Source of the DNA: Alphaproteobacteria bacterium
GTDB lineage: Bacteria; Pseudomonadota; Alphaproteobacteria; Rs-D84
Assembly: GCA_017443235.1 (NCBI GenBank)
Contig: JAFSOV010000014.1
Span: 1,867 to 65,866 of the forward strand
Length of the DNA: 64,000 nt
Direction: 5' to 3'
Shown: piece after piece, positions 1 through 64,000 of the stretch
Layout of the letters: each line of letters begins with the position of its first letter
How positions within the stretch are numbered: position 1 is the stretch's first letter
Translations under genes and position numbers: made by a program
The notes under the pieces: generated by a model
What the model was told of the DNA's origin: nothing
What the model saw: the letters and a program-made list of their open reading frames with translations, nothing else
Databases searched by the model: none

Positions 1-72
1 GTACGAAGATGAAACCGGATTTTTTAAATTGGGTACCAATGCCAGCCTGTGCGAATAGTTTTTGAAGCATAT

Positions 73-102
73 AAAAAAACCGCCCTGTTTTGGGCGGTTT
101 TT
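73..102. terminator. Bidirectional rho-independent terminator downstream of tig
   Basis: GC stem CCGCCC (80-85) / GGGCGG (92-97). An A-run precedes it and a T-run follows, so it reads as a terminator on both strands. It lies 20 nt below the tig stop. Confidence 0.6.
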
Positions 103-122
103 GGTTTTGATTTGTTGTTTTG

Positions 123-1433
123 TTATTTCGCCTTGGCCGGTTTGAACAGTTCGGTTGGTTTAACCGCCTTTTCTTTTGTCTTAACATGCGTCAGCATTGC
201 ATCCAACGCCTTGCGTTCGAAAATCATTCCGCGCAGCATGGTCAGGGCATTTTGATTCTTGTTATAGAATTCAAAAATCTGTTTCGGATCCGGATAACGT
301 GCGGCCTCGGCCCAGATGGCATTCTGCAAATCATCACGTGTGACTTCGACCTTGTTCGCGCTGCCCCACTCGGCCAAAATAAGGCCCAATTTCACGCGGC
401 GTTCGGCCTCGCGACGTTCTTTCTTTTCATCAAATTTGCAATCGCCATCACATTTGCCTTCACAGTGCGCGTGATGATGTTCATGTTCATCTTTGGCCAT
501 TTGTAATTCTTGGGCGACCACGACTTCGGGTAAATCCAATTTAACCTTGTCCGCCAAGATATCCAATAATTCATTGCGCATTTCGGCTTTGGCGGCCTCG
601 CTATATTGTTCGTTCAATATATTGCGGATATGTTCGCGCAATTTATCGACCGTGTCAAAACCAATAGATTTTGCGAATTCATCATTTAATTCCGGCAAGA
701 TATGTTTGCGAACTTCATGAACCTTGACCGCGAAACGTGCCGATTTGCCCGCCAAGTTATCGGCGTGGTAATCGCGCGGGAATTTTACATTGACATCAAA
801 TTCATCGCCCGATTTGTGACCGATAATTTGATCTTCGAAACCCGGAATAAAGGAACCAGATCCCAAAACCAAGTGATGCATTTTTGCGGCGCCGCCTTCG
901 AATGCGTCTTGACCAATGTATCCGGTAAAGTCAATAACCGCGGTGTCACCGTTTTCGGCCTTGTACGCGTCCGGTTGTTTTTCGGCGGTGCTGCGTGCGC
1001 GACGCAGGTTTTCCAATGCTTTTTCTACTTCGGCCTCGTCCAATTTAGTTGTTTTCTTGGTGACCGTGAATTTTTCCAAATCAATTTCCGGCAAAGTCGG
1101 CAAAATGTCAAATTCCAGAGTATATTCGGCGTCCGCCCCAATTTCCCATTTCCCCAGGTCGGCACGTGGCGCACCCGCAAGGCGGATTTTTTTGTCGGTC
1201 GCGTACTTTTCCAAATCCGCGTTCATCAATTTATCAATTGCATCCGCCATGGCGTTCGCGTTATATTTTTGACGCAGAACAGTCAATGGCACGTGGCCCG
1301 CCCGGAACCCCGGCATTTTGACGTCCGCCCCGTATTTTTCCAATATTTTATCGGCGGCGGCCTGAATTTCATCGGCGGTCAGCACGCCGGTCACAGAATA
1401 ATGTAAATCTTTGATTTTTTCTTTTTTAATCAT
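123..1433 (-). CDS. tig: Trigger factor (ribosome-associated chaperone / PPIase)
   Basis: Full-length trigger-factor-like translation, including PGFRAGHVP and the central FKBP-like region FPGFEDQIIGHKSGDEF. Start placed at the internal ATG (MIKKEKI), which follows AAGGGA; the track ORF extends to 1466. Confidence 0.9.
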   Translation of the reverse strand: MIKKEKIKDLHYSVTGVLTADEIQAAADKILEKYGADVKMPGFRAGHVPLTVLRQKYNANAMADAIDKLMNADLEKYATDKKIRLAGAPRADLGKWEIGADAEYTLEFDILPTLPEIDLEKFTVTKKTTKLDEAEVEKALENLRRARSTAEKQPDAYKAENGDTAVIDFTGYIGQDAFEGGAAKMHHLVLGSGSFIPGFEDQIIGHKSGDEFDVNVKFPRDYHADNLAGKSARFAVKVHEVRKHILPELNDEFAKSIGFDTVDKLREHIRNILNEQYSEAAKAEMRNELLDILADKVKLDLPEVVVAQELQMAKDEHEHHHAHCEGKCDGDCKFDEKKERREAERRVKLGLILAEWGSANKVEVTRDDLQNAIWAEAARYPDPKQIFEFYNKNQNALTMLRGMIFERKALDAMLTHVKTKEKAVKPTELFKPAKAK

Positions 1434-1521
1434 AATTTTCCCTTTATATACAGATTTGCCGGGCAATTATACACGCATTTTTTTACGAATTCAACATATT
1501 TTGCAACTGGTTGTGTGCCAA

Positions 1522-1550
1522 TAAAAAACCGCCCGATTGGGCGTTTTTTT
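1522..1550 (-). terminator. Rho-independent terminator after the 1554..2129 gene
   Basis: Stem CGCCC / GGGCG with loop GATT, flanked by A- and T-runs. It lies immediately 3-prime of the minus-strand ORF stop. Confidence 0.55.
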
Positions 1551-1553
1551 AAT

Positions 1554-2129
1554 TTAGTTTATACTCCACAATAAACAATTTTCGTCCGTTTCTTCGGCGT
1601 TGTCCAGATAGCGCGTACAGGTCATTTTGTCTTGTTTTTCTGTCATTGCCGCCATAGTTGGAATATATTGGGATGCATCACGAGAAGAATTCATGGCGTC
1701 CGCAGAATTTACCGTTAGCAAATGGTCAAACGCGACCTGGTTATTGCTAGAAAATACCGGAATCCAGTGATAACTAGATGTAGCATCTGCAAGAGGGGTA
1801 TATTCAATTCCATTACTAAGATAAGTAAGTGCTTTAGTTAACATATCCATTGTTGGTAAATAATCTTTATAATATGCATAATTTGAATTTGCAGTTTGTG
1901 CCGCATAACGGGCATAGTTGGCATTATATAATCCTCGTTCGCCAACTGTGCCGGCATCACTGGTATATGCAACAACACTGCCCGAATTAACGGTTCCTGC
2001 GGGGATTTTTGATTGAAAATTTGTGTCAACATAACTTTGTGTCGTGATGGTTGACGTTGTTGTTTCCGCAAATGCGTTGATTGTTAAAACGGATGCAATT
2101 ACACCGATGCTAAGAATTGAAATCCTCAT
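1554..2129 (-). CDS. Secreted hypothetical protein with a tail-fibre-like YVD motif
   Basis: 191-aa ORF with signal peptide MRISILSIGVIASVLTINAFA/ETT. SYVDTNFQSKIPAG resembles the YVD..K motifs in the 58102 and 60470 proteins. No enzymatic motif seen. Confidence 0.6.
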   Translation of the reverse strand: MRISILSIGVIASVLTINAFAETTTSTITTQSYVDTNFQSKIPAGTVNSGSVVAYTSDAGTVGERGLYNANYARYAAQTANSNYAYYKDYLPTMDMLTKALTYLSNGIEYTPLADATSSYHWIPVFSSNNQVAFDHLLTVNSADAMNSSRDASQYIPTMAAMTEKQDKMTCTRYLDNAEETDENCLLWSIN

Positions 2130-2176
2130 ATTCCCTTCCTTTGTTATGCTTGTTTTTTATACATAAAATAGTGTAA

Positions 2177-2201
2177 CAAAAAGGTACCTTTTTTGTGACC
2201 A
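2177..2201. promoter_or_regulatory. Palindromic box 1, AAAAAGGTACCTTTTT followed by TGTGACCA; candidate operator
   Basis: Perfect 16-bp palindrome 48 nt upstream of the 1554..2129 start. A second copy lies about 86 nt away. Confidence 0.4.
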
Positions 2202-2261
2202 GGGGTCAGTTTTTGTAAGTGATTGATTTTACTGAATCGGAATTTCTAAAAAAAGTGGTGG

Positions 2262-2290
2262 ACAAAAAAGGTACGTTTTTTGTGACCACC
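2262..2290. promoter_or_regulatory. Palindromic box 2, AAAAAAGGTACGTTTTTT followed by TGTGACCA; candidate operator
   Basis: Near-identical direct copy of box 1 with one central mismatch. It lies between the rpsI terminator and the 1554..2129 gene. Confidence 0.4.
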
Positions 2291-2296
2291 CTGCGC

Positions 2297-2336
2297 ACAA
2301 AAACCGGCGGAAATCCGCCGGTTTTGTGTTTTTTGT
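2297..2336 (-). terminator. Rho-independent terminator after rpsI
   Basis: Stem AAAACCGGCGG / CCGCCGGTTTT with loop AAAT. A T-run follows on the minus strand. Confidence 0.6.
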
Positions 2337-2354
2337 TCCCAAACAAACGATAGA

Positions 2355-2894
2355 TTAACGTTTGCTGAACTGGGTTGAACGACGTGCCTTGCGGAAACCA
2401 TAGTGTTTACGTTCGACAACACGGCTGTCGCGGGTCAAGAACCCGGCCGCCTTTAATGCCGGACGTAAATCCGATTCGGCCTTTTCCAATGCCTTGGAAA
2501 TACCGTGTTTTACCGCGCCGGCCTGGCCCGACAGGCCACCACCCATAACCATTACGAATGCATCATATGCGCCTTCGCGTTTTGTCACCGCAAATGGTTG
2601 ATTCAAAATCATTTGCAAAACCGGACGGCGGAAATATTCCGTCATCGGGCGGTCGTTGATAACAATGTTGCCACGGCCCGGCATCAAATATACACGTGCA
2701 ACGGAATCTTTACGTTTTCCGGTCGCATAAATCGCGTTATTCAATTTCGGTGTTGCAACCGCCGTTGCGGCTTTCGCCGCCGCGGTTTTTGTGGTTGTTT
2801 TTTTGGTCGCCGTTGCCTTTTTGGTTGCCGGGGCGGCTTTCTTTGTAGTTGTCGCCTTTTTGGTGGCGGTTGTCTTTTTTGTATCTGTTGCCAT
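2355..2894 (-). CDS. rpsI: 30S ribosomal protein S9 with a Lys/Thr/Ala-rich N-terminal extension of about 50 aa
   Basis: C-terminal 125 aa are canonical S9: [29 protein letters not shown], ending [12 protein letters not shown]. The start overlaps the rplM stop by 1 nt (TAATG). Confidence 0.93.
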
Positions 2895-3367
2895 TATTCG
2901 CCCCTTTTGTTTTTACGATTCAAACCCGCAAAATCAATAACAATTGGATTTTGTGCGGCATGTTTGTGTTCCGCACCCGCATACACGTGCAGTTTGGTCA
3001 GGCGTTTGTCCGCCAATGCCACCGCCGTGCGACGGCCCATCATACGCTTAACCGCGTTTTTAACCAACAAAGTCGGTTTTTCCGCGCGCATTTGGCCCAA
3101 TGTGCGTTCTTTGATTCCGCCCGGGTATGTTGTGTGCCAATAGAATTTTGTTTTGTCGGCCTTGGTTCCCGAAAGTGCCACTTTGTCGGCATTGATAATA
3201 ATCACATGATCGCCGCAATCCATATTCGGTGTCCATGTGGCCTTGTTTTTGCCGCGCAGGATGTTCGCAGTATATGCCGCCAAACGCCCCAACGTGCAAT
3301 CGGTCGCGTCAATCAAATACCATTTGGCATCCAATTCACACTTTTTTAACGATTTTGTCGCCATCAT
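2894..3367 (-). CDS. rplM: 50S ribosomal protein L13
   Basis: L13-like translation ([27 protein letters not shown]). Start set at the internal MMATKS; the track ORF reaches 3466. Confidence 0.93.
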
Positions 3368-3538
3368 TTTTGTTTTACCTTTGGTTTGTTTTAAAAAGTT
3401 CGCCCTATTATGTCGCAACCTCCCGGAAAAGTCAAGAAAAATCGATATGGTATTATTGTACCGCAAAATAAAAAAACTTGATAATGGCGCGATTGTTTGA
3501 TAACCTTGTATCTGCTTAGTTTATTACAGGGGTGCATT

Positions 3539-5944
3539 ATGGCAACAGATGATATCAAGAAAGTAATTGAACGCGAAGAAAAATGGCAGCGGCGTTGGCG
3601 CGATGCGCACGCGTTTGTGCCGAAAAACGACGGTTCAAAGCCAAAGTATTATAATCTTATTGAATTTCCTTTCCCGTCGGGTTCGGGTTTGCATGTCGGT
3701 CACATGTTGCCGTATACTGGGATGGATGTTATGGCGCGCTATAAACGTATGCGTGGGTATGATGTATTATTCCCGATTGGATATGATTCTATGGGGATTT
3801 CATCTGAAAAGTATGCAACCAAAATTGGAAAGCATCCGCGGGATTCTGTGGCAGAACTGATTAAGATTTTTGAAAAAGATATTTCTGTTATGGGGTTGTC
3901 TTTTGATCCGGAATCCAAAATTGCGACATCGGACCCAGAGTATATCAAATGGACCCAATGGATGTTTATTCAATTTTGGCGTGCGGGACTCGCGTATAAA
4001 TCTGAATTGCCAATGAATTGGTGCCCGAATTGTCGGACGAATTTGACCAATGAAGAATTGGAAGATGGATGCTGTGAACGTTGCCATGGACCGGTCGAAA
4101 AAAAGATGAAATTACAATGGAATCTGGCTATTACCAAATATGCCGATCGGTTAATTGATGATTTGGCGTTGGTAGATTATCCGGAAAAAGTTAAAATTAT
4201 GCAGGAAAATTGGATTGGGCGTTCATATGGTGCCGATGTAGATTTTCGTGTTGGGGACGATATTATGACGGTCTATACCACGCGTGTGGATACTATATTT
4301 GGTGTGACATTCTGTGTTATTGCGCCCGAACATAAATTGGTTAAAAAATGGTTGGACGAATGCCGAATTAAGAATGTTGATGCGGTTCGTGAATATATCG
4401 CGGCGGCTAAAGCAAAGTCAGAAATAGAACGCACCGATGTTACAAAAGACAAGACGGGTGTTCGTTTGGACAGTGTTATGGCGACAAATCCATTTAATGG
4501 TCGTGAAATTCCAATCTTTATTTCCGACTATGTTTTGGCGGACTATGGTTTTGGTGCAATTATGGCGGTGCCGGCGCATGATTCGCGCGACTGGGACTTT
4601 GCCAAGAAATTTGGTCTGGAAATAATCCCTGTCTTGGCGGGTGGCGAACCGGATAAAGTCTGGGAAGGTGACGGCACGCATATAAATTCGGAATTCTTGA
4701 ATGGTATGGATAAAGAAACCGCGATTGCCACCGCAATAAAATATGGAACCGAACGTGGTTTTGCGCGTGGGACAAAAAAATATAAATTAAAAGATTGGGG
4801 TTTTTCACGTCAAATGTATTGGGGTGAACCAATTCCGATGGTATATTGTGAAAAATGTGGCTGGCAACCGATTCCCGAATCCGAACTGCCGTTGTTGCAA
4901 CCGTATATGGAAGATTACAAACCAACAGATACGGGTGAAAGCCCGTTGGCGCGTGCAACCGATTGGATAAAAACAACATGTCCAAAATGTGGTGGTGTGG
5001 CAAAACGTGAAACAGATACTATGCCGCAATGGGCGGGGTCTTCGTGGTATTTTATGCGTTATCTGGATCCGCGCAACGATAAAGAATTCTGTTCGCGCGC
5101 GCAACTTGATAAATGGATGCCGGTTGACCATTACAATGGTGGTATGGAACATACGACACGGCACCTGCTCTATTCGCGTTTTTGGTATAAAGCATTGGCG
5201 GATTTAGGGTATGTGCCGGGCGTGGAGCCGTACAAAAAACGCACCAGTAATGGCCTTATTATGGGTGCGGATGGGCAAAAGATGTCCAAATCGCGCGGAA
5301 ATGTGGTACCTTCGTCCGATGTGGTTGCGCGTGTGGGGGCGGATGCATGCAGGTTGGCGATTTTGTACCTTGCACCGTGGGAACAGAATAATATGAATTG
5401 GTCCGAAGACACATTGCGCGGGGTTGAACGTTTCTTGCGCCGTGTCGAGGCGGCGTTTGATGGCGTGACAAATGATGCACCGACGGCGGAACAAGATATT
5501 TTGGTAAATCGTTTAATTGCCGATGTGACCGAACGTTTGGATGGTATGAAATTTAATACGGCGATTTCCGCGATGATGGAATTTATAAATGAATTTCCGG
5601 GCGGAAAAATGCCGCGCCGTGCGTATGAAGTGTTGATTCAAATGTTGAACCCGTTTGCACCGCATTTGACCGAAGAAATGTGGGAAAAATTGGGGCGCGC
5701 GGATATGTTGGTGTTTGAACCGTGGCCGACATTCGATGCGTCTAAATTGGTTGAAACAACCGCAACATTTGCGGTGACGGTAAATGGCAAACGCGTTGCC
5801 GAATTTGTGGCAGATTTGAACGCAGATAATGAAACGCTGGTTGCCCTGGCCCGTGCGGCGGCGGGTGCCCGGATTGCCGGCACGGAAATCATTAAAACCA
5901 TCGTCGTGCCAAAGAAATTGGTGAATTTTGTTGTAAAGAAATAA
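3539..5944 (+). CDS. leuS: Leucyl-tRNA synthetase
   Basis: Class I signatures present: HVGH (PSGSGLHVGHMLPY) and KMSKS (QKMSKSRGN). Overall length and layout fit LeuS. Start at MATDDIKK. Confidence 0.95.
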   Translation: MATDDIKKVIEREEKWQRRWRDAHAFVPKNDGSKPKYYNLIEFPFPSGSGLHVGHMLPYTGMDVMARYKRMRGYDVLFPIGYDSMGISSEKYATKIGKHPRDSVAELIKIFEKDISVMGLSFDPESKIATSDPEYIKWTQWMFIQFWRAGLAYKSELPMNWCPNCRTNLTNEELEDGCCERCHGPVEKKMKLQWNLAITKYADRLIDDLALVDYPEKVKIMQENWIGRSYGADVDFRVGDDIMTVYTTRVDTIFGVTFCVIAPEHKLVKKWLDECRIKNVDAVREYIAAAKAKSEIERTDVTKDKTGVRLDSVMATNPFNGREIPIFISDYVLADYGFGAIMAVPAHDSRDWDFAKKFGLEIIPVLAGGEPDKVWEGDGTHINSEFLNGMDKETAIATAIKYGTERGFARGTKKYKLKDWGFSRQMYWGEPIPMVYCEKCGWQPIPESELPLLQPYMEDYKPTDTGESPLARATDWIKTTCPKCGGVAKRETDTMPQWAGSSWYFMRYLDPRNDKEFCSRAQLDKWMPVDHYNGGMEHTTRHLLYSRFWYKALADLGYVPGVEPYKKRTSNGLIMGADGQKMSKSRGNVVPSSDVVARVGADACRLAILYLAPWEQNNMNWSEDTLRGVERFLRRVEAAFDGVTNDAPTAEQDILVNRLIADVTERLDGMKFNTAISAMMEFINEFPGGKMPRRAYEVLIQMLNPFAPHLTEEMWEKLGRADMLVFEPWPTFDASKLVETTATFAVTVNGKRVAEFVADLNADNETLVALARAAAGARIAGTEIIKTIVVPKKLVNFVVKK

Positions 5945-6012
5945 AAAAACCGCCCGGATGTCACCCACAAAATTTTTAATTTTGTGGGACCCGAACCGGG
6001 CGGTTGTTTTTT
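5943..6012. terminator. Nested double-hairpin bidirectional terminator between leuS and rpiB
   Basis: Outer stem AACCGCCCGG (5948-5957) / CCGGGCGGTT (5996-6005). Inner stem CCCACAAAAT / ATTTTGTGGG. A-run on the 5-prime side and T-run on the 3-prime side. Confidence 0.6.
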
Positions 6013-6457
6013 ATGAAATCTTTGCAATTCTGCGGCGACGTTTTTCGCAATCGTCAAATGGGCTTTCAAGGAAAGCCTGTGCGCAAAGGAACGCCATTTC
6101 AATATCTATGTCGTCCGCGCCCAATGCCAAAACATTTATGTCATCGTGGAAACGGTCGTCGCGTGCCTGGTCTGGTCTATCGCAACGCGAAGCGCGAATA
6201 TGGCGATAGCGGTTTGCGGCAATCTGGACCCCGGCACCCGTGCCACACACCAATATTCCACGTGTTTCCGGTTCGCCATCCATTGCGTCCGCCAATGTCT
6301 TGGCAACATCGGGAAAATCCACCGGTGTATTCAAATCGTCGGTCCCCAGGTTCACCATATTATACCCCAGTGCACTTAACATTTCGATTAAATAGAGTTT
6401 TAACCCTACCCCACGATGGTCGGCGGCAATAAAAACTTTTTCGATTGATTTATTCAT
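6011..6457 (-). CDS. rpiB: Ribose-5-phosphate isomerase B (RpiB/LacA/LacB family)
   Basis: IAADHRGVGLK and ILVCGTGAGVQIAANR motifs; 148 aa. Confidence 0.85.
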   Translation of the reverse strand: MNKSIEKVFIAADHRGVGLKLYLIEMLSALGYNMVNLGTDDLNTPVDFPDVAKTLADAMDGEPETRGILVCGTGAGVQIAANRYRHIRASRCDRPDQARDDRFHDDINVLALGADDIDIEMAFLCAQAFLESPFDDCEKRRRRIAKIS

Positions 6458-6803
6458 GTTTTTTATCCTTGCGTTTTGCCAATTTGCATTCCAGACCCGT
6501 ATTGGCGGTTATGTTCAATGTTCGATATGACAATACCCCGGTCATTTGCGCGTGCGAAAACACATTTGCAATTTCAACCGTTGCCGGGCCGTCCAATGTT
6601 CCGTGCAGAAATAAATTGTCGGCAATAATTTTACCCTGGACCGTGCCCCCGCGGCCAATAACAACCGTTTCGGCGACAATATCGCCAACAATATGTCCGT
6701 GAATTTGAACACTGTGGTCGGTTTTTATATCGCCGGTCAATTTACACCCCGCCCCGATAATTGTTGGGGATGTTTTTTCGTCTGCGTTTGTAAATGCCAA
6801 CAT
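6450..6803 (-). CDS. Bactofilin-family cytoskeletal protein
   Basis: 117 aa of beta-helical bactofilin-type repeats: IIGAGCKLTGDIKTDHSVQIHGHIVGDIVAETVVIGRGGTVQGKIIADNLFLHGTLDG. It overlaps the rpiB start by 8 nt. Confidence 0.8.
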   Translation of the reverse strand: MLAFTNADEKTSPTIIGAGCKLTGDIKTDHSVQIHGHIVGDIVAETVVIGRGGTVQGKIIADNLFLHGTLDGPATVEIANVFSHAQMTGVLSYRTLNITANTGLECKLAKRKDKKHE

Positions 6804-6816
6804 TTTCCTTTCCTTT

Positions 6817-8094
6817 TTATTCTTTTACGAATTTTTCCGGGTCAAATGGATTTCCCTTGTACCGAATTTCATAATGCAGGTGCGGACCCGTCGAACGGCC
6901 CGATGAACCGCCAAGCCCCACAATTGTTCCCGGTCGCACCCAATCGCCACGCGACACGGTTATTTTCGACAGGTGCGCATACAGTGTTGTAAAGCCAAGT
7001 CCATGGTCAATTTCAACCGTTGTGCCGTACCCCACGCGTTCGCCGGCCGATATGACGCGTCCCGGCGCGACCGCCATCAATTCTGTGCCGACTTTGCCGG
7101 CAAAATCTATGCCACGGTGGAATTTAGGCGTACCCGTAAATGGGTCTTGGCGTGTGCCATATTTCGATGTTACGCGCACGTTTTTTACCGGCGCACCCAA
7201 CGGCAATATTCGTCTTAATTTGTTCAGGCCGTTCCACAGTGTTATATCGTTTGCCAATTTTTGATATTTTTCATCCAATTCTTTATCTATTTCCAACGGA
7301 TTGAATGCCGCACCAACCAATTGGTTTGAATATTTATTCGCGTTTTTGACCAATTCGGCCTCGCCCAGGCCCAGTGCGCTTAACGCCCCGTTTATACGCT
7401 TTAATTCACTGCGTAATTCGGCGGTGTTATCGGCGGCCAATTTTGATACCGCATCTACGATTTTTGTGTCGGCCTCAACAACTTTGGCCACGGTTTCCAA
7501 TATTTCAATGTCGCGTTTTTTGATTTCTATGTTTTCGGCACGGGTTAATTCGTATTCAATTGCCAAATCAGATATTTTCGAATATTCGGGTGCATAATCT
7601 TCGTTTGTGAACATTTCGGTTATGCGGGTTTTCAAGAAATCTAATTCGCCCCACGTTTTAAGACGTTCATTGATTAAATCTTCTTTTTGTGCATCGGTCA
7701 GTTTTTTATCTTTTAACAGTTTATCGTCTATAACGTTGATATTCTTGGTCAGGTCGTTGTATTTGCCCAGGTAATTCCGTAAATCTATCATATGGGTGGC
7801 GTATTTTTCCCGCATCTGTTCCAATTGCTGGGTCCGGTTTTGTAGCATTGGACGGTGATATACAAAAACATATGTTGACCAAGATGCCCATACAATCAAT
7901 CCCGCCTTGGCACAAAATTTTGTGAAACGCCAAAAACTGCTTTGATTAAAAGTATAAACATTGCCGCGCGGGGTATCCATAACCGTGAATTCACGTGGTG
8001 GGAAAATCCGCACAATTACGCGCCAAACGGCACGAAAAGGCGCCGTTATAAACGCCCACAGTGATGTAAAATATCGTGTTATAAAATTTATCAT
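6817..8094 (-). CDS. Bitopic M23 (LytM-type) metallopeptidase with a coiled-coil linker
   Basis: N-terminal hydrophobic segment, long coiled-coil region, then a C-terminal M23 domain. Both metal-binding motifs look intact: HRGIDFAG (HxxxD) and HLHYEI (HxH). Confidence 0.88.
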   Translation of the reverse strand: MINFITRYFTSLWAFITAPFRAVWRVIVRIFPPREFTVMDTPRGNVYTFNQSSFWRFTKFCAKAGLIVWASWSTYVFVYHRPMLQNRTQQLEQMREKYATHMIDLRNYLGKYNDLTKNINVIDDKLLKDKKLTDAQKEDLINERLKTWGELDFLKTRITEMFTNEDYAPEYSKISDLAIEYELTRAENIEIKKRDIEILETVAKVVEADTKIVDAVSKLAADNTAELRSELKRINGALSALGLGEAELVKNANKYSNQLVGAAFNPLEIDKELDEKYQKLANDITLWNGLNKLRRILPLGAPVKNVRVTSKYGTRQDPFTGTPKFHRGIDFAGKVGTELMAVAPGRVISAGERVGYGTTVEIDHGLGFTTLYAHLSKITVSRGDWVRPGTIVGLGGSSGRSTGPHLHYEIRYKGNPFDPEKFVKE

Positions 8095-8143
8095 AACGAC
8101 AACAGCATAGTAGAATAATCCGTGATAGTCAAGTCATCACCAT

Positions 8144-8851
8144 TTATCGTGATGTCCTTTGGTTTATGTCAAGAATGTCACATATGGATTTACCATAACG
8201 CAAGATGTCTTCGTTATTCATGGACATACCATCAAACACTTTGGCGTTTGGGGCGCGACCCACCCGTGCGGACACCAATACGCGTTCGGCGATGTTTTTG
8301 TTGCTGAATAACGGTAAAATACGAAAATCGCCACAGTGACGCGTAGTTTCGTAAATAACGGGTGCAATTTTCTGGGCATCAACAATTGTGGCAAACATTC
8401 CGCCCGGTTTGACGCGCGCGATACATTTGCGTGTCCATTGTACCAAATCTGCGTTATGGTGCGCATTGTGTGTGGCGGGTGTACCGTTAAAATAAGGCGG
8501 ATTTGTGATAACTAAATCAAATGTTTGACCGGTGCGCCATGTCATTATATCTGTATTTACAAATTCGGCCGTTTGATGGTTCAGTTCAAAATTTTCCCGT
8601 GCCGCGGCCAACATATCGGGTGATATATCAATTGCCGTCATTTTAATATTCGGTATGCGCGCCATTAAACACAGTGCCACCGCCCCGGAACCCGTGCCAA
8701 CATCTAAAACCGTTTTAGGCGTGGTGTCAACAAACGCCGCCAGCCATACGGCGTCACTGGTTGGGTTGTATATTCCGCGCCGCATTTTCACGCGACCACC
8801 CATAATAGTAAAAATGTCTTGTTTTTCTGTCACGCCTATATAATAATCCAT
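8144..8851 (-). CDS. Class I SAM-dependent N6-adenine methyltransferase, TrmN6/YfiC-like
   Basis: SAM-binding motif VLDVGTGSGAVAL and catalytic NPPY (DLVITNPPYF). Confidence 0.7.
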   Translation of the reverse strand: MDYYIGVTEKQDIFTIMGGRVKMRRGIYNPTSDAVWLAAFVDTTPKTVLDVGTGSGAVALCLMARIPNIKMTAIDISPDMLAAARENFELNHQTAEFVNTDIMTWRTGQTFDLVITNPPYFNGTPATHNAHHNADLVQWTRKCIARVKPGGMFATIVDAQKIAPVIYETTRHCGDFRILPLFSNKNIAERVLVSARVGRAPNAKVFDGMSMNNEDILRYGKSICDILDINQRTSR

Positions 8852-8871
8852 TAAAAATAAAAGGCAAGTTT

Positions 8872-9891
8872 ATGTTTGACGAAAGTTTAGTGGTGGCAAG
8901 CGCGGTCAGTGCTTTTAATAATGCCGCGGTTGTTGGTCCCGCGTTTTTATGGAACGCGGTGTTGGCATCGCCGCTGTTTGTGGCAATATATGTTTTTGGA
9001 CGTAAATTTCTGGATGCAACGGGGTTGCGTCCATACGTGACGGGTGCGCGCGTGACATTTTGGACGGTTGTGTTCACGGCACTGTGGGTTGTGTTTATGG
9101 GCGGAAATTATGAAGTGCTGCGTGATGGCGTGTCACTTTTGCCGTGGGTTACGGCCGCCATTTTGTTTGTGACATCGATTTTTGTTGGAATAAATACCCG
9201 CGCGGTTAAATTACCGATTTGGTACGGTCGGCGGGATGTGTCAAATCGCCGCCGTTGGTGGGTGAATGTTTTGGTGTTTGCAATTGCGATGGTTCCGGTG
9301 GGTTTAAGTGATACACTAAATTGGTGGGGGCCGATATTACAGATTGGTGCGGTTCTGCTTGGTTTTATTATCGGTCGCCGTTCGCGGTGGCATATGCGCG
9401 GAACCGCATGGGCCATTGGGGTTATGTTGGCAACCACAATTGGTGTTTTGATGCAGCCTGAATTATGGCGATTTGGACAATTGGGAAATTTGACACCGGC
9501 GCACCTGATTTGGGTTATGTGTGTTGGAATTTTGGCGGCGGCGGCATTTGCGCTGGATGTGGTAAATCCACGTGGGCGGATTCATCAAAGTGCATATGTT
9601 AAATTAAAGTGGTTGATGCGGTTTGTGACCGCTTTGGCCGTTATATTGTTCGTCTTGACCGAGGCGGTGCCGATTTTCATCGGTGCGGTTATAATGGCAT
9701 TTGTTTTGTTTGCTATGTCAATTTGGCATGCGGAATCTGTCCCGGATGGCTTGGCAAACCGGATGGTTGCGTTGACCATTATCGCGTTTGGGGTACTGAC
9801 CGGATTGGTGGTCGTGACCGCGATGGGCGTATTGTGGTATGCCACGTTGCGTGATTCGGCACGGCACGGTGGCGCGGGATTCTTGTTATAA
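8872..9891 (+). CDS. Polytopic inner-membrane protein, function unknown
   Basis: 339-aa ORF with roughly 9-10 hydrophobic spans. No recognisable motif. Confidence 0.6.
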   Translation: MFDESLVVASAVSAFNNAAVVGPAFLWNAVLASPLFVAIYVFGRKFLDATGLRPYVTGARVTFWTVVFTALWVVFMGGNYEVLRDGVSLLPWVTAAILFVTSIFVGINTRAVKLPIWYGRRDVSNRRRWWVNVLVFAIAMVPVGLSDTLNWWGPILQIGAVLLGFIIGRRSRWHMRGTAWAIGVMLATTIGVLMQPELWRFGQLGNLTPAHLIWVMCVGILAAAAFALDVVNPRGRIHQSAYVKLKWLMRFVTALAVILFVLTEAVPIFIGAVIMAFVLFAMSIWHAESVPDGLANRMVALTIIAFGVLTGLVVVTAMGVLWYATLRDSARHGGAGFLL

Positions 9892-9978
9892 TTCGTTATA
9901 TTTATTGAATGTAAATCTGGGCACGGGTTGTGTAATATTCGCATAAGAAAATAACCGAAAATTTAGGGTGATTGACTT

Positions 9979-10779
9979 ATGACAAATATACATCCAACCG
10001 CAATTATTCGCGAAGGCGCCGTTATTGGTGCCGATTGCAAGATTGGCCCGTTCTGCATTGTTGGGCCGAATGTCGTTCTGGGCGAACGTGTAGAATTGGT
10101 TTCCAATGTTGTTATTGATGGAAAAACATCAATTGGTGATGATTCTATTGTGTATCCTTTCGCCGTTTTGGGCGTGATGAGCCAAGATTTGAAATGGCAA
10201 GATGAAGCCGCGATGACGGGGCTGCGTATTGGGAAACGTTGCAAAATTCGTGAATATGTGACAATTCATTCGGGAACACCGGCGTCCGATGGGACGGTAA
10301 TTGGTGACGATTGCCAAATTATGGTGAACGCCCACGTAGGTCACGATTGCAAGATTGGAAACAGTGTGGTTATGTCTAACCTGGTCCAGGTTGCCGGCCA
10401 TGTTGAGGTTGAAGATTTCGCAATTTTATCGGGCGATGTTATGGTTTTGCAATTTGCGCGCATTGGTCGTAACGCGTTTATTGGTGGAATGTCGGGCGTG
10501 TCTAATGATATTTTGCCGTATGCGATATATGATGGGCCGCGTGCAACATACCGAACCATCAATCGTGTTGGTTTGATGCGGCACGGGTTCACAAACGAAG
10601 ATATGCACGCGATTCATTCGGTCTATAATGCGGTATTTCGTGAAACCGAAGGAACGGTGACGGAACGTCTTAACCGTGTCCGGCGCGATGTAAAAAATAA
10701 CAAATACGCGATGGACGCGATTGATTTCATAGAAAATCGTTCTAAACGTGGAATTGGAACGTCGAATAATGCAGAATAA
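9979..10779 (+). CDS. lpxA: Acyl-ACP--UDP-N-acetylglucosamine O-acyltransferase
   Basis: Left-handed beta-helix hexapeptide repeats from the N-terminus (IHPTAIIREGAVIGADCKIGPFCIVG), followed by an LpxA-type C-terminal helical domain. Confidence 0.92.
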   Translation: MTNIHPTAIIREGAVIGADCKIGPFCIVGPNVVLGERVELVSNVVIDGKTSIGDDSIVYPFAVLGVMSQDLKWQDEAAMTGLRIGKRCKIREYVTIHSGTPASDGTVIGDDCQIMVNAHVGHDCKIGNSVVMSNLVQVAGHVEVEDFAILSGDVMVLQFARIGRNAFIGGMSGVSNDILPYAIYDGPRATYRTINRVGLMRHGFTNEDMHAIHSVYNAVFRETEGTVTERLNRVRRDVKNNKYAMDAIDFIENRSKRGIGTSNNAE

Positions 10780-11908
10780 AAAAATCAAGATTTTTATCAT
10801 TGCCGGCGAGGTTTCGGGTGACGCGTTGGCGGCGCGCGTTATGCAACGTATGGCATCGTGCGCGGAATTTGTTGGAATTGGTGGCGCGGCAATGACGGAA
10901 TGCGGATTAAAATCCATATTTCCAATGGCCGATTTGTCGGTAATGGGAATAATGGAGGTTTTGGCGCATGCCCGGACATTGACGCGACGCGTAAATCAAA
11001 CGGTTGACGCAATCATCGCGGCAAGGCCGGATTTGGTTTTGACGGTGGATTCACCGGGTTTTGCCAAACGCGTCATAAAAAAACTGCGTTCTTCGCGTGA
11101 TGGACGCGATATGATTGCGCGTGGGTTGCGGTTCCATCATATTGTCGCGCCCCAGGTTTGGGCGTGGCGACCGGGACGCGCCAAGAAATATGCCAAGACT
11201 TTTGATAAACTGTACGCGTTTTTTGATTTTGAAGTGCCCTATTTTACCAAATATGGCCTTGACACAATTGCGGTTGGACACCCGATTGCCGAAAATATTA
11301 TGAATTTGCCGCGCGCAAAAAAGCCTGATGATAAAATAATCACTCTGGTTCCCGGCAGTCGTTTAAGCGAAGTCAAAAAGTTGATGCCGATATTTCGGCA
11401 ATTTGTTGAAACAATAAATTCTTGTGGGTATATGGGGTATAAATTTGCGATTCCAATTGTTGAAACGACCGCGGATTATGTAATGCGTGAAATCAAAGAT
11501 TGGGTTGTTAAACCGGAACTGGTTGCCGCGGATGCGCGATATGATTTATATCAAAGAACCTATGTCGCGGTGGCGGCCAGTGGCACCGTGTCGGCGGAAT
11601 TGGCAATGATGCACGTGCCGGCAATAATCACATATAAAATGAATCGTATAACGACATTGATTGGGCGAATATTGATAAATGTGCGTTGGGTGTCTTTGGT
11701 AAATATTTTATTGAATCGTGCGGTGTACCCCGAATTTTTGGGCGGTGATGCAACGGCGGAAAATATTATCAATGAATTTGATACAATAATTTTGCCGGCG
11801 AATCGCGCAAAAATGATTAAGGAATTGCACGCGGCGGACAATATGTGGGTTCGCCCCGAAGGCGTGGCAAGTAAGATTATTGCGGATGATATATTAAAGA
11901 GTGTTTAG
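10769..11908 (+). CDS. lpxB: Lipid-A-disaccharide synthase
   Basis: KIFIIAGEVSGD N-terminus and PGSR motif (LVPGSRLSEV). Start at MQNKKIK, overlapping the lpxA end by 11 nt. Confidence 0.9.
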   Translation: MQNKKIKIFIIAGEVSGDALAARVMQRMASCAEFVGIGGAAMTECGLKSIFPMADLSVMGIMEVLAHARTLTRRVNQTVDAIIAARPDLVLTVDSPGFAKRVIKKLRSSRDGRDMIARGLRFHHIVAPQVWAWRPGRAKKYAKTFDKLYAFFDFEVPYFTKYGLDTIAVGHPIAENIMNLPRAKKPDDKIITLVPGSRLSEVKKLMPIFRQFVETINSCGYMGYKFAIPIVETTADYVMREIKDWVVKPELVAADARYDLYQRTYVAVAASGTVSAELAMMHVPAIITYKMNRITTLIGRILINVRWVSLVNILLNRAVYPEFLGGDATAENIINEFDTIILPANRAKMIKELHAADNMWVRPEGVASKIIADDILKSV

Positions 11909-11929
11909 TGGCTAGTGTTAGTGGTTAGT
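11906..11929. repeat. Short tandem array of the 6-7-nt unit TTAGTGG (locus 1)
   Basis: TTAGTGG CTAGTG TTAGTGG TTAGTC. The first TAG is the lpxB stop codon. Related arrays lie at 24758 and 35893. Confidence 0.65.
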
Positions 11930-11981
11930 CCGTCCCGTCACCACGCAGTGGTGCCGTGGCTGCGACGGGTGCAAGTGGTAT

Positions 11982-12012
11982 AAAAAAACTGGGGCGTTCC
12001 GCCCCGGTTTTT
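11982..12012. terminator. Bidirectional terminator between lpxB and the 12011 gene
   Basis: Stem GGGGCG / CGCCCC with a 3-nt loop. A-run upstream and T-run downstream. Confidence 0.6.
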
Positions 12013-14698
12013 ATGGTAATATACCGTCGGGCAGATCCAGGAATTCATCCTGATGTGCGGACATATATGCTTCGCAATCATCTTGATGAGCAAACGGACA
12101 CACCTGATTAGTTGCGGAATTGACAGCCGAAGTGCACCAATCCTGAATCGTTGCATTTGCATTTCCTATCGTGTAACTGTTAATACACGCACCGTCATTC
12201 ACTGGGAATGTTTCACCACCTGGTTCTTCACGGGGTTGCACAGGTATGCCAGCCACACATTTCCCAAATAGGCCGTTTTTACTTCTGCGACCACCATTTT
12301 CCCAACATAGACAGGCGCCCCATGCATTGGTGTCTACATTTAATATGTACCCTTTTGGACACATGTTTTCGTGCCAATTACTGGCGGAATTTCCGTAATT
12401 GCTTTCAAGTTCTTGCCCCATATAGTAGTCTACGCTCTGCCAGCTTAAAGAACAGATAGGATTTAATTGAACTCCGTACAAGCGATGATCAATAAATTGT
12501 GGTTCGATAAATTTGCCTTGGACATTCATACATTGCGTCATAAGGCCGTCTATGATTTGATTATAAACCTCGGTCGCGACACCGGTTGGACGCAAACGGC
12601 GATTCTTGAATTTATAAGTTTTGTTGCCATTGGGGTCCCAATTGTTTATATCAATTGAACCATCGGCATCGCGCATTGCCCAACCGTACGCATTTATGTT
12701 ATCCCCGTCCGGTGCGGTGTATTCATATTGACCAAATGTGGGGGATGTGTCGCGGTGTGCAACAACCATATCTAACCCGCCAAATACTTCTTCGATTTGG
12801 TCGGCGCAACTGGATATATCGGCAACACGTTGCGCGCACAAAGATTTATACCCCGATTTTCGTATCCCGTTTTCATCGTATTCATACAGTGTGAACCAAT
12901 CCAATGCCGTTTTTTTATCGGCCGATTCGGGCGTGTCAACAACATTTGCCGTGAACAGGCCGCTGTTCGGGGCATAGAAGTTTTCGTAATTTGTGCCGCC
13001 GAAACTGTCAAAGCATTGTTGGGCAACCGCACGGCACGCCGCCAATGTATCGGTACCTGTTTGTGATTCGATATATGTGGCAATTACATCATCACCGAAC
13101 AGACCGTTACACGAATCGATATAATCACTGCACATTTGTTGCGTAAGGACGATTTTGTCCGGAATCAAAGATGTATCGGAATCGCCATCAATCAATGCCG
13201 CCATTGCCGCGGTTATTGCGGTTTCGCGTTCGGCATAGCACGCAGATATCAAATCAAAACAACCGTTTTGTATGGTTTTGACCTTGGATTGCTGGGCATA
13301 GTATATGTCTAATAAAGCCTTGTCCAAATATTCCGCCCACACCGCATCGGCGATTTCTGTACATTTGTCCAACGCGTCCGCCGCAAACTTTTTGGTTTTA
13401 TTTTCGAAATTTTTAAGGAACTTTTGATTGTACGGGTTTTGTGACAGTTTTTGATCAACCGCGTCTTTACCAAAGTCGAACTTTAACAATTTGCCCAATT
13501 CGTTAAAGTTCACCACGCCCGCGATTGGTGCGCCCGTTGTCACGTCTATGAATTCGCCATTATCCAGGCATTTATGATAATTTGCACCGCATACTTGCTC
13601 GCTAAGCACCGCGGATTCAACTTCGTTTATACATGTGGTCATATCGGATGAATTGTGTTTTTTGCGGTTTTCTATACGCGCCAAATCCAACATTGCATCA
13701 CCTTCGCGGATGGCGGTTTTTAATTCTTTCTTTTTGCCTTCTAGTGCGGTCTGAACCGTATTGCAATCTTGTTCAATTGCCATAAGGTACGCCGTCACCG
13801 CCCTTTGCAACGATGCATCATTACAATCAGATGCGACCACCGTCCGGCATGACGGATAAACCGCGTTATACAGTTCAATGCCGTTATATGATGCGACAAC
13901 CTGGGCCGTGTCATTCAGGCCGAACATATTTGTCGTATCAAACGACAGATTTATACTGTTCAAATCGGACCATTTGCCGCCAACGGTTGTGTCTTCACCG
14001 CGGATTGAATTCATAATTGCGGTCAATAAAGCCTTGGATGCGGAAACATCGCGCGTCAGTGCATTTTCGCCATCGGACGCGGTGTGAACGGCGGTTGCCT
14101 GGGCCGCGGTCATCCCAACCATATCAAGGTTTTCCGTAAATTCAGACAATTTTGCGTTCGTGTCGTCCAAACTTTTGCGCATATTGACCAATTCGCCGAT
14201 GCGCGAACTGCAAGAACACCGGCGATATTCGTCGTTCTTTAATGTGCAGAATTGGTCCATACATTGGAAATATGCGCTTTTGCATTGGTTGTATGCCGCG
14301 CCGGTGCGGGTTTCCGCCATATTTGTCGCGGTCGAATTTGCCGTTGCCGCGGCACGCGCAGTTACCGCCCCGCGTGCGGCGGTGGTGGATGCGGTTCGCG
14401 AATTGGTCGTTCCGGAACGGCCATTGATTACCGCCGTTCGTGTGCGTGTGGCGGTTTCGGTGCGTGGTGTGGTAATTGGTAATGTTCCCGCGCGTGTCGC
14501 AACCGTTTTCTGGGCACGGGTTTGTGTTGCGGCGCGCGATAAGTCCGCCGCGGTACGTGCGGTTGTGGCCCCCCGTGATTGGGTGGTTGATGTGGCGCGT
14601 GGCGCACCGGTCGATGACGCGGCATCACGCACCGCGGCATACGCGGGCGCGCCGGCCAAAAAGCCCAGAATTGCGCCAAAAAGCAGAATTTTCTTCAT
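12011..14698 (-). CDS. Large secreted Cys-rich protein; paralogue of 55692..58067
   Basis: Signal peptide MKKILLFGAILGFLAGAPAYA, then an Arg/Thr/Ala-rich tract of about 130 aa, then CKSAYFQCMDQFCTLKNDEYRRCSCSSR. About 500 aa can be aligned by eye with the 791-aa protein. Start set at MKKILLF. Confidence 0.8.
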   Translation of the reverse strand: MKKILLFGAILGFLAGAPAYAAVRDAASSTGAPRATSTTQSRGATTARTAADLSRAATQTRAQKTVATRAGTLPITTPRTETATRTRTAVINGRSGTTNSRTASTTAARGAVTARAAATANSTATNMAETRTGAAYNQCKSAYFQCMDQFCTLKNDEYRRCSCSSRIGELVNMRKSLDDTNAKLSEFTENLDMVGMTAAQATAVHTASDGENALTRDVSASKALLTAIMNSIRGEDTTVGGKWSDLNSINLSFDTTNMFGLNDTAQVVASYNGIELYNAVYPSCRTVVASDCNDASLQRAVTAYLMAIEQDCNTVQTALEGKKKELKTAIREGDAMLDLARIENRKKHNSSDMTTCINEVESAVLSEQVCGANYHKCLDNGEFIDVTTGAPIAGVVNFNELGKLLKFDFGKDAVDQKLSQNPYNQKFLKNFENKTKKFAADALDKCTEIADAVWAEYLDKALLDIYYAQQSKVKTIQNGCFDLISACYAERETAITAAMAALIDGDSDTSLIPDKIVLTQQMCSDYIDSCNGLFGDDVIATYIESQTGTDTLAACRAVAQQCFDSFGGTNYENFYAPNSGLFTANVVDTPESADKKTALDWFTLYEYDENGIRKSGYKSLCAQRVADISSCADQIEEVFGGLDMVVAHRDTSPTFGQYEYTAPDGDNINAYGWAMRDADGSIDINNWDPNGNKTYKFKNRRLRPTGVATEVYNQIIDGLMTQCMNVQGKFIEPQFIDHRLYGVQLNPICSLSWQSVDYYMGQELESNYGNSASNWHENMCPKGYILNVDTNAWGACLCWENGGRRSKNGLFGKCVAGIPVQPREEPGGETFPVNDGACINSYTIGNANATIQDWCTSAVNSATNQVCPFAHQDDCEAYMSAHQDEFLDLPDGILP

Positions 14699-14836
14699 CT
14701 CTGATAAAAATGTTAGCAAATTTTGTAAATCCGGGGCAAGCATATTTTTACATATTTACACAACAGATTTTTCATTGTTTTGGTATTTTCCCCTTGCAAA
14801 ATGTATGAATTTGATTTATTATTGGCGTTGCCTTGT

Positions 14837-14921
14837 GGGCATATGGCGGAATTGGTAGACGCGCTAGTTTCAGGTACTAGTGGGGCGACCCTTGGAAGTT
14901 CGAGTCTTCTTATGCCCACCA
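14837..14921 (+). tRNA. tRNA-Leu (anticodon CAG), CCA encoded
   Basis: Acceptor GGGCATA/TATGCCC. Anticodon arm CTAGT-TTCAGGT-ACTAG. Long variable arm. Confidence 0.9.
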
Positions 14922-14933
14922 TATAAAAGTTTT

Positions 14934-15009
14934 GGGGTTGTAGCTCAGTTGATAGAGCGCTACGTTCGCATCGTAGAGGTCGTGGGTTTGAGTCCCATCA
15001 GCTCCACCA
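14934..15009 (+). tRNA. tRNA-Ala (anticodon CGC), CCA encoded
   Basis: Acceptor GGGGTTG/CAGCTCC carrying the G3:U70 alanine identity pair. Anticodon arm CTACG-TTCGCAT-CGTAG. Confidence 0.88.
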
Positions 15010-15152
15010 AAAATTGTTGATGCGCACCAAAAGTGCGCATTTAAAATTTTTGAATGCCGCGGCGGAGTGTGTGAAACGCACGAAGACGGGCGATAAGCAA
15101 AATTTTTCTTGCGCGGGGCGAAACATATTGGTATTATACCACGCGTTCACAC

Positions 15153-15239
15153 GGGGATATGGCGGAATGGTAGACGCTGAGGACTTAAAATCCTTTGGTC
15201 ATTGCGACCGTGTGGGTTCAAGTCCCACTATCCCCACCA
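15153..15239 (+). tRNA. tRNA-Leu (anticodon TAA), CCA encoded
   Basis: Acceptor GGGGATA/TATCCCC. Anticodon loop CTTAAAA. Long variable arm. Confidence 0.9.
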
Positions 15240-15331
15240 CCAAAATTTCAAGCAAGCAACGCGAGCGTTGAAATTTTTAGTGTCGCGGCGTAGAACACAA
15301 AGTGTGCGAAGACGGACAGAATATAGTTTTT

Positions 15332-15408
15332 GGATGTGTAGCTCAGTTGGTTAGAGCGCTTCGTTCACATCGAAGAGGTCGTTGGTTCGAGTCCAATCAC
15401 ATCCACCA
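15332..15408 (+). tRNA. tRNA-Val (anticodon CAC), CCA encoded
   Basis: Acceptor GGATGTG/CACATCC. Anticodon arm CTTCG-TTCACAT-CGAAG. Confidence 0.9.
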
Positions 15409-15413
15409 CAAAT

Positions 15414-15441
15414 AAAAAAATCGGGTGCATCCCGATTTTTG
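15414..15441 (+). terminator. Rho-independent terminator after the tRNA cluster
   Basis: Stem ATCGGG / CCCGAT followed by TTTTT. Confidence 0.6.
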
Positions 15442-15484
15442 TTATTTATTCTGTAAAGATTTGGTATAATTACACGATAGGGAT

Positions 15485-16573
15485 ATGAGGGAGTTACGTT
15501 TTATATTTTATTTGTTGTGCGGATTTGCACCGTGTTTGGTGCGGGCGGATTTTTTGCCCGATTTTGTTGTGCCGTTTCCAGATGTGGCAAATACAGATTA
15601 CCAAATCACAAAGTTACGGCCTGTGGATTTTCCGGCAACGGTGGCGGATCTAAGTTTTACGGATCGTATGGCATTAAAATCTAAATCTTATGAACCATTT
15701 CGTGATATGCGCGCATATCATGATTTGGTGGTCGAAGGCGAAGAACATTTTATTGAACGGCAAATGGCGTTGATGGAAATGGAACGCGAATATGATTATG
15801 AAATGATGGACAATGCCGAATATTGCAATAATTATTCTTTGGACGAAGAACATTGTGCCCAGGCGCCGGATGCGTGGCAAGAAGTCATTGATGTGGCAGA
15901 TGATGTTTCATACGGCACAGAATATTATGGAACAACGATTGGTGGTGGTGCGGTGATTGCCAACAACAAAGTACGTGGCGGTTCGTGCTATCCGGCGGCA
16001 AAAAGTAATGATTTCAAAAATCAAATTCTTACCAGTGGAACGTATGAAAGGATTTCGCCCGCGTTTGAAAAGGCAATGATAACGGTGTTTCGTAAAGAAG
16101 GTACATGCGGGATAATTGAAGGTGATCCGTGTGGATATACGTGTTACGGCATTGGGCAAAATTGTCTTGGTAAAGATTTGGGAATCAATGTTCGTAATTT
16201 GACACGGCTCCAGGCAGAAAAAATCTATTATGATAATTTCTGGCAAAAATATAATGTTGGTATGTTGCCGGATGTTATTTCTGGGGATTTGTTTTTGGCA
16301 ATGATGGCCAGTGGTCCCAAAACCGGCATCAGTCAGTTTAGAAAGTTTTTAGGTTTGACGAATGGGTACCAGTTGGATGAAAATGTTGTTGCCGCGGTGC
16401 AAAATTATAATGGCGATATTCATCAATCTTGGTTGGATGTGCGTAAGCAATTCTTGGTACAGGTTGCCGCAAGAAAATATAACAATCGTGTGTTGAACGG
16501 ATGGATGCGCGCAATTAGGTTAAAGCGCGAAAATGGGTGCCACGTAATACCGGTGACCCCATTATACAGATAA
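15485..16573 (+). CDS. Secreted GH108-like muramidase-domain protein with a novel N-terminal region
   Basis: Signal peptide present. The C-terminal half resembles Glyco_hydro_108 plus PG_binding_3: VFRKEGTCG..GDPCGYTCYGI..LTRLQAEKIYYDNFW..GDLFLAMMASGPKTGISQFRKFLG...NGWMRAIRL. The N-terminal FPATVADLSFTDR module is shared with the 18883 protein. Confidence 0.72.
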   Translation: MRELRFIFYLLCGFAPCLVRADFLPDFVVPFPDVANTDYQITKLRPVDFPATVADLSFTDRMALKSKSYEPFRDMRAYHDLVVEGEEHFIERQMALMEMEREYDYEMMDNAEYCNNYSLDEEHCAQAPDAWQEVIDVADDVSYGTEYYGTTIGGGAVIANNKVRGGSCYPAAKSNDFKNQILTSGTYERISPAFEKAMITVFRKEGTCGIIEGDPCGYTCYGIGQNCLGKDLGINVRNLTRLQAEKIYYDNFWQKYNVGMLPDVISGDLFLAMMASGPKTGISQFRKFLGLTNGYQLDENVVAAVQNYNGDIHQSWLDVRKQFLVQVAARKYNNRVLNGWMRAIRLKRENGCHVIPVTPLYR

Positions 16574-16591
16574 ATTTATCCCATAAATTTT

Positions 16592-16909
16592 TTATCGCAA
16601 ACCCAATGCGCGGCAACACGATGACGCGGCGGTTTTCCAATCAGAATATTGCTTTTCAGGATTGCGCAGGTCACGCCAACCCTGCCACCCGGAACACGTT
16701 TTCTTGGTGCCGGTACCGGTGCATTTTACATATCGGCGCAGCGAACAAGTTTGATTCGACAGTTTGCCCAAATCGGTCGTGCATTTAACAACCACATTTT
16801 GATTTTTCGCATCATCTTTGCCCAATTCCTTGGACGATATAACCTGGTACGCGTGGGCGGACACGACGGTTGATATTACAATTATAAAAGCGGTAAAAAA
16901 TTTTTTCAT
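16592..16909 (-). CDS. Small secreted Cys-containing protein, function unknown
   Basis: 105 aa with signal peptide MKKFFTAFIIVISTVVSAHA and six cysteines. Last gene of a co-directional run. Confidence 0.55.
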   Translation of the reverse strand: MKKFFTAFIIVISTVVSAHAYQVISSKELGKDDAKNQNVVVKCTTDLGKLSNQTCSLRRYVKCTGTGTKKTCSGWQGWRDLRNPEKQYSDWKTAASSCCRALGLR

Positions 16910-16983
16910 CTTTGACCCCCTGTTCCGTTCATTGTTATTTTATAAGAAAAAATATGAAAAGACAACAGGTTTTTTATCGCACA

Positions 16984-18879
16984 TCATTCGGCGGTTGACC
17001 ATGGTTCATCGTTCATCACCAACCAATACAGTTCTTCGCTGTCTGTGCCGGGATTGCGAATTATTGGGCGCACCACATAAATATCGACATCACACGCGTG
17101 GCGACCGGATTCATCCTGAACCTCGGTCAGGTCTTGATAAAACTTTTGTGCGAAATCCATTGCTTGCAGGTATGCGGTGTCATCATCGGCGGCATTGGTT
17201 GAATTGCCCGTCCACATAAGCCACATTCCGTAATTGACAACGTTATCTTGGCCTTCGATAGAATCCGCAGACAGCAACAACAGCGGACTCATTTTAATAC
17301 CGTTTGTGAATTCGTCTGTTTCGGTGTCCGCCCAATCATAGAATCCGCCGATAATCCCAATGACAAAGTTCAATGCCGCCAAATCTTCGCCAACACGTGC
17401 AACACGGCCAATATTGCGCATAGTGGAATGGAACAGCCAATCGCGCGCGCGACCGGATTTTGTGGCCTGGCGCGCAACTTTTTCGACCCGATTTAATGTC
17501 TTGGTGCCGGTGTTTGCGACCTTGATACTTTTGCCGATGTTTTTTGCGCCCTGCCAGGTGCGGGTTATAACGTTGCCGGTGCGTGCGTTTTTGAACGCCT
17601 TTAATTCCCGTGAATATTTTATCGCGTCTTTTAATGCGTCATATTCTTTGACATATTCGGCGACATTTTTATCGGCACGTGCCATTTCCGCCATTTCTTT
17701 TTGAATTTTGGCAATCTCGTCAGCGTTGACTTTTTTGAGATCGTCGATTTTATCAAGATCTTTTATATTTTTGAATTCATTGGCGCGGCCGAATTTCTTT
17801 GCGTCTTCCAAGTGCAATTTACGGGCGTTTTCCAATTGTTTTTCAATGCGTGCATATTTTTTTGTGCCCTTTTCCGCCCTGGCCAGATTTTCTTCCAATT
17901 TTGCCATGTTCCGGAAAGATTTTGCAAATTTTTCCGCGTTTTCTGTTGTTCGTGTGATTTTTTTCACTTTGTCTGCTTTTTCAATATATTTACCAACCTC
18001 AGGAATACGCCCCAAAACGCGCAGACTCTTTTTTATTGTTTTGCCCGCATGTGCGGCGCGGGCGCCTTTGGATACCCCAGATAGTGCGGCATAACCACCG
18101 TATGATACAACGGTCAATGCAATATCAACGACAACTTCGGCCACGGAAATCCATTTCAGGTTTCTGTCGCCCGCAATGTAATAATTATTATCATCGTCTT
18201 CCATTTGAACGGTACGATTGCGCAGAACATTGTGAACCATAGAATCGTTTATTTTGGCACCTATGCCCGTTTTGGTGGAACACCAACCATCGGCGTTATG
18301 CGGGTACAAATTGCCGATGTTTTCTTCAACCCATTTCATTGAAACAGTGTTATTTTTATCCGGCCCCACAAAGTCGCGTAATGCGCCCGATTGTGTCACC
18401 ATAACGCCATACCATGCCGGTTCAGTGTTGACCCATGTGGCGTGTTCATCGGTTGAACTGATGCCTGGATTCGGGTCGTTCGTTGGTAATTCGGTTTTTG
18501 TTGCCAACATAAAACGTTGTTCCAAAACCTTGACCTGGGTTTCATAGTTGATATCAATTGTTCGCCCGCCGGGAAAAGTATATTTTATCGGCATATAAAT
18601 TGTGTCGGTTTCATCGGCATCGGCAACCTCGGGACATGAAAGGACGGCACCAAGCGCCTCGGGCGATTGCAGGATATCGTAAATCCAATCGCGCACGACA
18701 TCACGGTCGTCATTCTCATTCATCAAGTATGCGTTTTCCGCCAACGCGTTATTAAATTCCATTGTCGCACATTCGGCATTCACGCGGTGCGACATATTTA
18801 ACAATTCCGCAGTGGTGTTTATATCCCCCGCCGCAAACGCAGAGAGAGGGAACAGCAGAAAGAGTAATAATTGATACAT
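16984..18879 (-). CDS. Secreted or membrane-associated protein with a Lys-rich coiled-coil core, function unknown
   Basis: 631 aa with signal peptide MYQLLLFLLFPLSAFA. The central segment of about 200 aa is Lys/Glu/Ala-rich and flanked by hydrophobic stretches. Its start lies 3 nt after the upstream gene's stop. Confidence 0.75.
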   Translation of the reverse strand: MYQLLLFLLFPLSAFAAGDINTTAELLNMSHRVNAECATMEFNNALAENAYLMNENDDRDVVRDWIYDILQSPEALGAVLSCPEVADADETDTIYMPIKYTFPGGRTIDINYETQVKVLEQRFMLATKTELPTNDPNPGISSTDEHATWVNTEPAWYGVMVTQSGALRDFVGPDKNNTVSMKWVEENIGNLYPHNADGWCSTKTGIGAKINDSMVHNVLRNRTVQMEDDDNNYYIAGDRNLKWISVAEVVVDIALTVVSYGGYAALSGVSKGARAAHAGKTIKKSLRVLGRIPEVGKYIEKADKVKKITRTTENAEKFAKSFRNMAKLEENLARAEKGTKKYARIEKQLENARKLHLEDAKKFGRANEFKNIKDLDKIDDLKKVNADEIAKIQKEMAEMARADKNVAEYVKEYDALKDAIKYSRELKAFKNARTGNVITRTWQGAKNIGKSIKVANTGTKTLNRVEKVARQATKSGRARDWLFHSTMRNIGRVARVGEDLAALNFVIGIIGGFYDWADTETDEFTNGIKMSPLLLLSADSIEGQDNVVNYGMWLMWTGNSTNAADDDTAYLQAMDFAQKFYQDLTEVQDESGRHACDVDIYVVRPIIRNPGTDSEELYWLVMNDEPWSTAE

Positions 18880-18882
18880 AGT

Positions 18883-20589
18883 TTAATAAGTTTCTATTGT
18901 GCCGGGCGTGCAACTTGTGTTGTCTGATGCGTCGCCCCCAATGCAAATTGCTTTATAAGGCTTCAAATCGCCATCGCCCTTGTAACCGGATGAAGGTAAT
19001 TTGTCTATGAATAACCACCAATCTCGTCCGTGTGAAGAATCGCACTCGCTTGATATATTGGATATATTATCTGTAATTGCTTTAATAAATTTTTCCACAT
19101 CCGCTTTACTCAATTCCAACCTTTCCGGCCAACCACTTGATCGGTCACTTGCAAGTAATTCGCCACCATTTGAATAACCATACAGTATATCACTGCGAAC
19201 CTGTTCTTTGAACAGTCGATTTATTATCCCCATATTTGGATAAGAATATGAACCAATGCAATTATCTATGCCGTTTTTATTCGTTCGGCACATTTTAGAC
19301 CATTTACTAAGTGCGGAATTGCCGTCTTTATGTATCAATCGTACTGCCGCAGTATTTTTTGCCAAACAATACCACACAACAAAACGTTCTTCATCATCAT
19401 CACAGTAGTTAGCGATATTTTTACCGTTATCGCATACGCATTTGCCGGATTCTTCATGAGTGTTTGGAACCACCGTGCATGCGCAATTTGCGTCCATATA
19501 CGTTGGGTCAGTACAAGCATTTGTGTTTGGACCAGGACCGATTCCGCCACCATTGTATCCACCATTCTTGCCACCGCCTGACGTGCCGGGCCGGACGCAT
19601 TTATTATCACGCAATTCATATCCGGTGTTGCATGTGCATTTGGCGTAAAATGTTTTATCGTCACGGTCGTTCGGCGAAATTGTATGCGTGGTTGCGCAAT
19701 TGGTTTTTGCGGCATCTGTGCACCATGCCGTACATTTGCCGTTTGTAAGTGTCGGCGTGCATGACACGGTTGCACCACGACCGGTTGAATATTTTGTCGG
19801 GCAACCGCTGTCATTGGTGCCGGCACCGATGTAATGTATGTCGTGTTCCAGTACCGATTTCATACGTTCGTAATATTCATCTTCGGTTTCAAATTTTGGC
19901 GTTTTATATGCGTTCAAATTTTTATATGGTTCGTATCCCGCAGTCGTGTTTGCCAATCGGTCGGTAAATGATAAATCATCAACCGTTTTTGGAAAGTTTG
20001 CCGCCGTCACTGTTGCCGTGGGCGTTGTTACGTTTTGCAAACCTTCTAATTCCGCGGTGCGTTCCGCAACCAATTTTTCATAATCGGTTTTTGTTTGGGC
20101 AAATGGGTTGCCTATTTGAATTGTTGGTTGAGTTTGCTGAACCGGTTTCACAAGATTATTCGTGGACGAATTGCCGTATGTTTTTTTATAATCTTCAAAT
20201 ATAGAATCAATATATCCGCCACAAGATGTTGCAAAATTATGCCCCGGTAATTGTGACAATTGCACCATAACAACCGGTCGCACGTCTGATATACGCGAAT
20301 TTGAACAATAATTACGATTCGCACAATATTCGGTCACCAAATTTTGAACGATTCGGTTGCAATCGCCGGTGGTTAAATCTGCACCGGTTGCATAAATTGG
20401 GGTTGGAAAGCGTTGGTTGTACGGACTGTTGGGTGTCCAAAAAGGATTAGATGAATATTTGTTCACAGATTGAATTTCGCCGTATTTAGACATAACCGTT
20501 GGCGCGTTCTGGGCCGCGCGGGCGTTGCAAATACACGCGCCGCATAGAACCGCGAACGAAGTGGCAAAAAAACGATTATGTTTAATCAA
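18883..20589 (-). CDS. Secreted Cys-rich protein with an EGF-like segment and a Gly-rich spacer, function unknown
   Basis: 568 aa with a signal peptide. Contains CTCNTGYELRDNKCV and further Cys spacings, a GGGKNGGYNGGGIGPGP spacer, and an FPKTVDDLSFTDR module. Confidence 0.8.
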   Translation of the reverse strand: MIKHNRFFATSFAVLCGACICNARAAQNAPTVMSKYGEIQSVNKYSSNPFWTPNSPYNQRFPTPIYATGADLTTGDCNRIVQNLVTEYCANRNYCSNSRISDVRPVVMVQLSQLPGHNFATSCGGYIDSIFEDYKKTYGNSSTNNLVKPVQQTQPTIQIGNPFAQTKTDYEKLVAERTAELEGLQNVTTPTATVTAANFPKTVDDLSFTDRLANTTAGYEPYKNLNAYKTPKFETEDEYYERMKSVLEHDIHYIGAGTNDSGCPTKYSTGRGATVSCTPTLTNGKCTAWCTDAAKTNCATTHTISPNDRDDKTFYAKCTCNTGYELRDNKCVRPGTSGGGKNGGYNGGGIGPGPNTNACTDPTYMDANCACTVVPNTHEESGKCVCDNGKNIANYCDDDEERFVVWYCLAKNTAAVRLIHKDGNSALSKWSKMCRTNKNGIDNCIGSYSYPNMGIINRLFKEQVRSDILYGYSNGGELLASDRSSGWPERLELSKADVEKFIKAITDNISNISSECDSSHGRDWWLFIDKLPSSGYKGDGDLKPYKAICIGGDASDNTSCTPGTIETY

Positions 20590-20614
20590 TCCCCCTGTCC
20601 TTTCACAAGACTTA

Positions 20615-21094
20615 TTATAACAAAAATGCGGTTATAATCAAAGACAAAATTCCACCGATTATGAAAAAAGGCGCAAAAGGAATAAATTTCTGTTTTTTGC
20701 GATACGCCCAGGCCGCACCAAATATGCACGCCAAAACCAAACTGATGGCCAATCCCAATGGGCCACACCACAGCCCCCCAACCGCAATCAATTTTATGTC
20801 GCCCATCCCGATTGGTGTGTCGGCCCCCGGGTTGTGACGCGTTATTATGCGATCAAATATCAATCCAACCACCGCCGCCATAATGTATCCAAATGCCATA
20901 CCCATAACACCCGCGCCTATGTCATGTGGCCACGGGAAAAAGGTTGTTAAAACGGCCCCGATTATCATAAGCGGAAACAGGTACGCATCGGGAATAATCC
21001 GCCGCCGCATATCGGCCGCGCCAATCTTGTACGCCAAATAAATGGCCAATAAAATCAGCAATATGAACATCGCATAAAATATGTATAAAAACAT
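20615..21094 (-). CDS. A24-family prepilin-peptidase-like membrane protein (CpaA-like, no methyltransferase domain)
   Basis: Polytopic membrane protein, 159 aa from MFLYIF. Two Asp-containing motifs typical of the family: RRIIPDAYLFPL and IGMGDIKLIAVGG. Confidence 0.72.
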   Translation of the reverse strand: MFLYIFYAMFILLILLAIYLAYKIGAADMRRRIIPDAYLFPLMIIGAVLTTFFPWPHDIGAGVMGMAFGYIMAAVVGLIFDRIITRHNPGADTPIGMGDIKLIAVGGLWCGPLGLAISLVLACIFGAAWAYRKKQKFIPFAPFFIIGGILSLIITAFLL

Positions 21095-21170
21095 TATTTC
21101 CCCCTTGCGTTTCGAATCGGTTTTATGATACACTTATCATATCATATAAAGTGAATAAGGTTTATAGAAA

Positions 21171-21764
21171 ATGAGCAAATCTTGGGACAGTAGTATTTTG
21201 AAGAAGTTAAAGGCCTTGGTCGGCAAGGGTTTGTCAACCGCGGAAATCGGTAAAAAACTGGGGATTTCCAAGAACGCCGTTGTTGGAAAATTACATCGTA
21301 TGGGGTGGAATGCAACCGCGGCCGAATCGACCGATGCCAAGTCCAAGAAAGAAACGGCGAAAAAAACCACAACAAAAACCGCAACCAAAAAGGCAACGCC
21401 GGCCAAGACGGTAAAGCCCGCCAAATTGGATAAGGTTGCCAAAGGCGCAAAAACGGTCAAGGCCGCGCCAAAGGCCGCCGATAAAACATCGGCCGTGAAA
21501 AAGGCGTTGAAAACCGTTGCGGAAAACAAGCCCAAAAAGGTGGTTGGTCGCCCGATTGCCGTGCGCGGAACAAATGTTCATCAACGCATTGTGCAACACG
21601 CGTTGGAAATGGCGAACCTTAAACCGAATCAGTGTCGTTGGCCAATTGGTGACCCGGATTCCGAAGATTTTCATTTCTGTGGTCAAACCGTGTTTGTGGG
21701 CAAACCGTATTGTTATGAACACTGTAAACAGGCGTATCAATTCACGCCACCAAAGAAAAAGTAA
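21171..21764 (+). CDS. gcrA: GcrA-family cell-cycle regulator
   Basis: N-terminal W-x-LKALVGKGLSTAEIGKKLGISKNAVVGKLHRMGW and C-terminal CRWPIGDPDSEDFHFCG...KPYCYEHCKQAY, joined by a Lys/Ala/Thr-rich linker. Confidence 0.85.
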   Translation: MSKSWDSSILKKLKALVGKGLSTAEIGKKLGISKNAVVGKLHRMGWNATAAESTDAKSKKETAKKTTTKTATKKATPAKTVKPAKLDKVAKGAKTVKAAPKAADKTSAVKKALKTVAENKPKKVVGRPIAVRGTNVHQRIVQHALEMANLKPNQCRWPIGDPDSEDFHFCGQTVFVGKPYCYEHCKQAYQFTPPKKK

Positions 21765-23860
21765 TGCCGTGGGGGCCATTCAAAATGCCGAGAGAGAAAA
21801 AATCTTTTCAAAAATTACGTTCTGTGGATTATGACATCGATGGGTATGCGTTTCGTGCGTGGAAGAATGATGCCGATGAATTGGTATTTGTCGTTGATGA
21901 AACGATTGATGAATTTAAGCCTAATGTTCTGTTGGTATTAAATGCGCATGACGACCGCAAATGGGACGATATATTGGCAAATGATTATGGGGTCAACCTT
22001 GAAGACGTTCGGCCCAAGGCCGACAATAAATATCAAAAGTTGGATATTGAATATAATGGGTTGGATGTATATGCGCAATTGATTGATGAATACGAACGTG
22101 GCGCGGATTTGACGGCGATAATTGCCGACCTGATTGATTTTCGTGATACGGCGGCGCGGCGTGCGGCCATGGCGCGATTGGCGGCCGCGAATGAAACCAT
22201 TGCGGCGGCCGAAGATACGATACTGCGTGCAGAACGTGCCAAGGCGGGTCTGCGTGACCGGCGGCGGAATTTGCGCGCGCGCCTTAATAAACAAAAAGAA
22301 TATATCGGTCGCGAACCGACCAAGCAATCTGCATCCAAGATTCTTAGAACCGAATCGCAGATTGATACGACAAACGAAAAATTGGCACGGGCAGATAAAC
22401 GTATAGAAAATGCCAAGCGGCGTATAGAAATTGCAACCGAAGATGCGAATGCGGCGCGCGATTTGTTGGCACGGCGCCGGGCGGTCACGGTTGTCGATCA
22501 AGACGATGCGGCAAATCAAATTTCGGTGCCTGCAAAACGCAAGGTACCGTCTGTTAAAACCAAAGTGAATAATCGGGCCAAAGAACCGGAAAATAAACAT
22601 GATGAAGTGGCATATTTCCCGGTGCCGGATTATGAATATAAATCACAACCCAGGGATGAAAAAATGTCGGATGAAGAAGTAAAACCGTTGTTGGACCAAG
22701 ACCCCGAAATATTGGACGAAGAAATTGCGTTCAAACCGGTGGAATTTGATGATATTAAACCGCGGGTTGAAGAAAACAAGGCGCCCACGGACACGAAAAA
22801 ACAGTATGCAGAGCCCGAAACAGAATCATCCGGCGAACGGGGTGATACGGTTGCACGTCCGTTGGCGTTTTCCAGTGCAGAAGATACGCCGCGGGTGGAC
22901 GTCTATGAAGAAAAGACAGAAGAAGAAACGCCTGTGATGGATACAATAAAAACGGTTGAAAAACCGGATGTGGCGGATACAGATACCACGGGTCGCACAA
23001 TCAATACGCAATACGATAATGCGGAACCGATTCGCCCGGCAAGTCCGGTTGCGCCGACCGCAAATACATATACGCGCCCTATTTCGCCAATTACGGGTAA
23101 TGCACCGGTTCGCCCGGTGGGCGCGGAACACAACCGTCCGTCATTTGCGTATTACCTGTTGTTGATATTATTGATTGCGTTGTCTGTGTTCACACTGTGG
23201 TTGTATCAAAAGAAGAATGGCGGCAGTGTTCCATTCTTGAATGCGTCCACAAATGGCACAATTGAAGATACAAACGAAAATGCAACGGATAATAATTTGG
23301 TCGGTTTTGATGACCAACCGGTTGTTGAACAAATTGCTTTGCCGGAACCAGAACCGGTGGTGGCGCCTGAACCACAGCCCGAACCTGAACCGGAACCTGT
23401 GGCAATGCCGGTTGTCGCGGATGAACCGATTAAGATAGAATATCCAAATGCAAATATTTTACGCGGGGCGGACCCCGATGTTCCGGTGGTCGAATCGGAA
23501 GAAGACGTTTTGGCGCGCAAAGACGCATATGATGTTGCACGCGAAGATCGTCCTATCTATGTGCCGGAACCGCGTGTGACGAATATTGTGTCGCCTGATG
23601 TGATTTTTGATGATGATGTTATATCTGTACCGGTTGCGCCGGCGGATTATGCGGACCAAGATATGTATTATCAAGACGAAGATGTTTATTATGATAATCA
23701 ACAGGCCGCATATTATGATGAAAACGCCGCATATCAAGAATATGTTGATGAATCAAATGCATATGTTGCGGAACAACCGCGCGAACCGCAGACAACACGT
23801 CATTTGGATGTGTATGATGGTGGGCAATACAGTATCGGTTATACCGAAACAACATATTAA
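21764..23860 (+). CDS. Bitopic protein with an N-terminal coiled-coil, one TM segment and an acidic/Pro-rich C-terminal region; function unknown
   Basis: 698-aa ORF. Its ATG overlaps the gcrA TAA by 1 nt (TAATG). TM segment FAYYLLLILLIALSVFTLWLY. PEPEPV-type repeats and an acidic Tyr-rich tail. An alternative start is at 21785. Confidence 0.72.
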   Translation: MPWGPFKMPREKKSFQKLRSVDYDIDGYAFRAWKNDADELVFVVDETIDEFKPNVLLVLNAHDDRKWDDILANDYGVNLEDVRPKADNKYQKLDIEYNGLDVYAQLIDEYERGADLTAIIADLIDFRDTAARRAAMARLAAANETIAAAEDTILRAERAKAGLRDRRRNLRARLNKQKEYIGREPTKQSASKILRTESQIDTTNEKLARADKRIENAKRRIEIATEDANAARDLLARRRAVTVVDQDDAANQISVPAKRKVPSVKTKVNNRAKEPENKHDEVAYFPVPDYEYKSQPRDEKMSDEEVKPLLDQDPEILDEEIAFKPVEFDDIKPRVEENKAPTDTKKQYAEPETESSGERGDTVARPLAFSSAEDTPRVDVYEEKTEEETPVMDTIKTVEKPDVADTDTTGRTINTQYDNAEPIRPASPVAPTANTYTRPISPITGNAPVRPVGAEHNRPSFAYYLLLILLIALSVFTLWLYQKKNGGSVPFLNASTNGTIEDTNENATDNNLVGFDDQPVVEQIALPEPEPVVAPEPQPEPEPEPVAMPVVADEPIKIEYPNANILRGADPDVPVVESEEDVLARKDAYDVAREDRPIYVPEPRVTNIVSPDVIFDDDVISVPVAPADYADQDMYYQDEDVYYDNQQAAYYDENAAYQEYVDESNAYVAEQPREPQTTRHLDVYDGGQYSIGYTETTY

Positions 23861-23864
23861 AATA

Positions 23865-23898
23865 AAAAATATCACACAGAAATGTGTGATATTTTTTT
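23865..23898. terminator. Bidirectional terminator between 21764..23860 and acpS
   Basis: Perfect stem AAAAAATATCACACA / TGTGTGATATTTTTT with loop GAAA. Confidence 0.65.
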
Positions 23899-23911
23899 GT
23901 TTCATTTGACT

Positions 23912-24289
23912 TTATTCTTTTTCAATAACAACCATTGCGGCGGAAAAATTTTCTTGATCTGTAATGGATAAATGGACGCGTGCAGTTATGCCCGCCAATT
24001 CTTTTAACGCGGCACGTGCCCCGCCGGCAATCATAATTTCCGGCCGGCCCGCATCATCGTGAACAACGGAAATATCAGAAAACGCAATATCTTCGCCGAA
24101 TCCGGTGCCAAGTGCCTTTAGGCAGGCCTCGCGCGCGGCCCAGAAATTTGCCAAATGCTTTTCGGCGTTTGCGTTATCTGTTTCGGCATATTCCAATTCT
24201 TTTTTTGTAAAAATACGCTGTTTCTTAAATGCAGACCAATCCAAAAAACGTCCCGATTCGACCAAGTCTATCCCGATGCCAACAATCAT
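23912..24289 (-). CDS. acpS: Holo-[acyl-carrier-protein] synthase
   Basis: MIVGIGIDLVE start and 125-aa length; AcpS-like throughout. Confidence 0.88.
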   Translation of the reverse strand: MIVGIGIDLVESGRFLDWSAFKKQRIFTKKELEYAETDNANAEKHLANFWAAREACLKALGTGFGEDIAFSDISVVHDDAGRPEIMIAGGARAALKELAGITARVHLSITDQENFSAAMVVIEKE

Positions 24290-24461
24290 ATGATTCCTCC
24301 CTTTTGGATATATGAAATACAGGTTTAACTGATACGGGAATATAGAAACTTTTTTCCGATTCGTGCAAGCATAAAATTACATAATATATATTTTTATAAA
24401 AAATACTTGCGTTTTATAATCATTATATATTATAATAATTATTGAATCAAAGGAGTCATAT

Positions 24462-24755
24462 ATGAAAACACACAATCTTTTAATTGCGGCCGGCGTTGTT
24501 GCGGCGACATTTACGGCGGGTTCTGCGGTTGCGGCACCGAATCATGGCGGATCAAATTATTCGCATGTGTATCAAACTCAGCACGTTCAAACAATGCCAC
24601 GTCCGGGATATCAACATAATGGCGGGCACCATCACAGTCATCATGGTGGTGGTCACACAGTTGTGGTAACTCAACCACATCACCATCATCATCACAATCA
24701 TACCGCAGGGAATATCATCCTGGCTACGGCATTGTTGGTATCTGCATTTATGTAA
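24462..24755 (+). CDS. Small secreted His-rich protein with a C-terminal hydrophobic tail
   Basis: 97 aa with signal peptide ending AVA/AP. Contains GGHHHSHHGGGH and HHHHHHNH runs and the tail AGNIILATALLVSAFM. Strong RBS AAAGGAG and a very AT-rich upstream region. Confidence 0.65.
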   Translation: MKTHNLLIAAGVVAATFTAGSAVAAPNHGGSNYSHVYQTQHVQTMPRPGYQHNGGHHHSHHGGGHTVVVTQPHHHHHHNHTAGNIILATALLVSAFM

Positions 24756-24757
24756 TG

Positions 24758-24789
24758 TCAGTGGTTAGTGTAAGTGGTCAGTGTTAGTG
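24758..24789. repeat. Short tandem array of the TTAGTGG-type unit (locus 2)
   Basis: TCAGTGG TTAGTG TAAGTGG TCAGTG TTAGTG, starting 3 nt after the His-rich gene's stop. An 8-bp-stem GC hairpin follows: CGGGCGCA...TGCGCCCG (24791..24838). Confidence 0.6.
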
Positions 24790-24907
24790 CGGGCGCAGTC
24801 CAGTCGCGACGAAGTGATAGCGAAGACGGATGCGCCCGTGTTTTATATTATATAAATAAAAAACATTTGTTTTTTGCATAATCTTGTTTTAATATGATTT
24901 GCGTTGT

Positions 24908-24984
24908 CGGGGCGTAGCTCAGCCTGGTAGAGTACTTGCATGGGGTGCAAGGGGTCGCAGGTTCGATTCCTGTCGCCCCGACCA
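24908..24984 (+). tRNA. tRNA-Pro (anticodon GGG), CCA encoded
   Basis: Acceptor CGGGGCG/CGCCCCG. Anticodon arm CTTGC-ATGGGGT-GCAAG. T-arm contains GGTTCGATTCC. Confidence 0.9.
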
Positions 24985-25024
24985 TAAAATAAGAATGTCG
25001 CCAACGGCGGCATTATTATTTTAT
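24966..25024 (+). repeat. Direct repeat copy 1: tRNA-Pro 3-prime end plus its terminator hairpin
   Basis: ATTCCTGTCGCCCCGACCATAAAATAAGAATGTCGCCAACGGCGGCATTATTATTTTAT. It recurs at 25119 with 2 mismatches. Confidence 0.8.
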
Positions 25025-25118
25025 CACCGCGTAGCGGTGGAATCGAACCGTGGTTCGGGACAAGCACGCAATGCGTGCGCAGTGAAAGGGGCCCACGAAT
25101 GAAGTGAGTGGGAATTAC

Positions 25119-25177
25119 ATTCCTGTCGCCCCGACCATAAAATAATAATGTCGCCAACGGCGACATTATTATTTTAT
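25119..25177 (+). repeat. Direct repeat copy 2: orphan tRNA-Pro 3-prime fragment plus terminator hairpin
   Basis: ATTCCTGTCGCCCCGACCATAAAATAATAATGTCGCCAACGGCGACATTATTATTTTAT. There is no tRNA body upstream of it. Its hairpin ATGTCGCC/GGCGACAT also ends the convergent 25188 gene. Confidence 0.8.
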
Positions 25178-25187
25178 AACCGATTTA

Positions 25188-27320
25188 TTATTGATTAGAT
25201 TCAGGTGTGCAATCTCTAAGTGATATGTTCACCCTACGGCATTCAGGTTCGTTGTTCTTTGGGTATTTGTCTTTGGTACACTCTGCGTCGGCAACACCCT
25301 TGGAATTATAGGTTATCTTGTTTGCATAATTGGCGAATTTATTAGTTAAGTATTGTTGTATGCTTTCCGCGCGTTGAGTGGATAATTTTGTGTTGTTCAT
25401 ATTTGAACCACGGGGGTATTGAGTTCTGTCCGTGTGCCCAGTAATATCTATACATACCTGTTGATTGTCAGATAAAGATTCCATAACATTTTGTAATCTA
25501 GCGGCCAATGCATCCAAAACGGTCGAATCTTTAACGGTCGATTTACCGGTATCAAAAGTGGCATCACCTTTTATATCAAGACTGATTGTTTCGCGTTCCG
25601 TTAATTGTGTTAATTGTGGCATCGCGCTTCTTAAATTAGATGTGTCAATCGTAGGTGCCGGCAAAGATGTGTCCAGTTGTACACGTTCCGCGGGTGTGAA
25701 TACAAACGCAGGTAATTGTTCTTCAATATCTGCCACCGTTGTGTCAAGTTTTTGTTGCAATTCGGTCTTTTTTCGGCCGTTGATAAGGTAATTCCCGGCG
25801 ATGCCACCAACTATACCGGCGCCGGCAACAATTGCACCGGTCTTTAATTGTTTTGCGGTTTGTTCTTTTTGTTCGGCCCAACGCGCGGCGTCTTCACTCG
25901 TTTCGTCACTTAATGCGCGCGCCAGGGATATTTCACCACCACTTTTTCTTTCCGCGGTTGCATATTGATAGAGTCCCGATTCTGCGCGGTCATATAATGT
26001 TTCGCTTTCGATGCCATTGCGCAGTCCCAATGCCGTCTTGGTTGTTTTCAAATTATCCGCCAAAGTTTTATATTCTGTATAGTATTCCAACAATTCATTA
26101 CCGCCCGGCAAAGTTATTTCTTCATTGCCCGCATTAAATTCTTGGCCACCACCATGTTCACATTTGAAAGTGGCCAGATAGTCACGCATTTGTTTTTCCG
26201 CCGTGGCGTCCGCCCGTTGTTCGGCAATTGCCGATGCCGCCTGCATTGCGCCGATTCCCGTTGCCGCGGTTGATGCCCCCGATACAGCACGATTTGCCCA
26301 ACTGTTTTCTTTTTCCCGGGCCGCATCTAATGCACTTTGCGCATCGGCCAGTTTTTGGTCTAAATCTGTTTCTTGGATGTTTTCATATTCTGTGCTTGTG
26401 GAACTGGTGGTTTGCGGTATAGGTTGGGCATTTTGTTGCTTCTGAGTTTGCGCAACTTGTCTGGACATATTTGGTGATATTTCAGAATCAGTTTGCCCAA
26501 GATTATTCCCTGTTGTATCCAATATTATGATATTGTCTTTTTCATCTTGAATCTGTTTGATGGTCAAAATCTGTGAAATGTAACCTTCTTTGGAAATTTT
26601 TATTTGTGTAAGGTTCGCATATTCCCCAATAGTCATTGTATAAGTGTTGCCGGATTCAGTTGCAATATTTTTGTTTTGGTTTTCCGGTAAATTCATTTGG
26701 GGGTATGTAAATGATACGCCCGATAGAAATTCGCCATCTGTATTTTTAACAACAACACTAATGGAATGGGCATCACTGGTGTTACAAACCTCATCTACAA
26801 ATAGAAATTCGCCGCCTTGAAACATACAATTGTCTTCTTCGGCGTAATATTTGGTCAAGGCCACCTTGCAAATATCATTGGTTTGTATCTTGTGGTATTC
26901 GTCATAATTTGGAAAGAAAATATAATCTAATTGATTTTTATCGGCTATAAGATAACTTCCGCTTGAAGTGCTGCGGTCCATTATGTTATCGAAATCGCAA
27001 TCTTCAAATTGTGAATCGTCTAATTTTATCCATTTGTTGTTTTGGCATTGATAAATATCACCGTCCCCGCCCAACACTTGGCTGTCGTTAGAGCAATAAA
27101 CAAAACTATCATTGGTTGCGCCATTGGGGCCACATTGTAAGTATCTTATTTTATCGTCATCATCGGGATGCAATATTGTATATTCGTCTTGTATATATTT
27201 TGTGTCCGGACCAGTTTTCACCCCTGCGGGCAATTCTTTTTTTAGAACGCCATATGCACAATCGGCAACGGATGGCACGGCATATAATGTGATAAGAAAG
27301 GCAAATAAAAAATTTCTCAT
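25188..27320 (-). CDS. Large OmpA-C-like (peptidoglycan-binding) domain protein with a novel N-terminal region
   Basis: 710 aa. Order: signal peptide, Cys-containing N-terminal region, Gln/Thr-rich linker, coiled-coil, hydrophobic segment GAIVAGAGIVGGIAGNYLI, then a C-terminal OmpA-like domain (ITGHTDRTQ...NTKLSTQRAESIQQYL). Confidence 0.82.
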   Translation of the reverse strand: MRNFLFAFLITLYAVPSVADCAYGVLKKELPAGVKTGPDTKYIQDEYTILHPDDDDKIRYLQCGPNGATNDSFVYCSNDSQVLGGDGDIYQCQNNKWIKLDDSQFEDCDFDNIMDRSTSSGSYLIADKNQLDYIFFPNYDEYHKIQTNDICKVALTKYYAEEDNCMFQGGEFLFVDEVCNTSDAHSISVVVKNTDGEFLSGVSFTYPQMNLPENQNKNIATESGNTYTMTIGEYANLTQIKISKEGYISQILTIKQIQDEKDNIIILDTTGNNLGQTDSEISPNMSRQVAQTQKQQNAQPIPQTTSSTSTEYENIQETDLDQKLADAQSALDAAREKENSWANRAVSGASTAATGIGAMQAASAIAEQRADATAEKQMRDYLATFKCEHGGGQEFNAGNEEITLPGGNELLEYYTEYKTLADNLKTTKTALGLRNGIESETLYDRAESGLYQYATAERKSGGEISLARALSDETSEDAARWAEQKEQTAKQLKTGAIVAGAGIVGGIAGNYLINGRKKTELQQKLDTTVADIEEQLPAFVFTPAERVQLDTSLPAPTIDTSNLRSAMPQLTQLTERETISLDIKGDATFDTGKSTVKDSTVLDALAARLQNVMESLSDNQQVCIDITGHTDRTQYPRGSNMNNTKLSTQRAESIQQYLTNKFANYANKITYNSKGVADAECTKDKYPKNNEPECRRVNISLRDCTPESNQ

Positions 27321-27418
27321 CTCTTGTTGGTCCCTTATGCCCTATTCTATCAAATTTGGGATTTTTGAACAAGAAAAAAACACGTATCATTTTATTGATA
27401 CGTGTTATGATTTCAACC

Positions 27419-29131
27419 TTACATTTCGTTTGGAATTTTTAACCCCATTAAATCCAGTGCCTTGGTCAAAACATCTGTGGCAATTTGGACCAGTGTTAAG
27501 CGTGTTGCACGCGTGTCCGCCGGAATGTCTTCGCGCAATATCGGGCAATTGTGATAGAACGTATTTATCAATTGGCACAAATCGTATGTATAGTTTGCAA
27601 CCAAGTCCGTGGCACGTGAATCAAATGCCGATTGAACCGTACGGTCGAAATCCAGTAATTCCATAATCAAATTGCGTTCATCCGATTCGAATTTCGCGGT
27701 GTCCGGCGTGGCGAATTTGCCCGCGCGCCGCAAAACAGAATTTAACCGGACCGCCGTGTATAAAATGTATGGGCCGGTGCGCCCTTCGAACGAAGTGATT
27801 TGGGCCGGGTCAAATATATAGTCCGCACGCAGGTCGTGCGACAAATCGTTGAACTTTAATGCCGCCAACGCAATCATATCAATCGTTTCATCGTCCAGTT
27901 TTTTGCCGGATTCCGCCACGCGTTCGCGCGCCGCCACGCCGACCATTTCGATAATGTCGTTCAATTCGGCAACATTTCCGTCACGCGTTTTGAACGGTTT
28001 ACCGTCCGCGCCGTTTATTGTGCCGTAACCAATGTGTTCCAACGCATCGGCCGGGAACATCTTTAACAATTCGGCAACACGGAACAATTGTTCAAAGTGC
28101 AACGATTGGCGTTTGTCCGTTAAATAAATTACTTTGTCCGGATTGTCCGTCTTTTTGCGATAATACAATGCCATAATGTCGGTTGCATCATATGTGACCG
28201 CGCCACGCGAATTATAGAACATAACCGGTGGCATAGGCTTTTTATCTTCATCACGTTTTACAACAACAACTTCGGCGCCATCACTGGGTTCCAGTAAATT
28301 TTTGTCGCGCAGAATTTTTTCCACGTCTTTGGTATATTTCGCCGCGTTGCGTTCACCCAAATCATTATCAAACGGAACAATGTTCAATGATTTAATTGTG
28401 CGGTCCATTGATGCCAATGCTATTGGTAAAAATATGTTGTACAGTGCGGTATATCCAGCATGGCCATTCTGTAATTCTGCGGTAATTTGTTGCGCGTGTG
28501 CCAAGAATGCCTCGTCTTCTTTGGCAAGTGCACTGGCCTTTGGGTAATATGTGTCCAATTCGCGTGGGTCAATTGTATATTTTGAATAATCGCCCCGTGG
28601 GTCGAAATTCACCCCAAAAAATGGCCAATCGGGGTGTAATTTTTCAATCCATGCAATAACCAATCCCATTGGACGGCCCCAATCGCCGATATGATTATAA
28701 GAAATCATTTTGTGTCCCAATGCACGGCCCAAACGGTACAATACATCTCCAACAATTGATGTTCGCATATGCCCAATGTGCAGTGATTTTGCAACGTTAT
28801 ATGCGCCATAGTCCATATCTATGACCAACGGCGTGGCCGCGGGTGTTATGCTTGCGGCGGTGTGTGCGGCGCGCCACAAAAAATCATCACGGATTTTAAG
28901 GTTTATAAAACCCGGCCCCGCAATAGATGCAGATTCCACAAAATCCAATTCTTGAATTTTTGGTAAAATATCGGTTGCCAATTCACGTGGATTTTTGCCG
29001 GCCGATCGTGCCATAACCATTGCCGCGTTGGTCGAAAAATCACCGAATTCACGGTTGCGCGGAATTTCCAGTTTTGCATCAAATCCCAATTTTTCGTTGA
29101 TTTTTTCAGATACATATTTATAAAGATTCAT
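27419..29131 (-). CDS. argS: Arginyl-tRNA synthetase
   Basis: Overall ArgRS layout with HIGH-type motif (AKSLHIGHMRTSIVGD) and a C-terminal anticodon-binding region ending in M. Confidence 0.95.
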   Translation of the reverse strand: MNLYKYVSEKINEKLGFDAKLEIPRNREFGDFSTNAAMVMARSAGKNPRELATDILPKIQELDFVESASIAGPGFINLKIRDDFLWRAAHTAASITPAATPLVIDMDYGAYNVAKSLHIGHMRTSIVGDVLYRLGRALGHKMISYNHIGDWGRPMGLVIAWIEKLHPDWPFFGVNFDPRGDYSKYTIDPRELDTYYPKASALAKEDEAFLAHAQQITAELQNGHAGYTALYNIFLPIALASMDRTIKSLNIVPFDNDLGERNAAKYTKDVEKILRDKNLLEPSDGAEVVVVKRDEDKKPMPPVMFYNSRGAVTYDATDIMALYYRKKTDNPDKVIYLTDKRQSLHFEQLFRVAELLKMFPADALEHIGYGTINGADGKPFKTRDGNVAELNDIIEMVGVAARERVAESGKKLDDETIDMIALAALKFNDLSHDLRADYIFDPAQITSFEGRTGPYILYTAVRLNSVLRRAGKFATPDTAKFESDERNLIMELLDFDRTVQSAFDSRATDLVANYTYDLCQLINTFYHNCPILREDIPADTRATRLTLVQIATDVLTKALDLMGLKIPNEM

Positions 29132-29151
29132 TTTTAACCCCGTGATTTTTA

Positions 29152-30432
29152 TTAAACCGGCAATACCACGCGCACGCGCAGACCACCCAGTTCACTGTCT
29201 TCCAAGAATATTTGGCCGCCGTGGTTTTCTATCGCCGTTTTGGCAATGGACAAACCCAAACCCGTTCCGCCGGTATCCGCCGCGCGCGCATCGTCCAAGC
29301 GGACAAATGGGCGCATCGCATCGGCCTTTTTATCGTCCGGAATGCCGGGGCCATCATCTTCTATGATAATGGTTGTTTCGCCCGCGGTGTCTGTTTCGGT
29401 TATTTTGATAATCTTGTTCGCATAACGTGCGGCGTTTTCGATTATGTTTCCAAACGCACGTGCCAATGCCATTGGGCGCGCATAGAATTGAACCGGGGTG
29501 TCCGGAAATTCGGTTATAATACGTTTGTCCGGTGCCGCGTCACGCGCGATGCGCAACAACATTGGTGGCAATTCGGTGGACTGTTCTATTTCCGGCATTT
29601 CGCCACGTGCAAATGCCAAATATCCACTTATCATCGCACTCATACGATCAATGTCGGTCAATAATGCGTTTTTGTCCGCGGTGTCGGTTTCAATTGCAAG
29701 ACGCATCCGGGCAAGTGGTGATTTCAAATCGTGACTGACCGCGTTTAACATATCTGTGCGGGTGCGGTTGTATCGGTCCAATCGTTCTTTCATTGTTATC
29801 ATTGCGGTTGCGGCCTCGCGTATTTCGCGCGAACCGGTCGGTTGGAATCCCGGCGCATCCAGTCCACGCCCGAAACGATTTGCCGCATGTGCAATGCGCC
29901 GAATGCTGCGATTATGCAATATGATAAACGGCGAAACCAAAATCGAAACGATTAAAATCGCACCAATCAGCCATATTATAAATACTTCGGTACTGGTAGA
30001 ATAAATGCGATAAAGACTTGTCCCGAATGTTGCAATTTTGCCGTCCCGCGTTGGAATATCAATATAGATAAGGCGCGAAGCACGATCAATATATATATTC
30101 GCGCGTCTTTTTACCCGATTGGACAATTCGTGCGCAAGTAATCCAGCCTCGCGCGAGGCGTTATCGCTGTGCTTTGGGCGGTTCAATTTGTCGTGAACCG
30201 AGAAATTTATGCCGACATCGGTCGCCATTGTTTGTGCCGCACCGGTGTTGCCGGCGTCCATAAAATTCATCATTGTTGTCACTTCGCCGGCCAATGTGCG
30301 CGCCAAAGTCGCATGCACCCGCGCCCAGTGATTACCAAAAAATACGTTGGCAATAATAACCTGGGCCACGACCAGTGGAACCAATATCAATAAAATCGTA
30401 CGCCAGAAAAAACTGCGTGGAATCAATCTCAT
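29152..30432 (-). CDS. Sensor histidine kinase (EnvZ-like: two TM segments, HAMP, HisKA, HATPase_c)
   Basis: H-box AVSHDLKSPLARMRL and G-boxes DDGPGIP and GGTGLGLSIAK. Start set at MRLIPRSFF, 4 nt below the regulator's stop. Confidence 0.88.
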   Translation of the reverse strand: MRLIPRSFFWRTILLILVPLVVAQVIIANVFFGNHWARVHATLARTLAGEVTTMMNFMDAGNTGAAQTMATDVGINFSVHDKLNRPKHSDNASREAGLLAHELSNRVKRRANIYIDRASRLIYIDIPTRDGKIATFGTSLYRIYSTSTEVFIIWLIGAILIVSILVSPFIILHNRSIRRIAHAANRFGRGLDAPGFQPTGSREIREAATAMITMKERLDRYNRTRTDMLNAVSHDLKSPLARMRLAIETDTADKNALLTDIDRMSAMISGYLAFARGEMPEIEQSTELPPMLLRIARDAAPDKRIITEFPDTPVQFYARPMALARAFGNIIENAARYANKIIKITETDTAGETTIIIEDDGPGIPDDKKADAMRPFVRLDDARAADTGGTGLGLSIAKTAIENHGGQIFLEDSELGGLRVRVVLPV

Positions 30433-30436
30433 ACGT

Positions 30437-31090
30437 CTATTCTGCCTTTGTTGTGCAGTCCGGATTTGAACATACCAATTTGTAACCACGACTGCGTATG
30501 GTCACAATGTCCAGATGTGATAATACACTATTTAATTTGTTGCGCAAGCGTTTTGCAACCATTGGGGCCGCCGCCACAATATTGCCAACCGGGCAGGTCA
30601 AATTTAATAACAATTTCTTTTCTTCGCCCGACAGCGCCAATATGCGTGTTTCCCCATTTGGCGATTGAACAAAAAATTCGTTATCAATCAAGGCCAATCC
30701 ATCGGGCATTTTGGGTGTGGTGCCCCGGGCGTGGCGCGTAATATTATTTATGCGCAATATCAATTCACGCAATTGAAACGGTTTGGCCAAATAATCATCC
30801 GCGCCACCGACAAGACCTTCGATGGCATTTTCCGCACCCCCCATCGCGGTCAGTATAATCGTCGGCGTGTTGTTGCCCGCCGCCCGCAGTTTTTTAAGGA
30901 ACGTTAAACCGTCCATATCCGTCATCATACGGTCCAGAATAATTGCGTCAACCAAAATGCGCCCCAATATTTCGCCCCCGTCATTGGCGCAACCCGCAGT
31001 CAAAACATTAAAACCGTTCGCGCGCAATCCCCGCGCAAGCGTCGTGCGCAACATATCATCGTCATCAATAACAAGAACAGTTTTGTTCAT
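30437..31090 (-). CDS. OmpR-family response regulator
   Basis: Receiver domain (VLVIDDDD...ILDRMMTDMDG...AKPF) plus a winged-helix C-terminus (TIRSRGYKLV). Confidence 0.9.
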   Translation of the reverse strand: MNKTVLVIDDDDMLRTTLARGLRANGFNVLTAGCANDGGEILGRILVDAIILDRMMTDMDGLTFLKKLRAAGNNTPTIILTAMGGAENAIEGLVGGADDYLAKPFQLRELILRINNITRHARGTTPKMPDGLALIDNEFFVQSPNGETRILALSGEEKKLLLNLTCPVGNIVAAAPMVAKRLRNKLNSVLSHLDIVTIRSRGYKLVCSNPDCTTKAE

Positions 31091-31160
31091 ATTCGGGCCT
31101 TTTGTCTTATTCTAGGCGTTTTTTATGCCGATTTCAAGCCCAACACATTAAATCTGTGAA

Positions 31161-32066
31161 TTATTTCCGCAACGGTTCAACCGCATATTCACCGGGTTGA
31201 ATCGTTTGAATAAGGTTGTCGTTTTCGTCAACCGCCGCACGGAATTGCATACCACCCGTTGTAAATTCGGTCTTGAACAACGCATAACCCGTTCCGCCAC
31301 CGGCGGTTGGGCCCTGGGTCCCCAAAGAATAGTACCCGCCCAAAATGCCATAATCCAAATCTATATAATCCAAGTTCACCAATAATGAAACATTACTGAA
31401 ACCGTCACTGGTCATATTGCATGTAAATTCCCGATTCGACAATGTTGCCGATGAATTGTTCGGTATGACAATATCCATAATCGTGGGTTCGCAAACACGG
31501 CTTATACCATTTACCAACAATTCGTACGTCATATTCACCGTTGCACGCGAAAGACCGGTTGAAACGTTTACCTGGGAAATGGTGGCCTTGGGTATTTTAA
31601 TAAGCGCGTTCGCAATACCGGCCCGAACCGGGAACGAAATGCCCGATTGCAGACAGTCGCGTGAAAATGGATCGGCCTCGCAAATATATAGACGGGAATG
31701 CGCGTTCATCATAAATGTGTTGACCAGGCTGTTAAATAAAAACGTACGTGTGATTTTGTCATTCAGCCGCGTACAACCAAAATTGCGGCACACAACCATT
31801 GGACGTTCGGCAAACATAACGCCGGGGTGTGCCATGCTTTCCGCTTCGCGGGCATCGATTATATTTTGGTCGTAATTCAAACTGTCTGCGCGTTGCATAA
31901 ATTCACTTTCGGGGACAAAGTTTGGGTCATCCGGGTATGCATAATATGATTGAACCGGGGTTTCGGTATAAATTGTTTGAAAACTTTCTTCAATATATTG
32001 GGTTGCGCCAAACGCATTTGTCGCGACAATTACGCCCAAGGCCGCCGTTAAAGTTGAATTTTTCAT
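31161..32066 (-). CDS. Secreted hypothetical protein
   Basis: 301 aa with signal peptide MKNSTLTAALGVIVATNAFG. Lies directly upstream of, and co-directional with, the two-component genes. Confidence 0.65.
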   Translation of the reverse strand: MKNSTLTAALGVIVATNAFGATQYIEESFQTIYTETPVQSYYAYPDDPNFVPESEFMQRADSLNYDQNIIDAREAESMAHPGVMFAERPMVVCRNFGCTRLNDKITRTFLFNSLVNTFMMNAHSRLYICEADPFSRDCLQSGISFPVRAGIANALIKIPKATISQVNVSTGLSRATVNMTYELLVNGISRVCEPTIMDIVIPNNSSATLSNREFTCNMTSDGFSNVSLLVNLDYIDLDYGILGGYYSLGTQGPTAGGGTGYALFKTEFTTGGMQFRAAVDENDNLIQTIQPGEYAVEPLRK

Positions 32067-32199
32067 TTTATTGCCCTTCCCTTGATACTTTTATGGTGTT
32101 ATTCTAAAACATTATGGCCATTCGTGTCAAAGCAAAAATTTTTATTGAAAATTAGTTGTGGTTTGTTCTATAAAACATACTATAATATATTGAACAAAA

Positions 32200-32874
32200 T
32201 TGGAAAGGTGTGTTATGGTTGACATTATTATATCTGGGGATGCGGGAAAATTGCACGCGGTTTATCACAAATCTTTGACCGAAGGTGCACCATTGGCGGT
32301 CGTGTTGTCGGGCAACCCGCGGCAAAAGCATCATATGAACGACAGAATATCTTATGCGATGTTTCGTGCGTTTATGGATATTGGGTTTTCGGTTGTGCGC
32401 TTTAATTATCGTGGCGTCGGCGATAGCGAAGGCGCACTTGGCACAACGGCGGACAATATGTTGGATATTGCAACGGTCATAGATTGGATACAGAATCATA
32501 ATGAAGACAGTGATAAAATATGGTTGGCGGGGCATCAATTGGGCGCTTGGTACGTTTTGCAAACATTGATGCGCCGGCCCGAAGTGTCTGGATTTGCCCT
32601 TGTGTCGCCGGATGCGTCTGTGTCGGATTTTGCGTTCCTGTCGCCGCGTCCAAATCGTGGTCTGTTGCTTCAAGGTGCCGAAGAATCAGAAGACGCCAAG
32701 ATGTTTTCGACCCATTTGACCCAGGTGTTAAAGAAACAGGCCCAGATTGATTTGGAAACTATCCGCATCAAGGGTGCAAATGAAACATATGGTGCGCCGG
32801 CCGATTTACGCCAATTGTATAACGACCTTAAGGCATATGTGGGACGCGAAAACGCAGATACCAAATTATTATAA
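32200..32874 (+). CDS. Alpha/beta-fold hydrolase-like protein, possibly lacking the nucleophile
   Basis: VVRFNYRGVGDSEG matches the short alpha/beta hydrolase family. The expected nucleophile elbow reads LAGHQLGAW, that is G-H-Q-L-G rather than G-x-S-x-G. The start could instead be 32215. Confidence 0.65.
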   Translation: MERCVMVDIIISGDAGKLHAVYHKSLTEGAPLAVVLSGNPRQKHHMNDRISYAMFRAFMDIGFSVVRFNYRGVGDSEGALGTTADNMLDIATVIDWIQNHNEDSDKIWLAGHQLGAWYVLQTLMRRPEVSGFALVSPDASVSDFAFLSPRPNRGLLLQGAEESEDAKMFSTHLTQVLKKQAQIDLETIRIKGANETYGAPADLRQLYNDLKAYVGRENADTKLL

Positions 32875-32892
32875 GAATAAATTGGATAACAA

Positions 32893-33882
32893 ATGGACAA
32901 AACAAACAGATTTATGGACCCAAATATACCCGATGAAATGGCGGCAAGCATTCGCCCCAAGACCTTGGCGGACTTTATCGGTCACGATGCGTTAAAGCAG
33001 AATTTGTCGGTGTTTATATCGGGTGCGCGGTCGCGCGGTGAACCGATGGACCACGTGTTGCTGTATGGGCCGCCGGGGTTGGGTAAAACCACCCTGGCCC
33101 ACATAGTGGCAAATGAATTGGGCGCAAATTTTCGGGCGACATCGGCGCCAATGTTGACCAAGCAAGGCGATTTGGCGGCGATATTGACGGCGTTGGAACC
33201 GATGGATGTTTTGTTTATTGATGAAATTCATCGTTTGCCGACCGCCATAGAAGAAGTTCTGTATTCCGCAATGGAAGATTTCAAATTGGACATTATGTTG
33301 GGCGAAGGTCCGTCCGCAAAAAGTGTTCGAATCGATTTACCGCCGTTCACATTGGTTGGTGCAACAACGCGGACGGGGTTGTTGTCGAATCCGTTGCGCG
33401 ATCGCTTTGGAATTGATTTGCGGCTTAGTTTTTACCCCCCCGCGGATTTGGCGAAAATTATTCGGCGCAGTGCGGGGATTTTGGGAACAGAAATTGACGA
33501 TGCCGGGGCCTTGGCATTGGCAAAAAGTTCACGTGGAACACCGCGTATTGCCAACCGTTTGTTAAAACGTGCGCGGGATTTTGCCGCGGCAATGGGTTCC
33601 GGGATAATCACGGCGGACGTGATAAAGACAACATTGGAACAATTGCATATTGATGCGTCTGGGTTGGATCAAATTGACCGGGATTATTTGAATGCGATTA
33701 TAATGCACTATGCGGGCGGCCCGGTTGGAATTGATAATTTGTCGGCGGCGTTGTCTGAACCGGCGGACACTATTGAAGACGTTATTGAACCATATCTAAT
33801 GCAATTGGGTTTGATTCAGCGCACCCCGCGTGGGAGAATCGTTACCGATGCAGGATATCGTCATATGGGATTGGAGAAATAA
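32893..33882 (+). CDS. ruvB: Holliday junction branch-migration helicase RuvB
   Basis: Walker [10 protein letters not shown], Walker [11 protein letters not shown], sensor and arginine-finger regions; RuvB-like throughout. Confidence 0.95.
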
Positions 33883-33884
33883 TC

Positions 33885-34259
33885 ATGAAAACATATAAAT
33901 TTAATTTTTCGGTTGCCTATGCCGACACCGATGCGGGTGGAATAATGTATCATGGGCGTTATATCGAGGTTGCCGAACGTGCGCGGATGAATATGATGCG
34001 TGGAATATCCGTGCCGGACACTGATTTGGGATTTGTGGTTAAAAAATTAGACATAAAATATATGTCACCGTTAAAATTGGCGGACGATTTTATGGTGGAA
34101 ACGACAATAACCGCGGTTGGCGCGGTTTCTATGGATTTAGAACAAAAGTTCGTGCATGGTGATGCAATTTGTGCTATAATGCACATAACTGTGGCGTATA
34201 TTGGCGCAGATATGAAATTAAAAAGTATCCCCGGCGATATTACATCACGGTTGAATTAA
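33885..34259 (+). CDS. ybgC: YbgC-type acyl-CoA thioesterase (hotdog fold)
   Basis: VAYADTDAGGIMYHGRYIEVAERAR motif, 124 aa. Sits in the ruvB-ybgC-tolQ position. Confidence 0.8.
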   Translation: MKTYKFNFSVAYADTDAGGIMYHGRYIEVAERARMNMMRGISVPDTDLGFVVKKLDIKYMSPLKLADDFMVETTITAVGAVSMDLEQKFVHGDAICAIMHITVAYIGADMKLKSIPGDITSRLN

Positions 34260-34289
34260 ATGTTTTTAATTTTAAGGTAAGGAATAAAA

Positions 34290-34730
34290 ATGAATGCGTT
34301 TTCTTTGTGGAGATTGTTCACAAGCGATGTCGTTACGGCGGTTGCATCTATTACTTTGGTGGTATTTAGTGTTATGTCGTGGGCGGTGATTATTGAAAAA
34401 ATTCGACTTTTTCATGGGGTGCGCCATAAAAAGATAAGCGGAAATCCCGATGAAGCGATTCGTCCATTCGATAAAAATCTTTGGTTTTTGGCGATGTGCG
34501 CATATGTTTCGCCATTTATTGGATTGTTTGGAACGGTTTGGGGGGTTATGGATTCTTTTGCGTCCATTGGCGCAAACCAATCGGTCAGCATCGGCGTAAT
34601 TGCGCCGGGTTTGGCGATTGCATTGGGAACAACGGCGTTGGGGTTGGTTGTGGCAATACCTGCGGCAATCGCGCACCAGGTTTTTTCCAAACGTGCCGAT
34701 GATTTATATGAAAAAATTGGGGGAAAATAA
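34290..34730 (+). CDS. tolQ: MotA/TolQ/ExbB-family proton channel subunit, unusually short (146 aa)
   Basis: Three TM segments. Conserved TM2-TM3 region: PFIGLFGTVWGVMDSF and LAIALGTTALGLVVAIPAAIAH. The cytoplasmic loop is only about 35 aa. Confidence 0.8.
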   Translation: MNAFSLWRLFTSDVVTAVASITLVVFSVMSWAVIIEKIRLFHGVRHKKISGNPDEAIRPFDKNLWFLAMCAYVSPFIGLFGTVWGVMDSFASIGANQSVSIGVIAPGLAIALGTTALGLVVAIPAAIAHQVFSKRADDLYEKIGGK

Positions 34731-34731
34731 A

Positions 34732-35133
34732 ATGTCACGGACACGCCGCAGGATTACGGATGCCAGCCTTTCGCTTACGCCAATGATTGATGTTATGACG
34801 GTGTTGTTGGCGGTGTTTATGGTGACGACACCGATGATGACCAATGGTATAGATTTGGATTTGCCGAATGCCGGAACAACGGTTTTGACCGGTACAGACC
34901 ACGCAATGCAAATCAGTGTCGATTCGGCCGGGCGTTATTATATTGGTACGACCCAATTGCCGCTGGATGATGTGATTAAACGCGCGGTGGCGATGCGGGG
35001 TGAAAATTCTAACCTGGCCATTGTGATAAATGGTGACCGGCGCGCGGATTATGGTGCGGTTATGGCGGTTATGGGAAAATTAAAGACCGCGGGTTTTGAA
35101 CGTGTGGGGTTGCGGACAAAATTGGATAAATAA
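34732..35133 (+). CDS. tolR: ExbD/TolR-family protein
   Basis: LTPMIDVMTVLLAVFMV TM motif and a C-terminal ExbD fold region. Start at MSRTRRR, 1 nt after the tolQ stop. Confidence 0.85.
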   Translation: MSRTRRRITDASLSLTPMIDVMTVLLAVFMVTTPMMTNGIDLDLPNAGTTVLTGTDHAMQISVDSAGRYYIGTTQLPLDDVIKRAVAMRGENSNLAIVINGDRRADYGAVMAVMGKLKTAGFERVGLRTKLDK

Positions 35134-35135
35134 AA

Positions 35136-35888
35136 ATGGGCAAATTTAACCATTTTTTGGCGGAAAATTTTGGGTTTTCAATATTGGGGCACTTGGTTGT
35201 TTTGGGTGTCATTGTTTTGATGGCGGACGTTGTCTTTGACCGGTTTGAACGTTTTATTGCCCCCGACAGAATTCAAATAACAATGATAGATTTGAACAGT
35301 GTGCGCGTCACCGGGGATGAAACGGTGCTGTATAATACAAATGTGAACGAAGTTGATAAAACCAGGCCGCAGGACGCGGAAAATAAAAAACAACCGGAAC
35401 AAAATGCCGCGCAAAATCAAAGCGAAGAAATAAAATCTACGACGTTGGTTGCGGACGAAGAAAAAAGTAAAAAGGATACCGCAAAGCCGGATGAAAAAAA
35501 TCCAGATGAAGTTTCTGCGCCGAAAACCAAGACGGTTGTGCGGGTGAATCGAAATGTTGTGTCATTGGACCGGACACTGACTGTGTCGGTTGTTGATGCG
35601 TTGCGTGTGGCGATGACGCGTTGTTGGAACATTGATACGTCGCGACCGGGATTGGATGGAATACGTGCGGTTGCGCATTTGACAATGCGGCAAAATGGAA
35701 CGGTGGCCGATGTTTGGTTCGAATCGGCGGCGCGTGCCGATACCGATTCGGCATTTGCATATGTTTTGGAAACCATACGCAGTGCGATAAATGTTTGCCA
35801 ACCATTACGAATGTTGCCGGCAAATGAATATGATAAATGGCAAAAGATTCAATTGACATTCTATCCCACAACCGGGGCGGTGATGTAG
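35136..35888 (+). CDS. tolA: TolA-like envelope protein
   Basis: N-terminal TM segment, a charged Lys/Glu-rich linker and a C-terminal domain of about 100 aa. It occupies the tolA position after tolQR. The assignment rests on position and architecture only. Confidence 0.55.
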   Translation: MGKFNHFLAENFGFSILGHLVVLGVIVLMADVVFDRFERFIAPDRIQITMIDLNSVRVTGDETVLYNTNVNEVDKTRPQDAENKKQPEQNAAQNQSEEIKSTTLVADEEKSKKDTAKPDEKNPDEVSAPKTKTVVRVNRNVVSLDRTLTVSVVDALRVAMTRCWNIDTSRPGLDGIRAVAHLTMRQNGTVADVWFESAARADTDSAFAYVLETIRSAINVCQPLRMLPANEYDKWQKIQLTFYPTTGAVM

Positions 35889-35892
35889 GGTA

Positions 35893-35925
35893 TTAGTGGT
35901 TAGTGGATAGTGTTAGTGGTTAGTA
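35893..35925. repeat. Short tandem array of TTAGTGG (locus 3, direct copy)
   Basis: TTAGTGG TTAGTGG ATAGTG TTAGTGG TTAGTAG, starting 5 nt after the tolA-like stop. Confidence 0.65.
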
Positions 35926-35973
35926 GAATCTGGCATAATTTCATAATAACGAACTTATTCCAGGAACCATTAA

Positions 35974-36005
35974 TTAGCCACTGTCCACTTGCAATAACCA
36001 CTAAA
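35974..36005. repeat. Inverted, degenerate copy of the TTAGTGG-type array
   Basis: TTAGCCACTGTCCACTTGCAATAACCACTAA is the reverse complement of a TTAGTGG-like array. It lies about 50 nt from the direct copy and abuts the rnpB terminator. Confidence 0.5.
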
Positions 36006-36027
36006 AACGCCCCCTTGCGGGGACGTA
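36001..36027 (-). terminator. Rho-independent terminator of rnpB
   Basis: The minus strand reads ACGTCCCC-GCAA-GGGGGCG-TTTTT: a GNRA-loop hairpin followed by a T-run. Confidence 0.65.
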
Positions 36028-36029
36028 TT

Positions 36030-36372
36030 GCCGTACCGGTCGAACGATAAGCCGGATTCTGTACCGCCCAAACTCAGTGATGTTCCGGCGCGTTCATCAC
36101 CAAACATTGGGTGGCAAGCATAATTAATCTGCACAATGTGTTACCACAAAGTGTCAAGCCCTCTACCCGCCCCCGATTCGGGACAAATCATTGGGGGCCT
36201 ATTTGAAGTTGCTGCGCACAGAGATTGCCCGTTTCACTCAGGTTAAACCTGCTTCGTCACTGTTGCTCTAATCGTCGGGTTTCCCCGCCCGGTCGTTAAC
36301 CGGTGTGCCGTCCCGCGCAGTCCGGACTTTCCTCCGCCACGATTGTGACGGCTATGCTTTGTTCGACTGTTG
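36030..36372 (-). ncRNA. rnpB: RNase P RNA, bacterial type A (compact, about 340 nt)
   Basis: The minus strand carries the universal GAGGAAAGTCCGGAC (P4 5-prime strand), GGGGAAACCC, AGAGCAACAGTGA and ACAGAATCCGGCTTATCG. P1 pairing is GTCGAAC (5-prime) with GTTCGAC (3-prime). Ends are accurate to about 5 nt. Confidence 0.88.
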
Positions 36373-36440
36373 CGATAATTTTATATGATTGAAATTGAAA
36401 TGCAAGGCTGTTTTTTTGTACATAAAAATAAATTTAACTG

Positions 36441-36470
36441 TTGACAGGCAAAATTGATTTTTCCTAAGAT
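36441..36470 (+). promoter_or_regulatory. Candidate sigma-70 promoter for the giant gene
   Basis: TTGACA, an 18-nt spacer, then TAAGAT. RBS AAGGAAGGA lies upstream of the ATG at 36504. Confidence 0.4.
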
Positions 36471-36503
36471 TAGATTACAAGCAAAGGAAGGATTGGAGAT
36501 TTT

Positions 36504-39500
36504 ATGTCTGGTTTTTTGAGGAAAATCTGCGTATTTTTTATGGTTATTGCGGCATGTTTCGCGGGGGTGCGCATTTATGCCGCAAGTACTTCCAGTTATT
36601 ATTACACATTGAACGATGACGGCGCCAAAGTGGCCAGTGTCCCGCATTCGTGGGCAATTGGTTCGGTCACACAGTTATCTTCCCTGCCGTATAAACCGGG
36701 TTATGGTTATGGTGGACATTACACCGCGCGGGGTTGCAGCGGAACCCAGGTTATAGATCATACCGGCTCTGTCCAAGTGTCCTTTAATGCCAATACCACA
36801 TTGTATGCGTGTTGGTATGCATATTATCCGCCATCTATTGTTTTGGATGATGCCGGGGGTTCGGGCGGGTTGTTGTATAATGGTGGTTGCTCTAATGTTG
36901 TGAGGTATATTTATAGCAATAATAACGAAGTGACGGTGACTTTTGCAAATCATGATGATTGGGCACGTGATTATATGGAGGTTGACAAAAGTTCCCCGTA
37001 TACGTGGAGAATTGGATGTTCCAACAATGATGTAGTGACCCAGATGTACAACTTGCCAACGCGTTCGGGGTACGCGTTTGGTGGATATTATACCGAACAA
37101 AATGGTTCGGGTACCCAGATTATCGATTCAAGTGGTAATTTAATTAATGCCGCGACCGTTTATAATACATTAGGCAATGCATCCCCAACAACAATCTATG
37201 CATATTGGACATCGAACAGTCCCACATGGGCGACGGTGACAATAAATGATCAATCTGCGACGACAAATTCCCAATATTCCACATTATATATAAATACGAA
37301 CAACAGTTTGAGCAATTGTGGTGGGTATCGAACGGGCCAATCGTGTACCGCGCTAAATATTACTTCTTTTACCCCACCAACCAAGACGGGATATACATAT
37401 GGCGGACATTACACGCAAACGAATGGTGGCGGATGGCAATGGGCGAATTCCAGTGGTGTGATACAGTACAGTGTGTCGGGAAATCAAACCGTTTACGCCA
37501 AATGGACACCCAAGGTTTATACGGTGACACTGAATCACGGCAGTCCCACAAATTCTCCCGCCCCATCAACGGTATACTTGAAGTATGGAACCGGATGGTA
37601 TTCCAATTCGGGGGCAACCACACCGATTTATGCCATGACGACCGTGCCACAAAAGACGAATTATACATTTGGTGGATATTGGACCGGACAAAATGGAACC
37701 GGAACGCGCGTTATCGATTCGGATGGAAATTTCCTTTATACAACGGCGGCACTGACGGCCCTAACATCAAACGCCACAATTTATGCGTATTGGACGGCGG
37801 CTACGCAAAATCCGACATGGATAACCGTCACATTTGATGATAACAGTCCCACAAATTATTCACAATATAATGGTGGGCGTTTGCGATATTTATATCGAAA
37901 TACGAATTCCGCGATTTCGAACTGCAGTGGATATAAATTATCACAATCGTGCAATGCAACAACCGTCACGCATTTTACACCACCTACAAAGGGCGGTTAT
38001 ACGTATGGTGGACATTATACTGGTTCGACCCAGTGGTCGGATGCAAGCGGAAATATTTTGGTGAACCTTAGTGCAAACACAACGGTGACCGCACAATGGA
38101 CGCAAAATTCCGGCACTATTTACACCGTGACATTATATCCAAATGGTGGAACGGGTTCAAATTTGTTGATATATGAAAGGCAGAATATAGGTTGGTATCG
38201 TGATAGCGGTGGAACATATCAAATTACATCATCTATATTTAATTCAACTTCTTCTGGCGGTGCGGGTTTGACCCAACCGACCTATACCAATCATGTGTTT
38301 AACGGTTATTGGACAGGAAAGACGGCCGATGGCGCGACATCATGTTCCGGAACCCAAATGATTGATGCCAATGGTAATATTTTGGCAAGCCCGTCATACG
38401 ATGCCAGTCAGCGTTGGTATGCCTGCTGGGTTGGTCAACAATCAACCGTGACATTGAATGCAAATGGTGGAACGGCGTGCGCGACAACATCGGTGACGGC
38501 GACATATGGCGCACAGATGCCGACACTGTCATGTGCCCCAACCGCGCCAACCGGGCACCATTTTAATGGGTACTTTGATGCCACGTCCGGTGGGACACAA
38601 TATTATTATGCCGACCTAAGTTCTGCACGCAATTGGGACAAGACCGGTGCACAAACGTTGTATGCCCAGTGGGTTGCAAATACTTATATTGTTAAATACT
38701 ATTGTGACAAAGAAGAATATGAATTGGGTACACCGGCCGCCACGGATACTGTGACATATGGTCAAACATATGTTGTTAAAACCCGTGCCCAGGTTGGGTG
38801 TTCTTTGGCAAGTGGTAAAAAATTTATTGGTTGGGATTACGGGGAAGGCAATGCAAATCTATGGCAACCGGGGGATATTATAACATATAATTATACCGAT
38901 GATTTGGATGTTTCGGGATATGTTATGGACATAAATACCGTGACATTAAATCACGGTTCACCCGATAACAGCCCCGCCCCGAATACGGTTTATTATGTTA
39001 CAAGCGACGGTTGGTATTCCGATTCGAACGCAACGATTGAGGCAACTGTGTCGCCGATTCCGGTTAAATATGGATATGATTTTCTGGGATATTGGACTAC
39101 CGCGACATCTGGTGGAACCCAGGTTGTGGATGCTAGTGGGCAATTTATTACGACCACTGTTACTGAGCCAACAACCATATATGCGCGTTATAGTGAAAAA
39201 ACATATCAAATTGCGCTGGATGATCAAAACGCTACAACCGCCGGTGCCCCGACACCGTTGTATTATAGTATTTCAAATGGATGGTCGGCGACCAGTGGTG
39301 GAACAACAATTACACAAATTACAACGGCCCCGACAAAATCTGGATATGTGTTCAATGGATATTGGACACAAACCGGTGGTAATGGAACAAAAATTATAAA
39401 TTCGGACAGAACATTTGCAACAGTGCCATCTGCAATTCTGCAGGCGATGCACGATGGCGAAATTGATATGCTGTATGCGGATTGGTTGACTGTGAATACT

Positions 39501-42500
39501 GTCACATTCTCGTGTCAGAATCAGGCTGGTGATGGTTCGGGAACCCCAAGCCCGGCAACAGTTCAGATACATGATGGCGAAACATTAACATTCCCATCAC
39601 TTTCAAACTGTTCGTGGGGTAATGCGGGATATAGTCCATTTTTGTGGGGTTATGTTGTAAATGGCAGTTTTGTAGAAACTCATGATGCGGGTGACACGAT
39701 AACATGGGATTCTGGTTGGGGAAATCGCACATTTAATGTGTGGTATGCGCCAAATTATTTCAATTATGAATATTCCTGTGGTGCCGGGTCCGGAACGCCG
39801 CCGGCATCCGGAAATACATATTATCATAATGGTGGATGGACAACCGCGGCAAATACATGTACGCTACCGGCGAATAAGCATTTTGTCGGGTGGTTGGAAC
39901 CTGTGTCAAATGAGGTATGGGCGGAAAGCACCACGCCAACAAATGGTTGGCGGTGGCCATACGATGTGACGGCCGCGGCCGGTGGCGCGTTTGTTGCACA
40001 ATATGACGATGATACATATACGGCGACATTTACATGCGAAAATAACGCATTTTCGCCATATGTGTACAGTGGAACCGCGCCAGACGATATAACGGATATC
40101 GCGTATCAGCAGACGATTACCCTGCCATCGCCATCTGTGTGTACAAATAATTATCCGGACGCGGGTTGGATTGCTTCGCCGGCACAGGAATGGAATTATT
40201 ACTGTGTTGATGCCAATAATGGGGCTGCCTTGGGTGGTGGCTCCGCCGGTGCAGGATCTTGGACATGGCCAAAACAAGGTAATTGCACATTCCAGGCATC
40301 CGGTGGACGCAGTATATATCATATTTATTATTATTGCGATGATACAACAAGTACGGTTTCATTGGATCAAACCGTTGATTATTCAAATCGTGATACGGTG
40401 CGCCCGGCAACTGTCGCGGTCGCCGGATGCACTGCGCCAACGGGGTATCATTTTACCGGATGGAAGGTTGGTGCGACCAATACAATTTTATCGCCCGGGC
40501 AATATGGTGGCAACAATGCCCTGTGGCCGTATGCCGCACATACGCATCTGCGTGCCCAGTGGGAGGCAGACACATATAACCTGACCTGGGGTTGTGGCGA
40601 TGGAACCGGGACGCCGTCCGGCGCATCGTTCCCGACAAGTATAGATTATGGCGAAACACTGACATTCCCGGCAAATACGGTATGTTCCGCGCCGATGGGG
40701 TATGAATTTGCCGGTTGGACCATTGATGCGAATACGACAACATATCAACCAAACGGGACATTTGTGTGGAACCTGACATCGGGCAGCGAGATAAACGCTT
40801 CGTTCACACCAATAACATATACGATAACATATGACTGTAACGGTGGAACCGGTTCGCCGTCAACGCAAAATGTGACCTATGGTGGTTCGATTCAATTGAT
40901 TTCTACGGACGCGTGTACCCGGGGTGGTTATACGGCGAACGGTTGGGATGTTTCGGGGACATCGCCGGTTGTTAACTATGCATCCGAGGCGGTGGTAAAT
41001 CCGTGGCCATATGCGGCAAACAAAACGCTAAGTGTTAATTGGACCGCCAGAACATATACGATAACGTATTACGATGAAGATGGTACGACCGTATTGACGG
41101 GATTGAACCCGACCAGTTATACATATGGTACGGGTGCAACAATAAATGCGGTTCCAACCAAGGCATATTCGGTGTTTAATGGTTGGTGTACAACACGCAA
41201 TGCGACAACAGGTACGCTTTCTGGGTGCCAACCGACAACAAATCCGCATGTTATTGGAACAACAGAAACCGACAACAAGGCATACTATGCCAGTTGGTCT
41301 TGCGCAACCGGGTACCGAAAATATAACTATGCAGTAGACAGTTTTTTGTATCCATCGGGTGGCGGACAAATTCCGGCGGGTTCGTGCGCCCCGATTCGTT
41401 ATATTATAAATTGCCATGGTAATGGTGGAAACGCATGTTTGGAACAGTTTAACCTGGGGCAATCTGGGACGGTTGGTACATACAGTTTTGGAAGTTCGTA
41501 TAACACCATTGCCATCAATTCCACGGGCAGCGATATAAGCGCAGTACCATTGCCTGTATCTAATAATGGTAATGTGGAACCTGTTTGGCCGTTCTTGTTT
41601 ACCAAAAGTCCGGATGCAAATTATACGGCCTTTACACCGTGGCCCGCCAATGGCCTGGTCAGCAGCAGTGTGCAATCAGGTTATCTTAGTCATAACTATG
41701 TGACATTTATGCAGGCGGTTGCCAACGAATCGTATAACAACGGTATAGATTTTGGTCGTCCGCATTATACATTTGACGGTTTGTGGACCGCGGCAGATGG
41801 TGGAAACAAATATATTGGTGCCGATGGTTTGTCGCCAACCGGTGGATATGCGTTTGATAGTCAAGAAATGGCAAATTTCTTTACGGCGGATGCGGATGTC
41901 TATGCGCATTGGGTGCCGGATCGTTATACAATAATGTTAGAGGCCGAAGGGTATGATGGGACATTGCCTGCGATTTATGAAACATATAACACCGGATGGG
42001 CCCAGACATCGACAGAAACACCGGGCGATTGGGTGCCGTTGACCGCGGAACAAATGGCACATCGGGCAGGATATACATTCTTGGGATATTATTCGTCTGC
42101 TTCGGGCTCGAATGCCACCAAATACATCAATGCCGATGGAACATTGGCCAATGGTGTGACGGCAACGACATTTGGCCAAAGCACGTCCATATTTGCTCGA
42201 TTCGAAGCAAACACATACAATGTGACATATGATTGCAATGCGGATGGTGCGACCGATTATACGGATACGGCGACATATGATTCTACATATACGGTATTAA
42301 GGTTGAGTGAAGCGGGATGCTCGGTCATAATTGGACATACATTTGGTGGTTGGGCGATATCCGGGACAAACCTGATTAAGAGTGGTGGCGATACGTTCAC
42401 ATGGAACTATACAGAACCCAAGACTTTAACCGCCCAATGGACGCCGAATGTTTACCATATTACATTTGATTTCAATAATAATTATACCGGTGGTGGCGCC

Positions 42501-45500
42501 CAGGTCGGTACGGCAAATATGTATGAAAAATATGGCGTTGGTTGGGGCGTGAACGAAAGTGGCGGTACCGGTTCGACATCGGGTGAATTATGGAGTGACA
42601 CCGTAATTACATTACCGCGTTATGCAGGACACACCTTTGTTGGTTATTATGATAACACTGCGGGAACCGGCACGCAATATGTTGGCCCAGATGCGCAATT
42701 GCCATCCAACAGGACCTTTGTAATGGATAAAATATTGTATGCGGTGTGGAGTGATTGTACACCGGGAAATTATTGCGATGATGGCCAGGTTATATCGTGC
42801 AGCACCGCGACAAATGGTAAATACCCGTACAGTGACGCCGGGGCAAGCAGTATAAACGATTGCTATTTAACATTAACGACCGGGAAACGTGTCGCGACCG
42901 CCGGCGCGGGTATGACCAATTGTGCCGCGAACAGTTTCAGTGACGACACAACAACGAACGTTTATTATGGTGGCACGGCATCCGCATCGCACCCCACAAC
43001 CAGTTCTTGTCCGGCCTGCTCTACACTGGGTGGTGGATTGTACGCAACCAGTGCCGGCGGCACAGGTTCAACCGGATGCTATATAACGACAACGGCGGGA
43101 AAATATGTTGTTGCAAATACTGATACCGCCCAGACAACATGCCCGGTCAAGAAATACTGTGAATCTGCAACATTGTATTGGCCGAGTGTTGGGCAAATTG
43201 CGGATTGTCCAACCCCAGACGCGTCAACAATGCGCACAACATATCCAGATAATTATTATAATGTATCAGATATATCAATTTCATGGGGGTCGGCCACTGG
43301 TGCAACATCTATATCAAAATGTAGGGCAATTTATTTTGTGACAAACGAGCGTGGTAAATTCTATCATACGCAAATAGAGTATAATCCTGTTACAGGAAAA
43401 TATGATTCTGGCAACGGGGTACAGAAATATTACACAGTTTTGAATCCGGGATATTATGGTACGGAAAAATTGTATTCGGCTTCGTATTGCAATTCTTCGT
43501 CCACGACAAGCCTTATGTATTATAAAGATGCGCAACCGTGTCCGACGGGCAGTTATTGCCCGGGCCTGACCAGTATGCCATTGTGTTCATCGGGAACATA
43601 TGAAACGACAATTGGTCTGTATTCTTGTCCGGTTGCATATCCCGACAGTGCCGCAATGTCAACCAGTATCGATGCGTGCTATTTAACCACAACGGCGGGG
43701 AACTATGTCGCAACGGCGGGTGCGGGTGAAACGCAATGCGCCGCAAACAGTTTCTGTACCGGTGGCACGGTCGTGTATTATAACGGTACCGGCGGTATCA
43801 CCGCATGTTCAACCGGCGCCGCCAGCAGTTACAGCACCAGCGCCGCCGGCAGTGACGCCGCCACAGATTGCTATAAAACCGTCACATTAAACAAAAATGG
43901 TGGTTCGGGAACGATTCAGGGAACAAGTGGAACCGACCCGGCATCCGTCACATGTTATTATAACACATCTTGCCCGTTTGGCAGTGCCGGCGGATTGCAA
44001 CAAACCGGATATACATTCACCGGCGGTTGGGGTACGTCCGCATCGTGCAGTGATACAACAACGTCCTATACCGTGCCAAACGGAACAAATACGTACTATG
44101 CATGTAAATCCCAGAAAGATTATACAATGCAATATTTGTGCAGTGATGGCACGGAAAGTGCAAACTGGAGTTTTGCCGGTACGGCACCGGTCGCAACAAA
44201 TCCGGTGCATTATGGCGACAGTGTGACAATGGCCGCCAATCCATATGGTGATCAAACCGGTTGCCGCAAAGTATGGGGAACATCCGGCGATGCAGATTAT
44301 TGTACAGATTGCTTTACGTTCGGCGGTTGGAAGATTCCAGCAGAATTTACGTCACTGGAACAAACTTTGGTACACCTGGGCGGTTCCGATGTAAATACGT
44401 GGGGTAATACAGACAGTACAGATTGGTGTATTATTGACAATACATCTGATGCGTGTACTGGATTCTCGGATGCGGTATTTTATGTTTACCCAATGTATAC
44501 TCCAAAACAATATGATATAGAATATATGTATGCGACCAGTCCGGTAAATAATAATGCGTCTATGCCGGCGGATTATACATATACCGTTGGCACCAGTATC
44601 AGCAACGCGGACCAGACCCCACCCGCACACGCCACATTTAATGGTTGGTGCACGGGCGCGAATGGAACCGGAACATGCTATAATGCCGGTCAATCCATTA
44701 CAATTGGCAATCGCGCCCATGGTGATATAACATATTACGCAAATTGGTCATGTGGTTCGGGATATACTTTGACATACGATACGAATAACCAACCGGTATG
44801 TTCGGCGGATGTGATAACGTGCGATCCGGGTTATTATTTGCAAGGTTCCAGCGCAACATGTCAACCATGCTTGGTTGGTGATTATTGCGAGGGTGGAAAT
44901 TTCGTGCATAATGGAACCGACCAAGGGTTGAAAGTATGTGCGACCGAGATTGCCACAGGTTGGACCAGTTTGGGTGGAACAGATTGCACCGCCAAGACCA
45001 GTTGTTATTATCCGGTGACATTGAACAAAAACGGATTTAGCGGAACCATAGCCGCGGGTGCCGGTACCGGATGCACGGTTGCAGCCAAATCCACGGGTAC
45101 AAATCCGGCAACATTAAGGTTATTCTATAATACCGCATGCACTTTGCCAACATTTACAACGGGTTTGACCCAGACAGGATACACCAATGCGACCACATGG
45201 TCGGAACAAAGCACGTTGAATGCAACGGCGGTTTCAACAATTGATGCCGTGACCACAACGCCCGCGGTGACGACATATTATGCGCGAAAAACTACGTGCA
45301 AGGCTAATTATTATACCCCCGATAATACAACATGTACGGCATGCAGTGGTTTGGCCGGTGGCGCATACCCCAAAAGTGCCGCAGGAACGGGTGACGCAAC
45401 CAGTTGCTATGCATCAATAACATTGAACAAAAATGGATACAGCGGAACCATATCGGCAAATGCGGGCACGGGATGTAAGGTTGCATCAAGGGCTATCGGC

Positions 45501-46385
45501 ACAACAAATGCAACGTTAAAATTATTCTATAATACCGCATGCACTTTGCCAACATTTACAACGGGTTTGACCCAGACAGGATACACCAATGCCACAAAAT
45601 GGTCCGAGTTTAATACCATAGACGCAACAACGGTCAGTACGATTCCGGCATCAACGACGGCACCCACGATAACCACGTATTATGCTCAAAAACCAAGTTG
45701 TGCTGCGAATTATTATAAAAACGATACAACAACCTGCAGTTTATGCAGCGGTTTGGGTGGCGGTTTGTACACCAAAAGTGCCGCCGGTAACAAGACCGAT
45801 AATACGGTATGTTATTCGACTGTGACCGCGGGGACATACATTGTCAATAATACAGATTCGGCCGTGACAGAATGCCCAGGTGGTTCGTATTGTATTGGTG
45901 GTAATGTGTATTGGCCGAATGTGGGTAATATTGATTCTTGCCCGGATGGTTATGATTTGGGTGACGCCGGTTTAAGTGCTCAAAATCAGTGCCAGACCAG
46001 TTGCCCGGCGGGTCAGTGTTTGCCGGTGGCGGGTGGTTCGTGTGTGGATGCGGGCGTTGGTAATTGGTCGGCCGGGGGACTTGTTGGGTATGGTTCCACA
46101 TTGGCGTGCAATGTGTGCCCGACGGGACTGACCACCATTGGGTATGGTGCCGGTGCGGACGAAGCCGACGATTGTGGACGTGTTTTGCATATGGGTGAAA
46201 ACCGGTTGTACCTGCGCGGAGCGTTCCGGACAACGCCGTCTTTGCGGGTAAAGGTCGGTGATAACGTATTCTATGGCAATATGTCAACCACATTAAAGAA
46301 TATGTCCGATGGTATAAACAAAAAATTAAGATTAAAATATAATGGTACAACATATTCGGTATATGATGACAGTGTCGGTGAATAG
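36504..46385 (+). CDS. Giant secreted surface protein (3,293 aa): InlB B-repeat / Listeria-Bacteroides repeat array plus a Cys-rich C-terminal region
   Basis: One uninterrupted ORF with signal peptide MSGFLRKICVFFMVIAACFAGVRIYA. At least 22 by-eye copies of the repeat core G-Y-x-F-x-G-[WY] ending in YA-x-W. From about aa 2080 there are CPxGxYC-type Cys modules. Confidence 0.9.
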   Translation: MSGFLRKICVFFMVIAACFAGVRIYAASTSSYYYTLNDDGAKVASVPHSWAIGSVTQLSSLPYKPGYGYGGHYTARGCSGTQVIDHTGSVQVSFNANTTLYACWYAYYPPSIVLDDAGGSGGLLYNGGCSNVVRYIYSNNNEVTVTFANHDDWARDYMEVDKSSPYTWRIGCSNNDVVTQMYNLPTRSGYAFGGYYTEQNGSGTQIIDSSGNLINAATVYNTLGNASPTTIYAYWTSNSPTWATVTINDQSATTNSQYSTLYINTNNSLSNCGGYRTGQSCTALNITSFTPPTKTGYTYGGHYTQTNGGGWQWANSSGVIQYSVSGNQTVYAKWTPKVYTVTLNHGSPTNSPAPSTVYLKYGTGWYSNSGATTPIYAMTTVPQKTNYTFGGYWTGQNGTGTRVIDSDGNFLYTTAALTALTSNATIYAYWTAATQNPTWITVTFDDNSPTNYSQYNGGRLRYLYRNTNSAISNCSGYKLSQSCNATTVTHFTPPTKGGYTYGGHYTGSTQWSDASGNILVNLSANTTVTAQWTQNSGTIYTVTLYPNGGTGSNLLIYERQNIGWYRDSGGTYQITSSIFNSTSSGGAGLTQPTYTNHVFNGYWTGKTADGATSCSGTQMIDANGNILASPSYDASQRWYACWVGQQSTVTLNANGGTACATTSVTATYGAQMPTLSCAPTAPTGHHFNGYFDATSGGTQYYYADLSSARNWDKTGAQTLYAQWVANTYIVKYYCDKEEYELGTPAATDTVTYGQTYVVKTRAQVGCSLASGKKFIGWDYGEGNANLWQPGDIITYNYTDDLDVSGYVMDINTVTLNHGSPDNSPAPNTVYYVTSDGWYSDSNATIEATVSPIPVKYGYDFLGYWTTATSGGTQVVDASGQFITTTVTEPTTIYARYSEKTYQIALDDQNATTAGAPTPLYYSISNGWSATSGGTTITQITTAPTKSGYVFNGYWTQTGGNGTKIINSDRTFATVPSAILQAMHDGEIDMLYADWLTVNTVTFSCQNQAGDGSGTPSPATVQIHDGETLTFPSLSNCSWGNAGYSPFLWGYVVNGSFVETHDAGDTITWDSGWGNRTFNVWYAPNYFNYEYSCGAGSGTPPASGNTYYHNGGWTTAANTCTLPANKHFVGWLEPVSNEVWAESTTPTNGWRWPYDVTAAAGGAFVAQYDDDTYTATFTCENNAFSPYVYSGTAPDDITDIAYQQTITLPSPSVCTNNYPDAGWIASPAQEWNYYCVDANNGAALGGGSAGAGSWTWPKQGNCTFQASGGRSIYHIYYYCDDTTSTVSLDQTVDYSNRDTVRPATVAVAGCTAPTGYHFTGWKVGATNTILSPGQYGGNNALWPYAAHTHLRAQWEADTYNLTWGCGDGTGTPSGASFPTSIDYGETLTFPANTVCSAPMGYEFAGWTIDANTTTYQPNGTFVWNLTSGSEINASFTPITYTITYDCNGGTGSPSTQNVTYGGSIQLISTDACTRGGYTANGWDVSGTSPVVNYASEAVVNPWPYAANKTLSVNWTARTYTITYYDEDGTTVLTGLNPTSYTYGTGATINAVPTKAYSVFNGWCTTRNATTGTLSGCQPTTNPHVIGTTETDNKAYYASWSCATGYRKYNYAVDSFLYPSGGGQIPAGSCAPIRYIINCHGNGGNACLEQFNLGQSGTVGTYSFGSSYNTIAINSTGSDISAVPLPVSNNGNVEPVWPFLFTKSPDANYTAFTPWPANGLVSSSVQSGYLSHNYVTFMQAVANESYNNGIDFGRPHYTFDGLWTAADGGNKYIGADGLSPTGGYAFDSQEMANFFTADADVYAHWVPDRYTIMLEAEGYDGTLPAIYETYNTGWAQTSTETPGDWVPLTAEQMAHRAGYTFLGYYSSASGSNATKYINADGTLANGVTATTFGQSTSIFARFEANTYNVTYDCNADGATDYTDTATYDSTYTVLRLSEAGCSVIIGHTFGGWAISGTNLIKSGGDTFTWNYTEPKTLTAQWTPNVYHITFDFNNNYTGGGAQVGTANMYEKYGVGWGVNESGGTGSTSGELWSDTVITLPRYAGHTFVGYYDNTAGTGTQYVGPDAQLPSNRTFVMDKILYAVWSDCTPGNYCDDGQVISCSTATNGKYPYSDAGASSINDCYLTLTTGKRVATAGAGMTNCAANSFSDDTTTNVYYGGTASASHPTTSSCPACSTLGGGLYATSAGGTGSTGCYITTTAGKYVVANTDTAQTTCPVKKYCESATLYWPSVGQIADCPTPDASTMRTTYPDNYYNVSDISISWGSATGATSISKCRAIYFVTNERGKFYHTQIEYNPVTGKYDSGNGVQKYYTVLNPGYYGTEKLYSASYCNSSSTTSLMYYKDAQPCPTGSYCPGLTSMPLCSSGTYETTIGLYSCPVAYPDSAAMSTSIDACYLTTTAGNYVATAGAGETQCAANSFCTGGTVVYYNGTGGITACSTGAASSYSTSAAGSDAATDCYKTVTLNKNGGSGTIQGTSGTDPASVTCYYNTSCPFGSAGGLQQTGYTFTGGWGTSASCSDTTTSYTVPNGTNTYYACKSQKDYTMQYLCSDGTESANWSFAGTAPVATNPVHYGDSVTMAANPYGDQTGCRKVWGTSGDADYCTDCFTFGGWKIPAEFTSLEQTLVHLGGSDVNTWGNTDSTDWCIIDNTSDACTGFSDAVFYVYPMYTPKQYDIEYMYATSPVNNNASMPADYTYTVGTSISNADQTPPAHATFNGWCTGANGTGTCYNAGQSITIGNRAHGDITYYANWSCGSGYTLTYDTNNQPVCSADVITCDPGYYLQGSSATCQPCLVGDYCEGGNFVHNGTDQGLKVCATEIATGWTSLGGTDCTAKTSCYYPVTLNKNGFSGTIAAGAGTGCTVAAKSTGTNPATLRLFYNTACTLPTFTTGLTQTGYTNATTWSEQSTLNATAVSTIDAVTTTPAVTTYYARKTTCKANYYTPDNTTCTACSGLAGGAYPKSAAGTGDATSCYASITLNKNGYSGTISANAGTGCKVASRAIGTTNATLKLFYNTACTLPTFTTGLTQTGYTNATKWSEFNTIDATTVSTIPASTTAPTITTYYAQKPSCAANYYKNDTTTCSLCSGLGGGLYTKSAAGNKTDNTVCYSTVTAGTYIVNNTDSAVTECPGGSYCIGGNVYWPNVGNIDSCPDGYDLGDAGLSAQNQCQTSCPAGQCLPVAGGSCVDAGVGNWSAGGLVGYGSTLACNVCPTGLTTIGYGAGADEADDCGRVLHMGENRLYLRGAFRTTPSLRVKVGDNVFYGNMSTTLKNMSDGINKKLRLKYNGTTYSVYDDSVGE
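45003..45806 (+). repeat. In-frame tandem duplication (2 x 402 nt) inside the giant gene
   Basis: The units start at 45003 (CYYPVTLNKNGFSGT) and 45405 (CYASITLNKNGYSGT). A stretch of about 70 nt is identical between 45119..45190 and 45521..45592. Confidence 0.85.
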
Positions 46386-46399
46386 CAAAGGGATAAAAT

Positions 46400-47077
46400 A
46401 TGAACAAAAACCAGAAAATATTTATACTTGCGGCGTTGATGGGTTTGGCGGGTGCATGTAAAAAAGACCCGATTCCGGAACCGAATCCGGCCCCAACACC
46501 GAATGTGCCGACCGACACCATTGTGCCACCAACGCCCGGTGATACAATCACACCCGTGGTGCCCGGCGATACAATTGTTCCAAATCCACCAACGCCGGGT
46601 GATACGATACAGCCTGGAAATTATGATACTATTCCTGGGCGTAAGGTAGAATTTTTGTTAGTGAAACCAGGCAATTCTGGGATACGTTATCCGACCAGAG
46701 ATACTATATTGTTTTATGCCAATCATCCAGGTTGTGATAGTATAGTACTTAAATGGAAAGTTGGCGCTGGTTATACAACAGGTTGGACACCGGATGCCTT
46801 TCATTCGCCACGCGACAGTTTGAGGAAGCGCTTTATAAGCCCAAAAGTTTTTGGAAAAGGCAGAATTAACGTTAATCAAAATTATGGTGGCGCCAGTATA
46901 CCATGTGCGGATTCGTTAGATATATCTAAATTAGGAATGACCGTGTGTGATAGCGCGATTTTTGCAGATTGGGGGTATGAACCTTATCGTGATCCATATT
47001 CGAAATCACGCGAAGAGCATATTAAGTTTATTGACACGGTTGGAATGTCGCGTGCAATATTGGGTCGAACCCGGTAA
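46400..47077 (+). CDS. Putative lipoprotein with a Pro-rich PGDTI-repeat linker, function unknown
   Basis: 225 aa with a signal peptide and lipobox-like LAGAC. PGDTI occurs three times in a Pro-rich linker, followed by a globular C-terminal domain. Starts 15 nt after the giant gene's stop. Confidence 0.75.
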   Translation: MNKNQKIFILAALMGLAGACKKDPIPEPNPAPTPNVPTDTIVPPTPGDTITPVVPGDTIVPNPPTPGDTIQPGNYDTIPGRKVEFLLVKPGNSGIRYPTRDTILFYANHPGCDSIVLKWKVGAGYTTGWTPDAFHSPRDSLRKRFISPKVFGKGRINVNQNYGGASIPCADSLDISKLGMTVCDSAIFADWGYEPYRDPYSKSREEHIKFIDTVGMSRAILGRTR

Positions 47078-47100
47078 AAAAGGCATAAAAAACAGGACAA

Positions 47101-47132
47101 AAAAGCCGGCACAATGATTGTGTCGGTTTTTA
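47101..47132 (+). terminator. Rho-independent terminator after the giant-gene/lipoprotein pair
   Basis: Stem CCGGCACA / TGTGTCGG with one G:U pair, followed by TTTTT. Confidence 0.55.
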
Positions 47133-47160
47133 AAATAATTGCGTTGTGTCAATGGATTAT

Positions 47161-47376
47161 TTATTGTTTTTCACCCATTTTCTTGGTGGATTTTAATGCG
47201 GTGCGTAATGATTCCAATGCGACTTCGTATATGCGGGCGGAAAATGTTCGCATATTCATTGTGTCGGCAAAATTCTTGCTGAACACATCGGCCAGATATT
47301 CCAACTGGGCGGGTGATATTACGAAAACTTCGCTGGTTATATTTGTTGGTTGTAATTGTTTTATTTGATCTTTCAT
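47161..47376 (-). CDS. Small hypothetical protein (71 aa)
   Basis: The ORF has a plausible helical composition and lies divergent from secA. No motif recognised. A competing plus-strand ORF (47114..47368) looks compositionally poor. Confidence 0.4.
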   Translation of the reverse strand: MKDQIKQLQPTNITSEVFVISPAQLEYLADVFSKNFADTMNMRTFSARIYEVALESLRTALKSTKKMGEKQ

Positions 47377-47534
47377 TTTTTATCGCCCCCCTGTTGCCCC
47401 GAAAATGCACAATCGCAAATAAAAATTTTAATTGTGGCTTGTTTATTTTTCTAAACGTATTATATCATAAAGTATCTTGACCGCAAGACACAAAATTTGC
47501 TATACCAAGATTTGACAAAAGACAAGGAAAAGTT

Positions 47535-50144
47535 ATGGTTATGAATATTATTCAAAAAATATTGGGTTCGGCGAACGACCGATTGGTTAAATCTTATGAT
47601 AAAACCGTATCAATGATAAATGATTTGGAACCCAAATATCACGCAATGAGTGATGAAGAATTACGCGCGCAAACGGATGTTCTGCGGGCGCGTATTGCGG
47701 CGGGCGAAAAAGAAAAAAATATTTTGCCCGATGCGTTTGCCGCCGTGCGCGAGGCATCTATTAGAACCATCGGCCTGCGGCACTTTGATGTTCAAATGAT
47801 TGGGGGTATGGTTTTGAACAACGGTCAAATTGCAGAAATGAAGACCGGCGAAGGTAAAACATTGGTTGCAACTTTGGCTTTGTACCTTAAGGCACTGTAT
47901 GGCAAAGGCGCGCATTTGATTACTGTGAACGATTATTTGGCATCGCGTGACGCAAAATGGATGGGGCAAGTTTATGAATTTTTGGGTCTGTCGGTTGGGA
48001 TTATTCAGCATGATATGACCGATGACGAACGCCGCGCGGCATATGCGTGTGATATTACGTATGTGACGAATTCCGAACTGGGGTTTGATTATTTGCGTGA
48101 CAATATGAAGTTTTCAAAATCGCAACAGGTGTTGCGTCCCCTGTTCTTTGGTATTGTTGACGAAGTGGACAGTATTTTGATTGACGAAGCGCGCACGCCA
48201 CTTATTATCTCTGGCCCGTCCGAGGATATTAGTGAATTGTATAACAAGGTCGATGCGGTGGTGGCAAAACTGGCCCCGGATGATTATAAAAAGGATGAAA
48301 AAGACCGCCACGTCACTTTGACCGAGGGCGGTGTGGATTCTGTGACGCGATTGTTGCGCGACGCGGGTTTATTGGTTGGCGATAATCTGTATGCCCCCGA
48401 AAATGCCGCGTTGGTTATGCATATTCAACAATCTTTGTTGGCGCATCATTTGTTCCAGAAAAATGTGAACTATGTTGTGCGTGATGGCGAGGTTTTAATT
48501 GTCGATGAATTTACCGGGCGCGTAATGACGGGGCGGCGATTCGGGCGCGGTCTGCACCAGGCGATTGAGGCCAAAGAACATGTCACGGTTCAACCGGAAA
48601 ATCAAACCGTGTCCAGTATTTCTTACCAGAATTTATTCCGTTTGTATGAAACTTTGGCCGGTATGACCGGAACCGCCATGACCGAAGCCGCCGAATTCGA
48701 TGAAATTTATAAACTGCGCGTGGTTTCAATTCCAACCAATCGCCCCGTTGCGCGTGTGGATCATCATGATGAAATTTACCTTAATAAAAATGAAAAATAT
48801 GATGCGATTGTCAATCAAATTGCCGATTGTATGAAACGGAATCAGCCGGTCCTGGTTGGCACGGTTTCAATTGAAAAATCCGAAGAATTGGCCGATGTGG
48901 TTCGCAAACGCTTGGGCGTGAATCCGGCGGTATTAAATGCAAAACACCATCAATCTGAGGCGAAAATCGTTGCCCAGGCGGGCGCGCCGGGCGCGATTAC
49001 CATTGCAACAAATATGGCGGGACGTGGAACCGATATTAAACTTGGTGGAAATGCCGAGGATTTAATTGCAGACCTGGACAAAGATGCACCGGATTACGAG
49101 GCCAAGAAGAAAGAGATATACGACACAATCGAAAAAAATAAAAAGATTGTTTTGGATGCCGGTGGTTTGTATGTGATTGGGACCGAACGCCATGAATCGC
49201 GGCGCATAGATAATCAGTTGCGCGGCCGCAGCGGACGTCAAGGTGACCCGGGCGATTCAAAATTCTTTTTGGCGTTGGATGATGATTTGATGCGTATATT
49301 TGGTGCGGCGCGTTTGTCGGGAATGCTGACTACACTGGGGTTAAAACCGGGCGAAGCGATTACACATCCATGGATTACCAAGGCATTAGAGAAAGCGCAA
49401 AAACGCGTTGAAGCCCGTTATTTCGAGGCGCGTAAAGAACTGTTAAAATATGATGACGTTATGAATGAACAACGTGGCGTTGTCTATAAACAGCGCGACG
49501 ATTTAATGACATCGAATGATTTGACACCTTTGGCACGCGAGATGATTGCGGACGTTGTTGAAATAATCTGCGAGAATAATATTCCGGAACGGGCCCAGCC
49601 CGCAGATTGGAATATCAAAGGCATTCATGACGCAATGGTTCGTGTTTTTGCATTGGATATTACCGATTTGGAAAATTGGAAAAAAGACGAAACGCTTACC
49701 GACCGCAAGGCGTATGATACTTTGTTGGGATTGGCGATGCAGCGGTATCAAAATCAAGCCGACAAATATGGACCCGATATGATGCAGACCGCATCACGAC
49801 AAATGATGTTGGGTGCATTGGATTCTGTGTGGAAACAACACCTGCAACAGATGGATTATTTGCAGACCGGTATCGGTTTGCGCGGATATGCACAAAAGAA
49901 TCCATTGTATGAGTACAAGCGTGAAGCATTGGGTTTATTCAAAAACACTATCAACAATTTCAAGATTATGTCGGTGGCGTATATTTCCCGTATGGAATTG
50001 ACGCGTGCGGATGTTGATGCAACCGAAAAGCAACGCAATGAACATGACCAATCCTTGAATGCCGCCGGCGAGGCCCGACGCAATGCGCCATGTCCGTGTG
50101 GTTCGGGATTAAAATATAAACATTGCTGTGGCAAATTAAAATAA
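47535..50144 (+). CDS. secA: Preprotein translocase ATPase SecA
   Basis: Walker A MKTGEGKTL, DEAD-like VDEVDSILIDEARTPLIISG, and the C-terminal zinc-binding CPCGSGLKYKHCCG. Confidence 0.96.
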   Translation: MVMNIIQKILGSANDRLVKSYDKTVSMINDLEPKYHAMSDEELRAQTDVLRARIAAGEKEKNILPDAFAAVREASIRTIGLRHFDVQMIGGMVLNNGQIAEMKTGEGKTLVATLALYLKALYGKGAHLITVNDYLASRDAKWMGQVYEFLGLSVGIIQHDMTDDERRAAYACDITYVTNSELGFDYLRDNMKFSKSQQVLRPLFFGIVDEVDSILIDEARTPLIISGPSEDISELYNKVDAVVAKLAPDDYKKDEKDRHVTLTEGGVDSVTRLLRDAGLLVGDNLYAPENAALVMHIQQSLLAHHLFQKNVNYVVRDGEVLIVDEFTGRVMTGRRFGRGLHQAIEAKEHVTVQPENQTVSSISYQNLFRLYETLAGMTGTAMTEAAEFDEIYKLRVVSIPTNRPVARVDHHDEIYLNKNEKYDAIVNQIADCMKRNQPVLVGTVSIEKSEELADVVRKRLGVNPAVLNAKHHQSEAKIVAQAGAPGAITIATNMAGRGTDIKLGGNAEDLIADLDKDAPDYEAKKKEIYDTIEKNKKIVLDAGGLYVIGTERHESRRIDNQLRGRSGRQGDPGDSKFFLALDDDLMRIFGAARLSGMLTTLGLKPGEAITHPWITKALEKAQKRVEARYFEARKELLKYDDVMNEQRGVVYKQRDDLMTSNDLTPLAREMIADVVEIICENNIPERAQPADWNIKGIHDAMVRVFALDITDLENWKKDETLTDRKAYDTLLGLAMQRYQNQADKYGPDMMQTASRQMMLGALDSVWKQHLQQMDYLQTGIGLRGYAQKNPLYEYKREALGLFKNTINNFKIMSVAYISRMELTRADVDATEKQRNEHDQSLNAAGEARRNAPCPCGSGLKYKHCCGKLK

Positions 50145-50149
50145 ATTGA

Positions 50150-50176
50150 AAAGTCCCGCAAAACCGGGACTTTTTA
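50150..50176 (+). terminator. Rho-independent terminator after secA
   Basis: Stem AGTCCCG / CGGGACT followed by TTTTT. Confidence 0.6.
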
Positions 50177-50247
50177 ATTGGTAAAAAAATGAATTTTTTC
50201 AAAATATGTGATTGCCTTGGATGTTAAAATTTGCTAGTGTGCGTTGT

Positions 50248-53200
50248 ATGAAAGGAACATTTATTCATCTTCGCACGCACAGTCGTCTGTCTATTGGGGC
50301 CAGCACCATAGAGGTTAAAAAAATTCCAAAACTTTGTTTGGAAAATAATATGTTCGCGTGCGCGTTGACCGATACGAATATGATGTCGGGGTGTGCAGAG
50401 TTTTCGGATGTTATGCCGTCCGCCGGCATTCAACCAATTATTGGTGTGGAAATAACACTGAACCATCATACGGCCGACCCAAAAATGTTGCGCACATCTT
50501 CTTTGTCCAAGGTTGTTTTATTGGCGCAAAATCATGATGGATATTTGAATTTGTGTGAATTAAGCCGTGTTATGTATATGCGTGGCGAAAATCATCATTT
50601 GGGGCCATATATTACCCTGGATGAATTGGAATCGCATTCGGGTGGCGTGATTTGTTTGTCGGGTGCGCATACCGGGCCAATTGGTATGGCGGTGTTGAAT
50701 GCCCAGGATAACCTTGCGCGGAATTATGCCGAGCGTTTTGTTCAAATATTCGGTGACCGGTTTTATATTGAAATTCAACGCCACGGATTAGATGCCGAGA
50801 TAAAAACAGAACCGGCATTTTTAGAAATTGCCAAATCTTTGAACATTCCAATTGTTGCAACAAATGATGTGTGTTTTGCCGGTGCGGCGGATTACGAGGC
50901 CGCAGATGCGTTAAGTTGTGTTCTTAATCAAACAAAAGTTATTGACCCGGACAGACCACGAAAATCATCGGAACAATACTTTAAGAATTCAACGGAAATG
51001 ATTGATATATTCGCAGATTTGCCCGAGGCGATTGAAAATACGGTCAATGTTGCGCGGCGTTGTGCGTTCTTGGTAAATGTTCATGAAAAACCGTTGTTGC
51101 CACGTTTTGGTGATAATTTTGATGACGAATGTAAAATGTTGCGCGATAACACCATGAATGGATTGACCGAACGGTTGAAGCAGCATAATATCAACGACAC
51201 CGCCCCGTATTTTGAACAGGCAAATTATGAATTAGATGTTATTATCGGGATGGGTTTCCCGGGTTATTTCCTTATTGTTGCAGATTATATCGATTGGTGC
51301 AGGAAACACGATATTTTAACCGGGCCGGGACGCGGTTCGGGCGCGGGGTCCATCGTGGCGTGGTCGTTGGGAATTACGCATGTAAATCCGTTAAAGTATG
51401 GTTTGTTGTTTGAACGATTCTTGAACCCAGACCGTATTTCTATGCCGGATTTTGACGTTGATTTTGAACCCAGCGGTATCGAGCAAGTTTTGGCATATAT
51501 TTGCGATAAGTACGGGCATGATTCTGTGTGTCGTATTATCACGTTTGGCAGTCTTCAGGCGCGCGGCGCAATTCGTGATGTTGGACGTGTTTATGGAATA
51601 CCGTATTCTAAATCGGACCGACTGTCTAAAATGATACCGATGGAGGCGAAGAAGTTAAAAGATGCCGTTGATACATCGCGGGAAATTCAAAATGTGTTAA
51701 ACACCGATGAAGATATGGCCAAGGTTGTTTCGATTGCAGAAGAATTGGAAGGTTCGTTCAGGAACCTTGGGCAACACGCGTGCGGGGTTGTTATTGGCGA
51801 CCGGCCAACAACCAAAATTGCACCGGTTTATCGTGACCCGGCGAACCCGTTGCCTTCGTGTCAATTTGACGGACATTATTTGGAATCGGCCGGGTTGATA
51901 AAATTTGACTTTTTGGGTTTGGAAACTTTGGTTGTGTTAAAGTATGCAACAAAATTGATACAAAAAACGCATCAACAAAATATAAATCTGGATGATATTC
52001 CAACCGATGATGAAAAAACTTTGGCGTTGTGGCAATCGGGTATGACCGAAGGTATATTCCAATTCGATGCCCCGTTTGTGCAGCAGACACTTAAAAAAAT
52101 GCACCCGACCAGTTTCTTGGAAATTTCGGCATTGAATGCGCTAAACCGGCCGGGCCCTATTGCATTTATTCCGCAATTTATTGCACGTATGCATGGCGAA
52201 GAAGAAATCGAATATGTGCATCCGCGCGCAGAACCGATATTAAAAGAAACATACGGTATTATCGTTTATCAAGAACAGGTTATGCAATTGACGCGTGCTT
52301 TGGCGGGATTCACGCGCGGCGAATCCGATACCGTGCGCAAGGCAATGGGTAAAAAGAAATTGGATTTGTTGGCAAAATTGGAAGTTAAATTTTTGGACGG
52401 GTGCAAAAAAGAAGGAACTTTGGATGAAGCGGCCGCCAAAGATTTGTGGGAAAAATTCAAAGAATTTGCAAAGTACGCATTTAACAAATCGCACGCCATC
52501 GCCTATTCTATTGTCGCGAATCAATGTGCGTATCTTAAGGCGCATTTCCCGGCGGAATTTTTGGCGGCGTCTATGTCCAGTAATATGAACGATACCGACC
52601 AATTGGCGTTGTTTGTTGATGACGCAAAATCTAATTTTGGAATTCAAATCGTTGCGCCGGACATCAATAAAAGTGAATCTTTGTTCACGGTTGATGGCGG
52701 TAAAATAATTTATGCTTTGGCGGCGATTAAGGGCGTGGGTGTTGCGGCAACCGATGCGATTATTGCAGAACGCGCCAAGGGCAAATTCAAAAACATAACC
52801 GATTTTGCAAAACGTTGTGCGCCGATAATAAACAAGCGTGTTTTAGAGGCCTTTGCCAAGGTTGGTGTGTTGGATTCTATCAATCCAAATCGTGCAGAAA
52901 TATTTATGAATGCAGATATGATTTTATCCTATGCGGCAAAATCCAAAGAAAGTGCAAATATGTTATCGCTGTTTGCAAACACGGTTGAAGACGATGTTGC
53001 CGAAGATCGCTTGGCCAAGAATTTGGTTAAAACCACACCGTGGACGTTCGGTCAAAAATTGGAAAATGAATTGTCAGCATTGGGTTTTTATATATCGGCG
53101 CATCCCTTGGATCAATATAAACATTTGATTAGTCGGGCGCGTTTGGCGACCAGTACGAAATTGGCCGAAATGCCGGATCGTGCAAATGTGCGAATCGCCG

Positions 53201-53655
53201 CAAATGTGAATTCTTATTCGCATCGGCGAACCAAGACCGGTAAAGAAATGATAACCATAAATGCATCCGATGGGTTCGGTAATATTGATGCGGTTGCGTT
53301 TGGTGATGCGGTGGCAAATTTGACCGGGGTTTTGGCCACGGAAACCGAGGTTGTAATTTCTGGTCGCCTGTCCAATCGTGATGACCGGGTATCCGTCTTT
53401 GTTGATTCAATAATACCCTTGGCGCAATGGGTGGCGGGAATCGCGAAAAAGATTACATTAGATATTCGGGTGCAATCTGTGTTGGCGGATGTGAAAAAGG
53501 CTTTAAGTACCCTGGGCGCCGGGAAAACCAAGGTTGCATTAAACCTGTATTCGGGCGGCAAGAAAACAACCGTGGAATTACGTGGCGGATTAGAGTTGGG
53601 CAAAAACACCATAAAAGATTTTACAGGATTGGGTATAAAGGTGGAAATAGAATGA
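50248..53655 (+). CDS. dnaE: DNA polymerase III alpha subunit
   Basis: PHP-domain start FIHLRTHS, polymerase core (GRGSGAGSIVAWSLGIT, PDFDVDF) and a C-terminal OB region. Start set at MKGTFIHL. Confidence 0.95.
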   Translation: MKGTFIHLRTHSRLSIGASTIEVKKIPKLCLENNMFACALTDTNMMSGCAEFSDVMPSAGIQPIIGVEITLNHHTADPKMLRTSSLSKVVLLAQNHDGYLNLCELSRVMYMRGENHHLGPYITLDELESHSGGVICLSGAHTGPIGMAVLNAQDNLARNYAERFVQIFGDRFYIEIQRHGLDAEIKTEPAFLEIAKSLNIPIVATNDVCFAGAADYEAADALSCVLNQTKVIDPDRPRKSSEQYFKNSTEMIDIFADLPEAIENTVNVARRCAFLVNVHEKPLLPRFGDNFDDECKMLRDNTMNGLTERLKQHNINDTAPYFEQANYELDVIIGMGFPGYFLIVADYIDWCRKHDILTGPGRGSGAGSIVAWSLGITHVNPLKYGLLFERFLNPDRISMPDFDVDFEPSGIEQVLAYICDKYGHDSVCRIITFGSLQARGAIRDVGRVYGIPYSKSDRLSKMIPMEAKKLKDAVDTSREIQNVLNTDEDMAKVVSIAEELEGSFRNLGQHACGVVIGDRPTTKIAPVYRDPANPLPSCQFDGHYLESAGLIKFDFLGLETLVVLKYATKLIQKTHQQNINLDDIPTDDEKTLALWQSGMTEGIFQFDAPFVQQTLKKMHPTSFLEISALNALNRPGPIAFIPQFIARMHGEEEIEYVHPRAEPILKETYGIIVYQEQVMQLTRALAGFTRGESDTVRKAMGKKKLDLLAKLEVKFLDGCKKEGTLDEAAAKDLWEKFKEFAKYAFNKSHAIAYSIVANQCAYLKAHFPAEFLAASMSSNMNDTDQLALFVDDAKSNFGIQIVAPDINKSESLFTVDGGKIIYALAAIKGVGVAATDAIIAERAKGKFKNITDFAKRCAPIINKRVLEAFAKVGVLDSINPNRAEIFMNADMILSYAAKSKESANMLSLFANTVEDDVAEDRLAKNLVKTTPWTFGQKLENELSALGFYISAHPLDQYKHLISRARLATSTKLAEMPDRANVRIAANVNSYSHRRTKTGKEMITINASDGFGNIDAVAFGDAVANLTGVLATETEVVISGRLSNRDDRVSVFVDSIIPLAQWVAGIAKKITLDIRVQSVLADVKKALSTLGAGKTKVALNLYSGGKKTTVELRGGLELGKNTIKDFTGLGIKVEIE

Positions 53656-54500
53656 TGAAACATATACCTGTACTTTTGGATTCGGTTATGGATGCCTTGG
53701 GTGATATTCGTGGTGCGCATATTTTGGATGCAACGTTTGGTGCGGGTGGATACACGTGTGCATTTTTGAATGCCGGCGCATCGGTTGTGGCATTTGACCG
53801 CGACCCGAATGTAGCGGACGATGCGAAAATTATAAAACGCGAATTCGGTGAAAAATTTGAATTTGTGCCGCGACCTTTTTCGGCAATGGCGGAATTGACC
53901 GATAAATTTGATGCGATTGTTTTCGATTTGGGAATTTCTTCAATGCAAATTGATAATCCGGAACGTGGGTTTTCTTTTCGTGCCGATGCGCCGTTGGATA
54001 TGCGTATGTCGGGAAATGGGCCAACGGTTTGTGAAATGTTTGAACAATGGACGGTGGCTGATATAACAAAAATCCTGCGCGATTATGGTGATGTTAAACC
54101 GGCGGTGGCGATTGCGAATGCAATAAAACAAAAAATGCCCAAGACTACGTTTGAACTGCGTGATTTGATTCATAATCCACGTGATATTGCCCCAACCTTT
54201 CAGGCATTGCGTATTGCCGTAAATGATGAAATGGGCGAATTGCAACGCGCGTTGGCGGCGGTGCCGGGTTTATTAAAGATTGGCGGCAAATGCATTTGTG
54301 TGACCTTTCATTCATTGGAAGATAGAATTGTAAAAAATACTTTTCGTGATTGGACGACCGCGCCGGGTGACCCACGTATGCCGCAAACGGCGCAACCAAA
54401 ATTTGAATTAATGCGCGCGCAAACACCCACAAAACAAGAGGTTGAAAAAAATCCGCGTGCGCGCAGTGCGCATATGCGCGGTGTAAAAAAATCATGTTGA
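53652..54500 (+). CDS. rsmH: 16S rRNA (cytosine1402-N4)-methyltransferase
   Basis: MMKHIPVLL start with DATFGAGGY, DLGISSMQ and FHSLEDR motifs. Its ATG overlaps the dnaE TGA (ATGA). Confidence 0.92.
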   Translation: MMKHIPVLLDSVMDALGDIRGAHILDATFGAGGYTCAFLNAGASVVAFDRDPNVADDAKIIKREFGEKFEFVPRPFSAMAELTDKFDAIVFDLGISSMQIDNPERGFSFRADAPLDMRMSGNGPTVCEMFEQWTVADITKILRDYGDVKPAVAIANAIKQKMPKTTFELRDLIHNPRDIAPTFQALRIAVNDEMGELQRALAAVPGLLKIGGKCICVTFHSLEDRIVKNTFRDWTTAPGDPRMPQTAQPKFELMRAQTPTKQEVEKNPRARSAHMRGVKKSC

Positions 54501-54547
54501 CTAAATAAAACGATTTTTAATAGACTGATAAACAAAAAGGAAAGGAA

Positions 54548-55039
54548 ATGAAAAAACTGTTAGTTGGTTTAATGGGGATGTTTGCGGCGGGAAAATCTTT
54601 CGCAAACCCGGCCTGTGCGGTGTGCACGATTGCCATTGGTGCAACATTATCTATATCCAGAAAACTTGGGGTTTGTGATAATGCGGTTGCAATTTGGGTT
54701 GGCGCATTTTTGGTTTTGATGGGTTATTGGCTTATCAAATGGTTTGATAGGAAAAATTGGCATTTCTGGGGTCGCGATATCATTTTAATATTATTGTCTT
54801 TTTCAATGATTGCGGGGCTGTATATCAAGCATTTAACATATAATCAGTGTTATTGGATAATTGATGCGTTTTTGTTCTGGGCCATGGTTGGTGGGGCGAT
54901 TTATATTCTGTCGCAAAAGTTATATGAATTTATGAAACGTCGCAACAATAATCATGCACATTTTCCATTCGAGAAGGTTGTCTTGGCCTTGGTTATGTTA
55001 TTTATTGCCAGTTTTATTGTTGCCAAATTGGCCGCATAA
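54548..55039 (+). CDS. Small polytopic membrane protein, function unknown
   Basis: 163 aa with about 4 hydrophobic spans and an N-terminal CAVC motif. Confidence 0.6.
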   Translation: MKKLLVGLMGMFAAGKSFANPACAVCTIAIGATLSISRKLGVCDNAVAIWVGAFLVLMGYWLIKWFDRKNWHFWGRDIILILLSFSMIAGLYIKHLTYNQCYWIIDAFLFWAMVGGAIYILSQKLYEFMKRRNNNHAHFPFEKVVLALVMLFIASFIVAKLAA

Positions 55040-55057
55040 GTTAAAAGGAGAAAACAA

Positions 55058-55633
55058 ATGAAAAAAATGTCTTTGGAAGAAATGGTAAAAAAAGTTGATG
55101 AATCCAAAAAAGTGAATCCGTTGGATTTGTCTTCGGACCAAGATTTGTCGATTGCGTTGATGAACTTGGTGTCATTGGAAGAACATTTCTTTTTCAGTGG
55201 TGCAAAAACGAAACAGCCGGGATTTTACGATTTAATAAACGTTGTGCGAAATATGCGCAAAGAATTGATGGAACGTGTCGTTGATAAATCCGGCAAACAG
55301 GGTAACGAAGTTTGGTGTATATCAAAACATTTGTTGGCGGCATCTATGCGTCTGTACGAGGTTGGAACCAAGGCATTGGGCGCGGGAAATAAAAAAGACG
55401 CATACAAAATGTTTGAAAAGGCTTATGAGTTATATTCTCTGTTCTGGGGATTGAATATGAAAATGATAGACCTTAGTGGGGTTCAGGAAATGGAACCTGA
55501 ATTTTATGGCGCCGTTATGGACAAAGATGCGAAAAAATCAAAAGATGTAAAAAAAGAAATGGTTGAATCGCGCTCGGCCGTCCAGAAATTGGGCGATTGG
55601 GTCAAAAAAACGGTGAATTGCTGTATAGAATAA
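55058..55633 (+). CDS. Hypothetical helical protein
   Basis: 191 aa with RBS AAAGGAG, Lys/Glu-rich, ending in the C-terminal CC pair (NCCIE). No known motif. Confidence 0.6.
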   Translation: MKKMSLEEMVKKVDESKKVNPLDLSSDQDLSIALMNLVSLEEHFFFSGAKTKQPGFYDLINVVRNMRKELMERVVDKSGKQGNEVWCISKHLLAASMRLYEVGTKALGAGNKKDAYKMFEKAYELYSLFWGLNMKMIDLSGVQEMEPEFYGAVMDKDAKKSKDVKKEMVESRSAVQKLGDWVKKTVNCCIE

Positions 55634-55691
55634 AAAAACAGGTTGATTCAAATTTGGAATTTTTACTATAATCGCAATCGAAGGGAGTGAA

Positions 55692-58067
55692 GTGTTAAGG
55701 ACGAAAGAGATTTTTTCTTGGTTTTGTGCCTTTTTGGCAACGGTTTTTGTCGGTGTGTCCTATGCGGTCCAGGCGCCCAATCCGCGTGCGGTCGAATCGG
55801 AATCTGCACCGCGTCAGGTCAAGACCGATACCCAGTCGCGTCGTGCGACCGCGTCACCGACACGTATCCGCATAATTGGGCCGACGCGCGTAAATGCCAA
55901 TGGTGGGCGCAGTGCGACAACATTGACCGCCGTAAGGGTTGATGCCACGAATGCGCGTGCAAATTCTTCTACGCGCAGTGCGGTGCCGGCCGCGCGCGCG
56001 CGCAGTACCAAGTCCGGCACAACAAATGCGCGTGCGGGTGCAAAAGTTGCATCGGGCCCCAAAGGCGTGGCGCGCAGTGCGACCGCCCGTGCCACCGCGG
56101 TATATAATGATGTTAGCAAGATTGGTGGCGGATATGCCGAATGTCGCGAATCGTATGCAACGTGTATGGATCAAATGTGTGCAAACGCCAATGAAACATA
56201 TCGCCGGTGTTTTTGCAGTGACCGTTTCACAAAATTCCGTGATATAGAAAATTCTTTGGACCAGGCAATGATTCTGTTGCAACAATTCCAAGACAATAAC
56301 TTGAACGTGGTTGATAAAACCGCGGCCGAGGTCGAGGCGATGTATTCCCCGACCGTGGGTGAATTGGCAATTAAAAAAGACACCAGTGCCGCCGCCAAGG
56401 CGTTGGATGCAATCAATGATTTGTTGTCGGGGAAATCGTCTTCATCATATTCGTCTTCATCGGGTTCTTTGGGAATATTGGACTTGGATTTCACCACAGA
56501 TTTTGATGATATTTGGTCAAACGATGTTGGTTCCATATTTTCGTCCAGTGGTACAGATATGTCCACGTTGGAAGGCACGGCATTGTTTAACGCGGCACAA
56601 AATCAATGCGTGCGTTTAACCCAAAATAATTGCAGCAGTGACGCCATGTTTTCTATGTCGCGCAGTTCGTATAATATTTTGATAACCCAAGATTGCAATA
56701 TATATGAAAAGAATTTGAACAAGAAACGCGAAACCGTGGCCCAGGCCGTTCGTACGGCCGAAAAATACTTGCGCGAGGCACGTTTGGAAGAATATCGTTC
56801 GCATAATTCTGCGGACGTGAACGAATGTATTGCCAAGGTTCGTGATGCAATTTTGGCGGACACCGCGTGCGGTGCGAACTATAAACGTTGTTTGGACCCG
56901 ACCGGGGCATATATCAATGGTGCAACGGGTGAACCGATTTACAGTCCGCGGTTGTTCAAATTGGACGAAACAATCACGTTAAGCGGGGATGTTAGTGGCG
57001 ATGTGTTGCAACAAAACCCCAGTTATGATAAATATTTAGAAAATTATCGTAAATATGTGACGCGCGAATTGGATACATGTCGTGATATTGCGGATTTTGT
57101 TTGGACAGAATTCAAACGGAATGCGATTATCGAAATTGCCCAATCGCAAAGTGCAAAAATAGAAGAAGTGAAATCGTCCTGCGTTGATACGATGGCGGAA
57201 TGTTATGACACCCAAACAAACGCATTAAAGAATTTTGATAAAAACACGGCGACGACGGCCGCGGCGTTGGGTCGATATACCGCGCGCGATATGTGTCGTG
57301 AAAAGGTGGCAACCTGTGCCGCATTGTACGGTGGTGAAAATTGCCAATTTGACAGTCGGGGTAAATTAACAAATGCGGGTGCGTGCGGATTGACATCTTT
57401 GTTAAGTTATGTTGAAACCGTGGATTCTTTGAATGTTGTTGAAAAGTGTGAAACCGCCCTGCAAGAATATGTGACAAAACTGTGTACGCCCGATAATACC
57501 ACATATTCATATCCGTATAATTGTCGCAGTATGACATTCAGCGGCAGTGGCACCACCAATTTACGCGAAACGTTGGAAAATTTTGCGTTGCAGAATTGTC
57601 GTGACCCATTAAAAACAGGCGAAATAACAACCTATACCGAATTGGGTAACCAAATGCCCCAGATACGGGTACAGATTGATTCTTTGATTGCCGGGGTTCG
57701 TGACGCGTTAAGTTCATCTTTGGCCGAGGTTTGTAATGATTTGGGCGGTATGTGGGCACCACAGGTCGAACCCGGGGCTCAAGCTCAATATTTACAGTCT
57801 TTCTATAACACCGCATTTGGTGGGTATTTGCCCGACAATACGTCTGGGCGGCCCGCGGGTAAAGAGTATGGCCTTTGTTATGAAAACAGCGCGTATCTTG
57901 CGTGCCAAGAATACGAAAGATTGGGCGAAGAAAAAGATAAAAAATTCGCAGAATGGAACGAGGCAACCCAGACATGTGTGCTGTATGATGGATGGTATGA
58001 ATATAAATGCGCCGAATTGGGGACGGGATATTATATGGAAGGTGTATGTTACATCGTCGCAAATTGA
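55692..58067 (+). CDS. Large secreted Cys-rich protein; paralogue of 12011..14698
   Basis: GTG start after AAGGGAG. Signal peptide, an Arg/Thr/Ala-rich tract, then CRESYATCMDQMCANANETYRRCFCSDR. Conserved later blocks include ACGANYKRCLDP, QNPSYDKYLENY and DTCRDIADFVW. Confidence 0.82.
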   Translation: MLRTKEIFSWFCAFLATVFVGVSYAVQAPNPRAVESESAPRQVKTDTQSRRATASPTRIRIIGPTRVNANGGRSATTLTAVRVDATNARANSSTRSAVPAARARSTKSGTTNARAGAKVASGPKGVARSATARATAVYNDVSKIGGGYAECRESYATCMDQMCANANETYRRCFCSDRFTKFRDIENSLDQAMILLQQFQDNNLNVVDKTAAEVEAMYSPTVGELAIKKDTSAAAKALDAINDLLSGKSSSSYSSSSGSLGILDLDFTTDFDDIWSNDVGSIFSSSGTDMSTLEGTALFNAAQNQCVRLTQNNCSSDAMFSMSRSSYNILITQDCNIYEKNLNKKRETVAQAVRTAEKYLREARLEEYRSHNSADVNECIAKVRDAILADTACGANYKRCLDPTGAYINGATGEPIYSPRLFKLDETITLSGDVSGDVLQQNPSYDKYLENYRKYVTRELDTCRDIADFVWTEFKRNAIIEIAQSQSAKIEEVKSSCVDTMAECYDTQTNALKNFDKNTATTAAALGRYTARDMCREKVATCAALYGGENCQFDSRGKLTNAGACGLTSLLSYVETVDSLNVVEKCETALQEYVTKLCTPDNTTYSYPYNCRSMTFSGSGTTNLRETLENFALQNCRDPLKTGEITTYTELGNQMPQIRVQIDSLIAGVRDALSSSLAEVCNDLGGMWAPQVEPGAQAQYLQSFYNTAFGGYLPDNTSGRPAGKEYGLCYENSAYLACQEYERLGEEKDKKFAEWNEATQTCVLYDGWYEYKCAELGTGYYMEGVCYIVAN

Positions 58068-58101
58068 GAAAATGAATAAAACGAGCAAAAAAGGAAGGTA
58101 A

Positions 58102-59118
58102 ATGTTAAAAAACAAAATAATGGTAAGCGTGATTGCTGTGGCGGCTGGTTTTGGCCCCGCGTTTGGTGCGGCCAGTCTTAGAACCGGTGATCGCGCAGGC
58201 AGCCTTAGGGTGACACCCGCGGTGACAACGGTCAAGACGGGTGGGACGGGTACGGCAACGACCACGACGAATACCGCGACATCGCTGTCGGGTGGGCGTA
58301 TGGCGACTTTGCCGGGGCCAACCAACATCAGCACTAAACCCAAACTGCCATCGTCGGCATCGGCGGCATCGGTTGCGGATTTGAAAAATAAACTGGACCA
58401 ATTGGCCCAAGAAATCAGTGATTTGGCGAATGCCGGCGTTGACGAAGGTGCGGTTCGGGATATTATAGATTCTGAATTGGCCGGCAAAAATTATGCGACC
58501 GTCCCGTATGTTGATACGGCCGATAGCGCAAAATTAGACACGGATGAATTTGCCAATAAATTCGATACACGTGTGACGGAAAAACAGCTGGTTGATGAAA
58601 CCGCGTTGGCGGCCCATGCATATACCAAGCCCGAGGTTGATGGTATTGTTGCGGCGATAAAACCGTCTGCGGCGATAAGATATGATGAATCAACCGGGGA
58701 TTTGCAATATCAAGATTCCAATGATTCATGGACAACGTTTGCGAATAAGAGCGATTTCGCAGGCACGGATGGTAAAAACATCGAATTACAAAAAACGGAC
58801 AATGCTATTCAATGGCGTGTCAAGGGTTCAGGGGAAAATTGGCAGGATTTGGTTTCTTTGGACGAAATTACCGGTGCCACGGGCACGACCGGTGCGGATG
58901 CGTGTGAACCTAAATATTCGTCGGCAATCACCGCGGATGGCGATACGCGTGTCACGATAACCTGTGTGAATGATGATACCAAGGTTTTGGGTCAATACAC
59001 AGTGTCCAAGGGCGCGGATGGCGCAATCCCATGTCCGGGCGGCATAGAATTAGAACAAGATACGGCGTATTCTGGGGCGGATGGTGCCACCAAGTACGAT
59101 CTTGTCTGCAAGGAATAA
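58102..59118 (+). CDS. Secreted fibre-like protein with phage-tail-fibre-type motifs
   Basis: 338 aa with signal peptide and an Arg/Thr-rich tract. Contains a coiled-coil, YVDTADSAKLD, and the GTDGKNIELQKTDNAIQWRVKGSGENWQDLVSLDEITGATG motif. A Cys module follows, and the protein ends KYDLVCKE. Confidence 0.8.
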   Translation: MLKNKIMVSVIAVAAGFGPAFGAASLRTGDRAGSLRVTPAVTTVKTGGTGTATTTTNTATSLSGGRMATLPGPTNISTKPKLPSSASAASVADLKNKLDQLAQEISDLANAGVDEGAVRDIIDSELAGKNYATVPYVDTADSAKLDTDEFANKFDTRVTEKQLVDETALAAHAYTKPEVDGIVAAIKPSAAIRYDESTGDLQYQDSNDSWTTFANKSDFAGTDGKNIELQKTDNAIQWRVKGSGENWQDLVSLDEITGATGTTGADACEPKYSSAITADGDTRVTITCVNDDTKVLGQYTVSKGADGAIPCPGGIELEQDTAYSGADGATKYDLVCKE

Positions 59119-59162
59119 AAACAAATAAACAAACAATAATTTAGGAACAAAAGGAAGCAAAA

Positions 59163-60434
59163 ATGAAAACAAATAAAATAATCTTTTCTGGAATCTGTGC
59201 AACGGTTGCAATGTTGATTGGTGCAAATGCGCATGCAGATCGTGTCATCGGCAGCATCGTTGTGGAACGTGGTCCCCAGGGTGTGCCGGGTGTGGGTATT
59301 ACATATCGCGGTGAAGTCGCAGATTGTAACGAGTTGGCCGGCCTGACCGGTATGGTCCAAGGTGATGCATACTATAACCGTGAAGAAGGTTTGTTATATA
59401 TCTATAATGGTACATCGTTCCCGACATGCCCGGGCGGTGGTGTTCCGTTCAAGGGTGAACAGGGTGAACAAGGACCCCAAGGTGAACAAGGACCGGCCGG
59501 TCAAACATGCGCGATTACCGCAGAAACCGCCACTACAACCGTTGATGGCAAAGATGCGGTTAGAACGACCATGAAAAACAGTTGTACAAATGAAACAATT
59601 GGTTCGTTCACGGTGGCAAACGGTGCCGATGCCGAGGACCCATGTGTACCAACATTTACAACGGCGCACAATGCGGCAACACATAAAACGACCGCACAAT
59701 ATACATGTGGTTCAACCAGTCAATCATTTGAAATCCCGGATGGCGTTGGTGTTTGCGATGATGTTGCAAATGCGGCAACGGCGGTAAAAACATATACCAA
59801 GACATATACCGCGCCAACGGCGACCGCGGCGGGTTATGTGGCGTTACAACAAACGATGTGCGACGGTGGCACCAATACCACCAATTACCAGGATACGTGT
59901 ACGCCGATTATTTCATCCAACAAAGATATTTGCAGTGGCAACGGCGGGACATATATGGAATGCACACGCCAAGATACCGGTGCGGCGTATAATATCTGCA
60001 AGGCAATAACCACAGAAAACGCCAGTGCAATTTCTACGGCAATCAGCACTGCACAAACCGCGGCGGAAAATGCGGCCACTGCGGCAAGTGCGGCACAATC
60101 AACGGCGGACAATGCCCAATCAACCGCAAACACAACCGCGAACAAGGTTGATAATGAAAACACCGGGTTGGTGGCAACATACAGCTTGGCATCCCAGGCG
60201 AACACTGGTCTGGCCAACAAGTTGTCCAAAAACGTCACGTTCGCCGAAGAAACGGTCGATGGGGTGCTCTCATATGTATTAAAAGAAGGCAACACCACGG
60301 TCGCGGTTTTGGCCGCCAAAGAAGACCTGAAAGGTGACCCGGGTGACACGCCGTGCAGTGATATTCAGGTTGTAAAAAATACTTCTGCAAGTACAGAAGA
60401 GGCAGCGCAATATGATGTAATCTGTGTCGAGTAA
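59163..60434 (+). CDS. Secreted collagen-like / tail-fibre-like protein
   Basis: 423 aa with signal peptide, then ADRVIGSIVVERGPQGVPG and GDAYYNREEGLLYIYNGTSF. G-X-Y run GEQGEQGPQGEQGPAG, a Cys module, an Ala/Ser/Thr-rich stalk, ending QYDVICVE. Confidence 0.82.
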   Translation: MKTNKIIFSGICATVAMLIGANAHADRVIGSIVVERGPQGVPGVGITYRGEVADCNELAGLTGMVQGDAYYNREEGLLYIYNGTSFPTCPGGGVPFKGEQGEQGPQGEQGPAGQTCAITAETATTTVDGKDAVRTTMKNSCTNETIGSFTVANGADAEDPCVPTFTTAHNAATHKTTAQYTCGSTSQSFEIPDGVGVCDDVANAATAVKTYTKTYTAPTATAAGYVALQQTMCDGGTNTTNYQDTCTPIISSNKDICSGNGGTYMECTRQDTGAAYNICKAITTENASAISTAISTAQTAAENAATAASAAQSTADNAQSTANTTANKVDNENTGLVATYSLASQANTGLANKLSKNVTFAEETVDGVLSYVLKEGNTTVAVLAAKEDLKGDPGDTPCSDIQVVKNTSASTEEAAQYDVICVE

Positions 60435-60469
60435 GGAAAGGATTGTGAAATAAATAAAAAGGAAGTCAA

Positions 60470-62392
60470 ATGTACAAAAAAATGACTTTTTGGGGCGTGT
60501 GTATGGCGCTGGCCATGGTGGTCGGTGCGCCGGCGGTCGCGGCAGATAGGGTTATTGGTAATATTATTGTGCCAATCCCATCGAACGGGACCAACGGTGC
60601 GGCGGGTGCCGATGGTGCGTCTGCATACCAGATTTGGTTAAATGCCGGCAACACCGGAACCGAGGCCGATTTCTTGGCATCATTGGTCGGTGCCCCCGGA
60701 ACAAATGGCGTTGATGGTGCGCCCGGTGCGGCGTGTGAATCAACCATTACATCGGTTGTTTGCGGACCGAACGAGACTGTAAAATGTGCGGTTCAAAGCA
60801 AGTCCGGTGTTCGTATAGCCAAGACGGATTGCAACAACGAGAATCCAACGTACGATTATGTGTATGATGGTGCGGATGGTGATGATGGTGTTGGTGTGTG
60901 TGATGGAATATCGTCTGCCAATATGAATAAAACCGTCAAGAACACAACCAGTGTTTATACGGCGGCAACGTCTTCGGCGGCCGGTTATGTGACGAATACT
61001 CGCACTATGTGTGACCTAACAACCGTCACAACCGATACGGTGCAGGACACATGCACACAAATCGTAGATACCCGTACCAGTGGCGCGTGTGACGGGGCAT
61101 ATATGATGTGCACGAATCAGACTAACAATGCAACATATTATGTTTGCAAGGCGGTGACCGGAACAAATGTTAGTTCCATAAGTTCGGCAATCAGTTCGGC
61201 ACAAACCGCGGCGGATAATGCCCAATCAACCGCAAATAACAAGGTTGACACGGCAACATTCACATCGTACCAGGCCACGGTTGCATCGACCTATGCAAAT
61301 AAAGATGATGTTTATAACAAAACGCAGGTTGATAACGCAATAAGTACTGCAACAAGCGGTCTGGCAAGCGAAACCTATGTTGATAACGCGGTTGCGAACA
61401 AGCAGGATACTTTGAGTTCTGCACAGTTGGCGGCGGTGAACAGTGGTATTACGTCAAACAATATTACAACGTATGACGGATATGCAACCACCATTGCAAA
61501 CAAGGCCGATGCGTCGGCGTTGACCACCGCAAATGGCAAAATTACCGCATTGGAAACAACGGTTGGTGATGCGTCCAGTGGTCTGGTGCAACAGGTGAAT
61601 ACTAACACCAGCGCGATTGGTGATGCGTCCAGTGGTTTGATCAAAGATGTTGCCGATGCCAAGACGGATGCGTCAAGTGCGCTAAGTACTGCAAATACGG
61701 CGTCCGCCAACGCAACCCAGGCCAAACAAGACGCGGCAGATGCCAAAACAGATGCGGCAAGCGCATTGTCCGGACTTTCGTCCAAACTGGATGCGTCCAC
61801 GGCGGCCAGTACGTATCTTAGCCAGACAAATGCAGCTTCAACATATTTGACGCAGACGAGCGCCGCAAACACCTATGCAACGCAAACGGATTTGTCGAGC
61901 GTTGACGCCACGGCGAGACAGGCGGCAAGTGATGCGTCCGATGCGGTTAGTACAGCGAATACTGCGTCAACGAATGCGTCCAGCGCGTTGACGGCGACAC
62001 AGACATTGAATACGACCGTTTATGGTGCCGCCGATGGAACCGAAACCAGAGACGGATTGACGACAATTGTAGGTAAAACTGCGTCTACCGGTTTGCGCGG
62101 TACCGTCGCAACCAATGCCTCAAACATCAGTTCGTTGAACACGACTGTGTCTGAGCATACGTCAAGTATCAGTTCGTTGGACACGACTGTGTCTGGGCAT
62201 ACGACCAGTATTTCTTCGTTGCAATCACGGGCCAGCAGTCTTGAAACCACCGTTAATGGAACGTGTACTGGACGTGGCAGTTCCGGTTCGGAAGAGTCCG
62301 GCGGTAATACCGGTGGAAGCGGAACGTGTACACAAAGTCTGGAAGATCGTATCGCGGCAATCGAGGCCAGATTGACAGCCGGTGGACTATAA
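60470..62392 (+). CDS. Secreted fibre-like protein with a long Ala/Ser/Thr-rich repetitive stalk
   Basis: 640 aa with signal peptide, then ADRVIGNIIVP. The NGAAGADGASAYQIWLNAGNTGTEADFLASLVGAPGTNGVDGAPG motif is common in tail-fibre proteins. Its Cys module is paralogous to that of the 59163 protein. Repeats include DASSGL and TTVSxHTxSISSL. Confidence 0.82.
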   Translation: MYKKMTFWGVCMALAMVVGAPAVAADRVIGNIIVPIPSNGTNGAAGADGASAYQIWLNAGNTGTEADFLASLVGAPGTNGVDGAPGAACESTITSVVCGPNETVKCAVQSKSGVRIAKTDCNNENPTYDYVYDGADGDDGVGVCDGISSANMNKTVKNTTSVYTAATSSAAGYVTNTRTMCDLTTVTTDTVQDTCTQIVDTRTSGACDGAYMMCTNQTNNATYYVCKAVTGTNVSSISSAISSAQTAADNAQSTANNKVDTATFTSYQATVASTYANKDDVYNKTQVDNAISTATSGLASETYVDNAVANKQDTLSSAQLAAVNSGITSNNITTYDGYATTIANKADASALTTANGKITALETTVGDASSGLVQQVNTNTSAIGDASSGLIKDVADAKTDASSALSTANTASANATQAKQDAADAKTDAASALSGLSSKLDASTAASTYLSQTNAASTYLTQTSAANTYATQTDLSSVDATARQAASDASDAVSTANTASTNASSALTATQTLNTTVYGAADGTETRDGLTTIVGKTASTGLRGTVATNASNISSLNTTVSEHTSSISSLDTTVSGHTTSISSLQSRASSLETTVNGTCTGRGSSGSEESGGNTGGSGTCTQSLEDRIAAIEARLTAGGL

Positions 62393-62403
62393 AGCAAAAC
62401 GAT

Positions 62404-62431
62404 AAATCGGTCGGGAATCCGGCCGATTTTT
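62404..62431 (+). terminator. Rho-independent terminator after the fibre cluster
   Basis: Stem ATCGGTCGG / CCGGCCGAT followed by TTTTT. Confidence 0.6.
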
Positions 62432-62440
62432 CATTTGATA

Positions 62441-62473
62441 TAAAAACACCGCCAAACGGCGGTGTTAAATTTT
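62441..62473 (-). terminator. Rho-independent terminator after the XRE regulator gene
   Basis: Stem ACACCGCC / GGCGGTGT, with a T-run on the minus strand. Confidence 0.55.
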
Positions 62474-62486
62474 AATAATGTTTGGC

Positions 62487-62900
62487 CTATTCTTCGCCGG
62501 CAAATGTTTTTAGCATCTTGATAATAGATGCGCGTTGGGCATCGGTTCCCAATTTCCAATAAAGACGTATCAATTCCAAACTTTCTGTGCGCAACATTGG
62601 GTCGTCTGCGTCCGGTTGATGTAAATGCATGGAACGTGTTGCCCGCGTTTCGTCCGGCATATTGCCCGGCAAACCACTAAAGAAAAAAGACACCGGCGTT
62701 TGCATCGCCGCGCCAATTTCAAATAGACGTGATGCAGATATGCGATTGTCCGCCGTTTCATATTTTTGAATCTGTTGAAATGTCACACCGCATATGTTGG
62801 CCAAATCTTTCAAAGATAGCCCCAACATTGTGCGTCGTAATTGCATACGCCGGCCGATATGTTGATCAACGATGCTTGGGATATATGTTTTGCCTGCCAT
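62487..62900 (-). CDS. XRE-family helix-turn-helix transcriptional regulator
   Basis: HTH_3-type motif LGLSLKDLANICGVTFQQIQKYETADNRISASRLFEIGAAM; 137 aa. Confidence 0.85.
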   Translation of the reverse strand: MAGKTYIPSIVDQHIGRRMQLRRTMLGLSLKDLANICGVTFQQIQKYETADNRISASRLFEIGAAMQTPVSFFFSGLPGNMPDETRATRSMHLHQPDADDPMLRTESLELIRLYWKLGTDAQRASIIKMLKTFAGEE

Positions 62901-63026
62901 AATTTTCCTCCGGTTTCAAGGACGCGTTTCCTAGTTATGTTTATACAATCTTTCTTTTTGTTTTGCAATCAAAAAAGCGGTATGATACACTTATTGATGT
63001 CAAAAAAATTCAAAAGGGGAAAATTT

Positions 63027-64000
63027 ATGTCGGGTCCGGTTGTTTTATGTATATTAGATGGTGTCGGGGTCAGTGATATTCGTGCACATAATGCGGTGGC
63101 ATTGGCCAAAATGCCGTTTTTCCGCGGGTTGATAAAGAAATATCCAAATTCGCTGTTGCGGGCCAGTGGCACCGCCGTTGGTTTGCCGGGAAATTTAATG
63201 GGAAATTCCGAGGTTGGGCATATCTGCATCGGTGCAGGCCGCGTGGTTATGCAATATCTGTTACGCTTTGCGCGAACGGATTGGGCGAAAAACAAACCGT
63301 TAAATAAATTTATTGCGGATGTAAAACATGATGGCGGAATTGTGCACTTTGCCGGATTGATGTCCGATGGCCGCGTTCATGCCGATGTGCGGGACGAGAT
63401 GAAAATCGTAAAATATATTTTGGATTCTGGATTGCGGGTTTGTATTCATTTTATTGGTGATGGACGTGATACACCGCCGCGGTCCGCAATGAAATATGTG
63501 CGGACAATCAAACGTATGTTGGCGGCATATTTCGCGGATGGTCGTGCGTTTTTTGGAACGCTATCGGGGCGTTATTATACAATGGATCGCAACAAGAATA
63601 TGGACCGTACAGAATTGGCGTTTAATGCGTTGGCGCGCGCCCGGGCCGATTTGCACGCCGACACAATCGAAAACGCAATAAAACAATCTTATGCTGATGG
63701 TGTGACCGATGAATTTTTCAAGCCGACCCTTATAAACGCTGTGCCGATTACCCGGCGCGATGGGTTTATATTTGGTAATTATCGCAGTGACCGCGCGCGC
63801 CAGATTGTGCGCGCCGTGTTGGACACGGGCGCGCATATTCTGTGCTTTTCACAATATGGCGAAGGGTTAAATGAAAAGTGCCCTGCACTGTTAAATGATA
63901 TTCCGGTGGAAAATACCTTGGGCGATGTTGTGGCGGCGGCGGGTTTGCGCCAACTGCGTATTGCGGAAACCGAAAAATATAATCACGTCACATACTTTAT
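63027..64000 (+). CDS. gpmI: 2,3-bisphosphoglycerate-independent phosphoglycerate mutase (partial; runs off the window)
   Basis: Hand translation from the ATG at 63027 gives MSGPVVLCILDGVGVSD...LRASGTAVGLPGNLMGNSEVGHICIGAGRVV, the iPGM N-terminal signature. The frame stays open to the window end. It is absent from the ORF track because it has no stop. Confidence 0.85.
   Translation, partial: MSGPVVLCILDGVGVSDIRAHNAVALAKMPFFRGLIKKYPNSLLRASGTAVGLPGNLMGNSEVGHICIGAGRVVMQYLLRFARTDWAKNKPLNKFIADVKHDGGIVHFAGLMSDGRVHADVRDEMKIVKYILDSGLRVCIHFIGDGRDTPPRSAMKYVRTIKRMLAAYFADGRAFFGTLSGRYYTMDRNKNMDRTELAFNALARARADLHADTIENAIKQSYADGVTDEFFKPTLINAVPITRRDGFIFGNYRSDRARQIVRAVLDTGAHILCFSQYGEGLNEKCPALLNDIPVENTLGDVVAAAGLRQLRIAETEKYNHVTYF

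Follow-up and report, generated by a model that had tools for sequence, protein, structure and literature searches.

Exported modular fibre-like proteins fill a variable chromosomal slot in Candidatus Enterousia

The bacterial collagen-like surface proteins Legionella Lcl, Streptococcus Scl and Bacillus BclA function in adhesion or as surface fibres. They are exported, their G-X-Y runs differ in length among strains, and non-collagen domains flank these runs. Phage tail fibres are conserved at the N-terminus and vary at the distal end, and the Lpp/OprI proteins form alanine-zipper trimeric coiled coils. The MAT fibres of Bdellovibrio bacteriovorus are cellular, signal-peptide-bearing proteins consisting partly of phage-tail-fibre-like parts, in which the cell-proximal N-terminus is invariant and the distal parts can be swapped, and they are encoded by a large paralogue family (n = 21) (PMC10769870).

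These systems were compared with three proteins, encoded by genes 2-4 of the locus described here and called slot proteins after the chromosomal interval that they occupy. The slot proteins share the listed protein features of the MAT fibres, and their bacterium, like Bdellovibrio, would have to contact other cells. However, they lack the common ~130-aa beta-rich N-terminal domain and the S74 chaperone-protease, match no PDB chain sequence, including the deposited MAT tip fragments, and use collagen runs, Cys-rich modules and Ala/Ser/Thr coiled coils. Their genes number 0-3 in tandem at one fixed slot, in contrast to the large MAT family. On this comparison, the slot proteins appear to resemble MAT fibres in concept and function and not to be members of the MAT family. 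They share export, variable G-X-Y run length and non-collagen flanking domains with Lcl, Scl and BclA, but the collagen run is very short (gene 3 has ~6 triplets, gene 4 just isolated ones) and other modules make up the bulk of the proteins. The SAYQIW...EADFLASLVG, GDAYYN...LYIYNG and AIQWR...W..L modules, as well as the conserved N-terminus and variable distal end, are held in common with phage tail fibres and minor tail proteins of PHROGs 3904, 13286 and 19976, which include annotated tail, tail-fibre and capsid-fibre proteins of several phages. Each match, however, spans just 5-31% of a slot protein, and the slot proteins carry signal peptides and lie at a fixed chromosomal site without phage genes around. 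The likeness to Lpp/OprI consists of Ala-rich helices, a 3.5-residue periodicity and weak profile matches, which are sub-threshold (15 bits versus cutoffs of 23-43); the slot proteins have no lipobox, are much larger and are multi-modular.

The window, which is the whole 64-kb stretch of DNA analysed, is housekeeping chromosome of Candidatus Enterousia, an uncultured rumen and gut alphaproteobacterium of the order Rs-D84 with a genome of ~0.75-1.0 Mb. It contains tig and the genes for S9/L13, LeuRS, LpxA/B, GcrA, ArgRS, RuvB, TolR, SecA, DnaE and RsmH, together with many other exported Cys-rich proteins. The 10 kb downstream of the window are also housekeeping (iPGM, deaminase, L25, DnaK and PFK). 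Capsid, terminase, portal, sheath, baseplate and integrase genes were not found in the window or in these 10 kb, and two IMG/VR scans found no relatives apart from collagen repeats. The preliminary description of this DNA had called the locus cellular and not a prophage, and these results agree with it. In Rs-D84/Enterousia the TCA cycle, respiration and standard transporters are missing, and other cells have been proposed as the source of their metabolites (PMC12306168).

Genes 1 to 4 lie on the + strand at 55692-58067 (791 aa, GTG start), 58102-59118 (338 aa), 59163-60434 (423 aa) and 60470-62392 (640 aa), with gaps of 34, 44 and 35 nt and an AAGGAAG/GGGAG-type ribosome-binding site before each gene. 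A consensus scan gave a promoter-like pattern match, TTGATT-18-TATAAT, upstream of gene 1 (55643-55672, +), which is a candidate promoter for gene 1 and, via read-through, for genes 2-4. The + strand unit is closed just 3' of gene 4 by the sole strong + strand terminator-like site, an intrinsic-terminator-like hairpin with an 11-bp stem and a T run (62404-62429, +). The ORF calls and this site reproduced the co-directional arrangement, the gaps and the single terminal terminator first reported. The peptides GDAYYNREEGLLYIYNGTSF, GEQGEQGPQGEQGPAG, ASAYQIWLNAGNTGTEADFLASLVG and AIQWRVKGSGENWQDLVSLDEITG and the motifs ADRVIG(S/N)I(V/I)V, TMCD...YxxCKA(I/V)T, YD(L/V)(V/I)C(K/V)E and CMDQxC were likewise present in the genes to which they had been assigned. 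A conserved pair encoding a 163-aa membrane protein and a 191-aa protein lies upstream of gene 1 (54548-55633, +), and a convergent XRE-type HTH gene (62487-62900, -; 137 aa, HTH_3 match 1.6e-8) forms the right border of the variable slot.

The same region was compared in 46 related loci from rumen and gut MAGs named Candidatus Enterousia, on which the assignment of the organism is based. The backbone order was rsmH, the TM protein, the 191-aa protein (p191), gene 1 and then the convergent HTH gene, and gene 1 was present with conserved synteny in all 46 loci. The interval between gene 1 and the HTH gene, occupied here by genes 2-4, is the variable slot, and its position on the chromosome is fixed across the genus. 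Both borders were seen in 27 closed loci, among which the slot was empty (<=368 bp) in 11, held about one gene (1.3-1.6 kb) in 8 and measured 3.2-9.7 kb in the other 8. In four open loci the slot exceeds 10 kb, and its genes there encode 1846-1989 aa and 1256-1475 aa. Slot proteins range from 270 to 1989 aa among the related loci, and the empty slots indicate that they are dispensable. The four genes had been taken as one cluster, which did not hold because gene 1 is universal and nothing separates it from the HTH gene in the 11 empty loci. No anchor motif common to gene 1 and the fibre genes was found, and hhalign aligned their signal peptides only. The cluster is therefore two things, gene 1 as a conserved core and genes 2-4 as variable cargo of the downstream slot.

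Gene 1 encodes a signal peptide, a ~120-aa disordered Arg/Ala/Thr/Ser-rich region and a ~640-aa mostly helical domain. This domain contains 28 Cys, including CMDQMC, in a pattern that is invariant among homologues, of which there are at least 932, none with a name. No Pfam, NCBIfam or PDB relative of gene 1 was found. In its AF2 model (pLDDT 61), residues 1-145 are disordered and long helices follow. A paralogue with CMDQFC (12011..14698, -) lies between lpxB and an exported GH108 protein, in an ORF at 12011-14743(-) of 910 aa whose likely true start is M16. The paralogy was confirmed at 30% identity over ~540 aa (E = 7e-62), and no fibre genes adjoin this paralogue. We propose that gene 1 encodes a conserved Cys-rich helical protein that is exported, is separate from and independent of the fibres, and marks the slot; its unit probably supplies the promoter for the slot.

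None of genes 1-4 matched a Pfam or NCBIfam family, a PDB sequence or a PDB fold, and no other paralogues occur in the window. Gene 2, a class A slot protein, starts with a signal peptide and a conserved N-terminal module (AAS(L/V)R...RAGSLRV...SRMATLPG...KPKLPS.ASAA and a short coiled coil). A phage-tail-fibre-like beta module with AIQWRVKG...W..L comes next, and the C-terminal tip has two Cys and ends in YDLVCKE. Residues 1-176 and 248-338 are conserved and the middle is variable. The N-terminal module (aa 1-176; 58102-58629, +) is the only part that aligns in distant species, in which the protein reaches 800-1989 aa, and it is a putative cell-proximal anchor. Residues 213-272 matched the tail family phrog_19976 (1.7e-6), and the Erwinia phage S6 tail fibre was also matched (aa 152-256).

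Gene 3, a class B slot protein, begins with a signal peptide, an ADRVIGSIVV strand, a GDAYYN...LYIYNG module, ~6 G-X-Y triplets and two-Cys beta modules. After these come a Cys-rich block with TMCD...CKAIT, an Ala-rich helix at aa 285-345 that has a period of 3.5 residues, and a two-Cys tip ending YDVICVE. The phage-tail-fibre-type module and short collagen-like run (aa 35-116; 59265-59510, +) matched phrog_3904 tail fiber (9.7e-9), and a Mycobacterium phage tail protein was also matched (aa 4-96). The G-X-Y run reported for this gene was present, but at ~6 triplets it scored below the Pfam Collagen threshold (E = 0.7) and did not exceed chance. The AF2 monomer (pLDDT 60, pTM 0.25) places a helix at 287-325 and reaches pLDDT 82-86 at aa 50-95; this model had no PDB fold match. 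Foldseek against BFVD gave 8 matches at E <= 1e-3, with phage tail and tail-fibre proteins at the top and TM-scores near 0.1. The Cys residues of the Cys-rich block are invariant in the gene 3 family.

Gene 4, also class B, contains a signal peptide, an ADRVIGNIIV strand, a SAYQIWLNAGNTGTEADFLASLVG module with isolated G-X-Y triplets on either side, a Cys-rich block, a ~370-aa Ala/Ser/Thr stalk, a Gly/Ser-rich Cys loop and a terminal LEDRIAAIEARL helix. Its TMCD block (aa 144-260; 60899-61249, +) was confirmed by BLASTP as a paralogue of the Cys-rich block and stalk start of gene 3 (aa 198-330; 59754-60152, +), at 47% identity over 137 aa (E = 6e-14), as were the ADRVIG N-termini of both genes (55% over 31 aa, E = 1.5e-6). 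Gene 4 matched phrog_19976 (7e-12) and, at residues 20-88, the tail family phrog_13286 (9e-14). Within these residues, the promiscuous ~50-aa module at aa 39-88 (60584-60733, +) matched no Pfam model. It recurs (E <= 1e-3) in 3151 representative proteins, nearly all of which match that stretch alone, with up to 28 matched stretches per protein. These include annotated tail-fibre proteins of several phages and secreted bacterial collagen-like proteins, and 50 of 139 top matches had signal-peptide-like N-termini. The low-complexity Ala/Thr/Ser stalk (aa 231-600; 61160-62269, +) contains 14-18-aa repeats and internal 42-, 51- and 54-nt repeats, with a weak periodicity of 3.4-3.5 residues (p ~0.04) and a sub-threshold NCBIfam Ala-zipper match. 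A protein identical to gene 4 was found on 23 contigs.

Behind their conserved N-termini, slot proteins carry shuffled modules. These are short collagen runs (up to 17 four-triplet G-X-Y windows in related loci), two modules of the phage-tail-fibre type, Cys-rich beta modules and coiled-coil stalks of Ala/Ser/Thr. In the closest species, the backbone was 89% identical at the DNA level, nucleotides 58649-60881 were 94% identical and the gene 4 body was 75-80% identical and patchy. Protein identities to this species were 91%, 64%, 97% and 55% for genes 1 to 4. The gene-4 SAYQIW module or a gene-2-type tip was found in some gene-3 relatives, and genes 3 and 4 share a 44-nt repeat of 89% identity. 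The mosaic character claimed for these genes was borne out by this patchwork, and the phage-fibre-like modules exceeded chance in all three. The preliminary description had further assigned a Cys module to genes 2 and 3 and a degenerate counterpart to gene 4. The sharing between genes 2 and 3 did not exceed chance (BLASTP E = 0.07; an HMM built without gene 2 scored gene 2 at E = 1.2), the literal regex matched neither gene unless one extra residue was allowed, and gene 4 gave no HMM match.

The N-termini of genes 1-4 follow the classical n-h-c layout, and their A-x-A sites fall at residues 22-25. By the simple rules used to assign signal peptides, such N-termini begin nearly all slot ORFs of >=250 aa in the related loci and are kept in homologues, in agreement with the Sec signal peptides first reported; cleavage in genes 2-4 is predicted from sequence. 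The conservation of Cys positions likewise fits export. A Sec signal peptide by itself delivers a protein only as far as the periplasm, and no outer-membrane export signal, export route or anchoring route was identified for genes 2-4.

This leaves room for envelope-internal structural proteins, in which Lpp-like coiled-coil/collagen spacers in the periplasm or at the inner face of the outer membrane would set envelope architecture. The sub-threshold Lpp/OprI matches and the many other exported Cys-rich proteins of the window also fit such spacers. However, slot content varies hugely between close species (0 to >10 kb; 270-1989 aa) and tips are swapped through recombination, which are marks of exposed, selected surfaces. 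Modules are also held in common with receptor-binding phage fibres and the proteins are dispensable, and we regard envelope spacers as decidedly improbable. The phage-like modules could instead point to a phage-derived structural remnant, or to a prophage, gene transfer agent, tailocin or extracellular contractile injection system whose tail fibres are encoded apart from its main cluster. Such separation from the main cluster is indeed known for some fibre or spike genes of alphaproteobacterial GTAs. Against such an origin, the matches to phage tail and tail-fibre families are limited to 50-100-aa modules that occur just as often in secreted bacterial proteins. Signal peptides are present on all three proteins and on their homologues, unlike on cytoplasmically assembled virion fibres, and the locus is fixed in position across the genus. 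With the absence of phage genes from the window and the 10 kb beyond it and the IMG/VR result, this makes a phage derivation very hard to credit.

Exposed surface proteins with a main role other than adhesion to a microbial partner, such as mucosa or feed-particle binding as collagen mimics, a protective coat, or phage decoys or targets, fit export and hypervariability equally well. The collagen-like runs resemble host-binding bacterial collagen-like adhesins, with an NCBIfam Lcl match far under its cutoff (17 versus 500 bits). Sequence does not separate such ligands from a microbial partner, but cell-cell attachment is the simpler role for a lineage that is predicted to depend on other cells (PMC12306168), and we consider these other roles unlikely.

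We favour, as reasonably probable, the reading that genes 2-4 encode fibrous adhesins that recombine and are exported by a partner-dependent bacterium. They would be Sec-exported modular fibrous proteins, probably homotrimers at the cell surface, and would fill a recombination-prone slot where the gene 1 transcription unit has its 3' end, in a genome of ~0.9 Mb. We infer their passage across the outer membrane, their orientation and their ligand. A conserved N-terminus, of ~110-175 aa with AAS(L/V)R...RAGSLR...KPKLPS in class A or a short xVIGxIxVPxG strand in class B, is proposed to hold the fibre at the cell envelope. The remainder would be built of interchangeable pieces, which are short collagen runs, two small modules common to phage tail fibres, Ala/Ser/Thr coiled-coil stalks of very different lengths, small Cys-loop tips, and two-Cys and Cys-rich beta modules, in which disulfide bonds would form outside the cytoplasm. 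Different Candidatus Enterousia species fill one chromosomal slot with different exported modular fibre-like proteins. Exchange of modules among neighbouring paralogues and among strains may alter the reach and binding specificity of these fibres, and their likeliest role would be adhesion to another cell or surface in a bacterium thought to depend on partner cells.

The ORF listing contained four genes on the + strand: gene 1 (55692–58067, 791 aa, GTG start), gene 2 (58102–59118, 338 aa), gene 3 (59163–60434, 423 aa), and gene 4 (60470–62392, 640 aa). Their gaps of 34, 44, and 35 nt agreed with the co-directional cluster drawn in the preliminary description, and each gene was preceded by a purine-rich ribosome-binding site. 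A promoter-like site was found by pattern match 5' of gene 1 (55643–55672, + strand). The single terminator claimed at the cluster end corresponded to a strong terminator-like hairpin with an 11-bp stem and a T run (62404–62429, + strand), and no comparable + strand hairpin was found between the genes. All quoted peptide motifs were present where they had been placed. The claimed signal peptides were recognized in all four proteins by a rule-based n-h-c check (not SignalP), each starting with a basic n-region that leads into a hydrophobic core and A-x-A sites at residues 22–25. The GC content of genes 2–4 was slightly higher (0.49–0.51 vs. approximately 0.45), which was attributed to their Ala/Gly/Thr-rich composition and was not taken as evidence of transfer.

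Species-representative genomes were scanned with gene 1, which returned 46 loci, all from rumen or gut MAGs and many named Candidatus Enterousia. Across these loci, tblastn showed a conserved backbone of rsmH, a 163-aa membrane protein, a 191-aa protein, gene 1, and a convergent XRE-type HTH gene (62487–62900, − strand, in the window). The distance from the gene 1 stop codon to the HTH gene varied widely. Both borders were visible in 27 loci: this slot held no gene in 11 (57–368 bp), approximately one gene in eight (1.3–1.6 kb), and 3.2–9.7 kb in the other eight. Four more loci exceeded the fetched 10 kb, with two genes of 1846–1989 aa and 1256–1475 aa. Because the backbone is kept while this distance varies, gene 1 is regarded as a core gene and genes 2–4 as the local filling of the slot. 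Gene 1 is thus a conserved neighbor outside the variable fiber set.

Two other backbone proteins showed patterns of their own. The 191-aa protein (55058–55633) was better kept across the genus than RsmH (e.g., 83% vs. 72% in locus L013); it had no Pfam match and no signal peptide, and ended in CCIE. The 163-aa membrane protein (54548–55039) occurred in two very divergent forms, one 72–96% identical to the window copy (loci L002, L021, L023, L035, L037, and L041) and one just 30–36% identical in most other loci. Which form a locus had did not follow its gene 1 identity, a pattern suggestive of allelic replacement.

Gene 1 belongs to a large protein family, with at least 932 members and two paralogues in the window, at 55692–58067 and 12011–14698 (− strand), and has no known domain or fold. 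Its Pfam, NCBIfam, and PDB searches (sequence profile at E ≤ 1, and fold) gave no match, and all homologues with a source name were gut MAG proteins labeled only "hypothetical protein". The paralogy claimed for the ORF at 12011–14743 (− strand) was borne out (30% identity over approximately 540 aa, E = 7e-62), and that copy had no slot-type fiber neighbors. Family members consist of a signal peptide, a disordered Arg/Ala/Thr/Ser-rich region of approximately 120 aa, and a mostly helical domain of approximately 640 aa with an invariant Cys pattern (CRESY.TCMDQMC...YRRCFCS). The AF2 monomer (38-sequence alignment, pLDDT 61.1) predicted 145 disordered N-terminal residues followed by long helices, and its C-terminal part was more confident. 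An anchor motif common to the Arg-rich gene 1 N-terminus and the gene 2 N-terminal module was tested for and rejected, as hhalign aligned the signal peptides only.

Nearly all slot ORFs of at least 250 aa lay on the gene 1 strand and carried an N-terminal signal peptide. Two N-terminal types recurred among them. The class A protein, represented by gene 2, always came first in the slot, and its N-terminus ran from the signal peptide through AAS(V/L)R and RAGS(L/I)R to a Ser/Thr-rich linker, with SRMATL.G, KPKLPS.ASAA, and a short coiled coil after it. Class A alignments in distant species were confined to these N-terminal 110–190 residues, in proteins of 268–1989 aa. In class B proteins, among them genes 3 and 4, the signal peptide leads into a short strand x(V/T)IGxIxVPxG, after which the modules vary. 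In loci L013, L014, L016, L019, and L015, a class A protein of 1846–1989 aa was followed by a class B protein of 1256–1475 aa with 58–73 Cys; these pairs are far bigger versions of the two-gene layout.

In more distant species (gene 1 identity ≤ 50%), the slot held a different exported protein of approximately 400 aa with 18–24 Cys, or nothing. In loci L023, L026–L029, L033, and L037, it was a single unrelated exported protein of approximately 390–480 aa, with 18–24 Cys and the recurring motif ...GG.(Y/K)FCP.Q.... These occupants indicate that the slot attracts exported Cys-rich genes generally, beyond fiber genes. No paralogues of genes 2–4 were found elsewhere in the window. Repeats that might drive phase variation, whether invertible or long, were looked for, and only short direct ones were present.

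Among the parts proposed to be shared within the cluster, the central block of genes 3 and 4 was confirmed (47% identity over 137 aa, E = 6e-14), as were their common N-termini. The Cys module assigned to genes 2 and 3 did not exceed chance (BLASTP E = 0.07; E = 1.2 when gene 2 was withheld from the HMM), and no counterpart was detectable by HMM in the window's gene 4. Members of the gene 3 family and a single gene-4-like protein (L006, 3e-9) matched this two-Cys module HMM strongly. Cys positions in the central block were invariant in the gene 3 family, and a two-Cys tip at the extreme C-terminus, PC...Y(D/N)xxCx(E/D), was common to the gene 2 and gene 3 families.

A very widespread module was found at residues 39–88 of gene 4 (60584–60733), consisting of SAYQIWLNAGNTGTEADFLASLVG with flanking G-X-Y. 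At E ≤ 1e-3, exhaustive HMMER detected it in 3151 representative proteins, and a single protein could have as many as 28 matched stretches; nearly all matches were restricted to this stretch, and about a dozen among the representatives listed reached past it. Pfam-A had no model matching this module in gene 4. Annotated tail, tail-fiber, and capsid-fiber proteins of Escherichia, Pseudomonas, and Klebsiella phages contain it, as do PHROGs 13286 and 19976. Signal-peptide-like N-termini were seen in 50 of its 139 top matches, so secreted bacterial proteins often have the module too, and many of them start with a signal peptide and APQKFSYQAVVR. Residues 35–116 of gene 3 resembled PHROG 3904 (tail fiber, 1e-8) and a mycobacteriophage tail protein, and residues 152–272 of gene 2 resembled PHROG 19976 and an Erwinia phage tail fiber. 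Such phage-type matches spanned only 5–31% of each of the proteins of genes 2–4. Gene 3 also contained approximately six G-X-Y triplets, below the Pfam threshold, and related slot proteins had many more. Its residues 285–345 were Ala-rich with a 3.5–3.6-residue period, and AF2 modeled residues 287–325 as a single long helix. The gene 4 stalk was an Ala/Thr/Ser stretch of approximately 370 aa with 14–18-aa repeats and a weak 3.4–3.5 periodicity.

Mosaicism of these genes was evident in the comparison with the closest species, represented by locus L002. Backbone DNA was 89% identical, nucleotides 58649–60881 (the end of gene 2, all of gene 3, and the start of gene 4) were 94% identical, and the gene 4 body was just 75–80% identical, patchy, and rearranged. 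Protein identities were 90% for RsmH, 91% for gene 1, 64% for gene 2, 97% for gene 3, 55% for gene 4, and 90% for the HTH protein. The SAYQIW module of gene 4 was inserted in three gene 3 relatives (P0130, P0132, and P0133), and in another homologous protein (P0134) the gene 3 block was fused to a gene-4-type stalk and C-terminus. Some gene 3 relatives carried a clearly gene-2-like tip, and gene 2 relatives kept both ends with a varied or duplicated middle. Genes 3 and 4 were also linked by a 44-nt stretch of 89% identity.

None of genes 1–4 scored above a Pfam or NCBIfam cutoff. The AF2 monomer of gene 3 was weak (pLDDT 59.7, pTM 0.25), and Foldseek searches of the gene 3 and gene 1 monomers against the PDB returned noise (best E = 0.02 and 0.47, TM ≤ 0.16). 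Against a viral predicted-structure library, the gene 3 model gave eight matches at E ≤ 1e-3, mostly phage tail, tail-fiber, and tail-assembly proteins; next in rank came collagen-like and minor tail proteins. With TM-scores of approximately 0.1, these matches only echo the module matches seen at sequence level.

A prophage, GTA, tailocin, or eCIS origin, in which genes 2–4 would be tail fibers, was considered in view of the phage-type modules and the chromosomal setting. Pfam assigned trigger factor, S9/L13, LeuRS, M23 peptidase, LpxA/LpxB, GcrA, ArgRS, a two-component system, RuvB, TolR, SecA, DnaE, and RsmH across the window, which represents ordinary chromosome. No phage structural, terminase, or integrase genes were found by Pfam within the 64-kb window, nor phage structural genes within 10 kb downstream. 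The identical gene 4 protein was present on 23 public contigs with gene order kept; the next 10 kb of a 332-kb contig encoded iPGM, a deaminase, a methyltransferase, L25, DnaK, PFK, and a LysM protein. Fibers of such particles assemble in the cytoplasm and have no secretion signal, whereas the slot homologues keep signal peptides. IMG/VR scans also returned no relatives of the slot proteins beyond collagen repeats. Judged by the setting within the window and the next 10 kb, the constant position of the locus, the signal peptides, and the IMG/VR result, an origin in such a particle is unlikely, and the proposal of a cellular system is supported.

Genes 2–4 had also been likened in concept to the mosaic adhesive trimer (MAT) fibers of Bdellovibrio. 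The two are alike in outline: both have a signal peptide and an invariant proximal end, their phage-like distal parts are swappable, and both go with a contact-dependent lifestyle (PMC10769870). The signal-peptide feature was found in genes 2–4 and their homologues by the same rule-based check (A-x-A at 22–25). However, no N-terminal domain was common to genes 2–4 that would correspond to the beta-rich MAT N-domain of approximately 130 aa, compared here by its description. Genes 3 and 4 share approximately 10 N-terminal residues (ADRVIGxIxV) before their collagen/SAYQIW modules, and the gene 2 N-terminus is different and Ser/Thr-rich. The intramolecular chaperone-protease of the S74 subfamily was absent from genes 2–4 (Pfam, E ≤ 1), although this alone does not exclude membership, since the NS74 subfamily also has no S74 domain. 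Solved MAT tip domains (PDB 8OKW, 8OKS, and others) showed no sequence relation, as searches of the PDB with genes 2 and 4 and a gene 3 profile gave 0 matches at E ≤ 1. Therefore, the likeness stands for the functional outline and fails for the testable features of N-domain, S74, and tip sequence. Other named families did not accommodate these proteins either. Gene 3 scored 10.1 bits against the collagen PF01391 cutoff of 27.2, although some homologues do carry PF01391; the Lcl-type adhesin equivalog score was 17 against 500; and Lpp/OprI alanine-zipper lipoproteins scored 14–16 bits against cutoffs of 23–43, with no Cys at the cleavage site. Taken together, these results make genes 2–4 probable mosaic exported fiber adhesins that are members of no named family.

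Several other exported proteins were noted in the window. A giant exported protein (36504–46385, 3293 aa, 103 Cys) was Thr/Gly/Tyr-rich with Listeria-Bacteroides repeats (Flg_new, 4e-17); this surface protein alone accounts for approximately 1% of a 0.9-Mb genome and is followed by a possible lipoprotein of 225 aa. Also present were an M23 peptidase (6817–8094, − strand) and a signal-peptide-bearing protein (15485–16573) with a GH108 lysozyme domain, a type that phage endolysins commonly have. As exported cell-wall hydrolases of a partner-dependent bacterium, they could act on another cell's wall. At 16984–21133 (− strand), a prepilin-type A24 peptidase (20615–21133) adjoins two exported proteins without Pfam matches, one of 568 aa with 27 Cys and one of 631 aa. 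No outer-membrane route was identified for the slot proteins; the A24 neighborhood may belong to a pilus or secretion system that could bear on fiber exit from the cell.

The simplest account of genes 2–4 is that they encode exported fibrous proteins held at the envelope by their conserved N-termini. How far they reach and what they bind would depend on their recombining distal modules. In known settings, collagen-type runs, Ala-zipper-like helices, and phage-fiber modules are trimeric, and their presence here suggests that these proteins may form trimers. Surface exposure is suggested by the signal peptides, the conserved Cys pattern, and hypervariability. The preliminary description was largely correct, and its cellular-fiber idea reasonable; the unit was mis-drawn with respect to gene 1.

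Enterousia, of the order Rs-D84, has genomes of 0.75–1.0 Mb without a TCA cycle or respiration and with few standard transporters, and is probably a symbiont or parasite that feeds on the metabolites of other cells (PMC12306168). Ruminant, horse, chicken, and some human guts commonly contain Enterousia and the Rs-D84 order, for which no partner or attachment device is known (PMC12306168). As the lineage is predicted to depend on partners, the most attractive role for the slot proteins is to attach to another cell. Binding of animal or plant material, or service as a coat or decoy, are rival roles that the sequence cannot separate from it. A bolder and rather doubtful extension of the attachment role is that the slot would encode the apparatus by which a gut alphaproteobacterium, obligately dependent on other cells, recognizes its partner. 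Its lineage-specific fibers would be an independent evolutionary development; their envelope anchor would be conserved, while modules for reach and tip would recombine and set the microbial or protist partner of each Enterousia species; gene 1, perhaps with the membrane and 191-aa neighbors, would be a fixed base or co-expressed partner. If this holds, the tips would allow the hosts of the Rs-D84 order to be probed for directly.

The fixed chromosomal slot, with exported fiber proteins that differ between species, is a concrete and testable candidate for how Enterousia, an abundant and uncultured gut lineage with a tiny genome, might contact its partners. The tips could be expressed to fish for these partners, and the slot could be used to type strains. 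Furthermore, the idea that phage-fiber and collagen modules are reused by bacteria for their own surface fibers gains an example from the Alphaproteobacteria.
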